DNA from: an uncultured Candidatus Rokubacteria bacterium
GTDB lineage: Bacteria > Methylomirabilota > Methylomirabilia > Rokubacteriales > DASRDR01
Reading direction: 5' to 3'
NCBI GenBank assembly: GCA_963708025.1
Contig: CAVPSB010000026.1
Location: 13,971-77,970 of the forward strand
Length of the DNA stretch: 64,000 nucleotides
In this document: positions 1 to 64,000 of the stretch, piece after piece
Layout: each line of letters opens with the position of its first letter
Position numbering within the stretch: the first letter of the stretch is position 1
Program-made: the position numbers and the translations under genes
The notes under the pieces: model-generated
What the model was told of the DNA's origin: nothing
Seen by the model: the letters and a program-made list of their open reading frames with translations, nothing else
The model's database searches: none

Positions 1-405
1 GTGTGCGTCATGCCCTATGTCGTGAACGACTACACGCGATATATCTATCCGCTCAAGCTGCACGAGTACCTGGCCACCGGGCGTCCCGTCGTCGGCGTCC
101 CGATCCCGTCGCTGGAGCGCTTTGCGGACGTGGTGACCCTGGCCCACGACGCCGAGGGCTGGATGCTGGCGCTCGACGCGGCCCTGGCGGCGGCGGCCAA
201 CAGCACCGAGAGCCAGGCGGCCCGCCGTGCGATCGCGCGGGCTCACGACTGGGAGGGACTCGTTCAGCATATGGCACGGTTGCTGGCCGAGCGGCTGGGA
301 CCGTCATACGTCACACGCCTCGAAGTGGCTCTCCAACTCGGCGCGACCGCCGAGTCGGCCGATGGCGTGTCGTGGCCGGGAACGGCTCCTCGTGGGTCTC
401 TTTGA
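1..405 (+). CDS. Glycosyltransferase (GT4/GT-B) C-terminal part, 5' truncated by window edge
   Basis: PLKLHEYLATGRPVV and HDWE motifs typical of a GT-B C-terminal domain. Confidence 0.8.
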   Translation: MCVMPYVVNDYTRYIYPLKLHEYLATGRPVVGVPIPSLERFADVVTLAHDAEGWMLALDAALAAAANSTESQAARRAIARAHDWEGLVQHMARLLAERLGPSYVTRLEVALQLGATAESADGVSWPGTAPRGSL

Positions 406-437
406 CGGCGCGTTCGTTCCGGCCCGGCGGAGGAGGA

Positions 438-1301
438 TCAGTACAGCAGGACCTTGAACTCCCGGTGTCCCGCCACCGAGGCGCGCAGGACGCAGAGGCC
501 GACCCTCCCGAGATCGACGGCGAGCCCGACTCGCTCATCCCGAGCGATCGTGCTCCACGCGTCTTTCATCCCATCGGACCACGCGATGTCGTCGAGGACC
601 AAGAGCGCCGTCTCGGCCAGAAACGGGATCGTCTGCTCGACGTAGGCGAGGGTGGCTTGCCCGTCGTGATGGCCATCGATGAACACGTAGTCAACCGGCT
701 GTCGGCGCTCCAGCACATCATCCAGCGTGTCCTCGAACCTCCCGGCCACCACCTCGACCATACCGAGGCCGAGGCGGCGAAGGTTGTCCCGCGCGATGTC
801 CGCCAGTGAACCCGCGCCCTCGAGCGTCGTGAAGGTTCCACGCCCGTTTAGCGTCAGCGCCGCCGCCTGATAGGCCGCCGAGATGCCGACGGCCGTGCCC
901 ATCTCGATACACGACGTCGGCCGGAGGGTGCGCACGAACCGAAACAGGAGCGAGCACCAGAAGGGGGACTTGCTCGCGACCGTGCAGATTTCACCGAGCG
1001 CTTGCGTCACCTCGACACCCGCTCGCATCGTCTCCGGCGCGCGTTTCGAGTCCGGACTTCCGGCGCCGTGGTCCGTCCACGTGATCGGCGTCGCGGACGC
1101 GTTCATCTCGGCGCGAAGATGCTCGATACGCTCGAACCAGACCCGCTCGTCGAGCGTCGATGCGGGTCTCGAGGCCGACTTGAGGGCGTGAACGATGGAA
1201 CGGGCGACGTGATCACGTTCGCGGCCCAACCGGTAGAGATTCCACGAGCGTTGGGCGGCGCGTCGAAGCGTGAGGAGGCGTGCGGCGACGCCGCCGGGCA
1301 T
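438..1301 (-). CDS. Class I SAM-dependent methyltransferase (Methyltransf_24-like)
   Basis: IEMGTAVGIS SAM motif; YVFIDGHH and LVLDDI motifs. Confidence 0.85.
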   Translation of the reverse strand: MPGGVAARLLTLRRAAQRSWNLYRLGRERDHVARSIVHALKSASRPASTLDERVWFERIEHLRAEMNASATPITWTDHGAGSPDSKRAPETMRAGVEVTQALGEICTVASKSPFWCSLLFRFVRTLRPTSCIEMGTAVGISAAYQAAALTLNGRGTFTTLEGAGSLADIARDNLRRLGLGMVEVVAGRFEDTLDDVLERRQPVDYVFIDGHHDGQATLAYVEQTIPFLAETALLVLDDIAWSDGMKDAWSTIARDERVGLAVDLGRVGLCVLRASVAGHREFKVLLY

Positions 1302-1385
1302 CGCTATGTCATCCTCTCCTTGCCCACGACGGCCCCGGGGCAGGGGGGTGGGATGAGTGGGTGAGTTTCGTGATACCCTCCTCCC

Positions 1386-2336
1386 ATGTCGACGACGCCT
1401 CCCCCGTACCTCTCAGTGGTCGTCGAGCTCGACAATGTGCTCCACGGCGAGGTCGCCCGGGCCCAAACGATGCTGACCCGACTCCTCGATCAGATCCGGG
1501 AGAACAAGCTCGAGCCGCGGGTGGAGGTTCTCGTGATGTACGACGAGACGGCCATCCGCCCGAAGGATGCCGAACGCATCGTCGCGACGACCGCAGCCGA
1601 GATTCCATTCGTCCAGCTGGTGCCGACCGAGAGCCTCAGATACTACTCGCTGAAGAACGAAGGGGGGCGGCGGACGAAGGGCGAAATCCTTCTCTTCGTG
1701 GACAGTGATTGCCTGCCCGAGGATGACTGGCTCCGACGGCTCCTCGAGTCGTTCCACAATCCCGAGGTCGACTTGGTGACCGGCAATAGCTACGTCGATC
1801 GGGACACGTTCTACGCGAAGACCTTCGCGGCGGGCTGGTACTTTCCGCCTCGCCTGCCCGATGGTCCGTTGGTGACCGTCCGGACGACGTTCGTGAACAC
1901 CCTGGCGATGCGGCGACACATCTTCGACAAGTACCCGTTTCCGGAAGTGACCTCCCTGTACATGGGCCAAGGTGTCACCTGGAACAGGACCCTGGCGACG
2001 AACCACGTCCCCATTTTCCTGAACCCGAGCGCGCGGGTAGCCCACCCGCCTCCGGTGTTCCTGCGCAGTGCCATCGTCAATGGCTACGACACTGCTCAGC
2101 GCACACGCCAGCCCGGCGAGACCAAGCTCCAAGGCTTGAAAGCGACGTACTGGGGGTTTCGGCAAAACCTCACCCGGCTTCGTGGCATCAGGCTCCGCTA
2201 TCGGGACGTCGGACTCCCACGCGCTGCGGTCCCGCTCGCGATCGCGCTGGCGGGAGTGTACTGGACTCTATGGAGTATAGCCGATCTGGTCACGCGCTGG
2301 GCGCCTCGCCTGATTCCGCACAAGCACCTGAGGTGA
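1386..2336 (+). CDS. Glycosyltransferase family 2
   Basis: LSVVV N-terminus, KNEG..GEILLFVDSDC (DxD) motif. Confidence 0.85.
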   Translation: MSTTPPPYLSVVVELDNVLHGEVARAQTMLTRLLDQIRENKLEPRVEVLVMYDETAIRPKDAERIVATTAAEIPFVQLVPTESLRYYSLKNEGGRRTKGEILLFVDSDCLPEDDWLRRLLESFHNPEVDLVTGNSYVDRDTFYAKTFAAGWYFPPRLPDGPLVTVRTTFVNTLAMRRHIFDKYPFPEVTSLYMGQGVTWNRTLATNHVPIFLNPSARVAHPPPVFLRSAIVNGYDTAQRTRQPGETKLQGLKATYWGFRQNLTRLRGIRLRYRDVGLPRAAVPLAIALAGVYWTLWSIADLVTRWAPRLIPHKHLR

Positions 2337-2373
2337 TCGTCGTCGGCAACGGCTGAGCTTCGCCGTCACCCCG

Positions 2374-3246
2374 CTAGTGCGGTCGCTTCAGCATCCGTCC
2401 GATCATGACCGTGGCACCGATCGCGAGGTGCCAGCCGACTCGGAGCGTGGCCAGGCGATCCCGGCCGGATCCTCGCCAGAGACCCCGCCACAGACCGTAG
2501 ATCTCCCACCAGGCGTGTCGGGTGACGGTCGGATCGCCGCTGAGGATGAACTTTGCGTAGTACGCACCGCGGCCGCGCGGGTACTCGACGCTGCGGTTGC
2601 GCGGCGCAGGGCGGTGAAAGACGACGGGTCTCGGGGAGAAGCGGGCCCGGAAGCCTGCCCGCAGGACTCGTCGAATGAAGTCGATGTCCTCGTAGGCGAG
2701 CCCCCGGCCGGGGCCCAGGCGGGTATCACGGCCGCCAACCGCGGCGATGACGTGGCGCCGCGCGGCCAGGTTACAGCCAGCCGCGAGCCCTTCCAGGAGG
2801 CACGTCGCCACGATGTTGACGACTCGGTCGTTGCGACTGACCGCCACGCCACGTTGGTCGGGATCCGCGTTCTGGACGCGGCCGCCGAGCAGGTCGAGCT
2901 CCGGATCGCGACGGAACTCGTTGACGACCTCGGCGACCCATCTCTCCTCCACGGTCACGTCGTCGTCGAGGAAGGCCACGATCGAGCCGCGTGCCGCGGC
3001 GGTGCCGGTGTTGACCGCGACCGCCTTGCCCCGGCGGGCCTCGGTCAGGAACCTGATGGCCAGCGTGTCGTTGGCGAGGCGGAGAGCGGCTGCCTCGATG
3101 GCGAGGTCGTGAGCCCCGTTGTTCACGATGATCACCTCCACCGTCCAGTCCGGGGGCGGAGCGCTGCGCTGCAGCGACCCCAAGCAGGCCAGAAGGTGCT
3201 CTGGGCGATCCCGGGTGGCAATGACGACGCTGATGACTTCGTTCAC
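2374..3246 (-). CDS. Glycosyltransferase family 2
   Basis: ISVVIATRDR, AFLDDD, YEDIDF motifs. Confidence 0.9.
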   Translation of the reverse strand: MNEVISVVIATRDRPEHLLACLGSLQRSAPPPDWTVEVIIVNNGAHDLAIEAAALRLANDTLAIRFLTEARRGKAVAVNTGTAAARGSIVAFLDDDVTVEERWVAEVVNEFRRDPELDLLGGRVQNADPDQRGVAVSRNDRVVNIVATCLLEGLAAGCNLAARRHVIAAVGGRDTRLGPGRGLAYEDIDFIRRVLRAGFRARFSPRPVVFHRPAPRNRSVEYPRGRGAYYAKFILSGDPTVTRHAWWEIYGLWRGLWRGSGRDRLATLRVGWHLAIGATVMIGRMLKRPH

Positions 3247-3672
3247 GTGAGCGATCTCACCTGGCAGCGGGGAACCGGCTCGCGGGAAGAGGGTCCGCCG
3301 GAAGGCGACACCCTGTCAAGCGTCCCGCCGGCCGCACTATCCTCTCGTCCATGCGATTGGGCGCGAGCCACAGCACCCATCCAGTGCATGATAATATCCA
3401 GAAACAGCGTGGTGTTCACCGGTCGCTACGCTTGCTCGACGGCTGCCAGGACATGCCCCGGGGTTCATCGATTGGAGTTCCCGGGCGACGATTGGCCGCA
3501 GCGGTCGCCCAGCTCAAATGCAGATCCAGCGCCGCACGTGCTCAAGCCGTGGCAAGAAACGGCAGTCTTACGCTTGACTCTGAACGAATTCAGCCGGTGT
3601 CCGCCGAGGCGATCGCGGTAGGTTTGGCCGGCTCCGCTACCGGGACCAGACTCGAAGGAGGAGCCCTCCCCC

Positions 3673-5496
3673 GTGCGCTTTTGCGGCAGCCTTCGTTGGA
3701 AGGTCGCACCCCGATCGCGGCCCTCACCTTCGACGCTTGCCCTTCTCGGTGAAGGGGCCGTAGACTGTACGCCCCCCGGCAGTGCGCGCGTGCGCGTCGC
3801 TGCGTGGTCGCCGGTCGGCGGCCGCCCCACACGGCGTGCAGTCGCCGTCGCCGACGGAGTCGCCGTCCTATTCAGTGGCTACCTCCGGGACATTCCACCA
3901 CGCCACGAAGGCGAGGCGGCTCACGTTCTCGAGAAATACCGTGCCGGCGACTGGAGCTGGCTCCGAGAGGCCAGCGGGGTCTTCGCCTTTGCCGTGGTGG
4001 ACGAGCAGGCCGATCGCTGCGTGTTGGGCGTGGACCGTCTGGGGATCCGGCCGCTGTTCTTCTGCGTCAGCGCGGAGGCCGTGACTTTCGCCGGCACGCT
4101 GTCGGCCGCCATACCCTGGGCCACGGGCCGACCCGAGCCGGACTGGGACACGCTCCAGGAGCTGATGGTGCTCGGCTTCCCGCTCACCAGCCGGACATTC
4201 CTCAGCGGAGTCGAGCGCGTGCCACCCGGTGCGGTGCTCGAGGTCCGGAGCGGTACGCTGCGGGCCAACCGTTACTGGTCGCTCGAGGAGGTGGCCACGA
4301 TCCGGTCCCAGCCGGTCGAGGGCTTTCTGGACGAAGCCCGGGAGCGACTACGGCACGCGCTGGGGCGACTGCTGGAGCGGGCCCAGGCGCCGACCCTCTG
4401 CCCGCTCAGCTCGGGCTACGACTCGCGCCGCCTCCTCCTGGAGGCGCATGCTCTCGGGGCACCGCTGGCGACGGCGGTGACCGCCGTGTGGCCGTACCCG
4501 GGCCGGGGTGGAACCACCATCGAGCCGACCGTGACCGGCGAGCTGTGCCAAAGGCTGGGGCTGCTCCGTCGGCTCGTCCCGCTTCCCCGGGCGGGCGGAG
4601 CGGTCGAGCCCCGGCTCGCACGGCACGTGCGCGACGTCCTTCTGGACTTCCAGGTCTACGGGCGCCATCACATCTGGGCGGTGCCGCTCGTGGCCACCCT
4701 GCCGGCCTCGGACCGGCAAGCGAGTCTCGACGGCATGGCGGGCGACACCTTGTTCAACAATCCGTTCTACTCGCTGCCTCGTGCGGTATGGGGTCGATGG
4801 CGGCCGGATGTGGACGTCCTTGACGCTATCGCACCCGGGCGAGAGACCGTTGACCGACCCTGGGGAGACCTGCTCTCACGGTCCCTCTCGGCGCGGATCG
4901 CCGATGCCCTGACCGCGCTGCCCGAGGGCCCCAATCGCCTGTCGTTTTTCTACCTGCTCGGCCGGACCCGAACGATGGTGGCCCTGCTACCCTACGGGCT
5001 CCTGGACTTGCGCCTGGAATCCCTCTGTCCATACCTCGACCGCGACGTCGTGGACCATGCCCTGTCGTTCGATCCCGTCCTCAAGGGCGATTTGCGGCTT
5101 CAGGAGCGGGCGCTCCGGCTCCACTTTCCAGCGTTTGCCGACATCCCGTCCTCTCATTCCCCGCCTTCTGCGGTTCCGCCCGCGTATCTCCTCGAGATGG
5201 AGTTCACCGATCTCGACTTCCCCGGACGCCTCACCAGCCGCGATCTCGCCCGGCTCTTGTTCAGGAGAGCCGGTGATCGGCTACCCCGGATCGCCGGCAA
5301 GGATCTCGCCTTCGCCGGCCTGAGCACCGTCGGCTTAGGTCGGTTCGTCGGTCGATGGCGCGAGCCGCGCCTTCGTGATCTCCTGCAGGCCGCCCGGGCG
5401 CTCGCCCTGCTCGGCGGTGGCGACAGCGAGCGGGTAGCGCGGGCACAGGCAGCGGCTCTGACCTGGCTCGAACGTTGGCGACGGAGTGGCTGCTGA
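3673..5496 (+). CDS. Asparagine synthase (AsnB)-related amidotransferase, probably polysaccharide-modifying
   Basis: AAGGAGGAG RBS before GTG; GVFAFAV..DRLGIRPLF GATase segment; LSSGYDSR PP-loop; PYLD. Confidence 0.8.
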   Translation: MRFCGSLRWKVAPRSRPSPSTLALLGEGAVDCTPPGSARVRVAAWSPVGGRPTRRAVAVADGVAVLFSGYLRDIPPRHEGEAAHVLEKYRAGDWSWLREASGVFAFAVVDEQADRCVLGVDRLGIRPLFFCVSAEAVTFAGTLSAAIPWATGRPEPDWDTLQELMVLGFPLTSRTFLSGVERVPPGAVLEVRSGTLRANRYWSLEEVATIRSQPVEGFLDEARERLRHALGRLLERAQAPTLCPLSSGYDSRRLLLEAHALGAPLATAVTAVWPYPGRGGTTIEPTVTGELCQRLGLLRRLVPLPRAGGAVEPRLARHVRDVLLDFQVYGRHHIWAVPLVATLPASDRQASLDGMAGDTLFNNPFYSLPRAVWGRWRPDVDVLDAIAPGRETVDRPWGDLLSRSLSARIADALTALPEGPNRLSFFYLLGRTRTMVALLPYGLLDLRLESLCPYLDRDVVDHALSFDPVLKGDLRLQERALRLHFPAFADIPSSHSPPSAVPPAYLLEMEFTDLDFPGRLTSRDLARLLFRRAGDRLPRIAGKDLAFAGLSTVGLGRFVGRWREPRLRDLLQAARALALLGGGDSERVARAQAAALTWLERWRRSGC

Positions 5497-5964
5497 TGAG
5501 ACAAGTGCGTAGCAGCCTGGCAGCAGGGATTCCAGTCCGGCTCGGTGCGCGGAGGGGCGGCGCGTCGTCGGCGAGCCTGGCGGTCAGTGACGAAAATTCG
5601 GGTACCACCAGTGTCTCGCTCGAGCACACGACACCCAAGTCGTTGTTATTCGAAGTGTCCGCGTTGGCATGTCCGTTGCTCAACAAGTGGGGTCGCCGGG
5701 CATGGCGGGACCGGCGTCCCCGGTGGCCCGAGCCGGGCCGCGCGGAGGCATCCGATCGTGGCTGAAGCACTGTGCGCCGTGTGTGGGTGAATGCTGGAAG
5801 GCATCGGCCGAAGAGAGCGTGCGGATCGCGCCGGTGAGCCCCTCGAAGCACAGTCGCGCGGCTGGCAGGGCGCGGGCGACCGGCGAGAACGTGTGCACGG
5901 CGGCACACCTTCTGGAAGGGATGGCGATACCGTGTCACCGTTGCGCCCGCGCGGCCGGGTTTGC

Positions 5965-5994
5965 TTGACGGCCGGTTCGGACGCGGAGTAGACT
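5965..5994 (+). promoter_or_regulatory. sigma70-like promoter for the cyclase gene
   Basis: TTGACG-18nt-TAGACT about 50 nt upstream of ATG 6046. Confidence 0.55.
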
Positions 5995-6045
5995 GACTTC
6001 CGCCTCCGCCTGTGCCGCGCCTGATCCGCCGGGACGGAGTTCGAG

Positions 6046-9000
6046 ATGCAGTGTCCTGGGTGCCAGGCCGAGAACAGAGAGGGGCGCCGCTTCTGCGCTG
6101 CTTGCGGCGCGCGCCTCGCAGGCGCCTGTGACGCCTGCGGCTTCTCGAACGAGCCCGGGGAGAAGTTCTGCGGCGGCTGCGCCACGCCGCTGACGCCTTC
6201 GGAGCGAGCGACCGCGCTCAGCCTCGCGTCCCCCGAGTCCTACACGCCCAAGTATCTCGCCAGGAAAATCCTGACCTCGAAGAGCGCGCTCGAAGGCGAG
6301 CGCAAGCAGGTGACCGTGCTGTTCGTGGACATCGTGGATTCCTCGGGGCTGGCCGGCCGCCTGGATCCCGAGTCGATGCATCAGCTCATGGACCGGGTGC
6401 TCCGGCTGATGGCGGACACCATCCACCGGTATGCGGGGACGGTGAACCAATTCCTCGGCGACGGCCTCATGGCCCTCTTCGGCGCGCCGCTCGCCCTGGA
6501 GGATCACGCGGTCCGCGCGGTGCAGGCGGCGCTGGCGATCCGTGAGACGGTGAGCGGGTACAACGAGCAGCTCAAGCCCGAGCGCGGGGTGGAGATCCGC
6601 CTCCGCCAGGGGCTGAACAGCGGGCTGGTGGTGGTCGGCAAGATCGGTGACGATCTCCGGATGGACTACACCGCCATCGGCGATACCACCCACATTGCCT
6701 CTCGGATGCAAGCGCTCGCGGAGCCCGGGACGATCTTCATCACGGACGCCACGCATCGCCTGGTCAGGGGGTACGTCAACACCGAAGCCGTCGGCCCGGT
6801 CGAGATCAAGGGCCGGGCGGAGCCGGTGTCCGCGTTCAAGGTGACCGGGCGCCGCCGCCGGCGGAGCCGGCTCGAGGTGCACGCGGAGGGTGGCCTCGCC
6901 GGGCTGATCGGGCGCGAGCGGGAGCTGGCCGTCCTCCAGGACTGCCTGGCGCGGGTGAGGGGCGGGCGCGGCCAGGTGGTCGGCCTCGTGGGCGAGCCGG
7001 GCGTCGGCAAGTCCCGGCTAGTGCACGAGTTCCGCCAGTCGATCGAGGGGCAGGCCATCACGTGGCTGGAGGCGCACTGCGTCGACTTCGGTCACGTGAC
7101 GCCGTATCTCCCGATCATCGATGTTCTGCGGATGAATTTCCACATCGAGGACGGGGACAACCCCCTCCAGATCGAGGAGAAGCTTCGCCAGGGGATCCGC
7201 CAGATCGACCCGCGGCCGGACTCCGGCCTCGATCGAACCCTGCCGTTTCTGCGCGAGTTGCTCGGGTCGGCGGTCGAAGACGAGGCGGTCAAGTACCTCG
7301 ACCCGAAGGAGAAGCGACGGAAGACCTTCGAGGCGATGCGGGCGCTGACGGTCGCGGGGGCGCAGGGCCGGCCGCTGGTCGTGGTCCTCGAAGACCTTCA
7401 CTGGATCGACAAGACATCCGAGAACTACGTCGCCTTCCTGATCGAGAGCCTGGCCGGCGTCCCCGCGCTCCTGCTCACGACGCATCGCCCGGGGTACGTC
7501 GTGCGCTGGGCCGACAAGACCTACTACACGCAGATCGCCGTCAACCTGCTCACCGAGGGCGAAGTGGAGGCTCTGATCGCCGAGATCTTCCATGCCGGCC
7601 ACGTCCCCCCGGACCTGGTGCGTGTCATCCAGCAGAAGGCCGAGGGGAACCCGCTGTTCGTGGAGGAGATCGCGGCATCGCTCGGCGAGTCCGGGCTCCT
7701 CCGGCGGAACAACGGCGGGTTCGTCTGGGCGAAAGAGGTGCCGGTCGAGTTCCCCGGCAGTATCCAGGACATCATCCGCGCGCGGCTCGACCGGCTGGAC
7801 GATCCGGTCAAGCGCACCGCGCAGACCGCCGCCGTCATCGGACGCGCCTTCGGCGTCAACCTGCTGACCCGGGTCTCCGAGATCGCGCAGGAGGTGCAGC
7901 GGTACCTCGACACCCTGAAGCGGGTCGAGCTGATCCACGAGAGCCAGTTCCTTCCGGAGGTCGAGTACATCTTCAAGCACGCCGTCATCCAGGATGTCGC
8001 CTACCAGAGCCTGCTCGCGCCCCGGCGCCAGGAGCTGCACGACGCGATCGGCCGGGCGATCGAGGAGCTCTATCCCGAGCGGCTGGAAGAGCTAGCGCCC
8101 ATCCTGGCCTATCACTATGCGCGGAGCCGCCGGCTCGATAAGGCCATCGCGTGGGCCTTGCTGGCCGGGGATCGGGCGGCCCGGCTGTACGCCCATACCG
8201 AGGCGACCGCCTACTACGAGCAGGCGCTCGCGATGGCCCGAGCCCTGCCGCTGTCGGCCGACGCCCACCGGGCCCAGGTCAACGCGACCCTGAAGCTCGC
8301 GGCCCTCGGCGCGACCCGGGAGGAGATGGAGCGGGACCGGGCGAACCTCGAGCAGGCCCGGGGCTTGGCGGAGACGCTGAAGGACTCGGCCCGGCTGTCC
8401 CGGGTGCTCTACTGGCTCGGGCGGCTCCACTACGTCCAGGGCGACTATCCGACCGCGATCACCTATGCGAAGCAGAGCCTCGACATCGCCGACCGCCTCG
8501 GAGACGACGCGCTCGCCGCGCTCCCCGTCAATCTCCTGGGCCGCGTGTACTGGTGGACCGACTTCGGCGCGGCCAGCCAGCTCCTCGAGCGGAGCATCGA
8601 GCAGATGCGCCGCCTGGGCAACAAGACCGAGGAAGCGACCGCGGCGGGTTACGCGGGGACGGTGCTCGGCTTCATGGGGGAGTTCGATCGCGCCCTCCCC
8701 CACGCCGACCACGGCATCTGGCTCGCCCGGGAGATTCAGAACCCATTCGCGGAGGCGGCCGCCGCGTTCTATCGGGGGATGATCCTGGATCAGCGCGGCG
8801 AGTGGCGGCGCGCGCTCGCGGACTACGAGGTGACCCGCGGGATCGCCGAGCGCACGGGCGACCTCTTCCGGCTCTACCTGGTGACCTTCTGCCAGGGCCG
8901 TGCCTACACGATGGCCGGGGATCCGAGCCGGGGTCGGGTGATGCTGGAGGAGGCGTTGCACCTGGCCGGGCGAATCGGGACGCGCTTCTTCGTGGCGGGC

Positions 9001-9393
9001 GTCAAGGCGGCCCTCGCCACGTGCCTCACGCGCCTGGGAGAGCTGGCGCCGGTCCCGGCGCTCTGCGAGGAGGCCATCGGCATCAGCCACGAGACCGGTG
9101 ACCGATTCTTCCGCGCGCTCGCTCACCGGGCGCTCGGGGAGGCCCTGCTCCGGATGGATCCGGCCGACGCGCCCAGGGCCGAGTCCGCCATGCTCGAAGC
9201 GATCCGGCTCCAGGAAGAGATCGGTGCGAAACCCGAATTGGCGCGAACCTACATCGCCTACGCTCGTCTGCTCCAGGGCCGAGGCGAGGCCGAGACGGCG
9301 CGCGGCTACCTCACCCGGGCCGTGCGCATGTTCGAGGAGATGGGGATGGCGTGGGACCTGAAGAGCATGGGGCGGGCGCTCGAACAGGTCTGA
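6046..9393 (+). CDS. Double zinc ribbon + class III nucleotide cyclase + AAA/STAND ATPase + TPR protein
   Basis: Four CxxC pairs; VTVLFVDIVDS and FLGDG cyclase motifs; GEPGVGKS Walker A, LEDLHW Walker B, GNPLF; helical TPR-like C-terminus. Confidence 0.9.
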   Translation: MQCPGCQAENREGRRFCAACGARLAGACDACGFSNEPGEKFCGGCATPLTPSERATALSLASPESYTPKYLARKILTSKSALEGERKQVTVLFVDIVDSSGLAGRLDPESMHQLMDRVLRLMADTIHRYAGTVNQFLGDGLMALFGAPLALEDHAVRAVQAALAIRETVSGYNEQLKPERGVEIRLRQGLNSGLVVVGKIGDDLRMDYTAIGDTTHIASRMQALAEPGTIFITDATHRLVRGYVNTEAVGPVEIKGRAEPVSAFKVTGRRRRRSRLEVHAEGGLAGLIGRERELAVLQDCLARVRGGRGQVVGLVGEPGVGKSRLVHEFRQSIEGQAITWLEAHCVDFGHVTPYLPIIDVLRMNFHIEDGDNPLQIEEKLRQGIRQIDPRPDSGLDRTLPFLRELLGSAVEDEAVKYLDPKEKRRKTFEAMRALTVAGAQGRPLVVVLEDLHWIDKTSENYVAFLIESLAGVPALLLTTHRPGYVVRWADKTYYTQIAVNLLTEGEVEALIAEIFHAGHVPPDLVRVIQQKAEGNPLFVEEIAASLGESGLLRRNNGGFVWAKEVPVEFPGSIQDIIRARLDRLDDPVKRTAQTAAVIGRAFGVNLLTRVSEIAQEVQRYLDTLKRVELIHESQFLPEVEYIFKHAVIQDVAYQSLLAPRRQELHDAIGRAIEELYPERLEELAPILAYHYARSRRLDKAIAWALLAGDRAARLYAHTEATAYYEQALAMARALPLSADAHRAQVNATLKLAALGATREEMERDRANLEQARGLAETLKDSARLSRVLYWLGRLHYVQGDYPTAITYAKQSLDIADRLGDDALAALPVNLLGRVYWWTDFGAASQLLERSIEQMRRLGNKTEEATAAGYAGTVLGFMGEFDRALPHADHGIWLAREIQNPFAEAAAAFYRGMILDQRGEWRRALADYEVTRGIAERTGDLFRLYLVTFCQGRAYTMAGDPSRGRVMLEEALHLAGRIGTRFFVAGVKAALATCLTRLGELAPVPALCEEAIGISHETGDRFFRALAHRALGEALLRMDPADAPRAESAMLEAIRLQEEIGAKPELARTYIAYARLLQGRGEAETARGYLTRAVRMFEEMGMAWDLKSMGRALEQV

Positions 9394-9458
9394 GCGTGGT
9401 CTCGCGCCGCGGCGCGCCGCCGTGATCGCCCCGGGTGACGATGGAAGGGAGACGTGCC

Positions 9459-11105
9459 ATGCAGCCCACCGAACGCCTCCGTCGCGCGACGCACGAGGTG
9501 CTGAACCAGTCGCCGCCGCTGGCGGACTACAACCTCTTCCGGGAGGACCGGGCCCTCGTGGAGGCGCTCCGGCGGGAGGGAGGTGGCTGGGCTGAGGCGC
9601 GGGCGGACCGCCTCGGGGCCCTGGCCGGCGGCGAGCCGATCGTGTGGGGCTCTCAGGCGAACGCCAATCCGCCGATCCTCCGCACGCACGACCGTTTCGG
9701 GCACCGGATCGACGAAGTGGAGTTCCACCCGGCGTGGCACCAGCTCCTCCAGCTCGCCGTCTCCGAGGAGTGCCACGCGCTCCCTTGGCGCGAGGCCCGG
9801 CCAGGGGCGCACGTCGCGCGGGCCGCGCTCTTCTACCTCATGGCACAGGTGGAAGCCGGTCACACCTGCCCGATCTCGATGACGTACGCGGTGGTGCCGG
9901 CGCTCTCCGCGCAGCCGGAGCTCGCGGGGCAGTGGGTGCCGCGGCTCACCTCGACGGTGTACGACCGCCGGATGATGCCCGCCCCCGAGAAGAACGGGGC
10001 CCTCTGCGGCATGGCGATGACGGAGAAGCAGGGCGGCTCGGACGTCCGGGCCAACACCACCTGGGCCCGGCCGCTCGGCGGCCGGGGGCCCGGCGCCGAG
10101 TACGAGATCACCGGACACAAGTGGTTCTGCTCGGCGCCCATGTGCGACGTCTTCCTCGTCCTGGCCCAGGTGGAGGGAGGCCTCTCGTGCTTCCTCCTCC
10201 CGCGCTGGCGGCCGGATGGCACCCGGAACGCTTTCCACATCCAGCGGCTCAAGGACAAGCTCGGCAACCGCTCGAACGCGTCGAGCGAGGTCGAGTTCGA
10301 TGGCGCGTGGGCGCGCATGCTCGGCGAGGAGGGCCGGGGCGTGCGAAGCATCATCGAGATGGTGAACCACACACGCTTCGACTGCGCGGTCGGGTCGGCG
10401 GCCGCGATGCGCCAGGCGGTGGCTCAGGCGACGCACCACGCCGCCTACCGGTCGGCGTTCGGCAAGCGGCTGGCGGACCAGCCGCTGATGCGCAACGTCC
10501 TCGCGGACCTGTGCATCGAGTCGGAAGCGGCGACGGCGACCGTCATGCGGCTGGCCCGCGCGTACGACGAGGCGCAGCGTCACTTCGCGCGGCTGGCGAC
10601 CGCGGTGGCGAAGTACTGGATCTGCAAGCGGGGCCCCGCGGTCGTCGGGGAGGCGCTCGAGAGCGTGGGCGGGAACGGCTACGTCGAGGAGTCGATGATG
10701 CCGCGGCTCTATCGGGAGGCCCCGCTCAACTCGATCTGGGAGGGATCGGGGAACGTCATCTGTCTCGATGTGCTGCGCGCCTTCGCCCGCGAGCCGGAAT
10801 CGGTCGAGGCCTTCTTCGGCGAGATCGACCTGGCGCGCGGCGCCGAGCCGCGGCTCGATGCCTTCGTGAGGCGGCTGCGGGACGACATCGCCCGTCCCGA
10901 GGCGCTGGAGGCCCGGGCGCGCGTGCTCGTCGAACGGCTGGCCCTGGCGCTCCAGGGCTCGCTGCTGGTGCGCCACGGGGATCCCTCCGTGACGGAGGGG
11001 TTCGTCGCCTCGCGTCTGGCGGGCGACCACGGCCTCGCTTTCGGGACCTTGCCGGCCGGCGTCAACTGCGAGCGGATCGTCGAGCGGGCCCGGCCGATCG
11101 CGTAG
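9459..11105 (+). CDS. aidB: Acyl-CoA dehydrogenase AidB family
   Basis: THEVLNQSPPL, CPISMTYA, MTEKQGGSDV, IWEGSGN. Confidence 0.9.
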   Translation: MQPTERLRRATHEVLNQSPPLADYNLFREDRALVEALRREGGGWAEARADRLGALAGGEPIVWGSQANANPPILRTHDRFGHRIDEVEFHPAWHQLLQLAVSEECHALPWREARPGAHVARAALFYLMAQVEAGHTCPISMTYAVVPALSAQPELAGQWVPRLTSTVYDRRMMPAPEKNGALCGMAMTEKQGGSDVRANTTWARPLGGRGPGAEYEITGHKWFCSAPMCDVFLVLAQVEGGLSCFLLPRWRPDGTRNAFHIQRLKDKLGNRSNASSEVEFDGAWARMLGEEGRGVRSIIEMVNHTRFDCAVGSAAAMRQAVAQATHHAAYRSAFGKRLADQPLMRNVLADLCIESEAATATVMRLARAYDEAQRHFARLATAVAKYWICKRGPAVVGEALESVGGNGYVEESMMPRLYREAPLNSIWEGSGNVICLDVLRAFAREPESVEAFFGEIDLARGAEPRLDAFVRRLRDDIARPEALEARARVLVERLALALQGSLLVRHGDPSVTEGFVASRLAGDHGLAFGTLPAGVNCERIVERARPIA

Positions 11106-11169
11106 CGGCGCCGGGCCGGCGCCGGAGGCGGCGCCACCGGGCCACGGTCACCCGGGCGAGACCGGCGGT

Positions 11170-12372
11170 CTACTCGCCGGCGCCCGGGTAGAGATAGTCT
11201 CGCGTGAGCGGCACCGCGTCCGTCGGGCCGTTCGTGAACTGGATCTGCCAGAGGTTCAGGTTCCCGACGCGAAAGGCGGCGGCGCTGCCCGCGAGATAGA
11301 AGCGCCACGTGCGCGCGAACGCCTCGCCGTGCATCCGCTGGACGGCCGGGAGATTCCGCTCGAGGGCCTCGCGCCAGCGCTCCAGCGTCAGCGCGTAGTG
11401 GAGCCGGAGCGCCTCGACGTCCGCCACCGCGAGATGATGTGCCCCCATCCCTTCCACGATCTCGGCCAGCGCCGGGAAATAGACCCCGGGGAAGATGTAC
11501 GTGCCGATCCACGGGTCCGTCGGTGACGGCGCCATGCGGCCGATGCTCTGCAGCACGCCGACGCCGCCATCGGTCAAGAGACGGGCGGTGTGGCGGAAGT
11601 AGTCTCGAATGCCGTCCCGGCCGACGTGCTCGAACATCCCGATGCTGACGATCCGGTCGAAGCGCTCGCCGGGCTCGATGTCCCGGTAATCCCGCAACTC
11701 GATTCGCACGCGGTCGGCGAACCCCTCGCTGGCCACCGCTTCCGCGGCGTATCGCCGCTGAGCCTCGCTCAGGGTAATGCCCAGCACGTCAACGTCGTAA
11801 TGGCGCTTCGCATAGCGGGCGAAGCTGCCCCACCCACACCCGATGTCGAGCAATCGCTGCCCCTTCTCGAGTCGGAGCTTCGCCGCGATGTGCTGGAACT
11901 TGGCCTCCTGCGCGACGTCGATGTCGTCGTCCGGCGAGCGGAAGTACGCGCAGGAGTACGCCATGGCGCGCCCGAGCCATAGCTGGAAGAACTCGTTGCC
12001 GACGTCGTAGTGGTGTGCCACTTGTGTCTTCGCCCGGCGCCGGGAGTTGGGCGAGGGGCGCCATCGCGTGCTCGCCAGGCGCAGCTTGTCGAGTGTGCCG
12101 AGCGGGACGGCGTCGGAGCCGAGGCGCAGCAGGAGCCCGAGGAGCTGCTGCAGGTCGCCGCTGACGTCGATGGCGCCGGCGACGTACGCCTCGCCGAACC
12201 GGAGGCTCGGGTTCTCGAGCAGACCCTCGCAGGTCTTCCGGTCCTTCAGGTGAAGGACGAAGGCGCCGGGCCCCGAGCCGTACGTGGTGGTCTTGCCGTT
12301 CCAGTCCTCGACGGTGAACGCGACGTCGTCCCATCCCGAGGCGACCCGGTCGAGAATCTCGGTGATCGTCAT
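11170..12372 (-). CDS. cfa: Cyclopropane-fatty-acyl-phospholipid synthase family methyltransferase
   Basis: HHYDVGN, YSCAYF, LDIGCGWG, SIGMFEHVG, YIFPG; ATG overlaps the desaturase stop (ATGA). Confidence 0.9.
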   Translation of the reverse strand: MTITEILDRVASGWDDVAFTVEDWNGKTTTYGSGPGAFVLHLKDRKTCEGLLENPSLRFGEAYVAGAIDVSGDLQQLLGLLLRLGSDAVPLGTLDKLRLASTRWRPSPNSRRRAKTQVAHHYDVGNEFFQLWLGRAMAYSCAYFRSPDDDIDVAQEAKFQHIAAKLRLEKGQRLLDIGCGWGSFARYAKRHYDVDVLGITLSEAQRRYAAEAVASEGFADRVRIELRDYRDIEPGERFDRIVSIGMFEHVGRDGIRDYFRHTARLLTDGGVGVLQSIGRMAPSPTDPWIGTYIFPGVYFPALAEIVEGMGAHHLAVADVEALRLHYALTLERWREALERNLPAVQRMHGEAFARTWRFYLAGSAAAFRVGNLNLWQIQFTNGPTDAVPLTRDYLYPGAGE

Positions 12373-13475
12373 GATAGGTCCTCGCTGATCGGAGTCGGAT
12401 CCAGTCGGCGGCCGGCTCGGTCGGACCGGAGCCGCGCCTCCACCGCCGCCATCGACGTCTGGCGACCGGTCAGGGGGTTGACCAGGAGTTGACCGTCGCC
12501 CCCGTCGGCCGGGTCGGCGTAATAGCGCGGCGTCGTGTAGAGCACCGCCAGCGCCCGCCAGTGCGCCGGCGCCAGGTAGTGGCTGGGCGCGTGCCGGCGC
12601 AGACTGGCCCGGACGAGCCGGTAGTACCGGTGGCTGAGGGCCGGAAACAGATGGTGCTCCGTGTGGTGGCTGAAATGGAGGTGGACGAAATCGATGACCC
12701 GGAGCGTCGTGACGCTCATGGTGGTCGAGAAGTCGTCGGGCCGATCCGTCAGCGGGCGGAGCATGTGATTGGTCGTGACGTAGGACATGATGACGGCATT
12801 CGCGACCAGCATGGGGAACACGACGACGAGCATGGCGCTTCGGAGGCCCAGGCTGGCGCTCACGGCGAGCCAGAACGCGACGATGAGGGCGGTTTCGACG
12901 ATCGCCTTCCCGCGACGATAGTCTCGGGGCGGCGCTCGCCGGCTGTGGTCCCAGAGGACGAGCTGGCCCTGGATGGTGAAGGACACGAGCAGGTAGACGG
13001 CGCTCATCCAGTGGCCCGAGCCGGGAGCGAGCCGCACGGTGAGCCACGACAGAAGATCGCCGCTCCGTTCGACCTCGCGGATGCTCGAGTAGTGGTCGGG
13101 GTCGAGACCCGGGATGTTGGTGTTGGCGTGGTGCAGGTAGTTGTGCCAGTGCCGCCAGAGATGCGGAGAGACGAGATAGATCGCGAGGGTGAAGAAGAGG
13201 AGGGCGTTCTGGGTGCGGTGCGAGCGGACCATGGCACCGTGCGCCGACTCGTGCCCAAAGAACATCAGGGCGACGTACGCGTTGCCGAGCAGAACCGAGC
13301 ACGCGAGGGCGGCATAGAAGGGCAGCGGCAGCGCGACCACCAGCGCGCTTGTGGCCACGATGCCCAGGATGAGCGGAATGGCGAGGAGAATCCGCCAGGG
13401 GCGTCGGCGGAACGCCGCCGCCGGGAGATCGGCCGCCACCTTCGCCCTGAGCGCCGTCTCGAAATCGCCGGTCAT
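12369..13475 (-). CDS. Membrane fatty acid desaturase
   Basis: Three His boxes (HESAH, HNYLHH, HHTEHH) and transmembrane helices. Confidence 0.9.
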   Translation of the reverse strand: MTGDFETALRAKVAADLPAAAFRRRPWRILLAIPLILGIVATSALVVALPLPFYAALACSVLLGNAYVALMFFGHESAHGAMVRSHRTQNALLFFTLAIYLVSPHLWRHWHNYLHHANTNIPGLDPDHYSSIREVERSGDLLSWLTVRLAPGSGHWMSAVYLLVSFTIQGQLVLWDHSRRAPPRDYRRGKAIVETALIVAFWLAVSASLGLRSAMLVVVFPMLVANAVIMSYVTTNHMLRPLTDRPDDFSTTMSVTTLRVIDFVHLHFSHHTEHHLFPALSHRYYRLVRASLRRHAPSHYLAPAHWRALAVLYTTPRYYADPADGGDGQLLVNPLTGRQTSMAAVEARLRSDRAGRRLDPTPISEDLS

Positions 13476-13770
13476 GTGGACCCCGCCTTGTCAGTACAGG
13501 TGCCGGGCGGCGTGGGATGGAAAGCCGCGGCCACTCTAAGCCGCTCCGAATGGGCCGTCAAGCGGGGCACGTGGCCGCCCCCATGACCATGCCCGGAACC
13601 GGACCGACCGGTCTGCGATCGCCATGGTATCGCAGTCGCGCTGCGTCCGGACGTGACGCCGGGCTGCGTGCTACGGGCGGATACGCCGTCGTCGGGCCAG
13701 GAGCTGCCCAATTGTCCTGGTGTCAACGCCTGGTTCTCGTGCGGGTCAGGTTCGGCTAGGTCGTCCTCAC

Positions 13771-14880
13771 CTACCGCTCGAAGATCCCCTCGGGCAAGAG
13801 GGCCGAGACCACGTAGTTGGGCACGTCCACGACGTTGCTGATCCGGAGGTCAACCGCCACGCTGCAGATCACGTACGCCTGCTCCCGGCTCAACCCCCGT
13901 TCCTGGAGGAGATCCAGCATGTTGAGCACCGCGTTCCGACAGGCCAGCGTCAGGTCCTCGCCCCGGTTGACCCCCTGATCGTCGATCGGCATGCCCATCG
14001 TGGCCAGGAAGCGCCGAGGCGCCGCCCACTGCGGGTCTATGAAGTAGTCGCTGCGCCGAAAGCGCGGCCAGCGGATCCGACGCCGCTCCGCCTCACCCCG
14101 GTGAACCCGGAAGCGCACCACGCACGTCGCGCCCATCTCGACGGCGGTGACGCACACCTCCCCGTCGCCCTGCGCGAAGTGGGCATCCCCGGTCGAGAAG
14201 AGCGCGCCGTCAACCGCGACCGCCAGCATGAGCGTGGCGCCCTTCGATAGCTGCTTCACGTCGAAGTTGCCGCCGTTCTCGCGGGGCGGCAGCGTCCGGA
14301 GCCCGTCGGCGGCGACCGGACCGGACGAAGGGACCGCGCCGCCCGACTCCGGCACGAAGACGACACCACCCCGCCTCGCCAGGTCGGCCTCGCGGCGGGT
14401 CCACGCCTCGAGCTGTCCTCGCGAGGGCGCGACCCCAGAGACGCCCATGAAGGGCGCCCCCGGGATGCGAATCCCGGGCAGCTGCGGGGATGTGGCCCAC
14501 CCGTCGGCGATCGACCAGTGGACCAGGAACGGCGTGGTCATCGTGTCACGGAGGAAGCCCAGGCCGGGGAGGATCGCGCTGAAGCCCCACGGCTGGGGCA
14601 CGATGTCCAGGAACTCCACTTCCAGCAAGTCACCCGGGCGCGCGCCCTTCACGTACACCGGCCCCGTCAAGGGATGGATCGCGCCGGTCGGGAGACTGGC
14701 GAAGTCCCCGACCGTCGACCTCGGCGTGAGGTAGCCGTCGACCGCATCCCGGGTTTCGAGCACGACCTCCTCGCCCTCGGCCGCCTCGACGGCTGGTGGG
14801 ACGTCGGGATGCCAGCGATTGTGCCCCGTCCTCGGCTCCTCGGAGAGGTGCTTGTTTCGGTCTATCCGTACGCTTTGCAC
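13771..14880 (-). CDS. Acetamidase/formamidase family protein
   Basis: HNRWHPD, HPLTGP, PRENGGNFD, GDAHFAQGDGEV; GTG start after AAGGAGA. Confidence 0.9.
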   Translation of the reverse strand: MQSVRIDRNKHLSEEPRTGHNRWHPDVPPAVEAAEGEEVVLETRDAVDGYLTPRSTVGDFASLPTGAIHPLTGPVYVKGARPGDLLEVEFLDIVPQPWGFSAILPGLGFLRDTMTTPFLVHWSIADGWATSPQLPGIRIPGAPFMGVSGVAPSRGQLEAWTRREADLARRGGVVFVPESGGAVPSSGPVAADGLRTLPPRENGGNFDVKQLSKGATLMLAVAVDGALFSTGDAHFAQGDGEVCVTAVEMGATCVVRFRVHRGEAERRRIRWPRFRRSDYFIDPQWAAPRRFLATMGMPIDDQGVNRGEDLTLACRNAVLNMLDLLQERGLSREQAYVICSVAVDLRISNVVDVPNYVVSALLPEGIFER

Positions 14881-14904
14881 GTGCGTCTCCTTCTCTGCGT
14901 GCAC

Positions 14905-15158
14905 CGGCCCGAGGTCACGAACACGGCCTCGATCCGCTCACGGGTGAGGGACACGAGCGCCGGTTGGACGTCCGCCCCCGTTCTGACCATCTGGACGCTC
15001 ACGGCCACTCCGAGTCTTGTCGCAGCTAGCCGCAGCTCGTCCAGCGCGGCCTTGGTCTCGCGGGCTGCAAAGGCCGGCGGCGCGTAATCCCACAGCACCC
15101 CGAGTCGGCGCATCCTCGGCGACACCTCGTGGAGCTCCCCGTGGATCTCGCCCGCCAC
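14905..15158 (-). pseudogene. Internal fragment of an ABC_sub_bind solute-binding protein
   Basis: ELHEVSPRMRRLGVLW..AATRLGV..IEAVFV resembles the mid-region of the intact paralog at 33141; no N- or C-terminus. Confidence 0.55.
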
Positions 15159-15305
15159 CTGACAGACCAGGGCACCTGGGGATTATCGGAACTCGTGGAC
15201 CTGGCCCATCGGTGTCACGCGGTCAAGCACGGAGGCGCCGTGAGCTGATCGCGGCGCTCGACCGACCGGCTGCCCGCCGGCCCGCGGGGAGCGTGAACCC
15301 GGGAC

Positions 15306-15635
15306 CTACGGCAGCCAGGGCGGCCCGCAATTGGTCGCGAAGCCCTCGTTGATGATTTCCCGCCGCCACCCGCTCCCGTCATCCGTTATCGCGGCGACCG
15401 CCGTCGCCGGGGCGGCGAACAGGACCGTCGTGGCGCAGACCGCCGCCTTGAAGGGGATGTACAGGGGCAGGGCGATGACGTTCAGGATCCCGGTCATCAC
15501 CGTGTACTGCACCGGCTCCGGCGAAGCCGCGCCATAGCGCCCCGGCGGGGGTGCCGCGGCGCAGCTCGTCAGCGTCAGCCCGAGAAGCGTCCCGGCCAGG
15601 AGCCGTCGGAAGTGGGACCTCTCATTCGCGGCCAT
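15306..15635 (-). CDS. Small lipoprotein, unknown function
   Basis: Signal peptide with lipobox LTSC; AAGGGAG RBS. Confidence 0.65.
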   Translation of the reverse strand: MAANERSHFRRLLAGTLLGLTLTSCAAAPPPGRYGAASPEPVQYTVMTGILNVIALPLYIPFKAAVCATTVLFAAPATAVAAITDDGSGWRREIINEGFATNCGPPWLP

Positions 15636-15774
15636 CGGCACTCCCTTCGCGGTGGACCTTCCGGTGCGGCGAGCGCCCCGTTCGTGGCGCAGGGTCCATC
15701 TTACCAAGCTCCGGCCGGTTTCCGGGCAGAGGCCCCGATCGGTGGCTCCCCGGGGGTCAGGGGCTGAGAGCGCG

Positions 15775-15921
15775 CGAAAGAATCGGATGCTCCGACTCCC
15801 CCCTCCCCCGCGGTGCCCGCCGGAGGGACGGGACGTCGCGAGGGCCGTAGGCCCGAGCCGTCCCGGCGATCCGGTCAATCGGGAGGGGGGCTGGGGGGGT
15901 GGGCGGGAGGTCCCGAACTGA
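15775..15921 (+). repeat. Intergenic hairpin repeat family A, long copy
   Basis: Near-identical to the reverse complement of 49716-49866. Confidence 0.85.
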
Positions 15922-15932
15922 GCGCCGGCGGG

Positions 15933-17090
15933 TCAGCCGCGGTCCCACACGGCGGCCGCGACGTCCTGTAACAGCGCGATCTTGCGCTGAACGTCGTCCT
16001 CGGTCAGGACCTGGCCGCCGCCCCCGGCGCTCGAGAAGCCGCACTGGGGACTGATGCCCAGCCGCTCGATCGGGACGAGCCGGGCCGCCTCGTCGAGGCG
16101 CCGCCGGAGCTCGTCCTTCGATTCGAGCGCGGGTGTCTTCGTGCTCACCAAGCCCAGCACCACCACCTTGCGGTCCGGCACCAGCCGGAGGGGCGTGAAG
16201 TCGCCGGCGCGAGGCGTGTCGTACTCGAGGAAGTACGCGTCGGCGTTCACCTCGTTGAAGAGCCGGTCGGCGATCGGCTCGTAGCCGCCCTCGGCCATCC
16301 ACATGCCCTTCAGGTTGCCCCGGCACAGGTGGATGCCGACACCCATGGACGCGGGTCGGCCCGCGATCGCGTCGTTGATCAGTCGGACGTACCGCGCGGT
16401 GAGTCCGTCGGGATCCTCCCCGCGGCCGCTCACCTCTTCGCGCGCGCGCACGTCACAGTTGCAGGGCAGCGCGGTGTCGTCGAGCTGCACGAAGCGGCCG
16501 CCCTCGGCGGCGAGCTCGGCGATCTCCTCCCGGTAGATTCGCGCGAGATCGTCGAAGTACTCCTCGATGTCCGGGTACACGACCGGGTCGACCGCCTTCG
16601 GGCCCAGGAAGTAGTGCATCACCGTGGGCGACGCGATCGTCACCTTGGGGACGCCCCGCCGGACGACCGTCTTCAGGAAGCGCAGGTCGTCGGCGACGAT
16701 CGGCCGCGCGCGGCGGAGCTTCGCGCGAGCGTACGGCGAGGCCGGCAGCCCGGCCGACACGGATTCGGAGCGGAACCCGAGCGAGCGCAGGGCGCCGTCC
16801 TCGCGCATCCCGAAGCCGGACACCGCGTCGAGGAAGCCGGCCGACCAGCCGCGCCGGCGGAACTCGCCGTCCGTGATCGATCCGAGGCCCAGCGACTCCT
16901 GGAGCCGGACGACGTCGCTGATCGCGCGGTCCTGCACGCGGCGGTACTCGTCCGGGCCGATCTCGCCGGCCTTCGCCTGGCGGGCGGCGTCGAGCAGGTG
17001 GCCGGGCCGCAGGAAGCTGCCGATGTGCTCGACGCGGAACGGGGGATTCGTCCGGCCCGCGGGTGGACCGGATCCGGCATCTTCCACCAT
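15933..17090 (-). CDS. Cobalamin-independent methionine synthase II family (MetE C-terminal-like)
   Basis: EHIGSFLRP, TDGEFRR, HLCRGN, FLEYD, SPQCGF. Confidence 0.9.
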   Translation of the reverse strand: MVEDAGSGPPAGRTNPPFRVEHIGSFLRPGHLLDAARQAKAGEIGPDEYRRVQDRAISDVVRLQESLGLGSITDGEFRRRGWSAGFLDAVSGFGMREDGALRSLGFRSESVSAGLPASPYARAKLRRARPIVADDLRFLKTVVRRGVPKVTIASPTVMHYFLGPKAVDPVVYPDIEEYFDDLARIYREEIAELAAEGGRFVQLDDTALPCNCDVRAREEVSGRGEDPDGLTARYVRLINDAIAGRPASMGVGIHLCRGNLKGMWMAEGGYEPIADRLFNEVNADAYFLEYDTPRAGDFTPLRLVPDRKVVVLGLVSTKTPALESKDELRRRLDEAARLVPIERLGISPQCGFSSAGGGGQVLTEDDVQRKIALLQDVAAAVWDRG

Positions 17091-17129
17091 AGGTGTCCTC
17101 CGGGGGGGGGCCGCGCCGGCGGGCCGGCC

Positions 17130-18218
17130 CTACCCGATGTACCCCCGGGCGACCAGGTGCTCGGCCACGAGGACGGCGCCAGCGGCGGCGCCCATCCGCG
17201 TGTTGTGGCTGACGAGGAGGTACTTCACGCCGTTCGGCAGCACCCGGTCCTCGCGGACGCGCCCGACGGTGGTGGTCAGGCCGTTCCCGTTGTCCCGGTC
17301 GAGGCGCGGCTGCGGGCGGAAGGGGTCGTCGTGGACCTTGATCCACTCCGGCGGCGCCGAGGGGAGCGCGAGCTCGCGGGCCTCGTTGCGGACACCACGG
17401 AAGGCGTGCTTGACGTCCTCGAGCGACGCCGGGCGGCCGAGCGACGCGGAGACCGACTCGGTGTGCCCTTCCATCACGTTGGCGCGCGTGCAGGTGGCGC
17501 TGATCGGGGCCCGGTAGGGCTGGATCGCGCCGCCGAAGAGGGCCCCGAAGATCTTGTGGAGCTCCGTCTCGACCTTCTCCTCCTCCTTCGGGATGAAGGG
17601 GATGATGTTGTCGAGGATGTCCAGGCCGATGACGCCCGGCGAGCGACCCGCGCCGGAGAGGCCTTGCATGGTCGTCACGATGGCCGACGTGAGGCCGAAG
17701 CTGTCGGCGAGTGGCTTGAGCGTGATGACGAGGCCGGCCACCGTGCAGTTCGGGATCGGCGCCACGAAGCCGCTCCAGCCCCGGTTCCTCTGCTGCTGAT
17801 GTAGCAGCTCGGCGTGGTCCATGTTCACGTTGGGGACGAGGAGCGGCACGTCCGCCTCGTAGCGGAACGCGGAGGCGGTGCTGACGACGGGGGTCGTCTT
17901 CGCGAACCGGGCCTCCTGGACCCGGGCGACCTCCGACTCGGTGGCCGAGAAGACGACGTCGAGCCCCTGCGGGTCGAACACATCACCGTTCTCGACGGGA
18001 ATGGAGAGGACGTCGGCGGCCGGCTCCTCCCGGCACCACCAGCGGCGAGCCCCGGTCGTGGCGTCGAGGAGGGCCTGCCCGAAGGGTTTGCCCGCCGACC
18101 GCTCCGAGGCGGCCAGGCGCTCGATCGTGAACCAGGGGTGGCTCTGCAGCGCGACCACGAACTGCTGGCCGGCGATGCCAGTGGCGCCGACGATCCCGAC
18201 GGTATGTTTCCGGCTCAT
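17130..18218 (-). CDS. asd: Aspartate-semialdehyde dehydrogenase (archaeal/fungal-type)
   Basis: GIVGATGIAG, PNC, QGLSGAG, EEEK, RPQPRLD, SHNT.MGAA. Confidence 0.9.
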   Translation of the reverse strand: MSRKHTVGIVGATGIAGQQFVVALQSHPWFTIERLAASERSAGKPFGQALLDATTGARRWWCREEPAADVLSIPVENGDVFDPQGLDVVFSATESEVARVQEARFAKTTPVVSTASAFRYEADVPLLVPNVNMDHAELLHQQQRNRGWSGFVAPIPNCTVAGLVITLKPLADSFGLTSAIVTTMQGLSGAGRSPGVIGLDILDNIIPFIPKEEEKVETELHKIFGALFGGAIQPYRAPISATCTRANVMEGHTESVSASLGRPASLEDVKHAFRGVRNEARELALPSAPPEWIKVHDDPFRPQPRLDRDNGNGLTTTVGRVREDRVLPNGVKYLLVSHNTRMGAAAGAVLVAEHLVARGYIG

Positions 18219-18324
18219 GAGTCACCTCGAACGGGGTCAGGGGAACGGAACAGGATCGCGGGCGGAGCGCCCGCCCGGGGGTGTGGATTACCGCTTTCGA
18301 CGTTCCCGTGGCATGCGTCAACCT

Positions 18325-18352
18325 ATCTTACGGATCACCGCCGGCGAGTCAA
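18325..18352 (-). promoter_or_regulatory. sigma70-like promoter for asd
   Basis: Minus strand TTGACT-16nt-TAAGAT. Confidence 0.5.
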
Positions 18353-18489
18353 GAATGAACGAAGGGGGCCGATCGGGATCGCCCAGCGCTTGGTGGCGGG
18401 GCCGGTCGCTGCTACCATGCCGGTGCCGATCCTGGAAGCTCCTCGGCGATGGCGCGCCGCGTGCCGGCGCAAGGGGGGAGGCCTCGGCC

Positions 18490-19284
18490 CTGACGGATCT
18501 GCCGGCGCCCGACAACGCCCGCCTGGCCCCGGCGCCGGGCGCCCGGATCGCCGTGGTCGGCGCCTGCGGGGGCACGGGGCGGCCCCTGGTCCGGGCGTGC
18601 CTGACGAACGAGCTGCGCGTCGCCGCGCTGGACCTCCCGGCCTCGCATGACCGCCATCCGGCGCCGCCCGGGGTGCTGCCCCTTCGCCTCGACGCCACCC
18701 GCGAAGCCGACGTTACCCGCGCCTTCGCCACCCTGGAGGCGAACTGGGGCGGGCTCGACGGCCTCGTCTTCCTCGTTGGCTACACGATCGTGCCACCCCG
18801 GTCGCTCGACGAGGTCACGGCCTCGCAGTTCGACGATATCATCGCTGGCAACCTCCGGTCCGCGTTCCTGGTCACCCGGGCCGCGCTCCCCTTGCTGCGC
18901 GGGGCGGGCGGCGGGGCCATCGTCACCATCGCCTCCGGCCTCGCCGTCACCGGCTTCCAGGGCTACGGCCCGTACGCGGCCGCGAAGGCCGGGCTGGTGG
19001 CCTTGACGAAGGTCCTCGCGCTGGAGAACGCGCCGGCCATCCGGGCCAACGTGGTGGCGCCCGGCGCGATGCCGACGGCCTTTCTCGCCGGCGGCACCGG
19101 CCGGGGCGGCGACGACGCCCCGGCCACCGGTGTCGACCCGGCCCGCTACATCCCGACGATCCCGCTCGGCCGGATGGCGGTGCCCGACGACGTGGTGGGC
19201 GCCATCCTGTTCCTGATGAGCGGCGCCGCCCGTTTCATCACGGGCCAGACGCTCCACGTCAACGGCGGTCGGGTCATGCCCTGA
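18490..19284 (+). CDS. SDR family oxidoreductase (start uncertain; CTG after a G-rich RBS assumed)
   Basis: VVGACGGTG, YAAAK, NVVAPG, FITGQTLHVNGG. Confidence 0.85.
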   Translation: MTDLPAPDNARLAPAPGARIAVVGACGGTGRPLVRACLTNELRVAALDLPASHDRHPAPPGVLPLRLDATREADVTRAFATLEANWGGLDGLVFLVGYTIVPPRSLDEVTASQFDDIIAGNLRSAFLVTRAALPLLRGAGGGAIVTIASGLAVTGFQGYGPYAAAKAGLVALTKVLALENAPAIRANVVAPGAMPTAFLAGGTGRGGDDAPATGVDPARYIPTIPLGRMAVPDDVVGAILFLMSGAARFITGQTLHVNGGRVMP

Positions 19285-19340
19285 GTGCTGCACGACCGCT
19301 CGGCCTGACGCGGGTCGGGCCGCGCGGCCTGGAGGCGCTG

Positions 19341-20261
19341 CTACCGGGAGGCGGCGGAGATTCCCGCCCGGGCCGCTTCCGGTACATCCCACAGATACCC
19401 CCGGGGGTTGACCGGCTGCCCTCTGACGGTGATCTCGTAGTGGAGGTGCGGCCCCGAGGTTCGTCCCGTGTTCCCGCTCAGCGCGATCTGCTGGCCACGC
19501 TCGACCTTCTGGCCCTGGAGGACCTGGATCTTCTGGAGGTGCCCGTAGAGCGTCCTGATCTCGCTCCCGTGATCGAGCACCAGCGTGGTTCCGTAGTCGG
19601 GCATGACCCCGGTGAAGACCACGACCCCCGGGGCCGGCGCCTTGACCGTGGTACCGATGTCGGCGGCGATGTCGAGCCCGCTGTGGTGCTCCAGGGCGCC
19701 GGTCCACGGGGAGACCCGCCGTCCGAACTCGGAGTTGACGACCCCCCGGATCGGCCATCGCGACGGCAGCGCGGCCAGCGCCTTGCCCGCGCGCGACATG
19801 AGTCGCTCCAGCGCCCGCAGCTTCTGGCCCTCGTCGCCCACGACGGCGGCGAGCTGCTCGAGCTGGGCGGTCAGGGCGGAGGCACCGGCCCCGGCTTCGG
19901 CGACCGGCTGGCCGACGCCGCCCACGCCACTCCGCTCCGGGATGCTGTGGGTTTCCGGGCCGAGCGGCTCCCAGATCCGGGCGTGGAGCGCCCGCCACGT
20001 CGCCATCTCCGTCTGGATCTCCGCGAGCCGCTGGCGGGTGGCGTCCAGGAGCGGGTGGTGCTCGCCACGGAGTGCGGTCAGGCTCTCGCGCTGACGGGTG
20101 AGCACGAGGTAGTCGGTCAGAATGGCGGCCGAGCCCAGCACGGTGGCAGCCAGCAGCGCCAGGGCGGCCCACGCAAGGGGGCGCGGGAAATAGAAGCGGA
20201 GGACGCGCCTCCCGTCGCCGGAGACGATCAGGAGGTTGAACCGGCCGGGCTGACTCAGCAC
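19341..20261 (-). CDS. M23 family peptidoglycan endopeptidase
   Basis: HSGLD, YGH, HLHYE; N-terminal TM helix and coiled coil. Confidence 0.92.
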   Translation of the reverse strand: MLSQPGRFNLLIVSGDGRRVLRFYFPRPLAWAALALLAATVLGSAAILTDYLVLTRQRESLTALRGEHHPLLDATRQRLAEIQTEMATWRALHARIWEPLGPETHSIPERSGVGGVGQPVAEAGAGASALTAQLEQLAAVVGDEGQKLRALERLMSRAGKALAALPSRWPIRGVVNSEFGRRVSPWTGALEHHSGLDIAADIGTTVKAPAPGVVVFTGVMPDYGTTLVLDHGSEIRTLYGHLQKIQVLQGQKVERGQQIALSGNTGRTSGPHLHYEITVRGQPVNPRGYLWDVPEAARAGISAASR

Positions 20262-20265
20262 GCCC

Positions 20266-20688
20266 TCATCGCTTCAGCGAGACCACGGCGGCGGGCGTCT
20301 CCCGGACGGGTGGCGCCTCGGCCGGTCGCTCCTGGGTCATCCGGCAGTGGCCCTCGAGGAGCACGCCTTCCTCGATCACCACGACCGGCGCCTCCACGTC
20401 CGCGAAGACCCGCGCGCTCTTCCGCATCTCCACCCGCTCGGTGGCCAGGAGGCCTTCCACCAATTCTCCGCTGATGACCACCGCGCCGGCACGGATCGTC
20501 GCGTTGATGACGGCCTTCTCGCCGATGATCAGCGTGTCGGTCGAGATGATCTCTCCCTTGAACTTGCCGTTCAGCAGCACGACGCCGCTGAAGGTGTACC
20601 GGCCCTCGATCTCCGAGCCTTCGTCGAGGAACGCGGTGAGGCCTTTGGTCCTGGCCGGAAGTTTCGAGCTCCGGTTCCACAGCAGCAT
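20266..20688 (-). CDS. Bactofilin (polymer-forming cytoskeletal protein)
   Basis: AFLDEGSEIEG..GKFKGEI..IEEGVLLEGHCRM; typical M23 neighbour. Confidence 0.9.
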   Translation of the reverse strand: MLLWNRSSKLPARTKGLTAFLDEGSEIEGRYTFSGVVLLNGKFKGEIISTDTLIIGEKAVINATIRAGAVVISGELVEGLLATERVEMRKSARVFADVEAPVVVIEEGVLLEGHCRMTQERPAEAPPVRETPAAVVSLKR

Positions 20689-20721
20689 GGGCGGGTGCCG
20701 TCGAGGCCGGCTCCGACCGGC

Positions 20722-20913
20722 CTACACGCGCTTGTCGTCAACGAGGTAGACCTGGCGGCCGGGTTTCTCGGCGCGGCCGGGCTCGTCGTCGAGCTCGATC
20801 TTGGCGTGGTCGCCGAGGACGGTGAGGCGGTTCAGGCTGGCACCGGCCTGGCCGTTGTCCTGTGCCCGGGGGACAGCGGCAGCCGGTTGGTCCGGGGGCT
20901 TCCGTCCAAGCAT
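20722..20913 (-). CDS. Short ORF, possibly an internally deleted second bactofilin
   Basis: GGGAGG RBS; MLGRK start and LTVLGDHAKIE resemble a bactofilin N-terminus. Confidence 0.4.
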   Translation of the reverse strand: MLGRKPPDQPAAAVPRAQDNGQAGASLNRLTVLGDHAKIELDDEPGRAEKPGRQVYLVDDKRV

Positions 20914-21126
20914 GGGAACCCTCCCTGTCTAGCGCAGCCCGGGTACCCCTCCCCCGAGGTCGGCTCGGCGGGACCCAACGGTTACCACCGTTCCCCCTTG
21001 GGTGTCAACCGGCCTCCGGACGCGCCCGGGCGTTCGTCGGCGGGGGTCCCGGAGCCGCCTCCGGCCCGCCACCGGCCGTGTGCTACCATCCTGGACACGG
21101 CCATCTCGCCGACTTTGCAGGCCAAG

Positions 21127-22008
21127 TTGAGTAGCGACTACTGGACGCTGACCGTCACCCTCGACTCCGAGGCCGCCGATGCGGTCGCCAACTTCCTCTG
21201 GGAGGTCGGGGCCACCGGGGTCGTCGAGGAAGGCGCCGACCCCCCGGTGGCGCTGCGCGCCTTCTTTCCCCCCGGGACCGAGCCGACCGAAACGCGCCGG
21301 CATCTCGAGGGCTACCTCGGGGAGCTGCGGGTCCTCGACATCCCAATCGGGCCGGGAACCGTGGAGATCAGCCGCGTCCCCGAGGAGGCCTGGGCTGACG
21401 CCTGGCGGGCCCACTTCCGACCCCTGCGGATCGGCCGGCGCCTCCTGGTCGTCCCGCCCTGGGAGCGGCCCGCGGCGGGGCCCGGCGACGGCTCGCCCAC
21501 CCTGATCCTGATCGAGCCCGGCCGTGCCTTCGGGACGGGCAGCCACGGGAGTACCCGAGCGTGCCTGGAGCTCCTGGAGCGGACCCTCGAGCGCGAGCGC
21601 GTCGAGCAGGCCCTCGACGTCGGGACCGGCTCGGGCATCCTCGCCATCGCCGCCGCTCGGCTGGGCGTCGCCTCGGTGGCGGCCCTCGACCTCGACCCGG
21701 ACGCGGTCGCCGCGGCCGCCGCCAACGCGGCCCGGAACGGGGTCGCCGGGCGCGTGCGGGTGGAGCTGGGGGGGCCCGAAGCCTGGGCCGGCTCGGCGCC
21801 GCTCGTCCTCGCCAACCTCCTGGCCTCCGCGCTGGTCGCCCTCGCGCCGGCCCTGGCGCGCTGCACGACCGCCCCGGGGCGTCTCATCGCCGGCGGACTC
21901 CTCGTTCACGAGGTCCCGGCCGTCACCGCGTCGTTCGTACCCGAGGGCTTCGGGCTCGCCGAGGTCGTGGAGAGCGAGGGGTGGGCGGCGCTGCTCCTGA
22001 CTCGGTGA
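21127..22008 (+). CDS. prmA: Ribosomal protein L11 methyltransferase
   Basis: W..HFRP, IEPGRAFGTGSH, LDVGTGSGILA. Confidence 0.92.
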   Translation: MSSDYWTLTVTLDSEAADAVANFLWEVGATGVVEEGADPPVALRAFFPPGTEPTETRRHLEGYLGELRVLDIPIGPGTVEISRVPEEAWADAWRAHFRPLRIGRRLLVVPPWERPAAGPGDGSPTLILIEPGRAFGTGSHGSTRACLELLERTLERERVEQALDVGTGSGILAIAAARLGVASVAALDLDPDAVAAAAANAARNGVAGRVRVELGGPEAWAGSAPLVLANLLASALVALAPALARCTTAPGRLIAGGLLVHEVPAVTASFVPEGFGLAEVVESEGWAALLLTR

Positions 22009-22022
22009 CCGTCCTTCCCCGG

Positions 22023-22772
22023 ATGCGGCGGTTCGTCATCCTTCCAGACGCGATCGAGGCGGATCGGGTCCGCTTCGATGCCGACGAGACGCATCACCTC
22101 GCCCGGGTGCTGCGCCTCCGGCCGGGCGCCCTGGTCGAGGTGGCCGACGGCGGGGGCCGGATCTTCACGGTGCGGATCGAGGCCCTCGACGCTCGAGCGG
22201 CGTGGGGCACGATCCTCGAGCGGTCGGGCGAGGGCGCCCCGGCCCGGGAGTCGCCGTGCGCGATCACCCTGGCCCAGGCCATCCTCAAGGGTGAGCGGAT
22301 GAGCTGGCTGGTCCAGAAGGCCACGGAGCTGGGCGTCGCCCGCATCGTGCCGCTCGACACCGCCCGCGTGGTGGCGCGCGCCCCGGCCGGCCGCGTGACC
22401 GCCCGCCAGCAACGCTGGGAGCGCGTCGCCCGGGAGGCGGTCAAGCAGTGCGGCCGGACCGTGGTCCCGAGCGTGGAGGTCCCGCGCTCGCTGGCGGCCA
22501 TGCTGGCCGAGACGGCCACCCACGACGCGACGTGGCTTTGCTGGGAAGGCGGGGGCGTGGCGGTCGGGGAGGCGGCACGGGATGCCGGGCGCCCGTGCCG
22601 GCTGCTGCTGCTGGTCGGGCCGGAGGGCGGCTTCACGGCCGAGGAGGTCGCGCAGGCGGAGCGGGCGGGGGCGCGCGCGGTCGGGCTCGGGCCGCGCATC
22701 CTGCGGGCCGAGTCGGCGGGACTCGTCGCGATCGCCCTGTGCCAGCACCTCTTCGGCGACCTCGGACCCTGA
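22023..22772 (+). CDS. rsmE: 16S rRNA m3U1498 methyltransferase
   Basis: HHLARVLR, KATELG, VGPEGGF, LGPRILRAE. Confidence 0.93.
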   Translation: MRRFVILPDAIEADRVRFDADETHHLARVLRLRPGALVEVADGGGRIFTVRIEALDARAAWGTILERSGEGAPARESPCAITLAQAILKGERMSWLVQKATELGVARIVPLDTARVVARAPAGRVTARQQRWERVAREAVKQCGRTVVPSVEVPRSLAAMLAETATHDATWLCWEGGGVAVGEAARDAGRPCRLLLLVGPEGGFTAEEVAQAERAGARAVGLGPRILRAESAGLVAIALCQHLFGDLGP

Positions 22773-22831
22773 GACGACCTGTGCCGACTCTCTCGCTCCG
22801 CCGACCTCGTACCGCGTTGGAACTGCGGGGC

Positions 22832-22882
22832 GCCCCCCCTCCCCCCGGCGGGTGGGGAGGGGTCGGGGGTGGGGGTGGATCC
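22832..22882 (+). repeat. Repeat family A, short copy
   Basis: CCCCTCCCC..GGGGAGGGG hairpin plus G-rich tail. Confidence 0.65.
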
Positions 22883-22884
22883 AA

Positions 22885-23307
22885 ATGACCGAACAGGGCT
22901 GGGAGCACTTCGAGGTCGAGGCCGACGTCGGCGTCCACGCCTGGGGCCCGACCCTCGATGCCTGCTTCCGGCAGTGCGCCCTCGGGGTCTTCACCCTCAT
23001 CGTGCCCATCGAGGCAGTCGCCCCGGTCGAGACGCGGGAGGTCGGCGCCCAGGCCGAGACGGTGGAGGCCCTGCTGGTGAGCTGGATCAACGAGCTCCTC
23101 TACCTGCACGAGGTGGAGGGCTTTGCCGTGCACGACGTGGCCGAGCCCCGCATCGAGGGGACCCGGGCCCACGGAACCCTGACGGGGGAGCCCATGGACC
23201 TCGCCCGCCACCCGCTGGGCATCCAGGTCAAGGCGGCGACGTTTCATCAGCTGGCTCTCGACCGGCGGCCGGACCACGTGGACGCCCGGCTCGTCCTGGA
23301 CATCTGA
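22885..23307 (+). CDS. Archease
   Basis: EHFEVEADVG, LLVSWINELLY, VKAATFH, LVLDI. Confidence 0.9.
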   Translation: MTEQGWEHFEVEADVGVHAWGPTLDACFRQCALGVFTLIVPIEAVAPVETREVGAQAETVEALLVSWINELLYLHEVEGFAVHDVAEPRIEGTRAHGTLTGEPMDLARHPLGIQVKAATFHQLALDRRPDHVDARLVLDI

Positions 23308-23415
23308 AGGCGTGTGAAGCAGGGGGTTCCTCCGACTCCTCGCCTCCCCCCGGCGAAAGGCCGAAGGCCGTCCAGCGGTCGGGGAGGGGGGCTGAGGGGG
23401 CGGGCGGGGAGGCCT
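23308..23415 (+). repeat. Repeat family A copy
   Basis: CGTGTGAAG..CTCCGACTCC..AGGCCGAAGGCCGTCC..GGGGAGGGGGGCTG..GGGCGGGGAGG. Confidence 0.75.
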
Positions 23416-23566
23416 CAACCGTTGCATTATTGAAACACTTCGAGGGGTGGTGTCGTTTTGTCCGCGCAACGCGGTGTGTCAGACCCGGTGCCGCCACCGG
23501 GCCGTTCCCTGGAGAAATTCGCGGATTGTGAGCCGATTCATCGAGTCTGCCTACCCGGGGTTACCG

Positions 23567-23582
23567 TGGCACCAGTCTTGCT
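23567..23582 (+). promoter_or_regulatory. sigma54 (-24/-12) promoter upstream of lpxC
   Basis: TGGCAC-CAGTC-TTGCT, an exact consensus match, 36 nt before the ATG. Confidence 0.8.
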
Positions 23583-23618
23583 CGGCTTACCCCCTGGGTC
23601 CAGGGAGGGTCCCTGTCT

Positions 23619-24554
23619 ATGGAGTTGCAGCACACCATTCGGAAGGCCGTTGTCTGCCGGGGCGTGGGGCTCCATACGGGCATTCCGGTGGCAATGACAC
23701 TGTCGCCCGCGCCGCCGGATCACGGCATCGTCTTCCGCATCCTTCCGGCGGGTGTCGATGTCCCGGTGCGGCCGGGGTCACTGCTGAACGGCCACTACGC
23801 GACGACGATCGGGATTGGCGGAACCAACGGCGTCTCCGGCGTGGTTCAGATCCAGACCGTGGAGCACCTCCTGGCCGCGCTGCGCGCGCTGGGCATCGAC
23901 AACGCGCTGGTGGAGATGGACGCGGCCGAGGTGCCGGCCATGGACGGCAGCGCCGCGCCGTTCGTCTCCCTCCTCTACGCCGCCGGCCGCGAGGGCCAGC
24001 CGGCCGCTCGGCGGCCGCTGTGGGTCACGGACACGATCCGGGTGGGCGACGAAGGCCGCTGGATTCAGATCTCCCCGGCGCCGGAGTTCCGAATCAGCTA
24101 CACGCTCGACGTGGATCACCCGATGGTCGGGGTGCAGGTGGTCTCCATTGCCCCGACCGAGGAGCGCTTCGTGGAGGAGGTCGCCTCCGCCCGGACGTAC
24201 GGCTTCCTCAAGGACGTGGATCTGCTGCGCCAGCAGGGGCTGGCGCTGGGAGGCTCACCCGACAACGCGGTCATCCTGGGCGAGGAGCGCGTGCTCAACG
24301 GTGCCCTCCGCTTCCGTGACGAATTCGTGCGGCACAAGATCCTCGACGTGATCGGCGATCTGACCCTGGTCGGGCGCCCGGTCGTCGGGCACGTGGTCGC
24401 CCGCAACGCCGGGCACGCGCTGAACCACCTCCTGGTGCGCGAGATTGCCCACCGTGCCCGGCGCCCGCACGATGGGGTGGTCCGGGCCGTCTCGCACGCC
24501 GTCACCCGCTCGGAAGGGGAAGCGCGCCAGGCCTCCGGCGTGGCCGCGACCTAG
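23619..24554 (+). CDS. lpxC: UDP-3-O-acyl-GlcNAc deacetylase
   Basis: GVGLHTG, TVEHLLAAL, P.MDGSA, ARTYGF, RHKILD. Confidence 0.95.
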   Translation: MELQHTIRKAVVCRGVGLHTGIPVAMTLSPAPPDHGIVFRILPAGVDVPVRPGSLLNGHYATTIGIGGTNGVSGVVQIQTVEHLLAALRALGIDNALVEMDAAEVPAMDGSAAPFVSLLYAAGREGQPAARRPLWVTDTIRVGDEGRWIQISPAPEFRISYTLDVDHPMVGVQVVSIAPTEERFVEEVASARTYGFLKDVDLLRQQGLALGGSPDNAVILGEERVLNGALRFRDEFVRHKILDVIGDLTLVGRPVVGHVVARNAGHALNHLLVREIAHRARRPHDGVVRAVSHAVTRSEGEARQASGVAAT

Positions 24555-24599
24555 CTCCCGTCCCTTCGCCGACTCCGGCGCGGCGTTGGAGTTTGCCCT

Positions 24600-24628
24600 T
24601 TCACCGTCGCGAATCGCAACGCTATAAT
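24600..24628 (+). promoter_or_regulatory. sigma70-like internal promoter, likely leaderless
   Basis: TTCACC-17nt-TATAAT, 8 nt before ATG 24637. Confidence 0.55.
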
Positions 24629-24636
24629 GCTGGTCT

Positions 24637-25224
24637 ATGCTCAGCCCGCGCTCGACGCCGAGAGCGCTGGCGGCCTCGTTGGTGCTTGTGCTCCTGCTCG
24701 CCGAGCTCGTGTGGGCCGGGCCCCTGCGGATCTCGAACCTGGTCGTCACGAACTCGGAGAGGACGATACTGGTCAACCTGGTGCTCCTGGGCTCGCTGCC
24801 CGAAGGCATCGTGGAGGGCCTGGGGACGGGCATCCCGGCGACGGTCCGCTATCAGGTCGAGTTGTGGCAGTACAACTCCTGGTGGTTCAACCGTCGCATC
24901 GCGGCGAAGATCTTGGAGCGGCAGGTAGTCTACGACGTGCTCACCAAGGAGTACCGGGTCTCGGCGGTGCAGGGAGAGGAGCGGGATCCCTACGTGACCC
25001 GTGACATCTGGGAGGCCGAGCGGGTCATCTCCGAGGTCCGGACCCTGCCGCTGGTTCCGATCGGGAGCCTCCGTGGCCAGGACCTCTATTACGTGCGGGC
25101 CCGGGCCGACCTGCGCTCGGGCGCCCCCGACTCGTCGTTCTCGAAGATCGTGCCGTTCTGGTCCTTCCGGGTCGAGACCGAGTGGGAGCAGTCGCCGTTG
25201 CTGACGATCAGCCGGGCGAGATAG
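24637..25224 (+). CDS. DUF4390-like periplasmic protein
   Basis: Signal peptide; G+P...Y.VEL, YD.LT.EY, YYVR; usual ntrY neighbour. Confidence 0.8.
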   Translation: MLSPRSTPRALAASLVLVLLLAELVWAGPLRISNLVVTNSERTILVNLVLLGSLPEGIVEGLGTGIPATVRYQVELWQYNSWWFNRRIAAKILERQVVYDVLTKEYRVSAVQGEERDPYVTRDIWEAERVISEVRTLPLVPIGSLRGQDLYYVRARADLRSGAPDSSFSKIVPFWSFRVETEWEQSPLLTISRAR

Positions 25225-25229
25225 CCGCA

Positions 25230-27512
25230 ATGCCCATCGACGAACGCGAGAAGCGCAAGCGCAACCTCGTCGTCATCGCCGTCGTCCTGTTCCTCCTGGT
25301 CACGGCGACGGCGGTCGAGGTCGGCATCAAGGCCCCCGAGCTGCCGATCGCCTCCAACGTCGTCGTCATCGCCCTCTTCAACCTGAACCTCATCGTCTTC
25401 CTGCTGCTCCTGGTCCTGCTCTTCCGCAACCTGGTCAAGCTCTCCTTCGAGCGGCGGCACAAGATCCTCGGCTCCAAGTTCAAGACGAAGCTCGTCGTCG
25501 CCTTCCTCTCGCTGGCGCTGGCCCCCTCGATCCTGATCTTCCTGATCGCCTCCAACCTCATCAACACCTCGATCGAGGGCTGGTTCAAGCTCCAGGTGGA
25601 GCGACCGCTCGACCAGTCCATGCGGGTCGCCCAGACGTTCTACGAGCGGATGCAGGACGTCGCCCTCCGGCATGGCCAGCACATCGCCGCCGTCCTCGCG
25701 CGCGACCGCCTGCTGAGCGAGGAGAAGCGGGAGAAGCTGATCGAGTTCCTGCAGTACCAGCAGGAGCAGTACCGGCTGGCGGGGATCACGGTGTACTCGG
25801 CGGGCGGCCAGGAGGTGGTCCACGTCAAGGATCCGGTCCTCGCCCCCTCCATCACGACCGCGATCAACATGGAGCAGGTGCGCATGGCCCTGGCCGGGCG
25901 GGAGCTCTCCACCCGCCACGAGATCGCCAATGGCGATCTGATCCAGGGCATGATTCCCGTGGTCGTCTCGCCGCAGGACAACCGGGTGGTGGGCACGGTG
26001 GTGGTCGCCATCCACGTGCCCCAGCGCCTGGAGTCCCAGGTGCGGGGCATCTCCCAGGCGTTCCAGGAGTACAAGCAGCTCAAGCTCCTCAAGCAGCCGA
26101 TCAAGGGCATCTACATCCTCCTCTTCCTCCTCATGACCCTGATCATCGTCTTCTCGGTCACCTGGTTCGGCCTCTACCTGGCCAAGGGCATCACGGTGCC
26201 GATCCAGCGGCTGGCCGAGGGAACCCGCGAGGTCGCCGCTGGCAACCTCGACTACCGGGTCACCGTGGAGGCCGACGACGAGGTCGGCATCCTGGTCACG
26301 TCGTTCAACAAGATGACCGAGGACCTGGCTTCGTCGAAGACCCAGCTCGAGCACGCCTACACCGGACTCCAGGCCAAGCACGCCGAGCTGATCGAGCGCC
26401 GCCGTTACACGGAGACGATCCTGGAAGCGGTGGCGACCGGCGTCGTCTCCGCCGACGCCGCCGGGCTCGTCACCACGGTCAACCGGGCGGCGGCCCAGAT
26501 GCTCGGGCTCGATTCGCCGGCGGCCGTCGGCCGCCACTACGCCGAGGTCCTGGCCGGGGAGCCGTACCGGGACCTGGTCGTGCTGATGCAGCGGATGGAC
26601 CGGCTGCGCGACGGGACCCTGGAGCGGCAGATCACCGTCGCCCGGGACGGCGGCCGGCTCACGCTCCTGACGAGCCTGACCGCGCTCCAGGGGCCGGAGC
26701 AGGAGTACCTGGGGAGCGTGCTGGTCTTCGACGACCTCACCGCGCTCCTCTCGGCCCAGCGGCTGGCGGCCTGGCGGGAGGTGGCGCAGCGGATCGCCCA
26801 CGAGATCAAGAACCCGCTGACGCCGATCCAGCTCTCCGCCCAGCGCCTGCGCCGCCGTCTGGCCGGGCGCCTGGCCGACGACGGCGGCGTGTTGGAAGAG
26901 TGCACCGGCACCATCATCGGCGAGGTCGAGGGGCTCCGGCGGCTCGTGGACGAGTTCTCGCGCTTCGCGCGCATGCCGAGCCTGGCCCCCAAGCCCACCG
27001 ACCTCCACCGGCTCCTGGACGGAGCGGTCGCCCTCTACGGCGAGACGCACCCGGAGGTGACCCTCCGCACGGCATTCGCGCCGGACCTCCCGGTGCTGGA
27101 GGCGGACGGGGATCAGCTCAAGCGGGCCCTCCTGAACCTCCTCGACAACGCCGTGGAGGCCGGCGCCACCCACGTCCACCTCGGCACCCGCTGGGACCGC
27201 GGCGCCGGGCGGGTCGAGATCGTCGTGGCCGACGACGGGCCGGGGATCGCGCCCGAGGTGCGCGACAAGCTCTTCCTGCCCTACTTCTCGACGAAGACCG
27301 CCGGGATGGGCCTGGGGCTCCCCATCGTGCACCAGATCGTGACCGACCACGGCGGCCACATCCGTGTCGAGGACAACCGGCCGAAGGGCAGCCGGTTCGT
27401 GATCGACCTCCCGGTGATCCGGCCGGGGAACGGGGCCGGCGAGCCGGCCGGACCCCGCGCGCCCTTGACGGCCGAGGTCACTCCCACGCCGCGCCCGGCG
27501 ACGCCGGCCTAG
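25230..27512 (+). CDS. ntrY: NtrY-like HAMP/PAS sensor histidine kinase
   Basis: AWREVAQRIAHEIKNPLTPIQLS, FSRFARMP, DDGPG, GMGLGL. Confidence 0.9.
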   Translation: MPIDEREKRKRNLVVIAVVLFLLVTATAVEVGIKAPELPIASNVVVIALFNLNLIVFLLLLVLLFRNLVKLSFERRHKILGSKFKTKLVVAFLSLALAPSILIFLIASNLINTSIEGWFKLQVERPLDQSMRVAQTFYERMQDVALRHGQHIAAVLARDRLLSEEKREKLIEFLQYQQEQYRLAGITVYSAGGQEVVHVKDPVLAPSITTAINMEQVRMALAGRELSTRHEIANGDLIQGMIPVVVSPQDNRVVGTVVVAIHVPQRLESQVRGISQAFQEYKQLKLLKQPIKGIYILLFLLMTLIIVFSVTWFGLYLAKGITVPIQRLAEGTREVAAGNLDYRVTVEADDEVGILVTSFNKMTEDLASSKTQLEHAYTGLQAKHAELIERRRYTETILEAVATGVVSADAAGLVTTVNRAAAQMLGLDSPAAVGRHYAEVLAGEPYRDLVVLMQRMDRLRDGTLERQITVARDGGRLTLLTSLTALQGPEQEYLGSVLVFDDLTALLSAQRLAAWREVAQRIAHEIKNPLTPIQLSAQRLRRRLAGRLADDGGVLEECTGTIIGEVEGLRRLVDEFSRFARMPSLAPKPTDLHRLLDGAVALYGETHPEVTLRTAFAPDLPVLEADGDQLKRALLNLLDNAVEAGATHVHLGTRWDRGAGRVEIVVADDGPGIAPEVRDKLFLPYFSTKTAGMGLGLPIVHQIVTDHGGHIRVEDNRPKGSRFVIDLPVIRPGNGAGEPAGPRAPLTAEVTPTPRPATPA

Positions 27513-27530
27513 CCGGCGGCGAGGTCAGCG

Positions 27531-28912
<1,382 letters not shown>

Positions 28913-28913
<1 letters not shown>

Positions 28914-30544
28914 TGCGTGAGACGGTGTGGCCGGCGGCGCTCGGTCGCCGAGGGGTCGTCGCCTCGCCTCATCCGCTCGCCACGATGGCCGGGCTCCAGG
29001 CGATGCTGCGCGGCGGCACCGCGGTCGACGCCGCGGTGGCGGCCGGGGCGACGATCGCCGTCGTCTATCCCCACATGACGGGGCTCGGCGGCGACAGCTT
29101 CTGGCTCAGCTGGGACGCGCGCCGCCGCCGCTTGCGGGGGCTCGCCGCCTGTGGGGCGGCGGCCGCGCTCGCCACGCCCGAGCTCTACCGGGCCCACGGC
29201 CTGGAGGCGATCCCCACCCGCGGGCCGCTCGCCGCGATCACGGTCCCGGGCGCGGTGGACGGCCTGTGGGAGGCGCACGCCTGGAGCCGCGCCGAGCTGG
29301 GCTCGCCGCTGGGGTGGGGCGACCTGCTCGGGGACGCCATCCGCCACGCGGCCGAGGGCATCGCCGTCTCGCCGTGCCAGGCCCGTGTGACGGCGCGCGC
29401 CGCGGATTTGCTGGCCCGCTCGATGGAGCCGCCGTTCCGCGCGCTCGGGCAGACGTACCTCGTGGACGGGGCGGCCCCCGCCCCCGGCGCCCGCCTCGTC
29501 CAGCCGGATCTGGCCCGCACGCTCGAGCGCCTCGCCCGGGACGGCGGGCGCGCGTTCTACGAGGGCGAGCTGGCCGGCGCGCTCGGCCGGGCCTGCGAGG
29601 CGGCCGGGAGCCCGCTCCGCGCCGCCGACCTGGCGGCGCACCGATCGCGCTGGGTGACCCCGCTCACCGTGCCGTATCGCGGGGGCGTCGCCGCCTCGCT
29701 GCCGCCGCCGTGCCAGGGGATGGCCCTGCTGGCGATCCTCGGCATGCTGGACGCCGCCGACGTGGTCGGCTGCGGGTCGGACTCCGCCGACTACGTGCAC
29801 CTCGTCGTCGAGGCCACCAAGCTCGCGTTCGGCGACCGCGACCGCTGGCTCGCCGATCCCGAGGTGGTGGACGTCCCGGTGGCGCGCCTGCTCGATCCCG
29901 GCTACCTCCACGCGCGGGTCAAGCAGATCCGCGTCGACGCGGCCGCGCCGGCGCCGGTCCCATCGGGGCTCGGCGACACGATCGCCTGCGTCGCGGCCGA
30001 CGGGGCCGGCAACGCGGTCTCGCTGATCCAGAGCCTCTACCACGAGTGGGGCTCGGGCGTGGTCGCCGGGGAGACCGGCGTGGTCCTCCAGAACCGCGGG
30101 TCGTTCTTCAGCCTCGACCCCGCGCATCCCAACGGGCTGGCGCCGGGCAAGCGGCCGTTCCACACGCTGACCCCGTTCATGTGGCTCGCCGGCGAGCGGC
30201 CGGCCCTGGTCGCGGGGACCATGGGCGGCGAGGGGCAGCCCCAGACGCTGGCCGCGGTCACGACCCGCGTCCTCGACTTCGGCCTCGACGTCCAGGCCGC
30301 GGTCGAGGCGCCGCGCTGGGTCTACGGTCGGACATGGGGGACGCCGACGCGGGCGCTCTCCCTCGAGGGCCGCTTCGACGCCCGCGTCGCTGACACGCTC
30401 CGGGACCGCGGCCACGACGTGCGGGTCCTCGACCCCTGGAGCGACACGATGGGGCACGCGCAGGCCATCGCCTGGGACGGCGCCCGTGGCCTGTGGGTCG
30501 GCGGCGGCGATCCCCGGGCCGATGGTCCCGCGCTCGGCGCCTGA
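28913..30544 (+). CDS. Gamma-glutamyltransferase family (HpxW oxamate amidohydrolase-like)
   Basis: GLGGDSF, DT nucleophile (GDTIAC), KRPFHTL, GTMGGEGQPQ, DPRADG. Confidence 0.88.
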
Positions 30545-30672
30545 GGGCGTGTGTGAAGCAATCGGTTCCTCCGGCCCCCTCCGGTGGGTGGGGGAGGGGG
30601 CCAAAGGCCGAAGGCCGTCGCCAAAGGCCGGAGGCCGTCCGAAGGATCGGGTGGGAGGGAGGTCCCGAACTG
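30544..30672 (+). repeat. Repeat family A copy ending just before the allH start
   Basis: GTGTGAAGCAATCGG..GGCCGAAGGCC (duplicated)..GGAGGTCCCGAACTG then ATG. Confidence 0.75.
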
Positions 30673-31596
30673 ATGCGGACGCTCCAGGCGACGGTGGTCG
30701 GCGCCGAGGCGGCTCGGCGACTGGGCCGGGCCGCGGGGTCCGGTCGCGTCCACTCGACCTTCGCTCGGACCGTCAACGTGACGCTCGACGGGCTCGGGGA
30801 TGCCGGCTGGGTGAGCCTCCACGGTCCGGGGCCGCTCCCGGCACCCTTCGGGATCGCGTGCGTGGGACCGCTCGTCGGGCCCGCTCTGCCCGGAGCGCCG
30901 GTGCGGGTCGAGCCCGAGGGGCTGGTGGTGGACGGCGTTCTCCGCTGCCGGCTCGACGGCGCCGGCGTCTGCGACACCGGGCTGCCGGCGGCGGCGCCGC
31001 GTCCCGCGATTGCGGTCGGCCCGGGCGCGGCCGGCGACCGGGGCCTCGCGGCGGTGGCGACGGCGATCCTGGCCGGCGCGCCGCCCCCCACCGATCCGCT
31101 CGGTCGGCTCGCCGCTCCGGCCCTCGCCGCGCTCCACGCCGGCACCGCGCGCGGCGATGCGGCGGGCTCCCTGGCCGCTGCGACCGCGCTGCTCGGGCTC
31201 GGCCCCGGGCTGACGCCGTCGGGCGACGACTGCCTCGTGGGCTGGCTGGCCGGATTGTGGGTGGGCGGCGCGCAGGGCCGAGCGCTGCTGGCCGCGACCG
31301 CGCCGGCCCTGCTCGCCGCGGCGCGCGAGCGGACCGGCGACCTGGGCCGGGCGTTCCTCGTGGCCGCCGCCGCCGGCCAGGTGGCGGAGCCCGTCCGTGA
31401 CTTCGTGGTGACTCCGAGCCCGTCGCGCCTGGCGGGGCTCCTGGCCCTCGGCGCCACGTCGGGCGGCGATCTCCTCGCCGGCTACTGCCTCACACGCGCA
31501 GCGCTCGCTCGGGGGGTCCGGAACGAGTCCGGCTTCCGGTTCCCCCCTCCCCCCGGTGGGTGGGGGAGGGGGGTTAGGGGGGTGGGCGGGAGGTGA
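30673..31596 (+). CDS. allH: DUF2877 / YlbF (oxamate carbamoyltransferase subunit AllH-like)
   Basis: GRVHSTF, LLGLGPGLTPSGDD, GATSGGD. Confidence 0.85.
   Translation: MRTLQATVVGAEAARRLGRAAGSGRVHSTFARTVNVTLDGLGDAGWVSLHGPGPLPAPFGIACVGPLVGPALPGAPVRVEPEGLVVDGVLRCRLDGAGVCDTGLPAAAPRPAIAVGPGAAGDRGLAAVATAILAGAPPPTDPLGRLAAPALAALHAGTARGDAAGSLAAATALLGLGPGLTPSGDDCLVGWLAGLWVGGAQGRALLAATAPALLAAARERTGDLGRAFLVAAAAGQVAEPVRDFVVTPSPSRLAGLLALGATSGGDLLAGYCLTRAALARGVRNESGFRFPPPPGGWGRGVRGVGGR
31540..31595 (+). repeat. Repeat family A short copy overlapping the allH end and fdrA start
   Basis: CCCCCCTCCCCCC..GGGGGAGGGGGGTTAGGGGGGTGGGCGGGAGGTG. Confidence 0.75.
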
Positions 31597-33144
31597 TCGT
31601 AATCCGGGCCGTCGTGCGCCCATCCTTCTACCAGGACTCGGTCGCGCTCCTGCGTGTCGCCCAGGAGCTGCGCGGCCTCCCCGGCGTCCGGGAGGCGGCG
31701 GCGCTCATGGGGACCCCGGCCAATCACGCGCTGCTCGAAGCGGCCGGCCTCGGGACGCCCGACACGAAGCCCGCCGGTCCCGGCGACCTGATCCTGGCGA
31801 TCCAGGCGGAGAGCGATGCCGCGGCCGAGGCCGCTCTCGCCGCCGCGGATCGGCGCTTCGCGGCGCGGCGGCGGACGCTGGAGGCGGCCGTCCGCGTGCT
31901 GCCCCGCACGCTGGACTCGGCGTTGCGGCACCTCCCGGACGCGAGCCTCGCCGCCATCTCGGTGCCGGGCGCCTACGCCACCGCCGAGGCCCGCCGCGCG
32001 CTGAAGCAGGGGCTCCATGTCTTCCTCTTCAGCGACAACGTGCCGCTCGTCGACGAGGTCGCGCTCAAGCGCCTGGCGGTCGAGCGACGGCTCCTCTGCA
32101 TGGGGCCCGACTGCGGGACGGCCTACCTGGGCGGCGTCGGCCTTGGCTTCGCCAACGTGGTGCCCCGCGGCCGAATCGGCTGCGTGGCGGCTTCGGGGAC
32201 CGGGCTCCAGGCGGTGGCGTGCCACCTGGCCGCGCTCGGCGAGGGGCTCTCTCACGGCATCGGGGTCGGCGGGCGCGACCTCACGGCCGAGGTGGGCGGG
32301 CTCATGACGACCTTCGCCCTCGAGGCGCTCGCCCGCGACCCGGCGACGGCGCTGGTCGTGCTGATCTCCAAGCCGCCGGCCTCCGCGGTGCTGCCGGCCA
32401 TCGAGGCCGTGCTCGCGGGGCTCGGCAAGCCGGCGGTGGTCTGTGCCCTGGGCGCCCCGCCGCGGGAGGCCAAGTCCGTCCGCTGGGTGGCGACGCTGGA
32501 GGACGCGGCGGAGGCGGCCGTCGCCACGCTGCGAGGAGGCGCCTGGTTGCCGCGATCGTTCAGTGATCCGGCTGGGGTGCAGGCCCGGGTGGCCGGCGTC
32601 TCCGTCCGCGGCCCGGGGCTCCTCGGCCTCTACACCGGCGGCACGCTGGCCCACGAAGCGGCCCTCCTGCTCGAGCCGTTCCTCGAGCGGGGCGCCTGGC
32701 GCATCGTTCGACCTCGGCGCCGACGAGTTCACGGTCGGGCGCCCCCATCCGATGCTCGATCCCGAGGCGCGGGCCGCGCGCGTCCGTGAGGCCAGTGGCG
32801 ATCTGGCCCTCGGCGTGCTCCTGGTGGACCTGGTCCTCGGTCGCGCTGCCCATCCCGACCCGGCCGGCCCCCTGGCCGCCGCGATCCGCGACGCCCGCAC
32901 CGCGGCCGCCGCCGGGCGCGGGCTGACCGTCGTCGGCTCGGTCGTCGGGACCGAGGGCGATCCCCAGGGGCTCCGCGGCCAGGTCGCCGTGCTCGAGGCC
33001 GCCGGCTGCATCGTGTTGCCGTCGAACGCCCAGGCCGCGCGCTTCGCCACACTCTGTCTCAGGCCCGACCTCGCGCCGTCACTGCTGGGGGCGCTGGCAA
33101 TCCCGCGGCCGGAGGGCCCGCGCCGCGACGAGGTGATCCGGTGA
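31593..33144 (+). CDS. fdrA: FdrA (AllF) CoA-ligase-fold protein; +1 frameshift at ~32707
   Basis: YQDSV, MGTPAN, FLFSDNV, MGPDCGT, ASGTG, GGRD, GLYTGGTL. Removing one T in ATCGTTCGAC restores IVDLGADEFTVGRPHPM. Confidence 0.88.
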
Positions 33145-34109
33145 CCCGCCGGGCGCTCCTCCGCGCGATCGCGCTGGCGTGGCTCGGAATCCCCCGGCCG
33201 GTCGGCGCGCAGGCGCGGGGGAACGTGGCCCGGGTGGGGTTCCTCTCGGACGGCGTCGGGCGAAGCGCCGAAGAGGGGCTCCGGCAGGGCCTCCGGGAGC
33301 TGGGGTACGTCGAGGGCCGAGACATCGTCATCGAGTATCGCGACGCGGAGGAGCGACCCGACCGGCTGCCGCAGCTCGTGAGCGAGCTGCTCCGACTCCC
33401 GGTGGACGTGATGCTGACCCTCGGCGGAGCGGCGACGCGGCTCGCCAAGGAGGCCACCGCGACCGTGCCCATCGTCGCCTCGTCCGGGGTGCTCGCCGAG
33501 CTGGTGACGAGCCTCACTCGCCCGGGCGGGAACGTGACCGGCATCACCCTGCCCCAGGGGCCCGCCGAGATGGGCAAGAAGTGGCTCGAGATCCTCAAGG
33601 CGGCGGCACCGGCGGTCTCGAACGTCGGAGTCCTCTACGCGCCGAGCCGAATGACGCCAGTCGACTGGGAGGCGTACACCGCGATCGCGGAGGCCCTGGA
33701 CCTCCGCATCCGGCGATTCTCGGCGGGGCGCCCGGAGGAGCTCGATGGCGTATTCGGCGCGATGCGGCGAGCGGGCGTCGATGCGGTGGTCATGTGGCCG
33801 GGGGGCGTGACCGTCTCGCATCGCGCCCGCGCCGCCCAGCTCGCCCTCGCGCACGGGCTGCCGGCGATCCACGAGCAGCGCTCGTTCGTGACGGCCGGGG
33901 GACTCGTCGCGTACGGGGTCAACATCGTCGAGGTCGGTCGGCGCCTCGCCTACTACGTTGACCGGGTCCTCAAGGGTGCCCGGCCCGGGGACCTGCCCGT
34001 CGAGCAGCCGACCAAGTTCGACCTGGCCATCAACCTGAAGACCGCCAGGTCGCTCGGGGTGACCGTGCCGCCATCGCTGCTGCAACGGGCCGACGAGATC
34101 ATCCAGTGA
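33141..34109 (+). CDS. ABC transporter substrate-binding protein (ABC_sub_bind)
   Basis: GLRELGYVEG, SLTRPGGNVTG, DLPVEQPTKF, RADEIIQ. Confidence 0.92.
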   Translation: MTRRALLRAIALAWLGIPRPVGAQARGNVARVGFLSDGVGRSAEEGLRQGLRELGYVEGRDIVIEYRDAEERPDRLPQLVSELLRLPVDVMLTLGGAATRLAKEATATVPIVASSGVLAELVTSLTRPGGNVTGITLPQGPAEMGKKWLEILKAAAPAVSNVGVLYAPSRMTPVDWEAYTAIAEALDLRIRRFSAGRPEELDGVFGAMRRAGVDAVVMWPGGVTVSHRARAAQLALAHGLPAIHEQRSFVTAGGLVAYGVNIVEVGRRLAYYVDRVLKGARPGDLPVEQPTKFDLAINLKTARSLGVTVPPSLLQRADEIIQ

Positions 34110-34279
34110 CGGTGGACGATCTGCTGGCGGGGTCCCCGCGCGTGATCAACCTGGGACTCGAGGTCTTCGCCCTCGAGCTCCACGCCGCCGGCGTGCCGGT
34201 GGTCCACGTGGACTGGCGCCCGCCGGCGGGCGGCGATCTCCGATTGGCGGCGTTGCTCGCGCAGCTCGATGACGATTAG
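34106..34279 (+). CDS. 57-aa stand-alone FdrA C-terminal domain protein (missing from the ORF track)
   Basis: GTGA overlap; MTVDDLLAGSPRVINLGLEVFALELHAAGVPVVHVDWRPPAGGDLRLAALLAQLDDD, with the VIN.GL..F and W.PPAGG hallmarks. Confidence 0.85.
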   Translation: MTVDDLLAGSPRVINLGLEVFALELHAAGVPVVHVDWRPPAGGDLRLAALLAQLDDD

Positions 34280-34353
34280 ATCTGGAGGGACTCGATGACC
34301 CGTGCGCTCGGCTCCGTGACCGCTGTCCAGCCCACGGCTGATCGAGGAACCTG

Positions 34354-35601
34354 GTGAGCGTGGGAGCGGACGGGGACCTCCTGCCCAGCCCGCGCATTCT
34401 GCTGGGCCCCGGGCCGAGCATGGCGGATCCCCGGGTTCTGCGGGCGCTGGCGACGCCGCTGGTGGGCCAGTTCGATCCCGAGTTCACCGCCGTCATGAAC
34501 GAGGTGATGGCAATGTCCCGCCTCGCCTTCCAGACGGAGAATGCCCGGACCTTCCCGGTCTCGGGGACGGGGCGAGCGGGGCTGGAGGCGGCGCTCGTCT
34601 CGCTGGTCGAGCCGGGGGACCGCGTGGTGGTCGCGGAGTGCGGCCGCTTCGGCCTCCTCTTCCAGGAGATCGCGGAGCGCTGCGGCGCCGAGGTCGTCCC
34701 GGTGCGGGCCGAGTGGGGCCGCGTCGTCGAGCCGGACGCCGTCGCCCGGGCGCTCGCCGGCGGCCGGACCAGGCTCGTGGCCGTCGTGCACGGGGAGACG
34801 TCGACGGGCGTGCTCCAGCCGCTCCCCGAGCTGGCCCGGCTGGCCCGGGCCCACGAGGCCCTCCTGGTCGTTGACGCGGTCGTCACGCTCGGCGGCGTGG
34901 AGGTGGCGACGGATGCCTGGGGGCTCGACGTGGTCGTGGCCGGCACCCAGAAGTGCCTGAGCTGCCCGTCGGGACTGGCGCCGCTCACGTACAACACCCG
35001 GGCAGAGTCGGTGCTCGCCCGCCGCGGCGGGAAGGTGCGCTCGAACTACCTGGACCTGGGCCAGCTCGCCGACTACTGGAGCCCGGGGCGTTTCAATCAC
35101 CACACGGCGCCGACCGCCATGGTCTACGGGCTGCGCGAGGCGCTGCGGGCCGTGAAGGTCGAGGGCCCGGCGGCCCGCTTCGCGCGCCACCGGCTCCACG
35201 GCGACGCGCTGAGGGCCGGGATCGCCGCGCTCGGGCTCGATCTCTTCGGGTCGGAGCCGCCGGCGCATCGACTCCCGATGCTGACCCCGATCGTCGTGCC
35301 GTCGGGCGTGGACGAGCTGCGGGTCCGTCAGCGGCTGCTCCAGGACTTCGCGATCGAGATCGGCGCGGCGTTCGGACCGCTTCAGGGGAAGATCTGGCGG
35401 ATCGGGACCATGGGCTACTCGGCCCGGCGGCCGAACGTCCTCCTGGCCCTGGTGGCGTTCGAGGCCGTGCTGCGCCAGGAGGGCTGGAAGGCCGCGCCGG
35501 GCGCCGGCGTCGAGGCCGCGCTCGCCCACTACCGGGTGGCCGGCGAGGCCGAGGTCGAAGTGGCGGAGAGCCTGGGGGCGGGCGGCATTGGCCGGTACTG
35601 A
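34354..35601 (+). CDS. pucG: Class V aminotransferase, PucG/HpxJ (ureidoglycine-glyoxylate aminotransferase)-like
   Basis: LLGPGP, GQFDP, HGETSTG, GTQKCL, SNYLDL, NHHT, FGPL.GKIWRIGTMG. Confidence 0.82.
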   Translation: MSVGADGDLLPSPRILLGPGPSMADPRVLRALATPLVGQFDPEFTAVMNEVMAMSRLAFQTENARTFPVSGTGRAGLEAALVSLVEPGDRVVVAECGRFGLLFQEIAERCGAEVVPVRAEWGRVVEPDAVARALAGGRTRLVAVVHGETSTGVLQPLPELARLARAHEALLVVDAVVTLGGVEVATDAWGLDVVVAGTQKCLSCPSGLAPLTYNTRAESVLARRGGKVRSNYLDLGQLADYWSPGRFNHHTAPTAMVYGLREALRAVKVEGPAARFARHRLHGDALRAGIAALGLDLFGSEPPAHRLPMLTPIVVPSGVDELRVRQRLLQDFAIEIGAAFGPLQGKIWRIGTMGYSARRPNVLLALVAFEAVLRQEGWKAAPGAGVEAALAHYRVAGEAEVEVAESLGAGGIGRY

Positions 35602-35607
35602 GAACTT

Positions 35608-35692
35608 CGGGGTCTCGGAAGACCCCCCGACCCCCCCTTCGAGGCCGCGGCCGGAGCCGCGGCTCGAGGCGGAACGCCAGCGGCCGTGTGGC
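35608..35692 (+). repeat. Intergenic repeat family B, copy 1
   Basis: GGGGTCTCGGAAGACCCC and GCCGCGG..CCGCGGC hairpins; matches 40367-40454. Confidence 0.8.
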
Positions 35693-35796
35693 GAGGCGGA
35701 GGGCGAGGAGCCGGCGGGCCGCGAGTCGCCGGGAGGATCGACGCGCTCCGAGCGTCCGGGCGTCAAGGCTGCGAACGCCGGGAGGACCGAGCCACG

Positions 35797-37044
35797 GTGA
35801 GCGTCAAGGCCGCGAACGCCGAAGCCCTCCGCCGCCTCGTCGAGGCCGACCCGGTGCTGGTGGACTGCGCGCCGGCCGGCGAGGTCCTCGGACTCGAGCC
35901 GCGCACCGTCCTCCACGCCGGCCCGCCCATCGGCTGGGCGGCCATGTGCCCGCCCCTCCAGGGCGCCATCGTCGGCGCGCTCCGCTACGAGGGCTGGGCC
36001 GACGGCGAGGAGAAGGCCCTCCGGCTCGCCGCCGGGGGTGAGGTCCGCTTCGAGCCGTGTCACCACCGGGGCGCGGTGGGACCGATGACCGGGCTCGTCA
36101 CCCGCTCGATGCCGGTCTTCGTCGTGGAGAACCGGGCCTTCGGCAACCGCGGGTGCGCCACCATCAACGAGGGGCTCGGCCGGGTCCTCCGCTTCGGTGC
36201 CAGCGACGACGCCGTCCTCGCCCGGCTCGGCTGGCTGCGCGACGAGGCCGGCCCCCTCCTGGGCCGGGCGCTTCGCCGGGCCGGCGGCATCGCGCTCCGG
36301 CCGTTGATGGCCCAGGCCCTCCTCATGGGGGACGAGCTGCACCAGCGGAACGTCGCCGCGTCCTCCCTCTTCCTGCGCGCGCTCCTGCCGGCGCTCGTCC
36401 GCGAGGCGAGCGGCCCGGCGCTCGGGCGACTGGCCGACTTCGTGGCCGGGAACGACCAGTTCTTCCTGAACCTCGCCATGGCCGCGGCCAAGGCGGCCGC
36501 CGATCCCATCGTCGGCGTGCCCGGCGCCACCATCGTGAGCGCAATGGCGCGGAACGGCACCGAGTTCGGGATTCGCGTGGCCGGCTGCGGCGCCCGCTGG
36601 TTCACCGCCCCTGTCAACACGCCGGAGGGGCTCTTCTTCCCGGGCTTCGGCCCGGAGGACGCGAACCCGGACCTGGGCGATTCCGCGATCGTGGAGACCG
36701 TCGGGCTCGGCGGGATGGCGATGGCGGCCTCGCCGGCCGTCGTCCGGTTCGTCGGGGCCGGCGGGCTCGCCGATGCCCTCCGCGTCACCGAGGAGATGCG
36801 GGAGATCACGCTCGGCGAGCACCCCCACTGGCGGATCGCGACCCAGGACGACCGCGGCGCGCCCGTCGGGATCGACGTCCGGCGTGTGGTCGCGACGGGG
36901 ATCACGCCGCTCATCAACACCGGCATCGCCGGGCGGCGGCCGGGGACGGGGCAGGTCGGTGCCGGGGTCGTCCGCGCCCCGCTCGGCTGCTTCACCGCCG
37001 CGCTGGCCGCCCTGGCTGGGGAGCCGGCCCGGCCGGAGCCATGA
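35797..37044 (+). CDS. allG: DUF1116 / YlbE (AllG-like)
   Basis: LHAGPP, AVGPM.G, NEGLG, MGDELH.RN, MARNG, DLGDSAI.E, INTGIA..GQVGAG. Confidence 0.9.
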   Translation: MSVKAANAEALRRLVEADPVLVDCAPAGEVLGLEPRTVLHAGPPIGWAAMCPPLQGAIVGALRYEGWADGEEKALRLAAGGEVRFEPCHHRGAVGPMTGLVTRSMPVFVVENRAFGNRGCATINEGLGRVLRFGASDDAVLARLGWLRDEAGPLLGRALRRAGGIALRPLMAQALLMGDELHQRNVAASSLFLRALLPALVREASGPALGRLADFVAGNDQFFLNLAMAAAKAAADPIVGVPGATIVSAMARNGTEFGIRVAGCGARWFTAPVNTPEGLFFPGFGPEDANPDLGDSAIVETVGLGGMAMAASPAVVRFVGAGGLADALRVTEEMREITLGEHPHWRIATQDDRGAPVGIDVRRVVATGITPLINTGIAGRRPGTGQVGAGVVRAPLGCFTAALAALAGEPARPEP

Positions 37045-37096
37045 GGTCGGGGATGCCCGCGTCGCTTTCCGGGCGCGCCGGCGGCGGAGGTCTGAT

Positions 37097-37165
37097 CCAC
37101 CCCTCCCCCCGCCACAGGCCGAAGGCCGTCCGAACAGTGGGGAGGGGCCGGGGGTGGGGGGAGTT
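37097..37165 (+). repeat. Repeat family A copy before carbamate kinase
   Basis: CCCCTCCCC..AGGCCGAAGGCCGTCC..GGGGAGGGG. Confidence 0.7.
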
Positions 37166-37168
37166 TCG

Positions 37169-38128
37169 ATGAATCCCCCGCCCCGCGATCCCCGGCTCCT
37201 CGTGGTCGCCATCGGCGGCAACGCCCTCCGCGAGCCGGGCGGGGTGGCGAAGCCCGACGAGTGGTTCCGGGCGCTGGGGCGGAGCCTGCCACCGCTCGTC
37301 GAGCTGGTCGCGGCCGGGTACCGGCTCGTGCTGACCCACGGCAACGGGCCGCAGGTGGGCGACGAGCTGCTCCGGATGGAGCTGGCGCAGAAGATGGTGC
37401 CGCCGCTCTCGCTCGACCTCTGCGGGGCCGAGACCCAGGGCTCCCTCGGCTACGCCATCCAGCAGGTCTTCGGCAACCTCTGCCGGGCCCGGAAGCTCGA
37501 GGTCCCGGCGGCCACCGTCGTGACCCGCGTCGTCGTCGACGCGGCCGACCCGGCGTTCCAGCGCCCGACCAAGCCGATCGGCCCCTTCTACTCGGCGGCG
37601 AAGGCAAAGCAGCTCCACCGCCAGAAGGGCTGGACCCTGGTCGAGGACGCGGGGCGCGGCTACCGGCGCGTGGTGCCGTCGCCGCGCCCGCTGCGGGTCC
37701 TCGAGGCCGAGCTGGTGCGGCGGCTCTCGATGGCCGGGGCGGTGCCGATCGCGTGCGGGGGCGGCGGGGTGCCGGTGGTCGACACCGAGGCCGGCTACCG
37801 GGGCGTGGAGGCGGTCATCGAAAAGGACCTGGCCACCGAGACGCTCGCCACCGGCCTCGCCGCCGAGCGGCTGCTGATCCTGACCGGGGTCCCCCGGGTC
37901 GCGGTGAACTTCGGCTCGCCGCAGGAGCTCGCCGTCGAGCGGCTCACGGTGGCCGAGGCCCGCCAGCTCCTGGCCGCCGGCGAGTTCCCGCCGGGCTCGA
38001 TGGGTCCCAAGGTCGAGGCGGGAGTGCGGTTCGTGGAGGCCGGCGGGCGCGAGGCCATCATCACCTCGCTCGACCGCGTCCGGGCCGCCATCGACGGCGA
38101 CGCCGGCACCCGCGTCGTCGCCGCCTGA
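37169..38128 (+). CDS. arcC: Carbamate kinase
   Basis: AIGGNAL, THGNGPQVG, PTKPIG, YRRVVPSP, GSMGPK. Confidence 0.95.
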   Translation: MNPPPRDPRLLVVAIGGNALREPGGVAKPDEWFRALGRSLPPLVELVAAGYRLVLTHGNGPQVGDELLRMELAQKMVPPLSLDLCGAETQGSLGYAIQQVFGNLCRARKLEVPAATVVTRVVVDAADPAFQRPTKPIGPFYSAAKAKQLHRQKGWTLVEDAGRGYRRVVPSPRPLRVLEAELVRRLSMAGAVPIACGGGGVPVVDTEAGYRGVEAVIEKDLATETLATGLAAERLLILTGVPRVAVNFGSPQELAVERLTVAEARQLLAAGEFPPGSMGPKVEAGVRFVEAGGREAIITSLDRVRAAIDGDAGTRVVAA

Positions 38129-38282
38129 ATGCGCCAAAGAATCGCGATTCTCGCCCCCTTTTCCCGGCGGGTGGGGGACGGCAGGGTCCGGCTTGGGAGC
38201 GAGGGCCCGCTCGCCGTCGATCGGGCCGGCCGCGCTCCAGTGCGTCGAGCGCGCGGCACGGGGCGTCGTGGGGGACGGCAGG

Positions 38283-38372
38283 GTGCGGCCTGTGGAGGCC
38301 GGGGGCCGCGAGGCCATCATCACCTCGTTGGACCGCGTCCAGGCCGCCATCGACGGCGGCGGCACCCGCGTC
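38283..38372 (+). repeat. Diverged duplicate of the arcC 3' end (38024-38116)
   Basis: Direct alignment; encodes VRPVEAGGREAIITSLDRVQAAIDGGGTRV. Confidence 0.85.
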
Positions 38373-38434
38373 CCTGACTAGGCACAGAGTCGAATCCGGC
38401 ACCCGCGTCCCTGACTAGGCACAGAGTCGAATCC
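38361..38434 (+). repeat. Perfect 37-bp tandem duplication
   Basis: GGCACCCGCGTCCCTGACTAGGCACAGAGTCGAATCC x2. Confidence 0.95.
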
Positions 38435-38492
38435 GGCCCCCCCTCCCCCAGTGGGTGGGGGAGGGGGGTTGGGGGGGGGAGGCGGGAGGTGA
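38435..38492 (+). repeat. Repeat family A short copy
   Basis: Near-identical to 31540-31595. Confidence 0.75.
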
Positions 38493-38542
38493 TAATTGAT
38501 TCGGGCGGGCGAGTGCGGTAGGAAGGGGGGCACGAGGGCGCG

Positions 38543-39259
38543 ATGAAGATCCTGGTGATCAATCCGAACAGCTCGGAGACGGTGACGGGCGCGATCATGG
38601 AGTCGGCCCGCCGGGCGGCGTCGCCGGGGACGGAGCTGGCCGGCGTCACCACCAAGGGCGGCACCCGCAACATCGACTCGGCGTTCGGCGACTACCTCTC
38701 GGGCGCCTACATGATCCGGACCTGCCTGGACGCGGTCCCGGTCCACCGGCCGGACGCGGTGGTGCTGGCCGGCTTCGGGCGCGTCGGGATCGACGCGCTC
38801 AAGGAAGCGCTCGAGGTCCCGGTGGTCTCCATCTCGGAGGCCTCCATGGCCGTGGCGTGCCTGCTCGGCCACCGGTTCACGACGCTCACCATGCTCGAGC
38901 AGTTCATCCCGTACCAGCAGGACCTGGTCCGCCTCTACGGCTTCGAGGCCAAGTGCGCCTCCGTGCGCGCCATCGACGTCAACGTGGAGGAGTGCGTGAC
39001 GAACCGCGCGGAGACCCTCCGCCAGCTCCGGGCGCGGATCCAGCAGGTGGTGACCGAGGACCGGGCCGAGGTGGTCATCCTGGCCTGCGCCGGCCTCTGC
39101 GGCTACGACGCCGAGCTGTCCCGGCTGGCCGGGGTCCCGGTGCTCGACCCGGTCGCCGTCGGCGTGAAGGTCGCCGAGAGCCTGGTCGGCCTGGGCCTCC
39201 GCCAGTCGAAGATCCGCAAGTTCGCCCACCCGCCGCAGGACCTCGACGCCTACCTCTGA
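38543..39259 (+). CDS. Asp/Glu/hydantoin racemase family protein
   Basis: MKILVINPNSS, VILACAG, GVPVLDPV; first catalytic Cys position reads AGFG. Confidence 0.88.
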   Translation: MKILVINPNSSETVTGAIMESARRAASPGTELAGVTTKGGTRNIDSAFGDYLSGAYMIRTCLDAVPVHRPDAVVLAGFGRVGIDALKEALEVPVVSISEASMAVACLLGHRFTTLTMLEQFIPYQQDLVRLYGFEAKCASVRAIDVNVEECVTNRAETLRQLRARIQQVVTEDRAEVVILACAGLCGYDAELSRLAGVPVLDPVAVGVKVAESLVGLGLRQSKIRKFAHPPQDLDAYL

Positions 39260-39265
39260 GACGTC

Positions 39266-40360
39266 ATGACGAGCAGTCTGCTGGCGCGACTCCGCGAGCT
39301 GACGGCGCTGCCCGGACCCTCGGGTCATGAGCGAGAGGTCGCCCTCGCCTTCGCCAAGCACCTCCGGGCCTACACCGACGACGTCGTGCTCGACCCGTTC
39401 GGCAACGTGATCGGGACGATCCGGGGCGACGCGGCCAAGGGCGCCGTGATGCTGTCGGCTCACACCGACGAGGTCGGCCTCGTCGTCAAGCACGTCGAGC
39501 CCGACGGCACGCTGCGGGTCGACCTCAACGGCTGGATCGACGCCCGGGTGGTGCTCGCGGCCCAGGTCGAGGTGTGGACCCGGAGCGGCCCGGTGGCCGG
39601 CGTGGTCGGGACGCGCTCGGCCCACCTCACGACGCCGGAGGACGCCCGGCGGCCGGTGGAGGCGTGGGACCTGTGGGTCCAGGTCGGGGCCGAGACGGCG
39701 GCCGAGGCGGGCGCGCTCGGCGTCCGGATCGGCGATCTCGTCACCTACCGGGCGAACTTCCAGGAGCTGGCCGGGGGTTACGTCGCCTCGAAGGCCCTCG
39801 ACAACCGCGCCGGCCTCAGCGTGCTGCTGGAGGCGCTCGACCGGCTGCCGGCGCGGCGGGACTACGACCTCTACGTGGTGGGCGCGGCCCAGGAGGAGGT
39901 GGGCTCCCGCGGCGCGCGGGTGGCGGCCCAGACGCTGCGCCCCCAGATCGCGCTCTGCGTGGACACCGTGGCCGGCGCCGAGCCGGGGACGCCGCTCAGC
40001 CGCGCCACCGAGGCGAGCGGTGGTGGCCCCATCATCCGCGCCTGGGAGTGGATGGCCGGGAGCCTCATGGGGACGGCCTACCACCGGGGGCTCTTCCGCC
40101 GCCTGCAGGATGTCGCCGAGGCCGCCGGCATCCCGCACCAGCTCGACGTGGCCCGGACCTTCACGGACGCCTGCGGCACGAGCGGGAGCGGGCACGGCGT
40201 CCCGACCGGCGGGATCTACATGGCCCGCCGCTGCGCCCACTCGCCGTGCGAGGTTGCCAAGCTCACCGACTTCGAGGGGGCGGCCCGGCTGCTCGCGGCG
40301 TTCCTGGGCGTTTTGACCGGCCGCGAAGTGCAGGAGCTGGGGTCTTCGACGCGGGTCTGA
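39266..40360 (+). CDS. M42 family metallopeptidase/amidohydrolase
   Basis: AHTDE, KALDNR, QEEVG, VD and HSP metal ligands. Confidence 0.9.
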   Translation: MTSSLLARLRELTALPGPSGHEREVALAFAKHLRAYTDDVVLDPFGNVIGTIRGDAAKGAVMLSAHTDEVGLVVKHVEPDGTLRVDLNGWIDARVVLAAQVEVWTRSGPVAGVVGTRSAHLTTPEDARRPVEAWDLWVQVGAETAAEAGALGVRIGDLVTYRANFQELAGGYVASKALDNRAGLSVLLEALDRLPARRDYDLYVVGAAQEEVGSRGARVAAQTLRPQIALCVDTVAGAEPGTPLSRATEASGGGPIIRAWEWMAGSLMGTAYHRGLFRRLQDVAEAAGIPHQLDVARTFTDACGTSGSGHGVPTGGIYMARRCAHSPCEVAKLTDFEGAARLLAAFLGVLTGREVQELGSSTRV

Positions 40361-40366
40361 GATTCT

Positions 40367-40454
40367 CGGGGGGGTCTCGGAAGACCCCCCCGATGCCCCC
40401 CTCGGAAGCCGCGGCGAAGCCGCGGCTCGAAGTGGAACGCCGGGGCCGCGTGGC
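40367..40454 (+). repeat. Intergenic repeat family B, copy 2
   Basis: GGGGGGGTCTCGGAAGACCCCCCC..GCCGCGGCGAAGCCGCGGC. Confidence 0.8.
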
Positions 40455-40503
40455 CAGAGCCAGAGGGTTGCGAGAAGCCGACGGGCGGTGGGAATCGAAG
40501 CCG

Positions 40504-40620
40504 GAGAGCACGGGAAGGAATGAGGTGCTCCGGCTCCCCCCTCCCCCCCGGCCACAGGCCGAAGGCCGTCCAACGGTGGGGGAGGGGGGCTGGGGGGGTG
40601 GGCGGGAGGTCCCGATCTGA
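40504..40620 (+). repeat. Repeat family A copy
   Basis: GAGAGC..GCTCCGGCTCCCCCCTCCCCC..GGCCGAAGGCC..GGGGCTGGGGGGGTGGGCGGGAGGTCCCGA. Confidence 0.8.
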
Positions 40621-40634
40621 GCGGGCATCGCGCG

Positions 40635-43264
40635 ATGTCCGAGCTGATCCTGCGGGGCGCGCGGCTGACGGACTGCGCCGAGCCCCGCGACGTCGCGATC
40701 GCCGCAGGCCGGATCGCGGCGGTCGCGCCGACCTCGAGGGCCGCGCACCGCGCTGAGCTGGCTCCTGGACGGGCGGCTCCTGCTCCCGGGCTTCGTCGAC
40801 GGCCACGTGGCGCTCGGCTTCGGCGGCGGGCTCGACCGGCTCGCTGCCGACGCGCGGGCGTGGCTGGACGCGGCGATCCGCCACGGGACCACGGCCCTGC
40901 GGCTCGCGCTGCCGGTGGCGCCCGCGAGCGGCTTCGAGCCGCTGCAGATGCTCGCCCGCCTCCGCGCCGAGTACGCCGATCGCGTGACCGTGCAGGTCGC
41001 CGCGTGGCCGGACCTGGCCGCCGTCGGGACGGACGGTGCGTGGCTCCGGGACGCGCGCGAGGCCGGCGCCGACGCGCTCGGCGCCGCGGTCCGGCGGGAC
41101 GACCTCGACGCTCCCGGCCTCGCCGCGCTGCTCCGGATCGGCCGCGACGTGGACGCACCCCTCGACCTCGCCGTGGACGCGGCGCTGCCCCCCGGGCGCA
41201 TCGGGCTCGATGCGCTGGCGCTGCCCGGCCTCCTCGCCCGCCTGGACGCCGCCGGCCTCGCGCGGCGCGTGCGGGTGCTTCACGCGACCGCGATCGCCGC
41301 GGTCCACCGGGACGAGCTGGCGCCGCTCCTCGCCGGGCTGGCCGACCGGGGGATCGCCGTCGTCGTCTGCCCCTCCGCCGCGCTGCGGGCCGGCGGCCGC
41401 GCCGATCCCGTGGCCGCGCGCCGGGGCGTGCCGCGTCTCCGCGAGCTGCTGGCGGCCGGCGTCGACGTGGTCCTGGGCTCGGGCGGCCCCGCGCCCGGCG
41501 GCTCGCCGCTCGGCTCGGCCGACCTCCTCCAGGCGGCCTGGCTCGCGGCGTACGCGGCGCACCTCGGCGTGCCGCGGGCGCTCGAGCGCGCCCGCGCGAT
41601 GGTCACGGACGCGGCGGCGCGCTCGCTCGGCCTGGCGGCGGGGTACGGGCTGGCGCCCGGCTGCCGGGCGGACCTCGTCGTCCTCGACGCGCCCTCGTTC
41701 GCCCGCGCCGTCGTCGATCACGCCGAGAAGCGCCACGTGCTGAAGGCGGGGCGGGCAGTCCATGGCACCGTGCGCGTCAGCGAGGTCATCGCGCTGGCCG
41801 CCCCGCCCGGCGGGCTGACCATCCGCCAGGCGGCGCTTCCCGGCCGACCCGGGCGCCACGACGTGCTCGTCGCCGCCGGCGTCATCCGGGCGATCGTGCC
41901 CCACGCCGTCGAGGCGGTGGGGGAGGAGATCCCGGCCGCCGGGCGGCTCGTCGTCCCGGCCTTCGTCGAGGCCCACCTCCACGTCGACAAGGCGTTCGTC
42001 ATGGACGGCCTCCGCCTCGGCGAGGCGAACCTGACCGTGGCCGAGGCCGTGGCGGCGATGCGGGGGGCCAAGGCCGACTACACGCGGGAGAGCCTGCTGG
42101 CCCGCGGCGGGCTGGTCCTCGAGCGCGCGCTCCGACACGGGGTCACCGCGCTCCGCGCCCAGTGCGACGTGGACCCGCTGATCGGGCTCCTGGCCCTGGA
42201 GGCGCTGGTCGAGCTGCGGCGCGAGTGGGCCGACCGCGTGGATCTCCAGATCGTGGCCTTCCCCCAGGAGGGCCTGGTCGGGGATCCCGCGGCGGTGCGC
42301 GCTGATGCGCGAGGCGTTGAGGAAGGGGGCCGACGTCGCCGGCGGCGGCCCGCTCGATCCCGACTACCGGGCCCACGTCGCCCAGGTCTTCGCGCTCGCG
42401 CGCGAGGCGGGGGCCGCCGTCGACATCCACGCCGACCTCGCGATCGACGGGCTCCGGCCGCCGGCCGAGTGGGAGGCGACGCTCATCGCCGAGATGACGC
42501 GGGCGGCCGGCCTCCAGGGTCGCGTGGCCATCGGCCACTTCGCCGCCGCCGGGGCGGTGCCGTGGGAGGCGGTGGCGCCGGTGGCCCGCAAGCTCGCGGA
42601 GGCCGGCGTGTCGGTGGCGGCGCTCCCGGCGAGCGAGCTCTACCGCCAGGGGCTCGCCGATCCGGTCAACAGCCGGCGCGGGATGACGCGGATCCGCGAG
42701 CTGCTCGCCGCCGGCCTCAACGTCGTGATCGCCTCGAACAACGTCCGCGACGCCTTCGTGACCTTAGGCAACGCGGATCTGCTCGAGCAGGCGCTGCTCG
42801 CCGCCCACGCCGCCTTTCTCGACACCGAGGCCGAGCTGACGACCGTCCTCGAGATGGTCACCACGCGGCCGGCCCGCCTCCTGGGGCTCCACCACCGGAG
42901 CGAGGTGGCGGTCGGCCAGCAGGCCGACCTCGTCGTGCTCGACGCCGCCTCGCCGGCGGAGGCGATCGCCCGCCAGGCCGAGAAGCTCTACGTCATCCGC
43001 CGGGGCCGGGTCGCCGCCCGCAACCCGTGGTGCGACATGACGGCCCGTGCCGTGAACTTCCACCGATTCGCGGAACGTCAGAATACCTGGTTCGTCGTTT
43101 GCGTCGTCCTGGCGACGATCATCGTCCTGCACGCCTTCCACTACGACTACAGCGACGCGTACGTGCACTCGGCAGCTCGACGAACATCCGGCGATCTTGG
43201 TGGAAGGGGGAAAGCCGAGATGGGTGGTGAGGGCCAGGCGGAGCCGGCCGTCCCCGCCTGCTGA
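40635..43264 (+). CDS. Tandem two-domain cytosine-deaminase-like amidohydrolase with frameshifts at ~40750 and ~42300
   Basis: MSELILRGARL; LDGRLLLPGFVDGH; second domain PAFVEAHLHVDK, QIVAFPQEG, DIHAD, ADLVVLDA. Family-like sequence ends near 43025. Confidence 0.78.
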
Positions 43265-43297
43265 TATACCCGGACGGCGCCTCACGCTTGGAGGCCG

Positions 43298-43607
43298 TAC
43301 GAGGACGACGGCGGACGAACGCCTCCCTTCGGGGTCACCACGGGCTGACGGCCTTCGAGTGTGCGCCCGACCCCACGGGGGTCACGGTGCGGATCGGCGA
43401 GCCGGTGAGCGACCGGTCGGCGGTGCCGGCCGGCTGCCGCCACCGGATCCGGCTTCGGACCGACCCGCCAGCGGCCCTGATCCTCCACGGCCACGGTCTG
43501 CCGCCGCGGCTGGGGGCTCCAGCGCGAAGAAGCCGGGCTGGTGGGCGGATGGCCCGGGCTTCCCCCGCCAGCCGTGCGCCACGCTCACCGTGCGGCGCGC
43601 GGTCTGA
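43298..43607 (+). pseudogene. Decayed C-terminal fragment of a GH31-like glycoside hydrolase
   Basis: YEDDG followed across frameshifts by RTNA..GHHGLT.FEC..GVTVRIGEP and PGWWADG. Confidence 0.45.
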
Positions 43608-43642
43608 GGGAAGGGACGTGCCCCACCGGCCATTCGCGGGCG

Positions 43643-45229
43643 CTAGGCCCCGCCGTCGCAGGGATAGTTACAGGTCGGGGGCGGGGGTGGCGGCGGCTCT
43701 TCGTATGTGCAGGCGGTCCAGCCCACGGCGACGCCGTCCGGCTCGGAGCCGAGCCGGCCCCGGAAGACGAGGAGACAGTACTCGCGGTTGATCCAGTGGT
43801 CCGCGCCGCAGGGTTGCTGGTTCGTGCACGGCCAGGGTCCCGCCTTGGGAAGGACGTAGGCCTCGGTGCTGATGCTGCTCGCCGGCGCGTTGACGGCGAA
43901 TCCCCCGAGTTGGCGCCGGTCATCGTCGCGGACCGCGTAAACGGTCAACTGACCCTGCATCCCTTCGGGCAGCGGGTTGACGATGTTGAAGGCCTCCGGG
44001 AGCCCGGACGTCCAGAAATACGCGCGGAAGAAGTACTGGAGCAGGGCCGCCGAGTAGCCGACCGCCCGCGGCAGGAGCCGCTCCGCGTAGTCCCCCCAGA
44101 CCTTCTCATCGAGGGCCGCCGTGTCGTGGGCTCGGCCAGGATCGATCGGGTACTGGATGTAGTAGTCGCGCAGGAAGCCGACGGTCGCCAGGCGGTAGCC
44201 GGTATCGCCATTGGCGATCTTCTGGTAATACTTGCGCTTGACGACCTCGCCCGAGGGCAGTGGGATGTTGTAAACCGTCTCGACGGCGCTCGAGCGTGAC
44301 GGGTGCACGAAGGGCCGGAACAGCGAGCCCGTCAGGCTCGTCCACCGCGAGTCCTCGCTGAAGAAGTTGGCATTCGTGTACTCCGCGAGGCCGATCAGCG
44401 GCTCCGCGGTGACGGCGGGGTTGACGCCGGTGTAGGCGTCCGTGCTCCGGTACCTGTCGGTGTCGATCAGGCGCGCGACCGCGGCGGGCGCCTGAGGATC
44501 GGACGGGAGCGCCGACCACGCCGGGTCCGGCCAGATCGGTCCGGTTGGCGGCGCGAGGGGCTCCAGCTCCCTTTTCCCTGCGAGCCACCCCTCGAACTTC
44601 GGCTCTTCGACGCGCTGGATTCCGAGGATGAACTTCTCGTAGTTGCCGCCGACCATCGAATTCGCATTGGAGATGGGGAATGGATGGGGATCGTTGCGCG
44701 TGTGGGCCGGGGAGGCCGCGTCCTGGACTAGGTGCATCTGCTGGCCGAGCGCCCGCAGCATCTTCGTGAGGGCCTGATCGCGCTCGCCCAGCGATGGCTT
44801 CGTGAGCGCGTCGTAGAGGTGCTGGCGTGCGTGGCCCCAAGACCACCCCTGATCTGGACCCGGATTCTGGCCCCAGAGGATCGAGGACTGGCCGAACTGG
44901 AGCAATCCCGCCACGGTCCAGAAGGCCAGCGGGTTGTGGAAATGGTTGAGCGGACGATTCAAGCGGTCTTCCAGGTTGGCACCAAGCCGGATCCATTCAA
45001 CGACCGTCTTGCCTTCGACGACAGTGTCCGGGCCAAGCGCAAAGCCCATATTCGCCGAGCCCATCTCGATGACGGAGTAGGGAGCATACCCCGGGAATGG
45101 GGTGCGGGCTGCGACCTCGCTGACGCGCTCGTGCGTCAGCTCCTCGTACGCGGTCACGGTAGCCGGCGCGGCGCTCTCATACACCGTCAGCACGAGAAGA
45201 GACGCGAGCAAAGAGTTCCAGCGGATCAT
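43643..45229 (-). CDS. Secreted Zn-dependent phospholipase C / S1-P1 nuclease-fold protein
   Basis: Signal peptide then AYEELTH, GANLED, NHFHNP, LGQQMHLVQDAASPAH, YE; Cys/Pro-rich tail. Confidence 0.72.
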   Translation of the reverse strand: MIRWNSLLASLLVLTVYESAAPATVTAYEELTHERVSEVAARTPFPGYAPYSVIEMGSANMGFALGPDTVVEGKTVVEWIRLGANLEDRLNRPLNHFHNPLAFWTVAGLLQFGQSSILWGQNPGPDQGWSWGHARQHLYDALTKPSLGERDQALTKMLRALGQQMHLVQDAASPAHTRNDPHPFPISNANSMVGGNYEKFILGIQRVEEPKFEGWLAGKRELEPLAPPTGPIWPDPAWSALPSDPQAPAAVARLIDTDRYRSTDAYTGVNPAVTAEPLIGLAEYTNANFFSEDSRWTSLTGSLFRPFVHPSRSSAVETVYNIPLPSGEVVKRKYYQKIANGDTGYRLATVGFLRDYYIQYPIDPGRAHDTAALDEKVWGDYAERLLPRAVGYSAALLQYFFRAYFWTSGLPEAFNIVNPLPEGMQGQLTVYAVRDDDRRQLGGFAVNAPASSISTEAYVLPKAGPWPCTNQQPCGADHWINREYCLLVFRGRLGSEPDGVAVGWTACTYEEPPPPPPPTCNYPCDGGA

Positions 45230-45798
45230 CGCCGCTTCTCCTTTGGCTCGGGATAGAGATTGAGCCCACGCATCCGGCGCTCTTCGTTGATCAACCGCAT
45301 CAGGTGAGGCAGCTCCCAGAACGGGTCGTCTGACAGGCTGTAGGGCGACACCCCGCCGACAACCTCTCGCTCTCTCCAACTCTTCAGCTTCCTTAGCGCC
45401 ACCGTCGCTCCCGGCCCCTCGAACTTCGGGTACGCTCGCTCAAATCGCTCGTAGCCCGGGACGAAGATCACGAACAGGGGCCGCTGGGTCCGCGCGGGGG
45501 CCCGCTCCTCCACGTCCCGGGCGTCGAGGACGAAGCTGCCATCCTCCCCAGTCAGCACCTCCCGGGCCCGGTATTTGACCGTGTTCGAATGGAGGGGGTA
45601 CACGATCTCGCGCCACCAAACCGCCACGACGGCCGCGCCGACCAGCGGGGCCTGGGTGTCCGCGTCCAGGACCCGCCCGCGATACGGGCCTCGGGGTTCC
45701 TCCAGATACAGACCGTAGGGGTCGGACTGGCCCAGGGCGACCCCCGGCAGGACGGTCAGGAACAGCCCGAGCAGCGCCCCCGCCCAGGCGAGCCTCAC
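45226..45798 (-). CDS. Exported carboxypeptidase-regulatory-like domain protein (paralog 1)
   Basis: Signal peptide; GPYRGRVLDADTQAPLVGAAVVAVW..EVLTGEDGSF..IFVPGY. Confidence 0.8.
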   Translation of the reverse strand: MRLAWAGALLGLFLTVLPGVALGQSDPYGLYLEEPRGPYRGRVLDADTQAPLVGAAVVAVWWREIVYPLHSNTVKYRAREVLTGEDGSFVLDARDVEERAPARTQRPLFVIFVPGYERFERAYPKFEGPGATVALRKLKSWREREVVGGVSPYSLSDDPFWELPHLMRLINEERRMRGLNLYPEPKEKRR

Positions 45799-46370
45799 GG
45801 CTGCGTCCCCGAGGGGTCCGGCTTCTTCGGCATGCCCGGCACCCAGCCGCCCAGCTCGCGGACCAGGTAGACCAGTTCCTCCCGCCAGAGCCGCTGGGTC
45901 TGGTCCAGTGTCCCGCCCCCCAGATCGCCCTGGAGTCGCTTGGTCTGGGCGACGAAGGAGTTGTACGCCTCGCTCCGCTCCTCGAGGTCTCGCACCGGCT
46001 TCAGCGCGATCACCCCGCGCCGCGCCTCGAGCGACGCGACCGGGATGCCGAACTCCGGGGCCGACCTCTCCCGCGGCACCGTCACGTAGCCCGGCTTGTA
46101 GACGATCAGCCCCGGCCGGAGGGCCGTCGGCGGCGCGGCCGCCTCGATCGCCCCCGCCTCCACCCGGAACGCCCCCGTCGCGTCCGTCAGCAGCTCACGC
46201 AGGGCGTACAGCACCTCCCCGCCCTGGCTGGGCACGATCGCCTCCCACCCCACCAGGACCAGCGCGCCCTCGATCGGGCGCTCCGTCAGCAGCTCCACCA
46301 CCCGCCCCTGGTAGACCTTCGCCGGCGCCGCTTGCTGGCCCGCGGCCGCCCCGGCCAGGGCCAGGAGCAC
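45795..46370 (-). CDS. Exported carboxypeptidase-regulatory-like domain protein (paralog 2)
   Basis: YQGRVVELLTERPIEGALVLVGW..ELLTDATGAF..VYKPGY. Confidence 0.78.
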   Translation of the reverse strand: MLLALAGAAAGQQAAPAKVYQGRVVELLTERPIEGALVLVGWEAIVPSQGGEVLYALRELLTDATGAFRVEAGAIEAAAPPTALRPGLIVYKPGYVTVPRERSAPEFGIPVASLEARRGVIALKPVRDLEERSEAYNSFVAQTKRLQGDLGGGTLDQTQRLWREELVYLVRELGGWVPGMPKKPDPSGTQP

Positions 46371-46431
46371 GGCGAGCCCGACCGCGCCGGGTCCCCACCG
46401 CCCCGGCTTCCAACGAGCCGCGGGCGGGCGC

Positions 46432-47031
46432 TCAGAAGGCGAAGAGCCGCCAGGCTCCGAAGCGTGACGGCCGACTTGTTGAATCGTAGTACGCCCGCAG
46501 CCCGACCGCGTTCGAGTGGCCCCCGCTGTCCGCGACTTTCGCGAGGAGCTTGAGCGACAGAACGTCCCCCGGGTTGAATGTCGCGTCAGACACTGCGCCC
46601 ACCGTCACCAGGATTTCCTTGGCCAGATCTGGGTTCCGGGTGACGCCTTGGATGGTCTTCGTCTCCCCCGAGGCGATCACCGTCCCGTTCTTGCGGACCT
46701 CGGCCCGCACGTCGAAGTACGTGCCCTGATCGTCGCTGTTCTTCAAGCCCACCCAGACGTGCACGGCGCTCAGTGAGGCGAGCTGCACGGTCGAGCTCGC
46801 CGCCGCCGCGGACCACGTCCCGATCGGCTGGTAGGTCGTCCGGTTGACGGCCGGAGAGTCCTTGAACTTCGCAGTCGTCCCCGTCGGACTCGTCCCATCC
46901 AGGTTGTCTGCCTGGGTGGTATGCAGGAAGTAGTCAGTTGCCGCGGCGGACCGAGCGCCGATGAGCGCCGTCAACGCGAGCACGCCGAGGGCGGAGATGA
47001 CCAACCGGCGGGATGGGAGACAGGCCGACAT
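46432..47031 (-). CDS. Secreted beta-rich protein, possibly the truncated N-terminus of a larger surface protein
   Basis: Signal peptide; WVGLKNSDDQGTYFD, GVTRNP, GHSNAVGLR; abrupt end. Confidence 0.6.
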   Translation of the reverse strand: MSACLPSRRLVISALGVLALTALIGARSAAATDYFLHTTQADNLDGTSPTGTTAKFKDSPAVNRTTYQPIGTWSAAAASSTVQLASLSAVHVWVGLKNSDDQGTYFDVRAEVRKNGTVIASGETKTIQGVTRNPDLAKEILVTVGAVSDATFNPGDVLSLKLLAKVADSGGHSNAVGLRAYYDSTSRPSRFGAWRLFAF

Positions 47032-47238
47032 ATAGCCCTCCCCAGCTTCTGATTGATCCGCTCGAAGTGGACGGGATGCTAGCAAGCGTGACCAATCCTG
47101 TCAAGCAATTTCAAGTGGATTTCAAGTAGATCAGTGTATCGAAACGGATACTCCGCGTCGATCATCACGGACTACTTCGAACGTGGAGCCGGGCGAAGAC
47201 GAGCAGATCCAGCGGGGAATCACGTGTGGTCACCACAC

Positions 47239-47958
47239 GTGTCTCGAGGGGACCACATCTTTGGCCGCTGGAGGGTGGTTCGTGGCGCCGGACTGATGGT
47301 CCTGATCGTGCTCGGCTCCGCCGCTCCGATCCGGGCTCAGACCCTCGCCTCTGGCGCCGAGATCCGCGGCTGGGTCGTCAACGCCGAGACCAGGCAGCCC
47401 CTCGAAGGAGTCCACGTCGTCGCCCTCACGTCCTACTGGACGCTCGTCTCTCCACTTCAAATGCATGAAGGCGAGCACACGACGCTTCACATCAGCGAGG
47501 CGGTCACCGGGACGAGCGGCGAGTACTACATCCCGGCGTGGGGGCCCAAGCTGCGGCCGATCAACGCCTTCCTGGACGATCTCAGCCCGCGGCTGACGTA
47601 CTTCAGGCCGGGATACCGGCTGCTCGGCCGCAGTAATTCTGGTGCTCCCGACACGAGCCTTTCGCGAACCTCGACGTGGTCCGGCCACACGATGGAGCTC
47701 GAGCCGTTTCGCGGCACGCCGGAAGAGTGCGCTCGGAGTCTCCGAGGCCTTCAAGGCAGTCTCGGGTGGCGTGATGAAGGCGGCGCCATCTCCCTGTTCA
47801 GGAGCGATCACTGGAAGCAGGTGCCGCGGACCGAGCTAACCATCCTGGAGGAGCGGCGTCAGCTGCCGGCGCGGGTGAGGCCGGGGGTCCTGGATGTCAA
47901 CGCGGCGACCGAGGCCGAGATGCGAAAGCGTGTGGGCCAAGGAGCTTCTTCCCGATGA
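47239..47958 (+). CDS. Exported carboxypeptidase-regulatory-like domain protein (paralog 3; start uncertain)
   Basis: IRGWVVNAETRQPLEGVHVVA..EAVTGTSGEYYIPAWGP..YFRPGY. Confidence 0.72.
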   Translation: MSRGDHIFGRWRVVRGAGLMVLIVLGSAAPIRAQTLASGAEIRGWVVNAETRQPLEGVHVVALTSYWTLVSPLQMHEGEHTTLHISEAVTGTSGEYYIPAWGPKLRPINAFLDDLSPRLTYFRPGYRLLGRSNSGAPDTSLSRTSTWSGHTMELEPFRGTPEECARSLRGLQGSLGWRDEGGAISLFRSDHWKQVPRTELTILEERRQLPARVRPGVLDVNAATEAEMRKRVGQGASSR

Positions 47959-47959
47959 G

Positions 47960-48073
47960 AAGGAACCGCGTCAGCCCGGCCCACAGCCCTGGCATGTAGG
48001 TGATCGCCTTGCCGAGACTGCTCTCGGGCAGGACCCGTTGCGCCAGGGCCCGGGCGCGGATCTCGCCGCCCAT
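47960..48073 (-). pseudogene. IS66-family transposase remnant
   Basis: Minus-strand frame reads EIRARALAQRVLPESSLGKAITYMPGLWAGLTRFL. Confidence 0.65.
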
Positions 48074-48139
48074 CCCACGGGACTGCCCACCCGTAGGCGA
48101 TTCCCGGCGCGTCGAACGACCCGGTCGAGTAGCCGGCAG

Positions 48140-49528
48140 CTACACCGGCGGCCGGCGCGTGTGCCAGTCGGTGGCCTGCTGGTACGCGTGGCCGACGCGG
48201 AGCACCGTCGCCTCGTCGAACGCGCGGCCCGCGAGCTGGAGCGACAGCGGGAGCCCGCTGGACGCGAATCCGCTCGGCAGGGCCAGAGCGGGGAGCCCGG
48301 TCACGTTGAACGGGGCGGTGTTGCTCTTCGGGAAGCCGAAATCCGGGTCGAACGCCTTCACGAACGGCGGGGCCGGGCCGAGCATCGGCGTGGTGGCGAG
48401 CACGTCCACCGTTTTCAGCACGTCGTTCATGTCCGCCCGCAGGCGGGCGCGCAGGCGCTGCGCCTGGACATACTCGCCGGCGGTGAGGAGCCCGCCCGCC
48501 TGGAACCGCTCGCGGAGCACGTCGCCGAAGAGCCCCGGGCGCTCGCGCAAGTCGCGCTCGTGGTAGGCGAACGCCTCGGCCAGCAGGATGACCATGAACG
48601 CGGGCGCGGTGTGGATGCTCGGGATCTCGACCTCGCGCACCGTCGCGCCGAGCTGGTCGAGCGTCCGCATCGACTGCTCGAACGCCGCGCCGTTTTCCGA
48701 GTCGACGCCGTCGAAGAAGTAGGCGCGCGGCACGCCGACGCGGAGGCCGCGGACCCCCTGCCCGAGCGGCGTCACGTAGTCGTCGACGGGCCGCGAGCTG
48801 CTGGCGGGATCCGCGGGGTCGTGGCCCGCCAGCACCTGCAGCAGCAGCGCGCAGTCCTCGACGGTGCGGGCCATCGGACCCGTGTGGTCGAGCGTCCACG
48901 AGAGCGTGACGACCCCGGCGCGGCTCACGCGGCCGTAGGTGGGCTTGAGGCCGGCGATGGCGCAGAACGCGGCCGGCCCCCGGATCGACCCGCCGGTGTC
49001 CGAGCCCGTCGCGCCCGCGAGCAGGCCGGCCGCCAGCGCCGCGCCCGACCCGCTCGACGAGCCGCCGGGCATGTGCTCCACGTTCCACGGGTTCCTCGCG
49101 GCCGGGTAGCGATGCCCCGGGAGCTGGATGCCCATCGCGAACTCGTGCGTGATGAGCTTGCCCATCATGACCGCGCCGGCCTGTTGGAGGCGCGTCACGC
49201 AGGTCGCGTCGGCGTCGGGCACCCAGTCGGCGAGCACGGCGGAACCGGCCGTCGTCAGCACGCCGCGCGTCGCGTAGATGTCCTTGTAGCCGACCGGGAT
49301 GCCGAGGAGCGGGCTCGCCGCCTCGCCCCGCTGCAGCTTCGCCTCCGCCGCCTGCGCCTCGGCGAGCGCGCGCTCGGCCGTGAGGGTGACGAAGCAGTGG
49401 AGGGTCGGCTCCAGGCGCTCGATGCGCGCGAGGAGCGTCCGGACCAGCTCGACGGGGGAGACCTCCTTGCGCCGGAACAGCCGGCCGAGCTCGGCGATGC
49501 CGGCGTAGGCGAGCGCCTCGGCGTTCAT
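48140..49528 (-). CDS. Amidase signature family (GatA/AtzE-like)
   Basis: KD, GGSSSGSG, GSDTGGSIR. Confidence 0.93.
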   Translation of the reverse strand: MNAEALAYAGIAELGRLFRRKEVSPVELVRTLLARIERLEPTLHCFVTLTAERALAEAQAAEAKLQRGEAASPLLGIPVGYKDIYATRGVLTTAGSAVLADWVPDADATCVTRLQQAGAVMMGKLITHEFAMGIQLPGHRYPAARNPWNVEHMPGGSSSGSGAALAAGLLAGATGSDTGGSIRGPAAFCAIAGLKPTYGRVSRAGVVTLSWTLDHTGPMARTVEDCALLLQVLAGHDPADPASSSRPVDDYVTPLGQGVRGLRVGVPRAYFFDGVDSENGAAFEQSMRTLDQLGATVREVEIPSIHTAPAFMVILLAEAFAYHERDLRERPGLFGDVLRERFQAGGLLTAGEYVQAQRLRARLRADMNDVLKTVDVLATTPMLGPAPPFVKAFDPDFGFPKSNTAPFNVTGLPALALPSGFASSGLPLSLQLAGRAFDEATVLRVGHAYQQATDWHTRRPPV

Positions 49529-49701
49529 GACCCGGCCTCGAAGGTGACCGCCGGCTCCAGGGTCTTCACGGCGCGGGTGTCCATCGCCTGGACGGGCGCC
49601 AGCGCGTTTTCCAGCAGCACGCGGACCATCTCGAGCCGGTTCTCGGCGATCTCGATCCCGGCCGCCTTCATCCGCGCGCGCACCTCGTCGATCGTCAGCA
49701 T
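49525..49701 (-). CDS. 58-aa GatC/AtzG-like amidase partner subunit
   Basis: AGGAGG RBS; MLTIDEVRARMKAAGIEI..EPAVTF; ATGA coupling to the amidase. Confidence 0.72.
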   Translation of the reverse strand: MLTIDEVRARMKAAGIEIAENRLEMVRVLLENALAPVQAMDTRAVKTLEPAVTFEAGS

Positions 49702-49715
49702 CGGTGGTCCTCCTG

Positions 49716-49866
49716 TTTGGAACCTCCCGCCCACCCCCCCAGCCCCCCTCCCGTCTGACGGGATCGCCGGGACGGCTCGGGCCTGCGGCCCTCGCGACGT
49801 CCCGTCCCTCCGGTGGGCACCGGGGGGAGGGGGGAGCCGGAGAACCCATTCATTCACACGCTCTCG
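49716..49866 (-). repeat. Repeat family A, long copy
   Basis: Reverse complement nearly identical to 15775-15921. Confidence 0.85.
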
Positions 49867-49869
49867 TGA

Positions 49870-50709
49870 CTACAGGCCCTGCCAGTAGCGGCGTCCCTGC
49901 AGGCGCACGATCCGCCCGAAGCCGGGCGCCGGGAAGTGACCGGCGGCCACCAGGATCTCCTCCCGCTCCAGGCGCTCCACCAGGGCCCGCCGGGTCTGGC
50001 GGGTCAGCTCCGGGTCCATGTCGGCCCGGGACACCCAGTCGGGCTCGTGGAGCTGGGCCGGGCTGTGGGCCGCATCGCCCAGGACGAGGGCCCGCTCGCC
50101 CCGGGAGGTGACCAGGATACTCACGTGGCCCGGCGTGTGGCCGGGGGTCGGCACCGCGGTCAGCTCGCGCGTCAGGCCGTGCTCGCCGTGCATCAGCTCC
50201 ACCAGGCCGAGCGCCTCCAGCGGCCACACGCAGGTGGGGGCGTTGGCGAAGCGCTGCGGCTGGATCTCGGGCTGGTGGCACGCCTCCCAGTCCTTCGCGC
50301 TCATCCAGTAGCGCGCGTTCGGAAAGGTCGGGACCAGCTTCGCGCCCTGCGGGAGCAGGTTCCAGCCGACGTGGTCGCGGTGGAGATGCGTCATCACCAC
50401 CATGTCCACCTGGTCCGGGCGGACCCCGTTGGCCTCGAAGTCCTGCAGGAGCCGGCCCCAGGGAGCGTCGGGCGGGTCGGCCGGCCGCGGGCCGAGGCCG
50501 GTGTCGACGAGGACCGTCCGCCCGTCCGACCGGATCAGATAGGAGCCGAGGTTGAAGCGGATCTTGTGCTCGTCCGTGAGGAGGGACGCGTAGGGGCGCC
50601 AGTCGTCATCATGGATGGTCGGGAAGAAGTTGCACAGGTCGAACTCGAGCGCCCCGTCCGACAGCGCCATGATCTCCACGTCGCCGACCCGGATCACGTT
50701 GCTCGCCAT
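49870..50709 (-). CDS. MBL-fold metallo-hydrolase
   Basis: VDTG, THLHRDHVG, PGHTPGH, GD. Confidence 0.92.
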   Translation of the reverse strand: MASNVIRVGDVEIMALSDGALEFDLCNFFPTIHDDDWRPYASLLTDEHKIRFNLGSYLIRSDGRTVLVDTGLGPRPADPPDAPWGRLLQDFEANGVRPDQVDMVVMTHLHRDHVGWNLLPQGAKLVPTFPNARYWMSAKDWEACHQPEIQPQRFANAPTCVWPLEALGLVELMHGEHGLTRELTAVPTPGHTPGHVSILVTSRGERALVLGDAAHSPAQLHEPDWVSRADMDPELTRQTRRALVERLEREEILVAAGHFPAPGFGRIVRLQGRRYWQGL

Positions 50710-50729
50710 GTTGGCCTCCGAGGGCTGGG

Positions 50730-51788
50730 TCACGCGAACGCGAACGCGCGCGCCGGGTTCTCGACGAGCAGCCGCCGCAGCCCGGCGTCGTCCACACCCT
50801 TCGCCCGGAGCCGGGGGACGACGTTCACCAGCAGGTGGTGGTAGCCGTACCCCCCGTACTTCACGAGCGCGGTCTTGTAGGCGATGTCGTGGGACATGAG
50901 GACCTGGTCGCGGTGGCCGGCGTCGATCAGCGCCAGGACGTGGGCCATGCGGCCGCCGTCGTTCGGCATGTCGAAGCCCGGGTTGTACGGGTAGTAGGAG
51001 GTCTCCAGCCCGAACAGGTCGTACTCGAGCCAGATCCCGGTCTGGGCGAGGTCGATCACGACCCGGACGTCGGCGATGGTCCGGCAGATGTGGCACATGA
51101 TCGTGCGGCGGAGGTCGCCCCCCTCCTTCTGGACGAGCTCGGCGATCTCCATCGGCGCCCGCGGGTGACGGCCGGGGTGGATCATGAGCGGGGCGCCGGT
51201 CTCGCGCTGGGCGAGCACCGCCGCCCGCACGACCTTCTTCTCGTTGTCGGTCCACGGCCACGTGCACCCGATCTCGCCGATGAGGCCGGAGCGGACGCCG
51301 GTGGTCCCTACCCCGACGGTGACGTCGGCCACGATCTCGCGGACGAGCTCGTCCACGGTGCGGCGGTCCATGTCAGCCGGGTGGGAGGCCGCCACGTAGT
51401 AGCCGGCGCCCATGACGACGTTGAGCCCGGTCGCGCGGGCGATGCGGGCCAGGGCCAGCGGGTCGCGGGCGAGGCTCCGCGGCGTGGGGTCGACCACCGT
51501 CCGGCCCCCCGCGTGCTTGAAGAGCAGGATCTCGTCGCGGGCGACCTGCTCGTCGGTCAGCCGGAGGTTGTCGAGGTTGGCGTTGAAGTTCTGCCGCACC
51601 CAGCCGAGGTTGTCCAGGCTCACCGGTGCCCAGGCGCGGCCCTTGTCGCTGGCTGCGGCCGGCTCGGCGAACATGACGCCGAAGTCGATGAGGAGATGCT
51701 CGTGCGGGAGCGTGAGGCCGATGTCCTCGGCCGCGATGGCGCCGAGCACCGTCTGGACCTGGCCGGCTCGTGGTCGCGGCGCGGTCAC
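50730..51788 (-). CDS. Phosphotriesterase-related protein
   Basis: TLPHEHL, GEIG, IHPG, CH, SHD. Confidence 0.9.
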   Translation of the reverse strand: MTAPRPRAGQVQTVLGAIAAEDIGLTLPHEHLLIDFGVMFAEPAAASDKGRAWAPVSLDNLGWVRQNFNANLDNLRLTDEQVARDEILLFKHAGGRTVVDPTPRSLARDPLALARIARATGLNVVMGAGYYVAASHPADMDRRTVDELVREIVADVTVGVGTTGVRSGLIGEIGCTWPWTDNEKKVVRAAVLAQRETGAPLMIHPGRHPRAPMEIAELVQKEGGDLRRTIMCHICRTIADVRVVIDLAQTGIWLEYDLFGLETSYYPYNPGFDMPNDGGRMAHVLALIDAGHRDQVLMSHDIAYKTALVKYGGYGYHHLLVNVVPRLRAKGVDDAGLRRLLVENPARAFAFA

Positions 51789-52048
51789 GCCTGGCCCTCG
51801 ATCTGCCGCCGGGCGGCCGCGATCTCGTCCCGGACGGCCTCCGGGCCCCGGAACGCGCGATCGGCCCGCCGGTACCAGTACCGCGCGTTCTCGAGGTCGC
51901 CCTCGATCGTGTGCACGATCCCGTGGAGCCACGCCGCCAGCGGCGAGCGCTCATCCTGGACGATCTCGTGCGCCTGCTGCCAGGCGCCGGCCTCGAGCGC
52001 CTCGACGGCGCGGGTCAGGCTGCCGGTGGAGCGACGTGCGTCGGCCAT
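51785..52048 (-). CDS. Conserved small helical hypothetical protein
   Basis: WQQAHEIVQ..WLHG..H..EGD..NARYWY pattern; GAGG RBS. Confidence 0.7.
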   Translation of the reverse strand: MADARRSTGSLTRAVEALEAGAWQQAHEIVQDERSPLAAWLHGIVHTIEGDLENARYWYRRADRAFRGPEAVRDEIAAARRQIEGQA

Positions 52049-52091
52049 GCGTCCACCTCGTCGATGATCGGCGGCAAAGGATCCACGACCT

Positions 52092-53024
52092 CTACGTCGA
52101 AGTCACCGGGGCGCCGCCGGCGGCGTGAGGCTTCAGCGCCCCGAGGGCGACGCGGTGGAACGGCGTCTCGATCCCCGCCGCCTGCCCCAGCCGGCAGACG
52201 GCGCCCGAGAGCCACTCGACCTCGAGCCGCCGCCCCTGCTCGAGATCGACCGCCAGCGAGGCTCTCCAGGTCGCCGGCATGCCCTCGACGAACGCCAGGG
52301 TCCGCTGGACGTCCTCCTCGGTCAGACCGATCCCCTGGGCGTTGGCCACGGCCACCACCTCGCGCATGCCCTGCTCGGCCAGGCACCAGGTCTCCGCGTG
52401 CCGGCGGATCTCGGCGAGCGCCACCCGGGTCATGGCGCTGAGCGCGGCCATCGGGGCCAGCACCAGGAACTTGCGCCAGATCTCGAGCCCGATGTCCCGG
52501 CTCAGCACCGTCTCGATGCCGGCCGCGCTGGCCAGCGCCACGAAGCGCTCGAGCCGCCCGCTCGCGCTCCCGTCCAGCTCGCCCACGGTCAGGCGGTTCA
52601 GCGCGTTGTGCCGGATGACGCCCGGCGCCGTGATCTCGCCGTTGATCATGACCACGCCGCCCACCACGTGGGCCCGCCCGCAGACGCGGGCCACGATGTC
52701 CGGGGCATCGACGCCGTTCTGCACGCAGACGACGGCGGTCTCGGCGCCGAGCATCGGCGGGATCGCCCGGGCGGCGGCCTCGACGTCGTAGAGCTTCGTC
52801 CCCAGCAGCACGACGTCGACCTCGCCGACCGCCGCCGGATCGTCGGTCGCCGACGCCGGATCGACGTGGACGTCGCCGAGCGGGCTCCGGACCCGGAGGC
52901 CCCCCTCGCGGATCGCCGCCAGATGCCGGCCCCGCGCGAGGAAGGTGACCCCGGCGCCCGCCGCCGCCAGCCGGGCGCCGACGTAGCCGCCGATGGCCCC
53001 CGTCCCCATCACCGCGATCTTCAC
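52092..53024 (-). CDS. panE: Ketopantoate reductase family
   Basis: GTGAIGG, TK, QNG, WRK, SL..DL..GRRLE. Confidence 0.85.
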   Translation of the reverse strand: MKIAVMGTGAIGGYVGARLAAAGAGVTFLARGRHLAAIREGGLRVRSPLGDVHVDPASATDDPAAVGEVDVVLLGTKLYDVEAAARAIPPMLGAETAVVCVQNGVDAPDIVARVCGRAHVVGGVVMINGEITAPGVIRHNALNRLTVGELDGSASGRLERFVALASAAGIETVLSRDIGLEIWRKFLVLAPMAALSAMTRVALAEIRRHAETWCLAEQGMREVVAVANAQGIGLTEEDVQRTLAFVEGMPATWRASLAVDLEQGRRLEVEWLSGAVCRLGQAAGIETPFHRVALGALKPHAAGGAPVTST

Positions 53025-53199
53025 GATCTCGTTGCTCCTCGAGCGCGGGCGGCCTCCGACCGGCCGGGGCGCCGTTTCCACCACATCGTGCCAGGGAATG
53101 ATACTAGACCAATCACCTGCGCGCTGCTAGCGCGCGGTACAGTCTCCTCGGGCTCGGCGGTTGACGGTGATCCGACTAATGCTACAACATGAGGGCGGT

Positions 53200-53943
53200 A
53201 TGGCGCGGCTGGCGGGCAAGACGGCGATCGTGACGGGTGGCAACACCGGGATCGGCCGCGCCATCTCGGTGGCGTTCGCCGAGGAGGGCGCGGACGTCGC
53301 CGTCTTCTGGATCGACCGGGAGCCCGAGGCGCACGCCCTCGTGCAGACCGTCGAGTCGCTCGGGCGGCGCGCGCTGGCGGTCCGGGTGGACGTCAGCCGC
53401 GAGGTCGAGGTCCGCGCGGGCGTCCGGTCGGCGCTCGAGGCGCTGGGGCGGATCGACATCCTGGTCAACAACGCCGGCATCCAGAAGGCCCAGGCCATCG
53501 ACGAGACGAGCGTCGAGGACTGGGACCGCATGCTGGCGACCCACCTCCGCGGCGCGTTCCTCTGCAGCCGGGAGGTGATTCCCCACATGCGAGCTCGCGG
53601 AAGCGGGAAGATCATCAACATGGCCTCGCAGCTCGCCTACACGGGCCGGGCCCGCTACACCGCCTACTCGGCGGCCAAGGGCGGCGTGCTGGCGTTCACC
53701 CGGGCGCTGGCCCAGGAGCTGGCGCCGGCGATCCAGGTCAACGCGGTGGCGCCGGGCCTCGTTGACACCGGCTTCGACCCGCTGCCGGAGAGCCGCAAGC
53801 GGGAGATCGCCGCCGGGCTGCCGCTCCAGCGCCTCGGGCGCCCCGACGACGTGGCGCCGGTCTTCGTGTTCCTGGCCTCCGACGAGGCGCGCTACTTCTG
53901 CGGTCAGACGCTGGGCCCCAATGGGGGAGAGGTCATGCCATGA
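53200..53943 (+). CDS. SDR family oxidoreductase
   Basis: TGGNTGIG, NNAG, YSAAK. Confidence 0.92.
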   Translation: MARLAGKTAIVTGGNTGIGRAISVAFAEEGADVAVFWIDREPEAHALVQTVESLGRRALAVRVDVSREVEVRAGVRSALEALGRIDILVNNAGIQKAQAIDETSVEDWDRMLATHLRGAFLCSREVIPHMRARGSGKIINMASQLAYTGRARYTAYSAAKGGVLAFTRALAQELAPAIQVNAVAPGLVDTGFDPLPESRKREIAAGLPLQRLGRPDDVAPVFVFLASDEARYFCGQTLGPNGGEVMP

Positions 53944-54992
53944 GGGGCGTCGTGTTCCTCGGCGAGCGGGAGCTGGAGCTGCGCGAGTTCCCCGACCCGA
54001 CCCCGGGCCCCGGCGAGGTCGTGATCGCCATCCGGGCGTCGGGGATGTGCGGGAGCGACCTCCACGCGTACCGCGTCTCCCGCAGCGGCAACGCCGCGGC
54101 GAGCCTCGGCCTCGGCGGCCAGGCCGGCCCGGTGATCGCCGGCCACGAGCCGTGTGGCGTCGTCGCCGCGCGCGGCGCCGGGGTGCCCGAGGCCGCCGCC
54201 CCCACCGGCGCCCGGGTGATGAACCACCACTACAAGGGGTGCGGCTACTGCAACCACTGCCGGCTCGGCTGGTCCCAGCTCTGTCGCCAGGGCATCGTCG
54301 TCTACGGCGTGACCGGCCACGGCGGCCACGCCCCCTTCATGCTGGCGCCGGCGAGCACGCTGGTGCCGCTCCCCGACGAGCTGACCTTCGAGGAGGGAGC
54401 GGCGATCTCCTGCGGCACCGGCACGGCGTACCAGGCGCTGAAGCGCCTGGACGTGTCGGGGCGGGACACCCTCGCGGTCTTCGGTCAGGGCCCGGTGGGA
54501 CTGTCGGCCACGCTCCTCGGGGTCGCGATGGGGGCGCGGGTCGTCGCGCTCGACGTCATCGCCGAGCGGCGCCGGCTGGCCAGGGAGTTCGGGGCGGAGG
54601 CGGCGCTGGACCCGCGGGAGGCGGATCCCGTCGCCACCCTGCGCGAGCTGACCCGGGGCGAGGGGGTGGACGCCGCGCTCGACTGCACCGGCCACCCGGA
54701 GGCGCGAGTGGCGGCGGTGCGGAGTGCCCGGACGTGGGGGCGCGTCTGCTTCGTGGGCGAGGGCGGGACCGCGACGTTCGACGTGAGCCCGGACCTCCTG
54801 CGGCGACAGCTCACGCTCCACGCGTCATGGACCTTCAGCACGGTCGGCCAGGCCGAGTGCGCCCGGTTCATCGTGGACCGGAAGGTCCCGCTCGGCCGGC
54901 TGATCACGCACCGCTTCCGGCTCGAGCAGGCCGCCGAGGCCTACCGGCTCTTCGACACCCAGACGACGGGGAAGGGCGCGTTTGTCGCCTAG
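53940..54992 (+). CDS. Zn-dependent alcohol dehydrogenase (MDR)
   Basis: CGSDLH, GHE, CxxCxxC..C, GQGPVG. Confidence 0.92.
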   Translation: MRGVVFLGERELELREFPDPTPGPGEVVIAIRASGMCGSDLHAYRVSRSGNAAASLGLGGQAGPVIAGHEPCGVVAARGAGVPEAAAPTGARVMNHHYKGCGYCNHCRLGWSQLCRQGIVVYGVTGHGGHAPFMLAPASTLVPLPDELTFEEGAAISCGTGTAYQALKRLDVSGRDTLAVFGQGPVGLSATLLGVAMGARVVALDVIAERRRLAREFGAEAALDPREADPVATLRELTRGEGVDAALDCTGHPEARVAAVRSARTWGRVCFVGEGGTATFDVSPDLLRRQLTLHASWTFSTVGQAECARFIVDRKVPLGRLITHRFRLEQAAEAYRLFDTQTTGKGAFVA

Positions 54993-55674
54993 CGGCCCGA
55001 CCGGGCGAATCGTCGATCTGTCGCTCCCCATCCGGCCCCACGTCCGGTGGACGACCGAGGTCACCCTCGTCTCGAGCTTCGAGGACCCGCACCACCCCTT
55101 CCGGTCGAGCCGGCTGGCGATGCCGGGGCACGGCTTCACCCACTGCGACGGCTTCAGCCACTTCGTCCCGGGCGGCGTCACGGTGGACGCGATGCCGCTC
55201 ACGACGTGGATCGGCGAGGCGGCCGTGGTGGACCTGACCCACGTCGGCGCCAACACGGGGATCGAGGCGGCGGACCTGGAGGCCCGCGGCCCGCACGTCC
55301 GCGCCGGCGACATCGCGCTGCTCCGGACCGACTGGCCCCGGCGGCGCTCGTGGGAGACGCGCGAGTTCTGGACGGAGGCGCCCTGGACGACCGCCGAGGC
55401 GTGCCGGTGGCTGGTGGCCCGGGGCGTGAAGGCGGTCGGGTACGACTATCCGCCCGACTTCCCGATCCGCCACCTGGTGACCGGCGAGCGCCGCCCGGTG
55501 GCGTCCGAGGAGTGGGCGACCCACCACACCTTCTTTCCGGCCGGCGTGGGGGTGATCGAGTACCTGACGAACCTCGACCAGCTCGGCCGGGACCGCGTGC
55601 GCTTCGTGGCGCTGCCGATCCGGCTGGAAGGCGGCGACGGCGCCCCGGCCCGGGCCATTGCGATCCTCGATTGA
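54982..55674 (+). CDS. Cyclase (kynurenine formamidase-like) family hydrolase
   Basis: VDLS, HGFTHCD..H, IEYLTNL, GDGAPARAIA. Confidence 0.88.
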   Translation: MSPSGPTGRIVDLSLPIRPHVRWTTEVTLVSSFEDPHHPFRSSRLAMPGHGFTHCDGFSHFVPGGVTVDAMPLTTWIGEAAVVDLTHVGANTGIEAADLEARGPHVRAGDIALLRTDWPRRRSWETREFWTEAPWTTAEACRWLVARGVKAVGYDYPPDFPIRHLVTGERRPVASEEWATHHTFFPAGVGVIEYLTNLDQLGRDRVRFVALPIRLEGGDGAPARAIAILD

Positions 55675-55690
55675 CGAAGGAGGCAGCCCG

Positions 55691-56065
55691 ATGAACCCCA
55701 TCACGCCGCACCTCGACCACGCGCAGCGCCAGGCCCGGCGCCAGCACCTCGACGGGCTGATCGGCGAGTCCCCGATGCGGGTCCCGGGCGCCATGAAGGC
55801 GCTGGGCCGCGAGATCTTCGCCGGGGGCGCGGTCCCCAAGAAGCACAAGGAGCTGACCGCGCTGGCCATCGCCGTCGCCAACAGCTGCTGGGAATGAACG
55901 GAGCACCGCGTGGAGGAGGTCTTCCTCCAGGGTGCCACCGACGCCGAGTTCGCCGAGACGCTCGACATCGCGCTCTACATGGGCGGCAGCCTGTCGCTCA
56001 AGATGGTGCGCTACGCGTTCCAGCTCCGGGAGGAGCTTCGCGGGGGGACGAGGGCGCCGCGCTGA
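55691..56065 (+). CDS. CMD/AhpD-like selenoprotein (CxxU; TGA at 55895-55897 read as Sec)
   Basis: KHKELTALAIAVANSCWE-TGA-TEHRVEEVFLQGATDAEFAETLDIALYMGG continues in frame as a CMD fold; AAGGAGG RBS; SECIS downstream. Confidence 0.85.
55903..55935 (+). promoter_or_regulatory. Bacterial SECIS element
   Basis: GCACC/GGTGC lower stem, TGGAGGA/TCCTCCA upper stem, GGTCT loop 21 nt after the UGA. Confidence 0.8.
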
Positions 56066-56147
56066 TCGCCGGCCGCCGCTTGCGCGACCCCGCGTCGCGA
56101 CCGTAAGATGAGCAGGCTTTCCCGAATCCACACCACCAGGGAGTGAC

Positions 56148-57194
56148 ATGCCGGACATCGCCGAGACCACGCTGAAGGTGGGCGAAGGCATCGACAAGCT
56201 CTGCTCGATCGAGATCACCGGCCGCGGCGTCATCGGCGCCCTGTACGCCGCCGCCCGCACCCGCCAGGGCCGCCCGCTGTGCCTGCTGGCCGCGGAGCGA
56301 CTGGTCGAGCGGGTCGGGCAGGGGGACGCGGTCTTCATCGCCACCGGCCTCCCGTGCTTCCCCTGGTTCAGCGGCGAGCAGGACGGGCCGGTGGGGGCGG
56401 CGACGCTGTCGCGGGCCCTCCTGATGGGGCTGGCCGCCCGGCCGATGGTCGTGACCGAGCCGAACCACGTCGAGATGTGCCGGGCCGCCCTGCGGGGGGC
56501 CGGGCTCTACGCCCGCGGCGTGGACGACGCGCTCCGGCTGCCGACCACCTCCGCCGTCGTCCCGTTCACGACGCGGTGGGAGGACGCCCCGCGCGAGGCG
56601 GAGGCGCTGCTCGACCGGGTCCGGCCCAAGGCGCTGATCGCGATCGAGCGGCCCGGGGCCAACGAGCACGGGCGCTACCACGCGGCCAAGGGGTTCGACT
56701 TCACGGAGCACTGCGCCAAGGTCAACGTCCTGTTCGACCAGGCCAAGGCGCGCGGCATCCTGACCATCGGGATCGGCGACGGCGGCAACGAGCTGGGGTG
56801 CGCGCTCATCCGGGACACGGTGGTCCAGGAGGTGCCGTACGGGGGCAAGTGCCAGTGCCCGTGCGCCGGCACGGTGGTCCCCCGCTTCGCGCCGGACGTC
56901 CTGGTCATGGCGGCCATCTCGAACTGGGGCGCCTACGGGATCGCGGCGGCCCTGGCCGTGCTCCTCGGCCGCGCGGAGGTGATGCACTCGCGCGAGGTCA
57001 ACCGGCGGGCCCACGAGCTGTGCGCGGCGGCCGAGGCCAACAACGATGGGCCGGGGCTGCTCGACCCGGGGACCGACGCGGTGCCGGCCCATCTCCACGG
57101 CAACTTCGTCGAGCTGCTCGGCCACATGGTGCAGAGCGGGCTCGATTTCGGGCGACTCTACAAGGAGCCGCGCTACCCGTGGCTCCACATCTGA
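56148..57194 (+). CDS. DUF4392 / D-glutamate cyclase-like protein
   Basis: TG.P, EQDGPVGA, IAIERPG, IGIGDGGNELG, ISNWGAY. Confidence 0.85.
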   Translation: MPDIAETTLKVGEGIDKLCSIEITGRGVIGALYAAARTRQGRPLCLLAAERLVERVGQGDAVFIATGLPCFPWFSGEQDGPVGAATLSRALLMGLAARPMVVTEPNHVEMCRAALRGAGLYARGVDDALRLPTTSAVVPFTTRWEDAPREAEALLDRVRPKALIAIERPGANEHGRYHAAKGFDFTEHCAKVNVLFDQAKARGILTIGIGDGGNELGCALIRDTVVQEVPYGGKCQCPCAGTVVPRFAPDVLVMAAISNWGAYGIAAALAVLLGRAEVMHSREVNRRAHELCAAAEANNDGPGLLDPGTDAVPAHLHGNFVELLGHMVQSGLDFGRLYKEPRYPWLHI

Positions 57195-58231
57195 CGACGC
57201 CCGAGGACCTGCGGGCCCGCATCGCGAAGGTGCCCCGGGTCCGCCTGGCGTTCCTGCCGACACCCCTCCAGCGCTGCGAGCACCTCTCGGCCGATCTCGG
57301 CGTCGAGCTGTGGGTGAAGCGCGACGACCTGACCGGCCTCGCCTTCGGCGGCAACAAGACGCGGAACCTCGAGTTCCGGATGGCCGAGGCGCTCGAGGCC
57401 GGCGCCGACGTCCTGGTGTTCGGCGTCGAGATCACCTCCAACTCGGCCCGCCAGACCGCGGCCGCCGCCAACGCCCTCGGCCTCCCGCTGGTCCTCGTGC
57501 TGCGCGGGGAGCCGGAGGGCGAGCCCCAGGGCAACCTCCTGGTCAACCTGCTGCTCGGGGCCGAGGTGCGGCTCACCGACGTGCCGAGCTTCAACCACCT
57601 CGGCCCCGTGCTGGAGCGCGTGGCAGCCGAGCTGCGGTCGCAGGGCCGGCACCCGTTCATCCTCAACCACGCGGCCATGTTCGCGCGGGCCTCGGCGCTC
57701 GGCTACATCGAGAGCCTGCTGGAGATCCTCGACCAGCTCGGCCGGCCGCCCGACTGGCTCTTCCTCTGCTCGGGGGGCAAGGCCCAGGCCGGCCTCGCCC
57801 TCGCCCGGAAGGCCCTCGGCCTCCCGACCCGCGTCGTCGGTGTCGCGGCCACCCGCAACGACGACCCGTGGGAATCGACCGCCCGCATCGCCAACGAGAC
57901 CGCCGAGCTCCTCGGCCTCGACGTCCGGGTCGAGCCAGGCGAGGTCGAGAACAGCTTCGACTACATCGGCGAGGGCTACGGCATCCCGACCGAGGGCGGG
58001 CTCGACGCCATCGTGCGCTTCGCGCGCCGCGAGGGCATCCTGCTCGACCCGGTCTACAGCGGGAAGGCCGCCGCCGGCTGCCTGGATCGCATCGGCCGGG
58101 GCGACGTCGCCCCCGGCGCCACCGTCGTCTTCATCCACACCGGCGGCCAGCCGGCCCTGTTCAGCCAGGGCCGCGCGCTGGTCGAGCACCTGCGCCGCCA
58201 GCCCGGCGCGGCGGAGATCGGGAGGGCCTGA
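57179..58231 (+). CDS. D-cysteine desulfhydrase / ACC deaminase family PLP enzyme
   Basis: PTPL, KRDDLTG..GGNKTR, QGN, LLDPVYSGK, FIHTGG; GTG after AAGGAG. Confidence 0.88.
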   Translation: MAPHLTTPEDLRARIAKVPRVRLAFLPTPLQRCEHLSADLGVELWVKRDDLTGLAFGGNKTRNLEFRMAEALEAGADVLVFGVEITSNSARQTAAAANALGLPLVLVLRGEPEGEPQGNLLVNLLLGAEVRLTDVPSFNHLGPVLERVAAELRSQGRHPFILNHAAMFARASALGYIESLLEILDQLGRPPDWLFLCSGGKAQAGLALARKALGLPTRVVGVAATRNDDPWESTARIANETAELLGLDVRVEPGEVENSFDYIGEGYGIPTEGGLDAIVRFARREGILLDPVYSGKAAAGCLDRIGRGDVAPGATVVFIHTGGQPALFSQGRALVEHLRRQPGAAEIGRA

Positions 58232-58234
58232 GTC

Positions 58235-59824
58235 ATGCGGAGAGCCCGGACGTCCATCGCCCTCGTCGCGCTCGCGGCCGGCCTCCTGGCCCCGGTCGTC
58301 GCCTCGGCCCAGGCCGAGCGCACCCTGACCTACGCCCAGAACGTGGCCATCAACGCGATGGACACCGCCGGCGCCACCATCGGCACGGTCTACCCGGCCG
58401 GCTACGAGGCGATGTTCCTGATCTACGACGGCCTCGTCCGCTTCAACGAGAAGATGCAGATCGAGCCCCAGCTCGCGACCGAGTGGTCGACCTCGGCCGA
58501 CGGGCTCACCTGGACCTTCAAGCTCCGCCGCGGCGTGAGCTTCCAGGACGGCACGCCGGTCAACGCCGACGCGGTCGTCTTCCACATCGAGCGGCAGATC
58601 GACCCCAAGGGCAACGCGTCGAACCGGCCGCTCTGGGATCCGATCGCGTCGGTCAAGAAGCTCGACGACGCCACCGTCGCCATCACCACCCACCGGCCGT
58701 ACGGCGCGCTGCTCAACACGCTGGCCCACGGGAGCGGCGGGGTGGTGAGCCCGGAGGCGGTCAAGAAGCACGGCGCCAACTTCAAGCTGAACCCGGTCGG
58801 CGCCGGGCCTTACATGCTGGAGAAGCTCGACGTCGGGAGCGAGCTCGTCCTCAAGCGCTTCGACGGCTACTGGGGCGGGAAGGCCGCGTTCGCCCGGATC
58901 TCGCTGCGCCACGTCCCGGACCCCGCCACGCGGCTCGCCATGCTGCAGAGCGGGCAGGCCGACGTGATCAACATGGTGCCGGTGGAGAGCGTGGGGCAGA
59001 TCCAGAGCCTGCCGGCGGTGGAGGTGATCGCCAAGCCGGCCCTCCGGACCTTCGGCTACGGGTTCAACCTGAACCGCAAGATGTTCCAGGACGTCCGGGT
59101 CCGGCACGCGCTGAACCACGCCATCGACCGCGCCGCCATCATCAAGGCGGTCTTCCGCGGCTACGCCACGCCGATCGACTCGCCGCTCTCGCCGTTCACC
59201 ACCGGGTACGCGGCGGTCGGCACCTACGACTACAGCCCCGAGAAGGCCAGGCAGCTCCTGGCCGAGGCCGGCTGGAAGCCCGGCGCCGACGGCGTCCTCC
59301 GGAAGGACGGCGAGGCCTTCGAGGTCTCGCTGCTGACCCCGGGCGGGATGCTGCCGAAGGACGTCGAGGTGACCCAGGCCGTGCAGAGCTTCCTCGGCAA
59401 GGTGGGGGTGAAGGCGACCATCAACAAGGTCGAGCCGGCCGCCTTCTGGGACTTCCTCCGGGTGCCGCCGGACAAGCTCGCCTGGGACATGGTCCTCTTC
59501 GGCTTCAACCCGTCGAACGGCGACGGCGGCTACCACCTGAGCTCGCTCTTCGCCTCGAACCCGAGCCGGACCGAGCGCCCCAAGGTCTGGAACTTCACCT
59601 GGTACACGAACCCGCGCGTGGACAGCCTGCTGGCCGAGGCCGACCAGACCGTCAACGCCGCCAAGCGCAAGGCGATGCTGGTCGAGGCGGCCAAGCTGGC
59701 CTGGACCGACGCCCCGTACCTCTGGCTCTACGCCGAGAACGTGGTCGTGGCCAAGAAGAAGGACCTCAAGGGCGTCGAGGTGCAGCCGGTCATCTTCACG
59801 ATCCTGCGCAACGCCCGGCCCTGA
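58235..59824 (+). CDS. ABC transporter substrate-binding protein, family 5 (peptide/nickel type)
   Basis: Signal peptide; WTFKLR.GV.F.DG, PVGAGPY, VR.ALNHAIDR. Confidence 0.92.
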   Translation: MRRARTSIALVALAAGLLAPVVASAQAERTLTYAQNVAINAMDTAGATIGTVYPAGYEAMFLIYDGLVRFNEKMQIEPQLATEWSTSADGLTWTFKLRRGVSFQDGTPVNADAVVFHIERQIDPKGNASNRPLWDPIASVKKLDDATVAITTHRPYGALLNTLAHGSGGVVSPEAVKKHGANFKLNPVGAGPYMLEKLDVGSELVLKRFDGYWGGKAAFARISLRHVPDPATRLAMLQSGQADVINMVPVESVGQIQSLPAVEVIAKPALRTFGYGFNLNRKMFQDVRVRHALNHAIDRAAIIKAVFRGYATPIDSPLSPFTTGYAAVGTYDYSPEKARQLLAEAGWKPGADGVLRKDGEAFEVSLLTPGGMLPKDVEVTQAVQSFLGKVGVKATINKVEPAAFWDFLRVPPDKLAWDMVLFGFNPSNGDGGYHLSSLFASNPSRTERPKVWNFTWYTNPRVDSLLAEADQTVNAAKRKAMLVEAAKLAWTDAPYLWLYAENVVVAKKKDLKGVEVQPVIFTILRNARP

Positions 59825-60255
59825 CGCGCGCCGGAAGGAGCGCGGCCGGCCGCCGGCACCGGCCGGGCCTTCCTCGTCCCCCCGTCGCTCGCCGTCGCCG
59901 CCCAGCTGGTCGCCCTGGTCAGTCGCACGCCCGCGCCAGCGTAGGGCCGAGCCCGAGAGACTGAAGGCATGCCACCCCCTCGTCGGCCGGGGCGGCGTGC
60001 CATTGGCGAGCCGTTTCGGGCCCCCGGCGTATCGTTTCGGTGACACTCCTGGGGGTCACGCTCGACGGCAATCCCTCGTCGCATGCGCCAGCGCGGCGCC
60101 ATCGCGCGGGCACGCCTCGTGCACTCCGATGGCGCGAGAGCCGCCGGACCGGATTGCCCGGCGGCGCCGGATGGGGTATCGTCGTTGCCAGCCGGCGGAG
60201 GGCGCAGGCATGGTCACCGTTCAGTGGCAGAGCCCTGTGTGGTGTGCGGCCGCCA

Positions 60256-60539
60256 TGGACGTCGCGCGTGTCCCGGCGCTCGCCGTCCGCGAGACAGGCC
60301 AGGCCGGTCCACCGAAGCCACGGCTCCTCGACCGCGTCCGCGACGCGATCCGCACCCGCCACTACAGCCGCCGCACCGAGAAGGCCTATGTCGCGTGGAT
60401 TCGCCGCTACATCTTCTTCCACGGCAAGCGCCACCCCGCCGACATGGGAGCGGCGGAGTTGACCGGCTTCCTGACCTCGCTGGCCGTGGACGGCCGGGTG
60501 GCGGCGTTGACCCAGAACCAGGCACTCAGCGGCGTCTGA
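60256..60539 (+). pseudogene. intI: Truncated integron integrase (N-terminal domain only)
   Basis: PRLLDRVRDAIRTRHYSRRTEKAYVAWIRRYIFFHGKRHP..VAALTQNQALS then stop. Confidence 0.88.
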
Positions 60540-60603
60540 GGACTTTGATGGTCTCCTTCACCGCTATGCATCCACTCACAGCGCGGTGTTTCGAATCGAT
60601 GGG

Positions 60604-60699
60604 GTCTAACCTGCGCTTCGAGCCGACGGCTGCAAGCGTGCCGCTTGCAGTACCCTCGTCGCTTCGCTCCTCGGCCGCGGCTCAAGCGCAACGTTGGGC
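60604..60699 (+). mobile_element. attC site 1
   Basis: GTCTAAC (R'') ... GTTGGGC (R') with imperfect dyad TGCGCTTCGAGCCG / CGGCTCAAGCGCA. Confidence 0.85.
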
Positions 60700-60744
60700 G
60701 GCAAGAATAGCCGCCCTGGGTAGTTTCGGACAGGAGGGTTCCAC

Positions 60745-62331
60745 ATGAACACGCGTATGCATATCGCAGCGCCGTTGATCGCCCTTTCGCTGGCCGCGGC
60801 CAGCGTCGCCTTCGCCCAACAGGGCGATAAGCTCGGCAAGGTCGCGTTTCCGAACTCGTGCAGCCCGGCGGTGCAGGAGAAGTTCCTGCGCGGCGTGGCG
60901 ATGCTGCACTCGTTCTACTATTCCGCGGCGCAGAAGGCCTTCGAGGAAGTGGCCGCCGAGGACAATTCCTGCGCGATCGCCGCCTGGGGCTACGCCTCGA
61001 TCCTCATGTCGAACCCACTCCAGGGCATCGGTGCCGCGCCCAAGGGTGCCCAGCAGGCGCAAGACGCAATCGATAAGGGCCGCAAGATGGGCGCCAAGAC
61101 CCAGCGCGAGCGCGACTACCTCGAGGCGGTCGCCGCCTATTACGAGGACTTCGCCAACCGCTCCGAGCGCGCGCGCCAGCTGTCGCGCGCGAAGGCCTAC
61201 GAGGCGCTCGCCGCCAAGTACCCCAACGACGACGAGGCGCAGATCTTCTACGCGCTGTACCTCGCCGGCACGCAGACCGCGTCCGACCAGACGTATTCCG
61301 CATACCTCAAGGCGGCTGCGATCCTCGAGAGGCAGTTCGCGAAGCACCCCGATCATCCGGGCGTCGCGCACTACCTGATCCACAGCTACGACGCGCCGCC
61401 GATCGCCGCGCAGGGCGTGCCCGCGGCGCGCCGCTACGCCGACATCGCCCCGGACGCGCCGCACGCGCTCCACATGCCCTCGCACATCTTCACCCGCGTC
61501 GGCGCGTGGGCCGACTCGGCGGCGACCAACCGCCGCTCGGCCGACGCCGCGCGGAAGAGCAACGACCCCGACGACGCGCTGCATGCGTTAGACTACATGA
61601 CCTACGCCTACCTGCAGCTCGGCCGCGACGGCGACGCGCGCAAGACCTGGGGCGAGGCACGCACGCTGACCGGCATCAACCCGGCGCGCGCGACCGCATA
61701 CTATGCGCTCGCGGCGATGCCCGCACGCTACATCGTCGAGCGTGGCGCCTGGAGCGAGGCGGCGGAGCTCGTCCCGAGCTCGAGCAAGTTTCCGTTCACC
61801 GAGGCGATGACGCATTTCGCGCGGGTGCTCGGCGCCGCGAGGAGCGGCGATCCCGCCTCGGCGCAGAAGGACGTCGAGCGGATCGCGGCGCTGCTCGACG
61901 AGCTGAAGGCGGCGAAGAACGAGTATTGGGCGAACGAGGTCGAGGTGATGCGCCTCGCGTCGCTCGCCTGGGTCGCGCTCGCGCAGGCGAAGAGCGACGA
62001 CGCTCTCGCACTCATGCGCCAGGCGGCCGACATCGAGGACAAGAGCGAGAAGAACATCGTCACGCCGGGGCGCCTGCTGCCCGCACGTGAGCTGCTCGGC
62101 GACATGCTAGTGGAACTGAAGCGTCCGGCGGAGGCGCTCAAAGAGTACGAGGCCTCGCAGCAGCGCGAGCCGAACCGCTATCGCGGCCTGTACGGCGCAG
62201 GGCAGGCGGCGGCGCAGTCGGGCAACCGCGACAAGGCGCGGCACTACTTCTCCAAGCTGATTGAATTGGCGGGCTCTGGCGACAACCGCCCCGAGATGGA
62301 GAAGGCGCGCCGATACCTCGCGACTAACTGA
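60745..62331 (+). CDS. Exported TPR-rich protein, integron gene cassette
   Basis: Signal peptide; LGKVAFPNSC, HPGVAHYLIH.YD, HALHMPSHIF; lies between two attC sites. Confidence 0.85.
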   Translation: MNTRMHIAAPLIALSLAAASVAFAQQGDKLGKVAFPNSCSPAVQEKFLRGVAMLHSFYYSAAQKAFEEVAAEDNSCAIAAWGYASILMSNPLQGIGAAPKGAQQAQDAIDKGRKMGAKTQRERDYLEAVAAYYEDFANRSERARQLSRAKAYEALAAKYPNDDEAQIFYALYLAGTQTASDQTYSAYLKAAAILERQFAKHPDHPGVAHYLIHSYDAPPIAAQGVPAARRYADIAPDAPHALHMPSHIFTRVGAWADSAATNRRSADAARKSNDPDDALHALDYMTYAYLQLGRDGDARKTWGEARTLTGINPARATAYYALAAMPARYIVERGAWSEAAELVPSSSKFPFTEAMTHFARVLGAARSGDPASAQKDVERIAALLDELKAAKNEYWANEVEVMRLASLAWVALAQAKSDDALALMRQAADIEDKSEKNIVTPGRLLPARELLGDMLVELKRPAEALKEYEASQQREPNRYRGLYGAGQAAAQSGNRDKARHYFSKLIELAGSGDNRPEMEKARRYLATN

Positions 62332-62400
62332 CCTCGCAAAGGCACCTGCTCTCGTTTTGTCGGTGGGTACTAGCGGCAGATAGTCCGTAAATGAAATGCC

Positions 62401-62465
62401 GCCCAACCGCGCCGTCGAGACCGACGTGCCGTAAGCGGCACGCGGCTCGCGGTGGGACGTTGCAG
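62401..62465 (+). mobile_element. attC site 2 (degenerate R')
   Basis: GCCCAAC ... GTT with CGTGCCG-TAAG-CGGCACG hairpin. Confidence 0.65.
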
Positions 62466-62535
62466 ACGGGGGATGTGCGCCATGGTTCTGACGACTCCCG
62501 AGGGACGGGCTATAGCAACGACCGTTACTTAGACT

Positions 62536-64000
62536 CATCGCCGCTAAGATAACTTGCCGATGAATCGCAAGGCCTTGGGTTTACTGAGCCATAGAACCCC
62601 CACCCGAGGGAGGTACTATGGCCAGACGCCCGCCGGCGGCTGCGGCAGCACGGGTCGATCTGATCCGCGTGATGGATCTGCTGCAGACGCACATCACGAG
62701 CGCGCTGTGTCAGACGGTCTTTCGGCGCGTGCGCACGACCGAGCGGCAGCGCGCGTGGACCCTGCAGGCGCTCGTCCAGTTCTGGACGGCCGTCATTCTC
62801 CGGGCCCCCGAGGCACTGAGCCAGGCCTTGGTCGACACCATCGACCAGCGGGAGCCCCTGTTCCCGCGCATCGTGGCGACGCCGGAGGCGTTCTTTCAGC
62901 GGTGCCGGGATCTGCGGTCGGCCTTCTTCGCGGAGGTCTTCCGCCAGTTCACCGCGCGGCTGGTGGTGGCCGTCCCCCCGCGCTACGCGGCGGGCGTGGC
63001 CCCGGTCCGCGCCCGGTTCACCGACATCCTGCTGCTCGACGGCTCGCGCCTGGCCGCCATCGCCCATCGGTTGAAGCTGCTCTGGCGCGAGCGCGCGGTG
63101 GTGCTGCCCGGCTGCCTGCTGGGCGTCTACGACTTGGGCCGGGGGCTGTGCCGGCAGCTGCACTTCTCGGCCGATGCGGCCGCCAGCGAGATGACCCGCG
63201 CCAAGGCGGTGCTGGGGACGATGGCCCGCGACACGCTGCTGCTGGGCGATCGACTCTACTGCACGGCCGACTTCTTCGAGGGGCTGCATACGCAGGGCTG
63301 CTGGGGGCTGTTTCGGCGCAACCGGCTCTTGCGTCTGCGCAAGCTGCAGCGGCTGAGCAAGCGCCGCCACGCGGGCGGGTGTCTGGAGGACTGGCTGGTC
63401 CGGGCCGGCACCGGAGCCTCGGCGCCGTCCCAGCTCGTGCGCTACATTCGCTGGCGCCAGGGCGGCACCCGCTACGAACTGCTGACCAATGTGCTCGCGC
63501 CCGCGCGGCTGGCGGCCGCCGAGGCCCTGGCCCTCTATCCCTATCGCTGGCGCATTGAGCGCATGTACTTCGATCTCAAGGAAGTCCTGAATCTCAACCG
63601 CATCTACGCGGCCAATCCCAACGCCGTGGCCATGCAGGTCTATGCGGCCGGGATCGTGTATAACGCCCTGCGCGTGGCCCAAGGGGAAGTCGCGGCCGCC
63701 GCGGGACTCGAGCCCGAAGAGATCTCGCCGGCGAAGTTCTTCCCCAAGATGGTCGCCGCCTGCCAGACCTACGTCGTCGCCCAACTCTGGGAGCGGCGGG
63801 TCCGGCGCCTGAATCCCCGGCGCCGCCTGCGGATGATTGACTGGCGCACCGAACGCTGGGCGAGCGTGGTGGTTTCGGCGCTGCACGTCGAGGCCCGCTC
63901 CGAATCCCGCCGCCGGCGCCGTTACTGCCCCGCGCGGCGCCACTGGAAGTCGCTCGCCCATGTCCGTGGTGGTCGACGACTCACGAAGTTATCTTAGCGG
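62536..64000 (+). mobile_element. IS4-family insertion sequence; right end runs off the window
   Basis: IRL CATCGCCGCTAAGATAACTT; 63986-64000 is a perfect reverse complement of 62541-62555. Confidence 0.9.
62618..63997 (+). CDS. IS4-family DDE transposase
   Basis: LLDGS, GDRLY, Y-x2-R-x3-E-x6-K (YPYRWRIERMYFDLK). Confidence 0.92.
   Translation: MARRPPAAAAARVDLIRVMDLLQTHITSALCQTVFRRVRTTERQRAWTLQALVQFWTAVILRAPEALSQALVDTIDQREPLFPRIVATPEAFFQRCRDLRSAFFAEVFRQFTARLVVAVPPRYAAGVAPVRARFTDILLLDGSRLAAIAHRLKLLWRERAVVLPGCLLGVYDLGRGLCRQLHFSADAAASEMTRAKAVLGTMARDTLLLGDRLYCTADFFEGLHTQGCWGLFRRNRLLRLRKLQRLSKRRHAGGCLEDWLVRAGTGASAPSQLVRYIRWRQGGTRYELLTNVLAPARLAAAEALALYPYRWRIERMYFDLKEVLNLNRIYAANPNAVAMQVYAAGIVYNALRVAQGEVAAAAGLEPEEISPAKFFPKMVAACQTYVVAQLWERRVRRLNPRRRLRMIDWRTERWASVVVSALHVEARSESRRRRRYCPARRHWKSLAHVRGGRRLTKLS

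Follow-up and report, generated by a model that had tools for sequence, protein, structure and literature searches.

A putative ureide-catabolic gene cluster in a Rokubacteria genome combines PucG-, AllFGH- and HpxW-like genes

A run of genes that follows ntrYX in a 64,000-nucleotide stretch of an uncultured Candidatus Rokubacteria genome (the window) probably encodes a ureide (allantoin-derived) nitrogen- and energy-yielding system of a Rokubacteria/Methylomirabilota-type soil bacterium. On the + strand, ntrYX is followed by an HpxW-like GGT gene, allH, allF/fdrA, a substrate-binding protein (SBP) gene, a 57-aa ORF resembling an FdrA tail, a PucG-like aminotransferase, allG, arcC, a racemase, an M42 metallopeptidase and an amidohydrolase. 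Pfam and NCBIfam searches recover all 11 of the genes listed by a first-pass annotation, in the same order and all on the + strand; the amidohydrolase reads on for a further 234 nt past the cluster end that it placed at 43030, to a stop codon at 43264. Gene content, order, family membership and conservation of context are established here. Judged from sequence, the cluster is likely a variant of known pathways that would yield ATP, ammonia and oxalate from a product of allantoin degradation, and it unites steps known until now only from different model bacteria.

We infer all substrates and all reactions of the cluster as follows. The PucG/HpxJ-like aminotransferase would convert (S)-ureidoglycine and glyoxylate to oxalurate and glycine. 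AllF, AllG and AllH would then convert oxalurate and Pi to oxamate and carbamoyl phosphate, with the 57-aa peptide providing a module that is fused to AllF or AllG in other lineages; carbamate kinase would use carbamoyl phosphate and ADP to yield ATP, NH3 and CO2, and the HpxW-like Ntn hydrolase would cleave oxamate to oxalate and NH3. The racemase would probably give the correct allantoin enantiomer, the orphan SBP probably imports a ureide, and the genes for the upstream steps most likely lie outside the cluster, with the allantoinase PuuE encoded on contig C13 and M20 hydrolases of the AllC family on contigs C17 and C15. A route from a ureidoglycine aminotransferase through oxalurate, a transcarbamylase and oxamate to HpxW is sketched in PMC5270733, and AllFGH is presented as an oxamic transcarbamylase in PMC11326118. 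The core of this route, which had been proposed at first pass, draws support from homology, from comparison with paralogues and from genomic context; the accompanying proposal that M42 and the amidohydrolase supply non-canonical allantoinase and AllC steps is not supported.

Both ends of the core route are assigned by comparison with solved structures. The class-V aminotransferase (34354–35601, +), a candidate (S)-ureidoglycine-glyoxylate aminotransferase, has PucG (PDB 3ISL, 406.8 bits) and HpxJ (3NNK, 388.5 bits) as its best solved relatives, the next scoring 299.6; as a control, its nearest paralogue in the genome reaches 210 and 196.5 bits against the same two proteins. No NCBIfam model names it, and the best are other transaminases, far under their cut-offs. 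Its orthologues (74–86%) occur in 8 of 40 relatives beside PuuE, XDH subunits, a racemase or AllG/ArcC, and in metagenome loci the orthologue is accompanied by an adjacent PuuE (43/80), an XDH subunit (14/80) or a racemase (13/80), which supports the transamination step claimed earlier. The GGT-family Ntn hydrolase (28913–30544, +; PF01019, 442.6 bits), a candidate oxamate amidohydrolase, keeps the Thr of the 'GDT' motif. It matches chains A and B of PDB 5HFT, identified as HpxW in PMC12360370, with 218.5 and 182.1 bits, the next protein being 2NLZ at 297.3; for the closest GGT paralogue in the genome, the HpxW large chain ranks only 17th (149 bits). These scores support the oxamate hydrolase proposed for the core route. 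Counting against it, the GGT also narrowly exceeds the generic gamma-glutamyltransferase equivalog (359.9 vs 357.85, NCBIfam).

The genes of the AllFGH–carbamate kinase module are interspersed with the SBP gene and a short ORF. allH (DUF2877 subunit; 30673–31596, +; PF11392, 67.9 bits) lies in an ORF open from 30493 with its likely start at the ATG at 30673, and is 58% identical to AllH of locus L018 over 30658–31515. allF/fdrA (succinyl-CoA-synthetase-alpha-like subunit; 31593–33144, +) contains one frame break and matches NCBIfam PRK06091 with 324.1 bits (profile 2–354) plus 108.1 bits (profile 376–495); it is collinear with intact proteins of L018, L111 and L041, the first of which clears the FdrA model (441.8 vs 433). 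The orphan ABC-type SBP (33141–34109, +; PF04392, 141.8 bits) is found in 0 of 80 AllG-anchored loci, and an X5 contig spans the FdrA–SBP junction. Next comes an ORF of 57 codons plus stop (34106–34279, +), termed 'miniFdrA' at first pass, which matches positions 507–554 of the 555-position PRK06091 model (E 5e-12). Elsewhere this module forms the C-terminal tail of E. coli-type FdrA or, in most other lineages, the N-terminal head of AllG; its 73 tblastn matches include 47 in-frame fusions to AllG and 0 to FdrA. The genome holds only two copies, neither of them inside the allG ORF (DUF1116 subunit; 35797–37044, +; PF06545, 291.7 bits), which is open from 35686 and is without the usual head. 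The carbamate kinase gene arcC/allK (37169–38128, +) scores 360.4 bits against TIGR00746 (equivalog cut-off 358.25).

Spacing and neighbourhood provide further evidence. The ntrY-like histidine kinase (25182–27512, +) and ntrX-like sigma-54 activator (27531–28913, +), both assigned by Pfam, form a conserved anchor 5' of the cluster, and NtrX scores at least 80 bits in 37 of 80 AllG-anchored loci. The tight spacing reported earlier is confirmed: ntrX and ggt share a stop/start overlap (TGATG), and GTGA overlaps join allH to fdrA, fdrA to the SBP gene and the SBP gene to the 57-aa ORF, thereby flanking the SBP gene on both sides. Such start/stop overlaps indicate translational coupling. The comparison of gene neighbourhoods also favours the cluster, with FdrA-mini...aminotransferase-AllG-ArcC common to G001 and G006, genomes of two other genera in the same family. 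In both, PuuE allantoinase lies within the corresponding operon, which in G001 reads ntrYX-ggt-allF-mini-puuE-aminotransferase-allG-arcC and in G006 has puuE after the mini ORF. Because these genomes share the arrangement and public soil contigs bridge the FdrA–SBP and racemase–M42 junctions, the arrangement is not mere chance. Independent proteobacterial loci (L083, L096) carry a racemase next to allantoate amidohydrolase-ArcC-aminotransferase-AllG-AllF-AllH, the hydrolase scoring 562 against a cut-off of 479 (NF006775); this order, AllC-ArcC-PucG-AllG-AllF-AllH, is that of Granulosicoccaceae MAGs. Proteobacterial L089 has AllG-AllF-aminotransferase with a GGT 7 kb off. The merged layout is rare, since the aminotransferase adjoins AllG/FdrA in 3 of 80 AllG-anchored loci and in 0 of 80 aminotransferase-anchored metagenome loci.

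The cluster shares modules with four known systems and differs from each. As in the oxamate branch of anaerobic allantoin use in E. coli (allD; allFGH, or fdrA, ylbE and ylbF; allK, or ybcF; PMC11326118), AllF, AllG and AllH occur together with a carbamate kinase, and the presumed reaction would likewise be oxalurate plus Pi to oxamate and carbamoyl phosphate, and thence ATP. Unlike in E. coli, no AllD-type (Ldh_2) dehydrogenase is present at the locus, a PucG-type aminotransferase lies between allF and allG, the order is allH-allF...allG rather than allF-allG-allH, and the C-terminal tail of AllF (about 50 aa) is a separate ORF. At the level of the locus, the bypass of AllD suggested at first pass stands, but the genome has four Ldh_2-family genes elsewhere. 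A candidate oxamate hydrolase is a further difference; PMC3364942 treats oxamate as a dead end in E. coli. With the Klebsiella hpx system (HpxJ, HpxY, HpxW, HpxA; PDB 3NNK, 5HFT, 3QVJ) the cluster shares HpxJ-like and HpxW-like proteins and a racemase of the same family, but oxalurate would be split here by AllFGH phosphorolysis with ATP formed by ArcC, as opposed to the amidase-type HpxY. PMC12625717 calls HpxY an 'oxalurate amidohydrolase' in the main text but an 'oxamate carbamoyltransferase' in the legend to Fig. 7, and K. pneumoniae is described in PMC11326118 as being without allFGH/allK genes. In the Bacillus subtilis puc system (PucH, PucF, PucG), PucG is the aminotransferase's best solved relative (407 bits), and an AllB-type allantoinase and the M20 enzyme PucF belong to one regulon (PMC13751858); here, by contrast, a PuuE-type allantoinase is on another contig and the aminotransferase sits inside the AllFGH cluster. 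Nitrifier MAGs from soil, as described in PMC12625717, share the AllFGH–carbamate kinase module, there for organic-nitrogen scavenging. In the window, the module has PucG-, HpxW- and racemase-type genes as neighbours and no biuret hydrolase, while a paralogous FdrA-AllG-ArcC-isochorismatase locus on contig C14 is akin to the nitrifier allFGHK kind.

It is possible, though unlikely, that the region is instead a mosaic, a variable nitrogen-catabolic island 3' of ntrYX shuffled at REP-like repeats, with the aminotransferase, GGT, racemase, M42 and amidohydrolase genes being neighbours by rearrangement rather than partners; the same small likelihood covers FdrA, AllG and AllH acting on another carbamoylated compound. 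Gene content 3' of ntrX does vary widely between relatives, and GGT follows ntrX even at loci without FdrA and AllH (L021, L028, L064). Four AllG loci occur in the genome in differing contexts, one with an isochorismatase-type hydrolase, so substrate diversity in the AllG enzyme family is likely, and allFGHK adjoins biuret/triuret genes in the nitrifier MAGs of PMC12625717. REP-like repeats and a duplicated arcC end also mark module junctions. The repeat, with 258–647 blastn matches genome-wide, occupies the ggt/allH gap (30545–30660; palindromic, 258 matches), the arcC/racemase spacer (38129–38542) and the M42/amidohydrolase gap (40361–40634; 647 matches), where contig depth is high and loose ends occur at 40366 and 40401. 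By blastn and sequence inspection, the arcC/racemase spacer further holds a second copy of the arcC 3' end (87% identical) and an approximately 37-nt direct repeat. As the repeats fill three gaps, the cluster probably comprises several transcription units; no recognisable promoters or terminators were seen in it. Against the mosaic reading, the overlaps tie ntrX to ggt and allH through fdrA and the SBP gene to the mini ORF, the aminotransferase, accompanied by PuuE or AllC, has joined AllFGH clusters on separate occasions in Rokubacteria and in Proteobacteria, and relative to their paralogues the aminotransferase and GGT are specifically PucG-like and HpxW-like.

Slightly less probable again is that the cluster encodes a full path from allantoin, in which M42 would be a non-M20 ureide (e.g. 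allantoate) amidohydrolase and the double amidohydrolase a non-canonical ring opener. As a point against the main reading, the racemase (Asp/Glu/hydantoin family, allantoin-racemase-like; 38543–39259, +; PF01177, 149.9 bits) matches characterised allantoin racemases only moderately; it is closer to the Pseudomonas type (PDB 5LFD, 163.3 bits) than to Klebsiella HpxA (3QVJ, 116.3 bits). In Rokubacteria loci its orthologues (82–88% identity) come after AllG-ArcC-SDR, and the gene next to aminotransferase-PuuE in G021 encodes another racemase paralogue, of HpxA type (279 bits). The M42 gene (39266–40360, +; PF05343, 241 bits) starts 6 nt after the racemase, the position of the AllC-type M20 beside the racemase in L083, and M42 and M20 enzymes belong to one metallopeptidase clan. 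As noted at first pass, the locus lacks allantoinase and AllC, with 0 models over cut-off on the window's contig. However, PuuE exceeds its cut-off on C13 and an M20 protein exceeds the allantoate-amidohydrolase subfamily cut-off on C17. A search of the genome returned no OHCU decarboxylase, and allantoin would therefore need an external source.

The PDB matches of M42 are generic M42 aminopeptidases. Its sole orthologue among 250 other genomes of the phylum lies between ntrX and fdrA in G224, and a close homologue is absent from all 40 relatives, among them G001 and G006, whose operon has the same core. M20 AllC-family genes occur in G224, G001 and G006, with or without M42, which argues against M42 as an AllC substitute. 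The amidohydrolase (40635–43264, +; about 875 codons with two frame breaks, from NCBIfam matches and translations), first read as a tandem pair, is one gene in which two domains are fused, and it is collinear with unbroken frames of 799 and 833 codons in L076 and L139. Its N-domain has a degenerate HxH motif and no metal site, whereas its catalytic C-domain groups with mononuclear CodA/AtzC deaminases (PDB 4R7W, 170 bits; AtzC, 142 bits) and scores only about 20 bits against the allantoinase model. The fused gene recurs in L076 and L090 and the C-domain in L095; in G224, M42 and the fused amidohydrolase accompany FdrA/AllG at a locus without aminotransferase, ArcC, GGT or racemase. The two proteins are recurrent FdrA/AllG companions in the phylum, and the pathway closes without them.

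The frame breaks, one in fdrA (32685–32706) and two in the amidohydrolase (about 40763–40771 and about 42263–42301), are most likely assembly indels, because the extra base of two breaks is absent from public contigs and such breaks occur genome-wide. The base at 32707 is missing from contigs of three of the 4 runs and that at 42301 from contigs of all 4, these contigs being 90–99% alike and from related populations, not necessarily the same strain; at least two of the three breaks are therefore absent from related populations. A decaying cluster, with true frameshifts and with fdrA and the amidohydrolase as pseudogenes, is very improbable: there are three breaks in 11 genes, and the one at about 40763–40771 is not resolved among the contigs listed, but similar breaks affect 14 of 61 paralogue loci in the rest of the genome, another AllG among them, and codon-position GC is coding-like on either side of every break.

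All eleven genes of the co-oriented series proposed in the first-pass annotation, from ggt to the amidohydrolase, are present in the same order on the + strand; coding frames in this window of ~72% G+C were picked by third-position GC, and names were assigned with Pfam and NCBIfam. Upstream lie lpxC, a DUF4390 gene, an ntrY-like kinase gene (25182-27512) and a gene for an ntrX-like sigma-54 activator (27531-28913). The cluster opens with a GGT-family hydrolase (28913-30544; PF01019, 442.6 bits), followed by allH (DUF2877; 30673-31596; PF11392, 67.9 bits), fdrA/allF (31593-33144; FdrA model, 324.1 and 108.1 bits on either side of a frame break), a PF04392 binding protein (SBP; 33141-34109; 141.8 bits), a 57-codon ORF (34106-34276), a class-V aminotransferase (34354-35601), allG (DUF1116; 35797-37044; PF06545, 291.7 bits) and a carbamate kinase gene, arcC, that starts 124 nt downstream of allG (37169-38128; TIGR00746, 360.4 bits against a cut-off of 358.25). 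An Asp/Glu/hydantoin racemase (38543-39259; PF01177, 149.9 bits), an M42 peptidase (39266-40360; PF05343, 241 bits) and a CodA/AtzC-like amidohydrolase (40635-43264) complete it. The AllF, AllG and AllH subunit genes are all encoded here, and an intact FdrA orthologue in a related locus, L018, reaches 441.8 bits against the FdrA cut-off of 433. Overlaps of stop and start codons, TGATG at ntrX/ggt and GTGA at allH/fdrA, fdrA/SBP and SBP/57-codon ORF, indicate tight coupling in the first half of the cluster.

The aminotransferase is PucG/HpxJ-like by its PDB matches. Its best solved relatives are Bacillus subtilis PucG (406.8 bits) and the Klebsiella ureidoglycine-glyoxylate aminotransferase (388.5 bits), with the next PDB protein at 299.6 bits, and the nearest aminotransferase paralogue in the genome scores only 210 and 196.5 bits on the same two structures. 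No curated NCBIfam model for the ureidoglycine-glyoxylate function matched the protein. Orthologues that are 74–86% identical occur in 8 of 40 relatives, where their neighbors are PuuE, XDH subunits, an HpxA-type racemase, an ATZ/TRZ-type amidohydrolase, or AllG/ArcC; the adjacent PuuE at one such locus, L112, scores 506 bits against a cut-off of 424.6. Among 80 metagenome loci carrying 72–84% identical orthologues, PuuE is present in at least 43, an XDH subunit in at least 14 and a racemase in at least 13, these counts being lower bounds because many of the contigs are short. AllG, FdrA, ArcC, GGT, M42 and the CodA-like amidohydrolase are found at none of these 80 loci, many of them on short contigs.

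The GGT-family hydrolase aligns with both chains of 5HFT, described as HpxW (PMC12360370), at 218.5 and 182.1 bits, with 2NLZ at 297.3 bits and with E. coli GGT at 120 and 56 bits. The nucleophilic threonine is kept: the Thr of the 'GDT' motif aligns with the equivalent Thr of 2NLZ, just before residue 6 of the HpxW small chain. For the nearest GGT paralogue in the genome, the HpxW large chain ranks only 17th at 149 bits and ordinary GGTs score higher. The cluster protein also passes the generic GGT equivalog narrowly (359.9 vs 357.85), and by these comparisons is a candidate member of the HpxW group. The racemase scores 163.3 bits to 5LFD and 116.3 bits to HpxA (3QVJ); a racemase that lies beside an aminotransferase-PuuE pair in the related genome G021 scores 279 bits to HpxA.

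From homology, paralogue controls and gene context we infer, with good support, the core of the route put forward in the first-pass annotation: PucG-type transamination of ureidoglycine would supply oxalurate to AllFGH and the carbamate kinase, and an HpxW-type hydrolase would act on the oxamate. AllFGH was shown to be an oxamic transcarbamylase as late as 2024 and for E. coli alone, in an account that reports K. pneumoniae as lacking the AllFGH genes (PMC11326118). In E. coli oxalurate is supplied by AllD, whereas the window cluster encodes a PucG-type aminotransferase; in Klebsiella the fate of PucG-type oxalurate is a hydrolytic enzyme, whereas here it would be the phosphorolytic, ATP-yielding AllFGH. 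An oxamate hydrolase in the cluster would also remove the dead-end product of E. coli. A 2016 essay sets out the sequence of ureidoglycine aminotransferase, oxalurate, transcarbamylase, oxamate and HpxW as chemistry (PMC5270733). Full-text literature searches turned up no earlier description of pucG/hpxJ clustered with allFGH, and subscription-only papers may bear on this point. The cluster offers a naturally occurring bridge between two pathways already in the literature, and concrete candidate proteins from an uncultured, abundant soil phylum.

Comparison of gene neighborhoods extends the co-occurrence of the core genes beyond the window to two sister genera of the same family and to Proteobacteria. 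In the first sister genus (G001) the order is ntrY-ntrX-ggt-allF-57-aa ORF-puuE-aminotransferase-allG-arcC, and its PuuE shares 85% identity with the above-cut-off copy of L112; in the second (G006) it is allF-57-aa ORF-puuE-[transporter, ATZ/TRZ amidohydrolase]-aminotransferase-allG-arcC-PuuE-like. Two Granulosicoccaceae MAGs (L083 and L096) carry a racemase and, next to it, the series M20, ArcC, aminotransferase (49–50% identical), AllG and AllF; family models run on L083 identify its M20 as an allantoate amidohydrolase (NF006775, 561.7 vs 479) and place AllH after AllF. A Rhodospirillales locus (L089) has AllG-AllF-aminotransferase, with a GGT 7 kb away. The window AllG shares 84% identity with a Rokubacteria copy that lacks the aminotransferase and 58–62% with the proteobacterial copies; the window aminotransferase is 72–86% identical to PuuE-linked Rokubacteria copies and ~49% to the proteobacterial ones. 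The aminotransferase has therefore been placed beside AllFGH more than once, and such repeated recruitment is good evidence of functional coupling. Together, the window cluster, the PuuE-containing versions in the sister genera and the proteobacterial AllC-ArcC-PucG-AllGFH clusters provide evidence, at the level of genomes, for a natural coupling of the aminotransferase route with the phosphorolytic one that yields ATP. The merged layout is rare: it occurs in 3 of the 41 related genomes searched, the window's own genome included, in addition to the independent proteobacterial versions.

A broader view comes from AllG relatives in species-representative genomes: the top 80 of 449 are nearly all from 'Candidatus Rokuibacteriota/Methylomirabilota' MAGs, the closest being 84% identical. 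Counting tblastn matches of at least 80 bits, the 80 AllG-anchored loci contain FdrA in 53, NtrX in 37, ArcC in 20, a racemase in 10 (9 of them with ArcC), AllH in 9, GGT in 8 and the aminotransferase in 3. A CodA-like amidohydrolase is a frequent, new recurrent neighbor of AllG (34 loci); M42 and SBP are each found at none of the 80. Three Rokubacteria loci (L021, L028 and L064) show ntrX-ggt, then an ATP-dependent DNA ligase on the opposite strand, then AllG-ArcC, with FdrA and AllH absent within 10 kb; AllG may work there without these partners or with copies encoded elsewhere.

Relatives also carry an SDR gene between arcC and the racemase, named only as a generic SDR by NCBIfam; an AllD-like step for it is speculation. 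In the window, an SDR (53161-53940) that is 81% identical to the arcC-racemase SDR of three relatives (L018, L041 and L076) lies 10 kb downstream, ahead of a Zn-ADH, a cyclase and a GLUCM-like gene. An ATZ/TRZ or 8-oxoguanine-deaminase-like amidohydrolase accompanies the aminotransferase or AllFGH in five relatives (L111, 12985-14361; L110, 11988-13721; L112, 6373-8238; L113, 10643-12406; L018, 5556-7100). It is a candidate for an unassigned purine or ureide step, and has no close orthologue in the window's own genome (identity at most 38%).

The first-pass annotation saw no allantoinase or AllC in this stretch, and indeed AllB, PuuE and AllC models have no match in the window. Candidates for both are encoded elsewhere in the same genome. 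A PuuE on contig C13 scores 493.5–495.5 bits against a cut-off of 424.6, and an M20 protein on C17 passes two 'allantoate amidohydrolase' subfamily cut-offs (482.4 vs 452 and 457.8 vs 399); another M20 protein, encoded on C15, narrowly misses the latter (396.5 vs 399). Four Ldh_2 (AllD-family) genes lie outside the cluster locus, and there is one ureidoglycolate-lyase match, on C28. That match belongs to a second ureide-like neighborhood (C28:67957-86408), which also contains a PuuE-like gene (52% identical), an ATZ/TRZ-like amidohydrolase and a racemase paralogue. OHCU decarboxylase has no match in the genome in a search whose control worked, so the cell probably imports its allantoin. Allantoicase likewise has no match, in a search that missed its control genomes too and is therefore uninformative.

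The genome contains four AllG loci, and AllFGH specificity may vary between the copies. Those on C6 and C12 have no FdrA. The locus on C14 (308161-312029) encodes FdrA-AllG-ArcC, with its AllG also frame-broken, and then an isochorismatase-family hydrolase; its context is that of the biuret/triuret genes beside which allFGHK is reported in a study of nitrifiers (PMC12625717).

The M42 peptidase and the amidohydrolase had been put forward as substitutes for allantoinase and AllC, a proposal that the evidence speaks against. PuuE and an AllC-type M20 are encoded elsewhere in the genome, and in another genome of the phylum, G224, the pair occurs at a locus without the PucG route. As an allantoinase the amidohydrolase matches TIGR03178 at only 19.9–22.4 bits, its best models being cytosine-deaminase-like and below their cut-offs; the M42 protein matches the M20 family PF01546 at only 26.9 bits, with no AllC or carbamoylase model among its NCBIfam matches. 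Replacement of AllC by M42 is likewise unsupported by presence and absence: M20 AllC-family genes are present in each of G224, G001 and G006, and G088, a genome 94% complete, has none.

The 'tandem amidohydrolase' is one gene, both domains lying in a single frame of 799 codons in L076 and 833 in L139, with which the window is collinear. None of the three copies retains the HxH metal motif of the N-terminal domain, which reads 'NAHA', 'NARL' and, in the window, 'DGHVA'; the C-terminal domain retains 'DAHLHVD' and, among solved structures, comes closest to cytosine deaminases (170 bits) and AtzC (142 bits). In none of the 40 relatives does M42 have a homologue at E <= 1e-60, and the only clear orthologue in 250 further genomes of the phylum is that of G224 (72%), the next being in G088 (45%). 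The G224 order is lpxC-DUF4390-ntrY-ntrX-M42-fdrA-57-aa ORF-fused amidohydrolase-ABC transporter-allG, without aminotransferase, ArcC or GGT. This arrangement ties M42 and the double amidohydrolase to FdrA/AllG independently of the PucG route, and the fused pseudo-/active amidohydrolase and M42 are worth following as recurrent AllF/AllG companions. It is conceivable, if rather unlikely, that M42 and the ~875-residue double amidohydrolase, with its dead N-domain and CodA/AtzC-like C-domain, are new enzymes and dedicated partners of AllF/AllG in Rokubacteria that make or trim the carbamoylated substrate of this machinery, with the 57-aa peptide as a free-standing fourth subunit tethering AllF to AllG. 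M42 might then, for example, be a ureide amidohydrolase outside the M20 family, and the double amidohydrolase might form oxalurate by deamination or ring opening.

The 57-codon ORF, called a mini-FdrA in the first-pass annotation, is genuine. The spacer between SBP and the aminotransferase occurs only once in the genome and its translation looks like protein, and the 57-aa product matches positions 507-554/555 of the E. coli-type FdrA model (E 5e-12). Full-length FdrA orthologues used as tblastn queries reveal no FdrA-like piece downstream of SBP because these orthologues have no tail (the FdrA proteins of L018 and L083 stop at profile positions 498 and 494); the ORF was found by spacer translation and the E. 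coli-type model. A tblastn search with the peptide over 84 loci gives 73 matches, 47 of which are in-frame fusions to the AllG N-terminus and none a fusion to FdrA. The other 26 are separate: 15 between FdrA and AllG, 3 beside AllG only, 5 beside FdrA only and 3 alone. A further 13 loci have an AllG match without a peptide match. The module is a stand-alone ORF where genes intervene between fdrA and allG, namely in the window, G001, G006, G224 and L024. By sequence, then, this is one ~50-residue module that appears as the AllF tail in E. coli, as the AllG head in most of these lineages and as a stand-alone ORF elsewhere. Its migration is relevant to structural work on AllFGH and worth following.

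Three frame changes interrupt the cluster, one in fdrA (within 32685-32706) and two in the amidohydrolase (about 40763-40771 and about 42263-42301). Each is flanked by coding sequence collinear with intact orthologues, and all three are +1 shifts. Logan contigs from four public sequencing runs of four studies, 90–99% alike and derived from related populations, were aligned to 28800-43400. One base is omitted at 32707 in contigs of three runs (X1, X5 and X6), the fourth (X20) having a depth of 3.3 there and no such contig, and one base is omitted at 42301 in all four runs. Close relatives thus carry intact genes at these two positions, and an insertion in the assembly is the likeliest cause; the break at about 40763-40771 is not among the indels listed from the public contigs. 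The assembly (8.17 Mb in 49 contigs, 99.67% complete, 8.18% contamination) shows breaks of this type, separating collinear HSPs, at 14 of 61 paralogue loci elsewhere, a count that includes a few SBP cases that are tandem genes, so that the real figure is nearer 10 of 61. The genome-wide collinear frame changes and the uniform +1 shifts suggest systematic single-base assembly insertions.

A REP-like palindromic repeat fills the spacers at 30545-30660, 38129-38542 and 40361-40634, which have 258, 266 and 647 blastn matches in the genome. The element is a G/C-rich palindrome of the CCCCCTCCCCC...GGGGGAGGGGGG type at module junctions, and these spacers show very high depth and loose ends in the public contigs. 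Scans for a sigma-70 promoter (0 sites) and for terminators (1 terminator-like site, inside ggt, vs 2.5 expected) are uninformative on operon structure. A scan of the window for the sigma-54 consensus TGGCAC-N5-TTGCW with up to two mismatches gives 12 matches vs 14.2 expected, none of them in the cluster spacers. A perfect -24/-12 consensus, TGGCAC-N5-TTGCT, lies at 23567-23582, 37 nt upstream of the lpxC start, in a window where the overall count is at chance level.

The wider window is rich in amide-handling genes, with a formamidase (13774-14904), a phosphotriesterase-family protein (50733-51932) and an AtzE/GatA-like amidase-signature protein (48143-49849; below cut-offs), all on the - strand; the last is a member of the broad family that also includes HpxY. 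Close to the window end are an integrase N-terminal fragment (59997-60536) and a DDE transposase (62618-63994). Within the cluster, the arcC-racemase spacer contains a duplicate of the arcC 3' end (38283-38372, 87% identical to 38024-38116) and a direct repeat of ~37 nt at about 38360-38440, and looks like a rearrangement scar.
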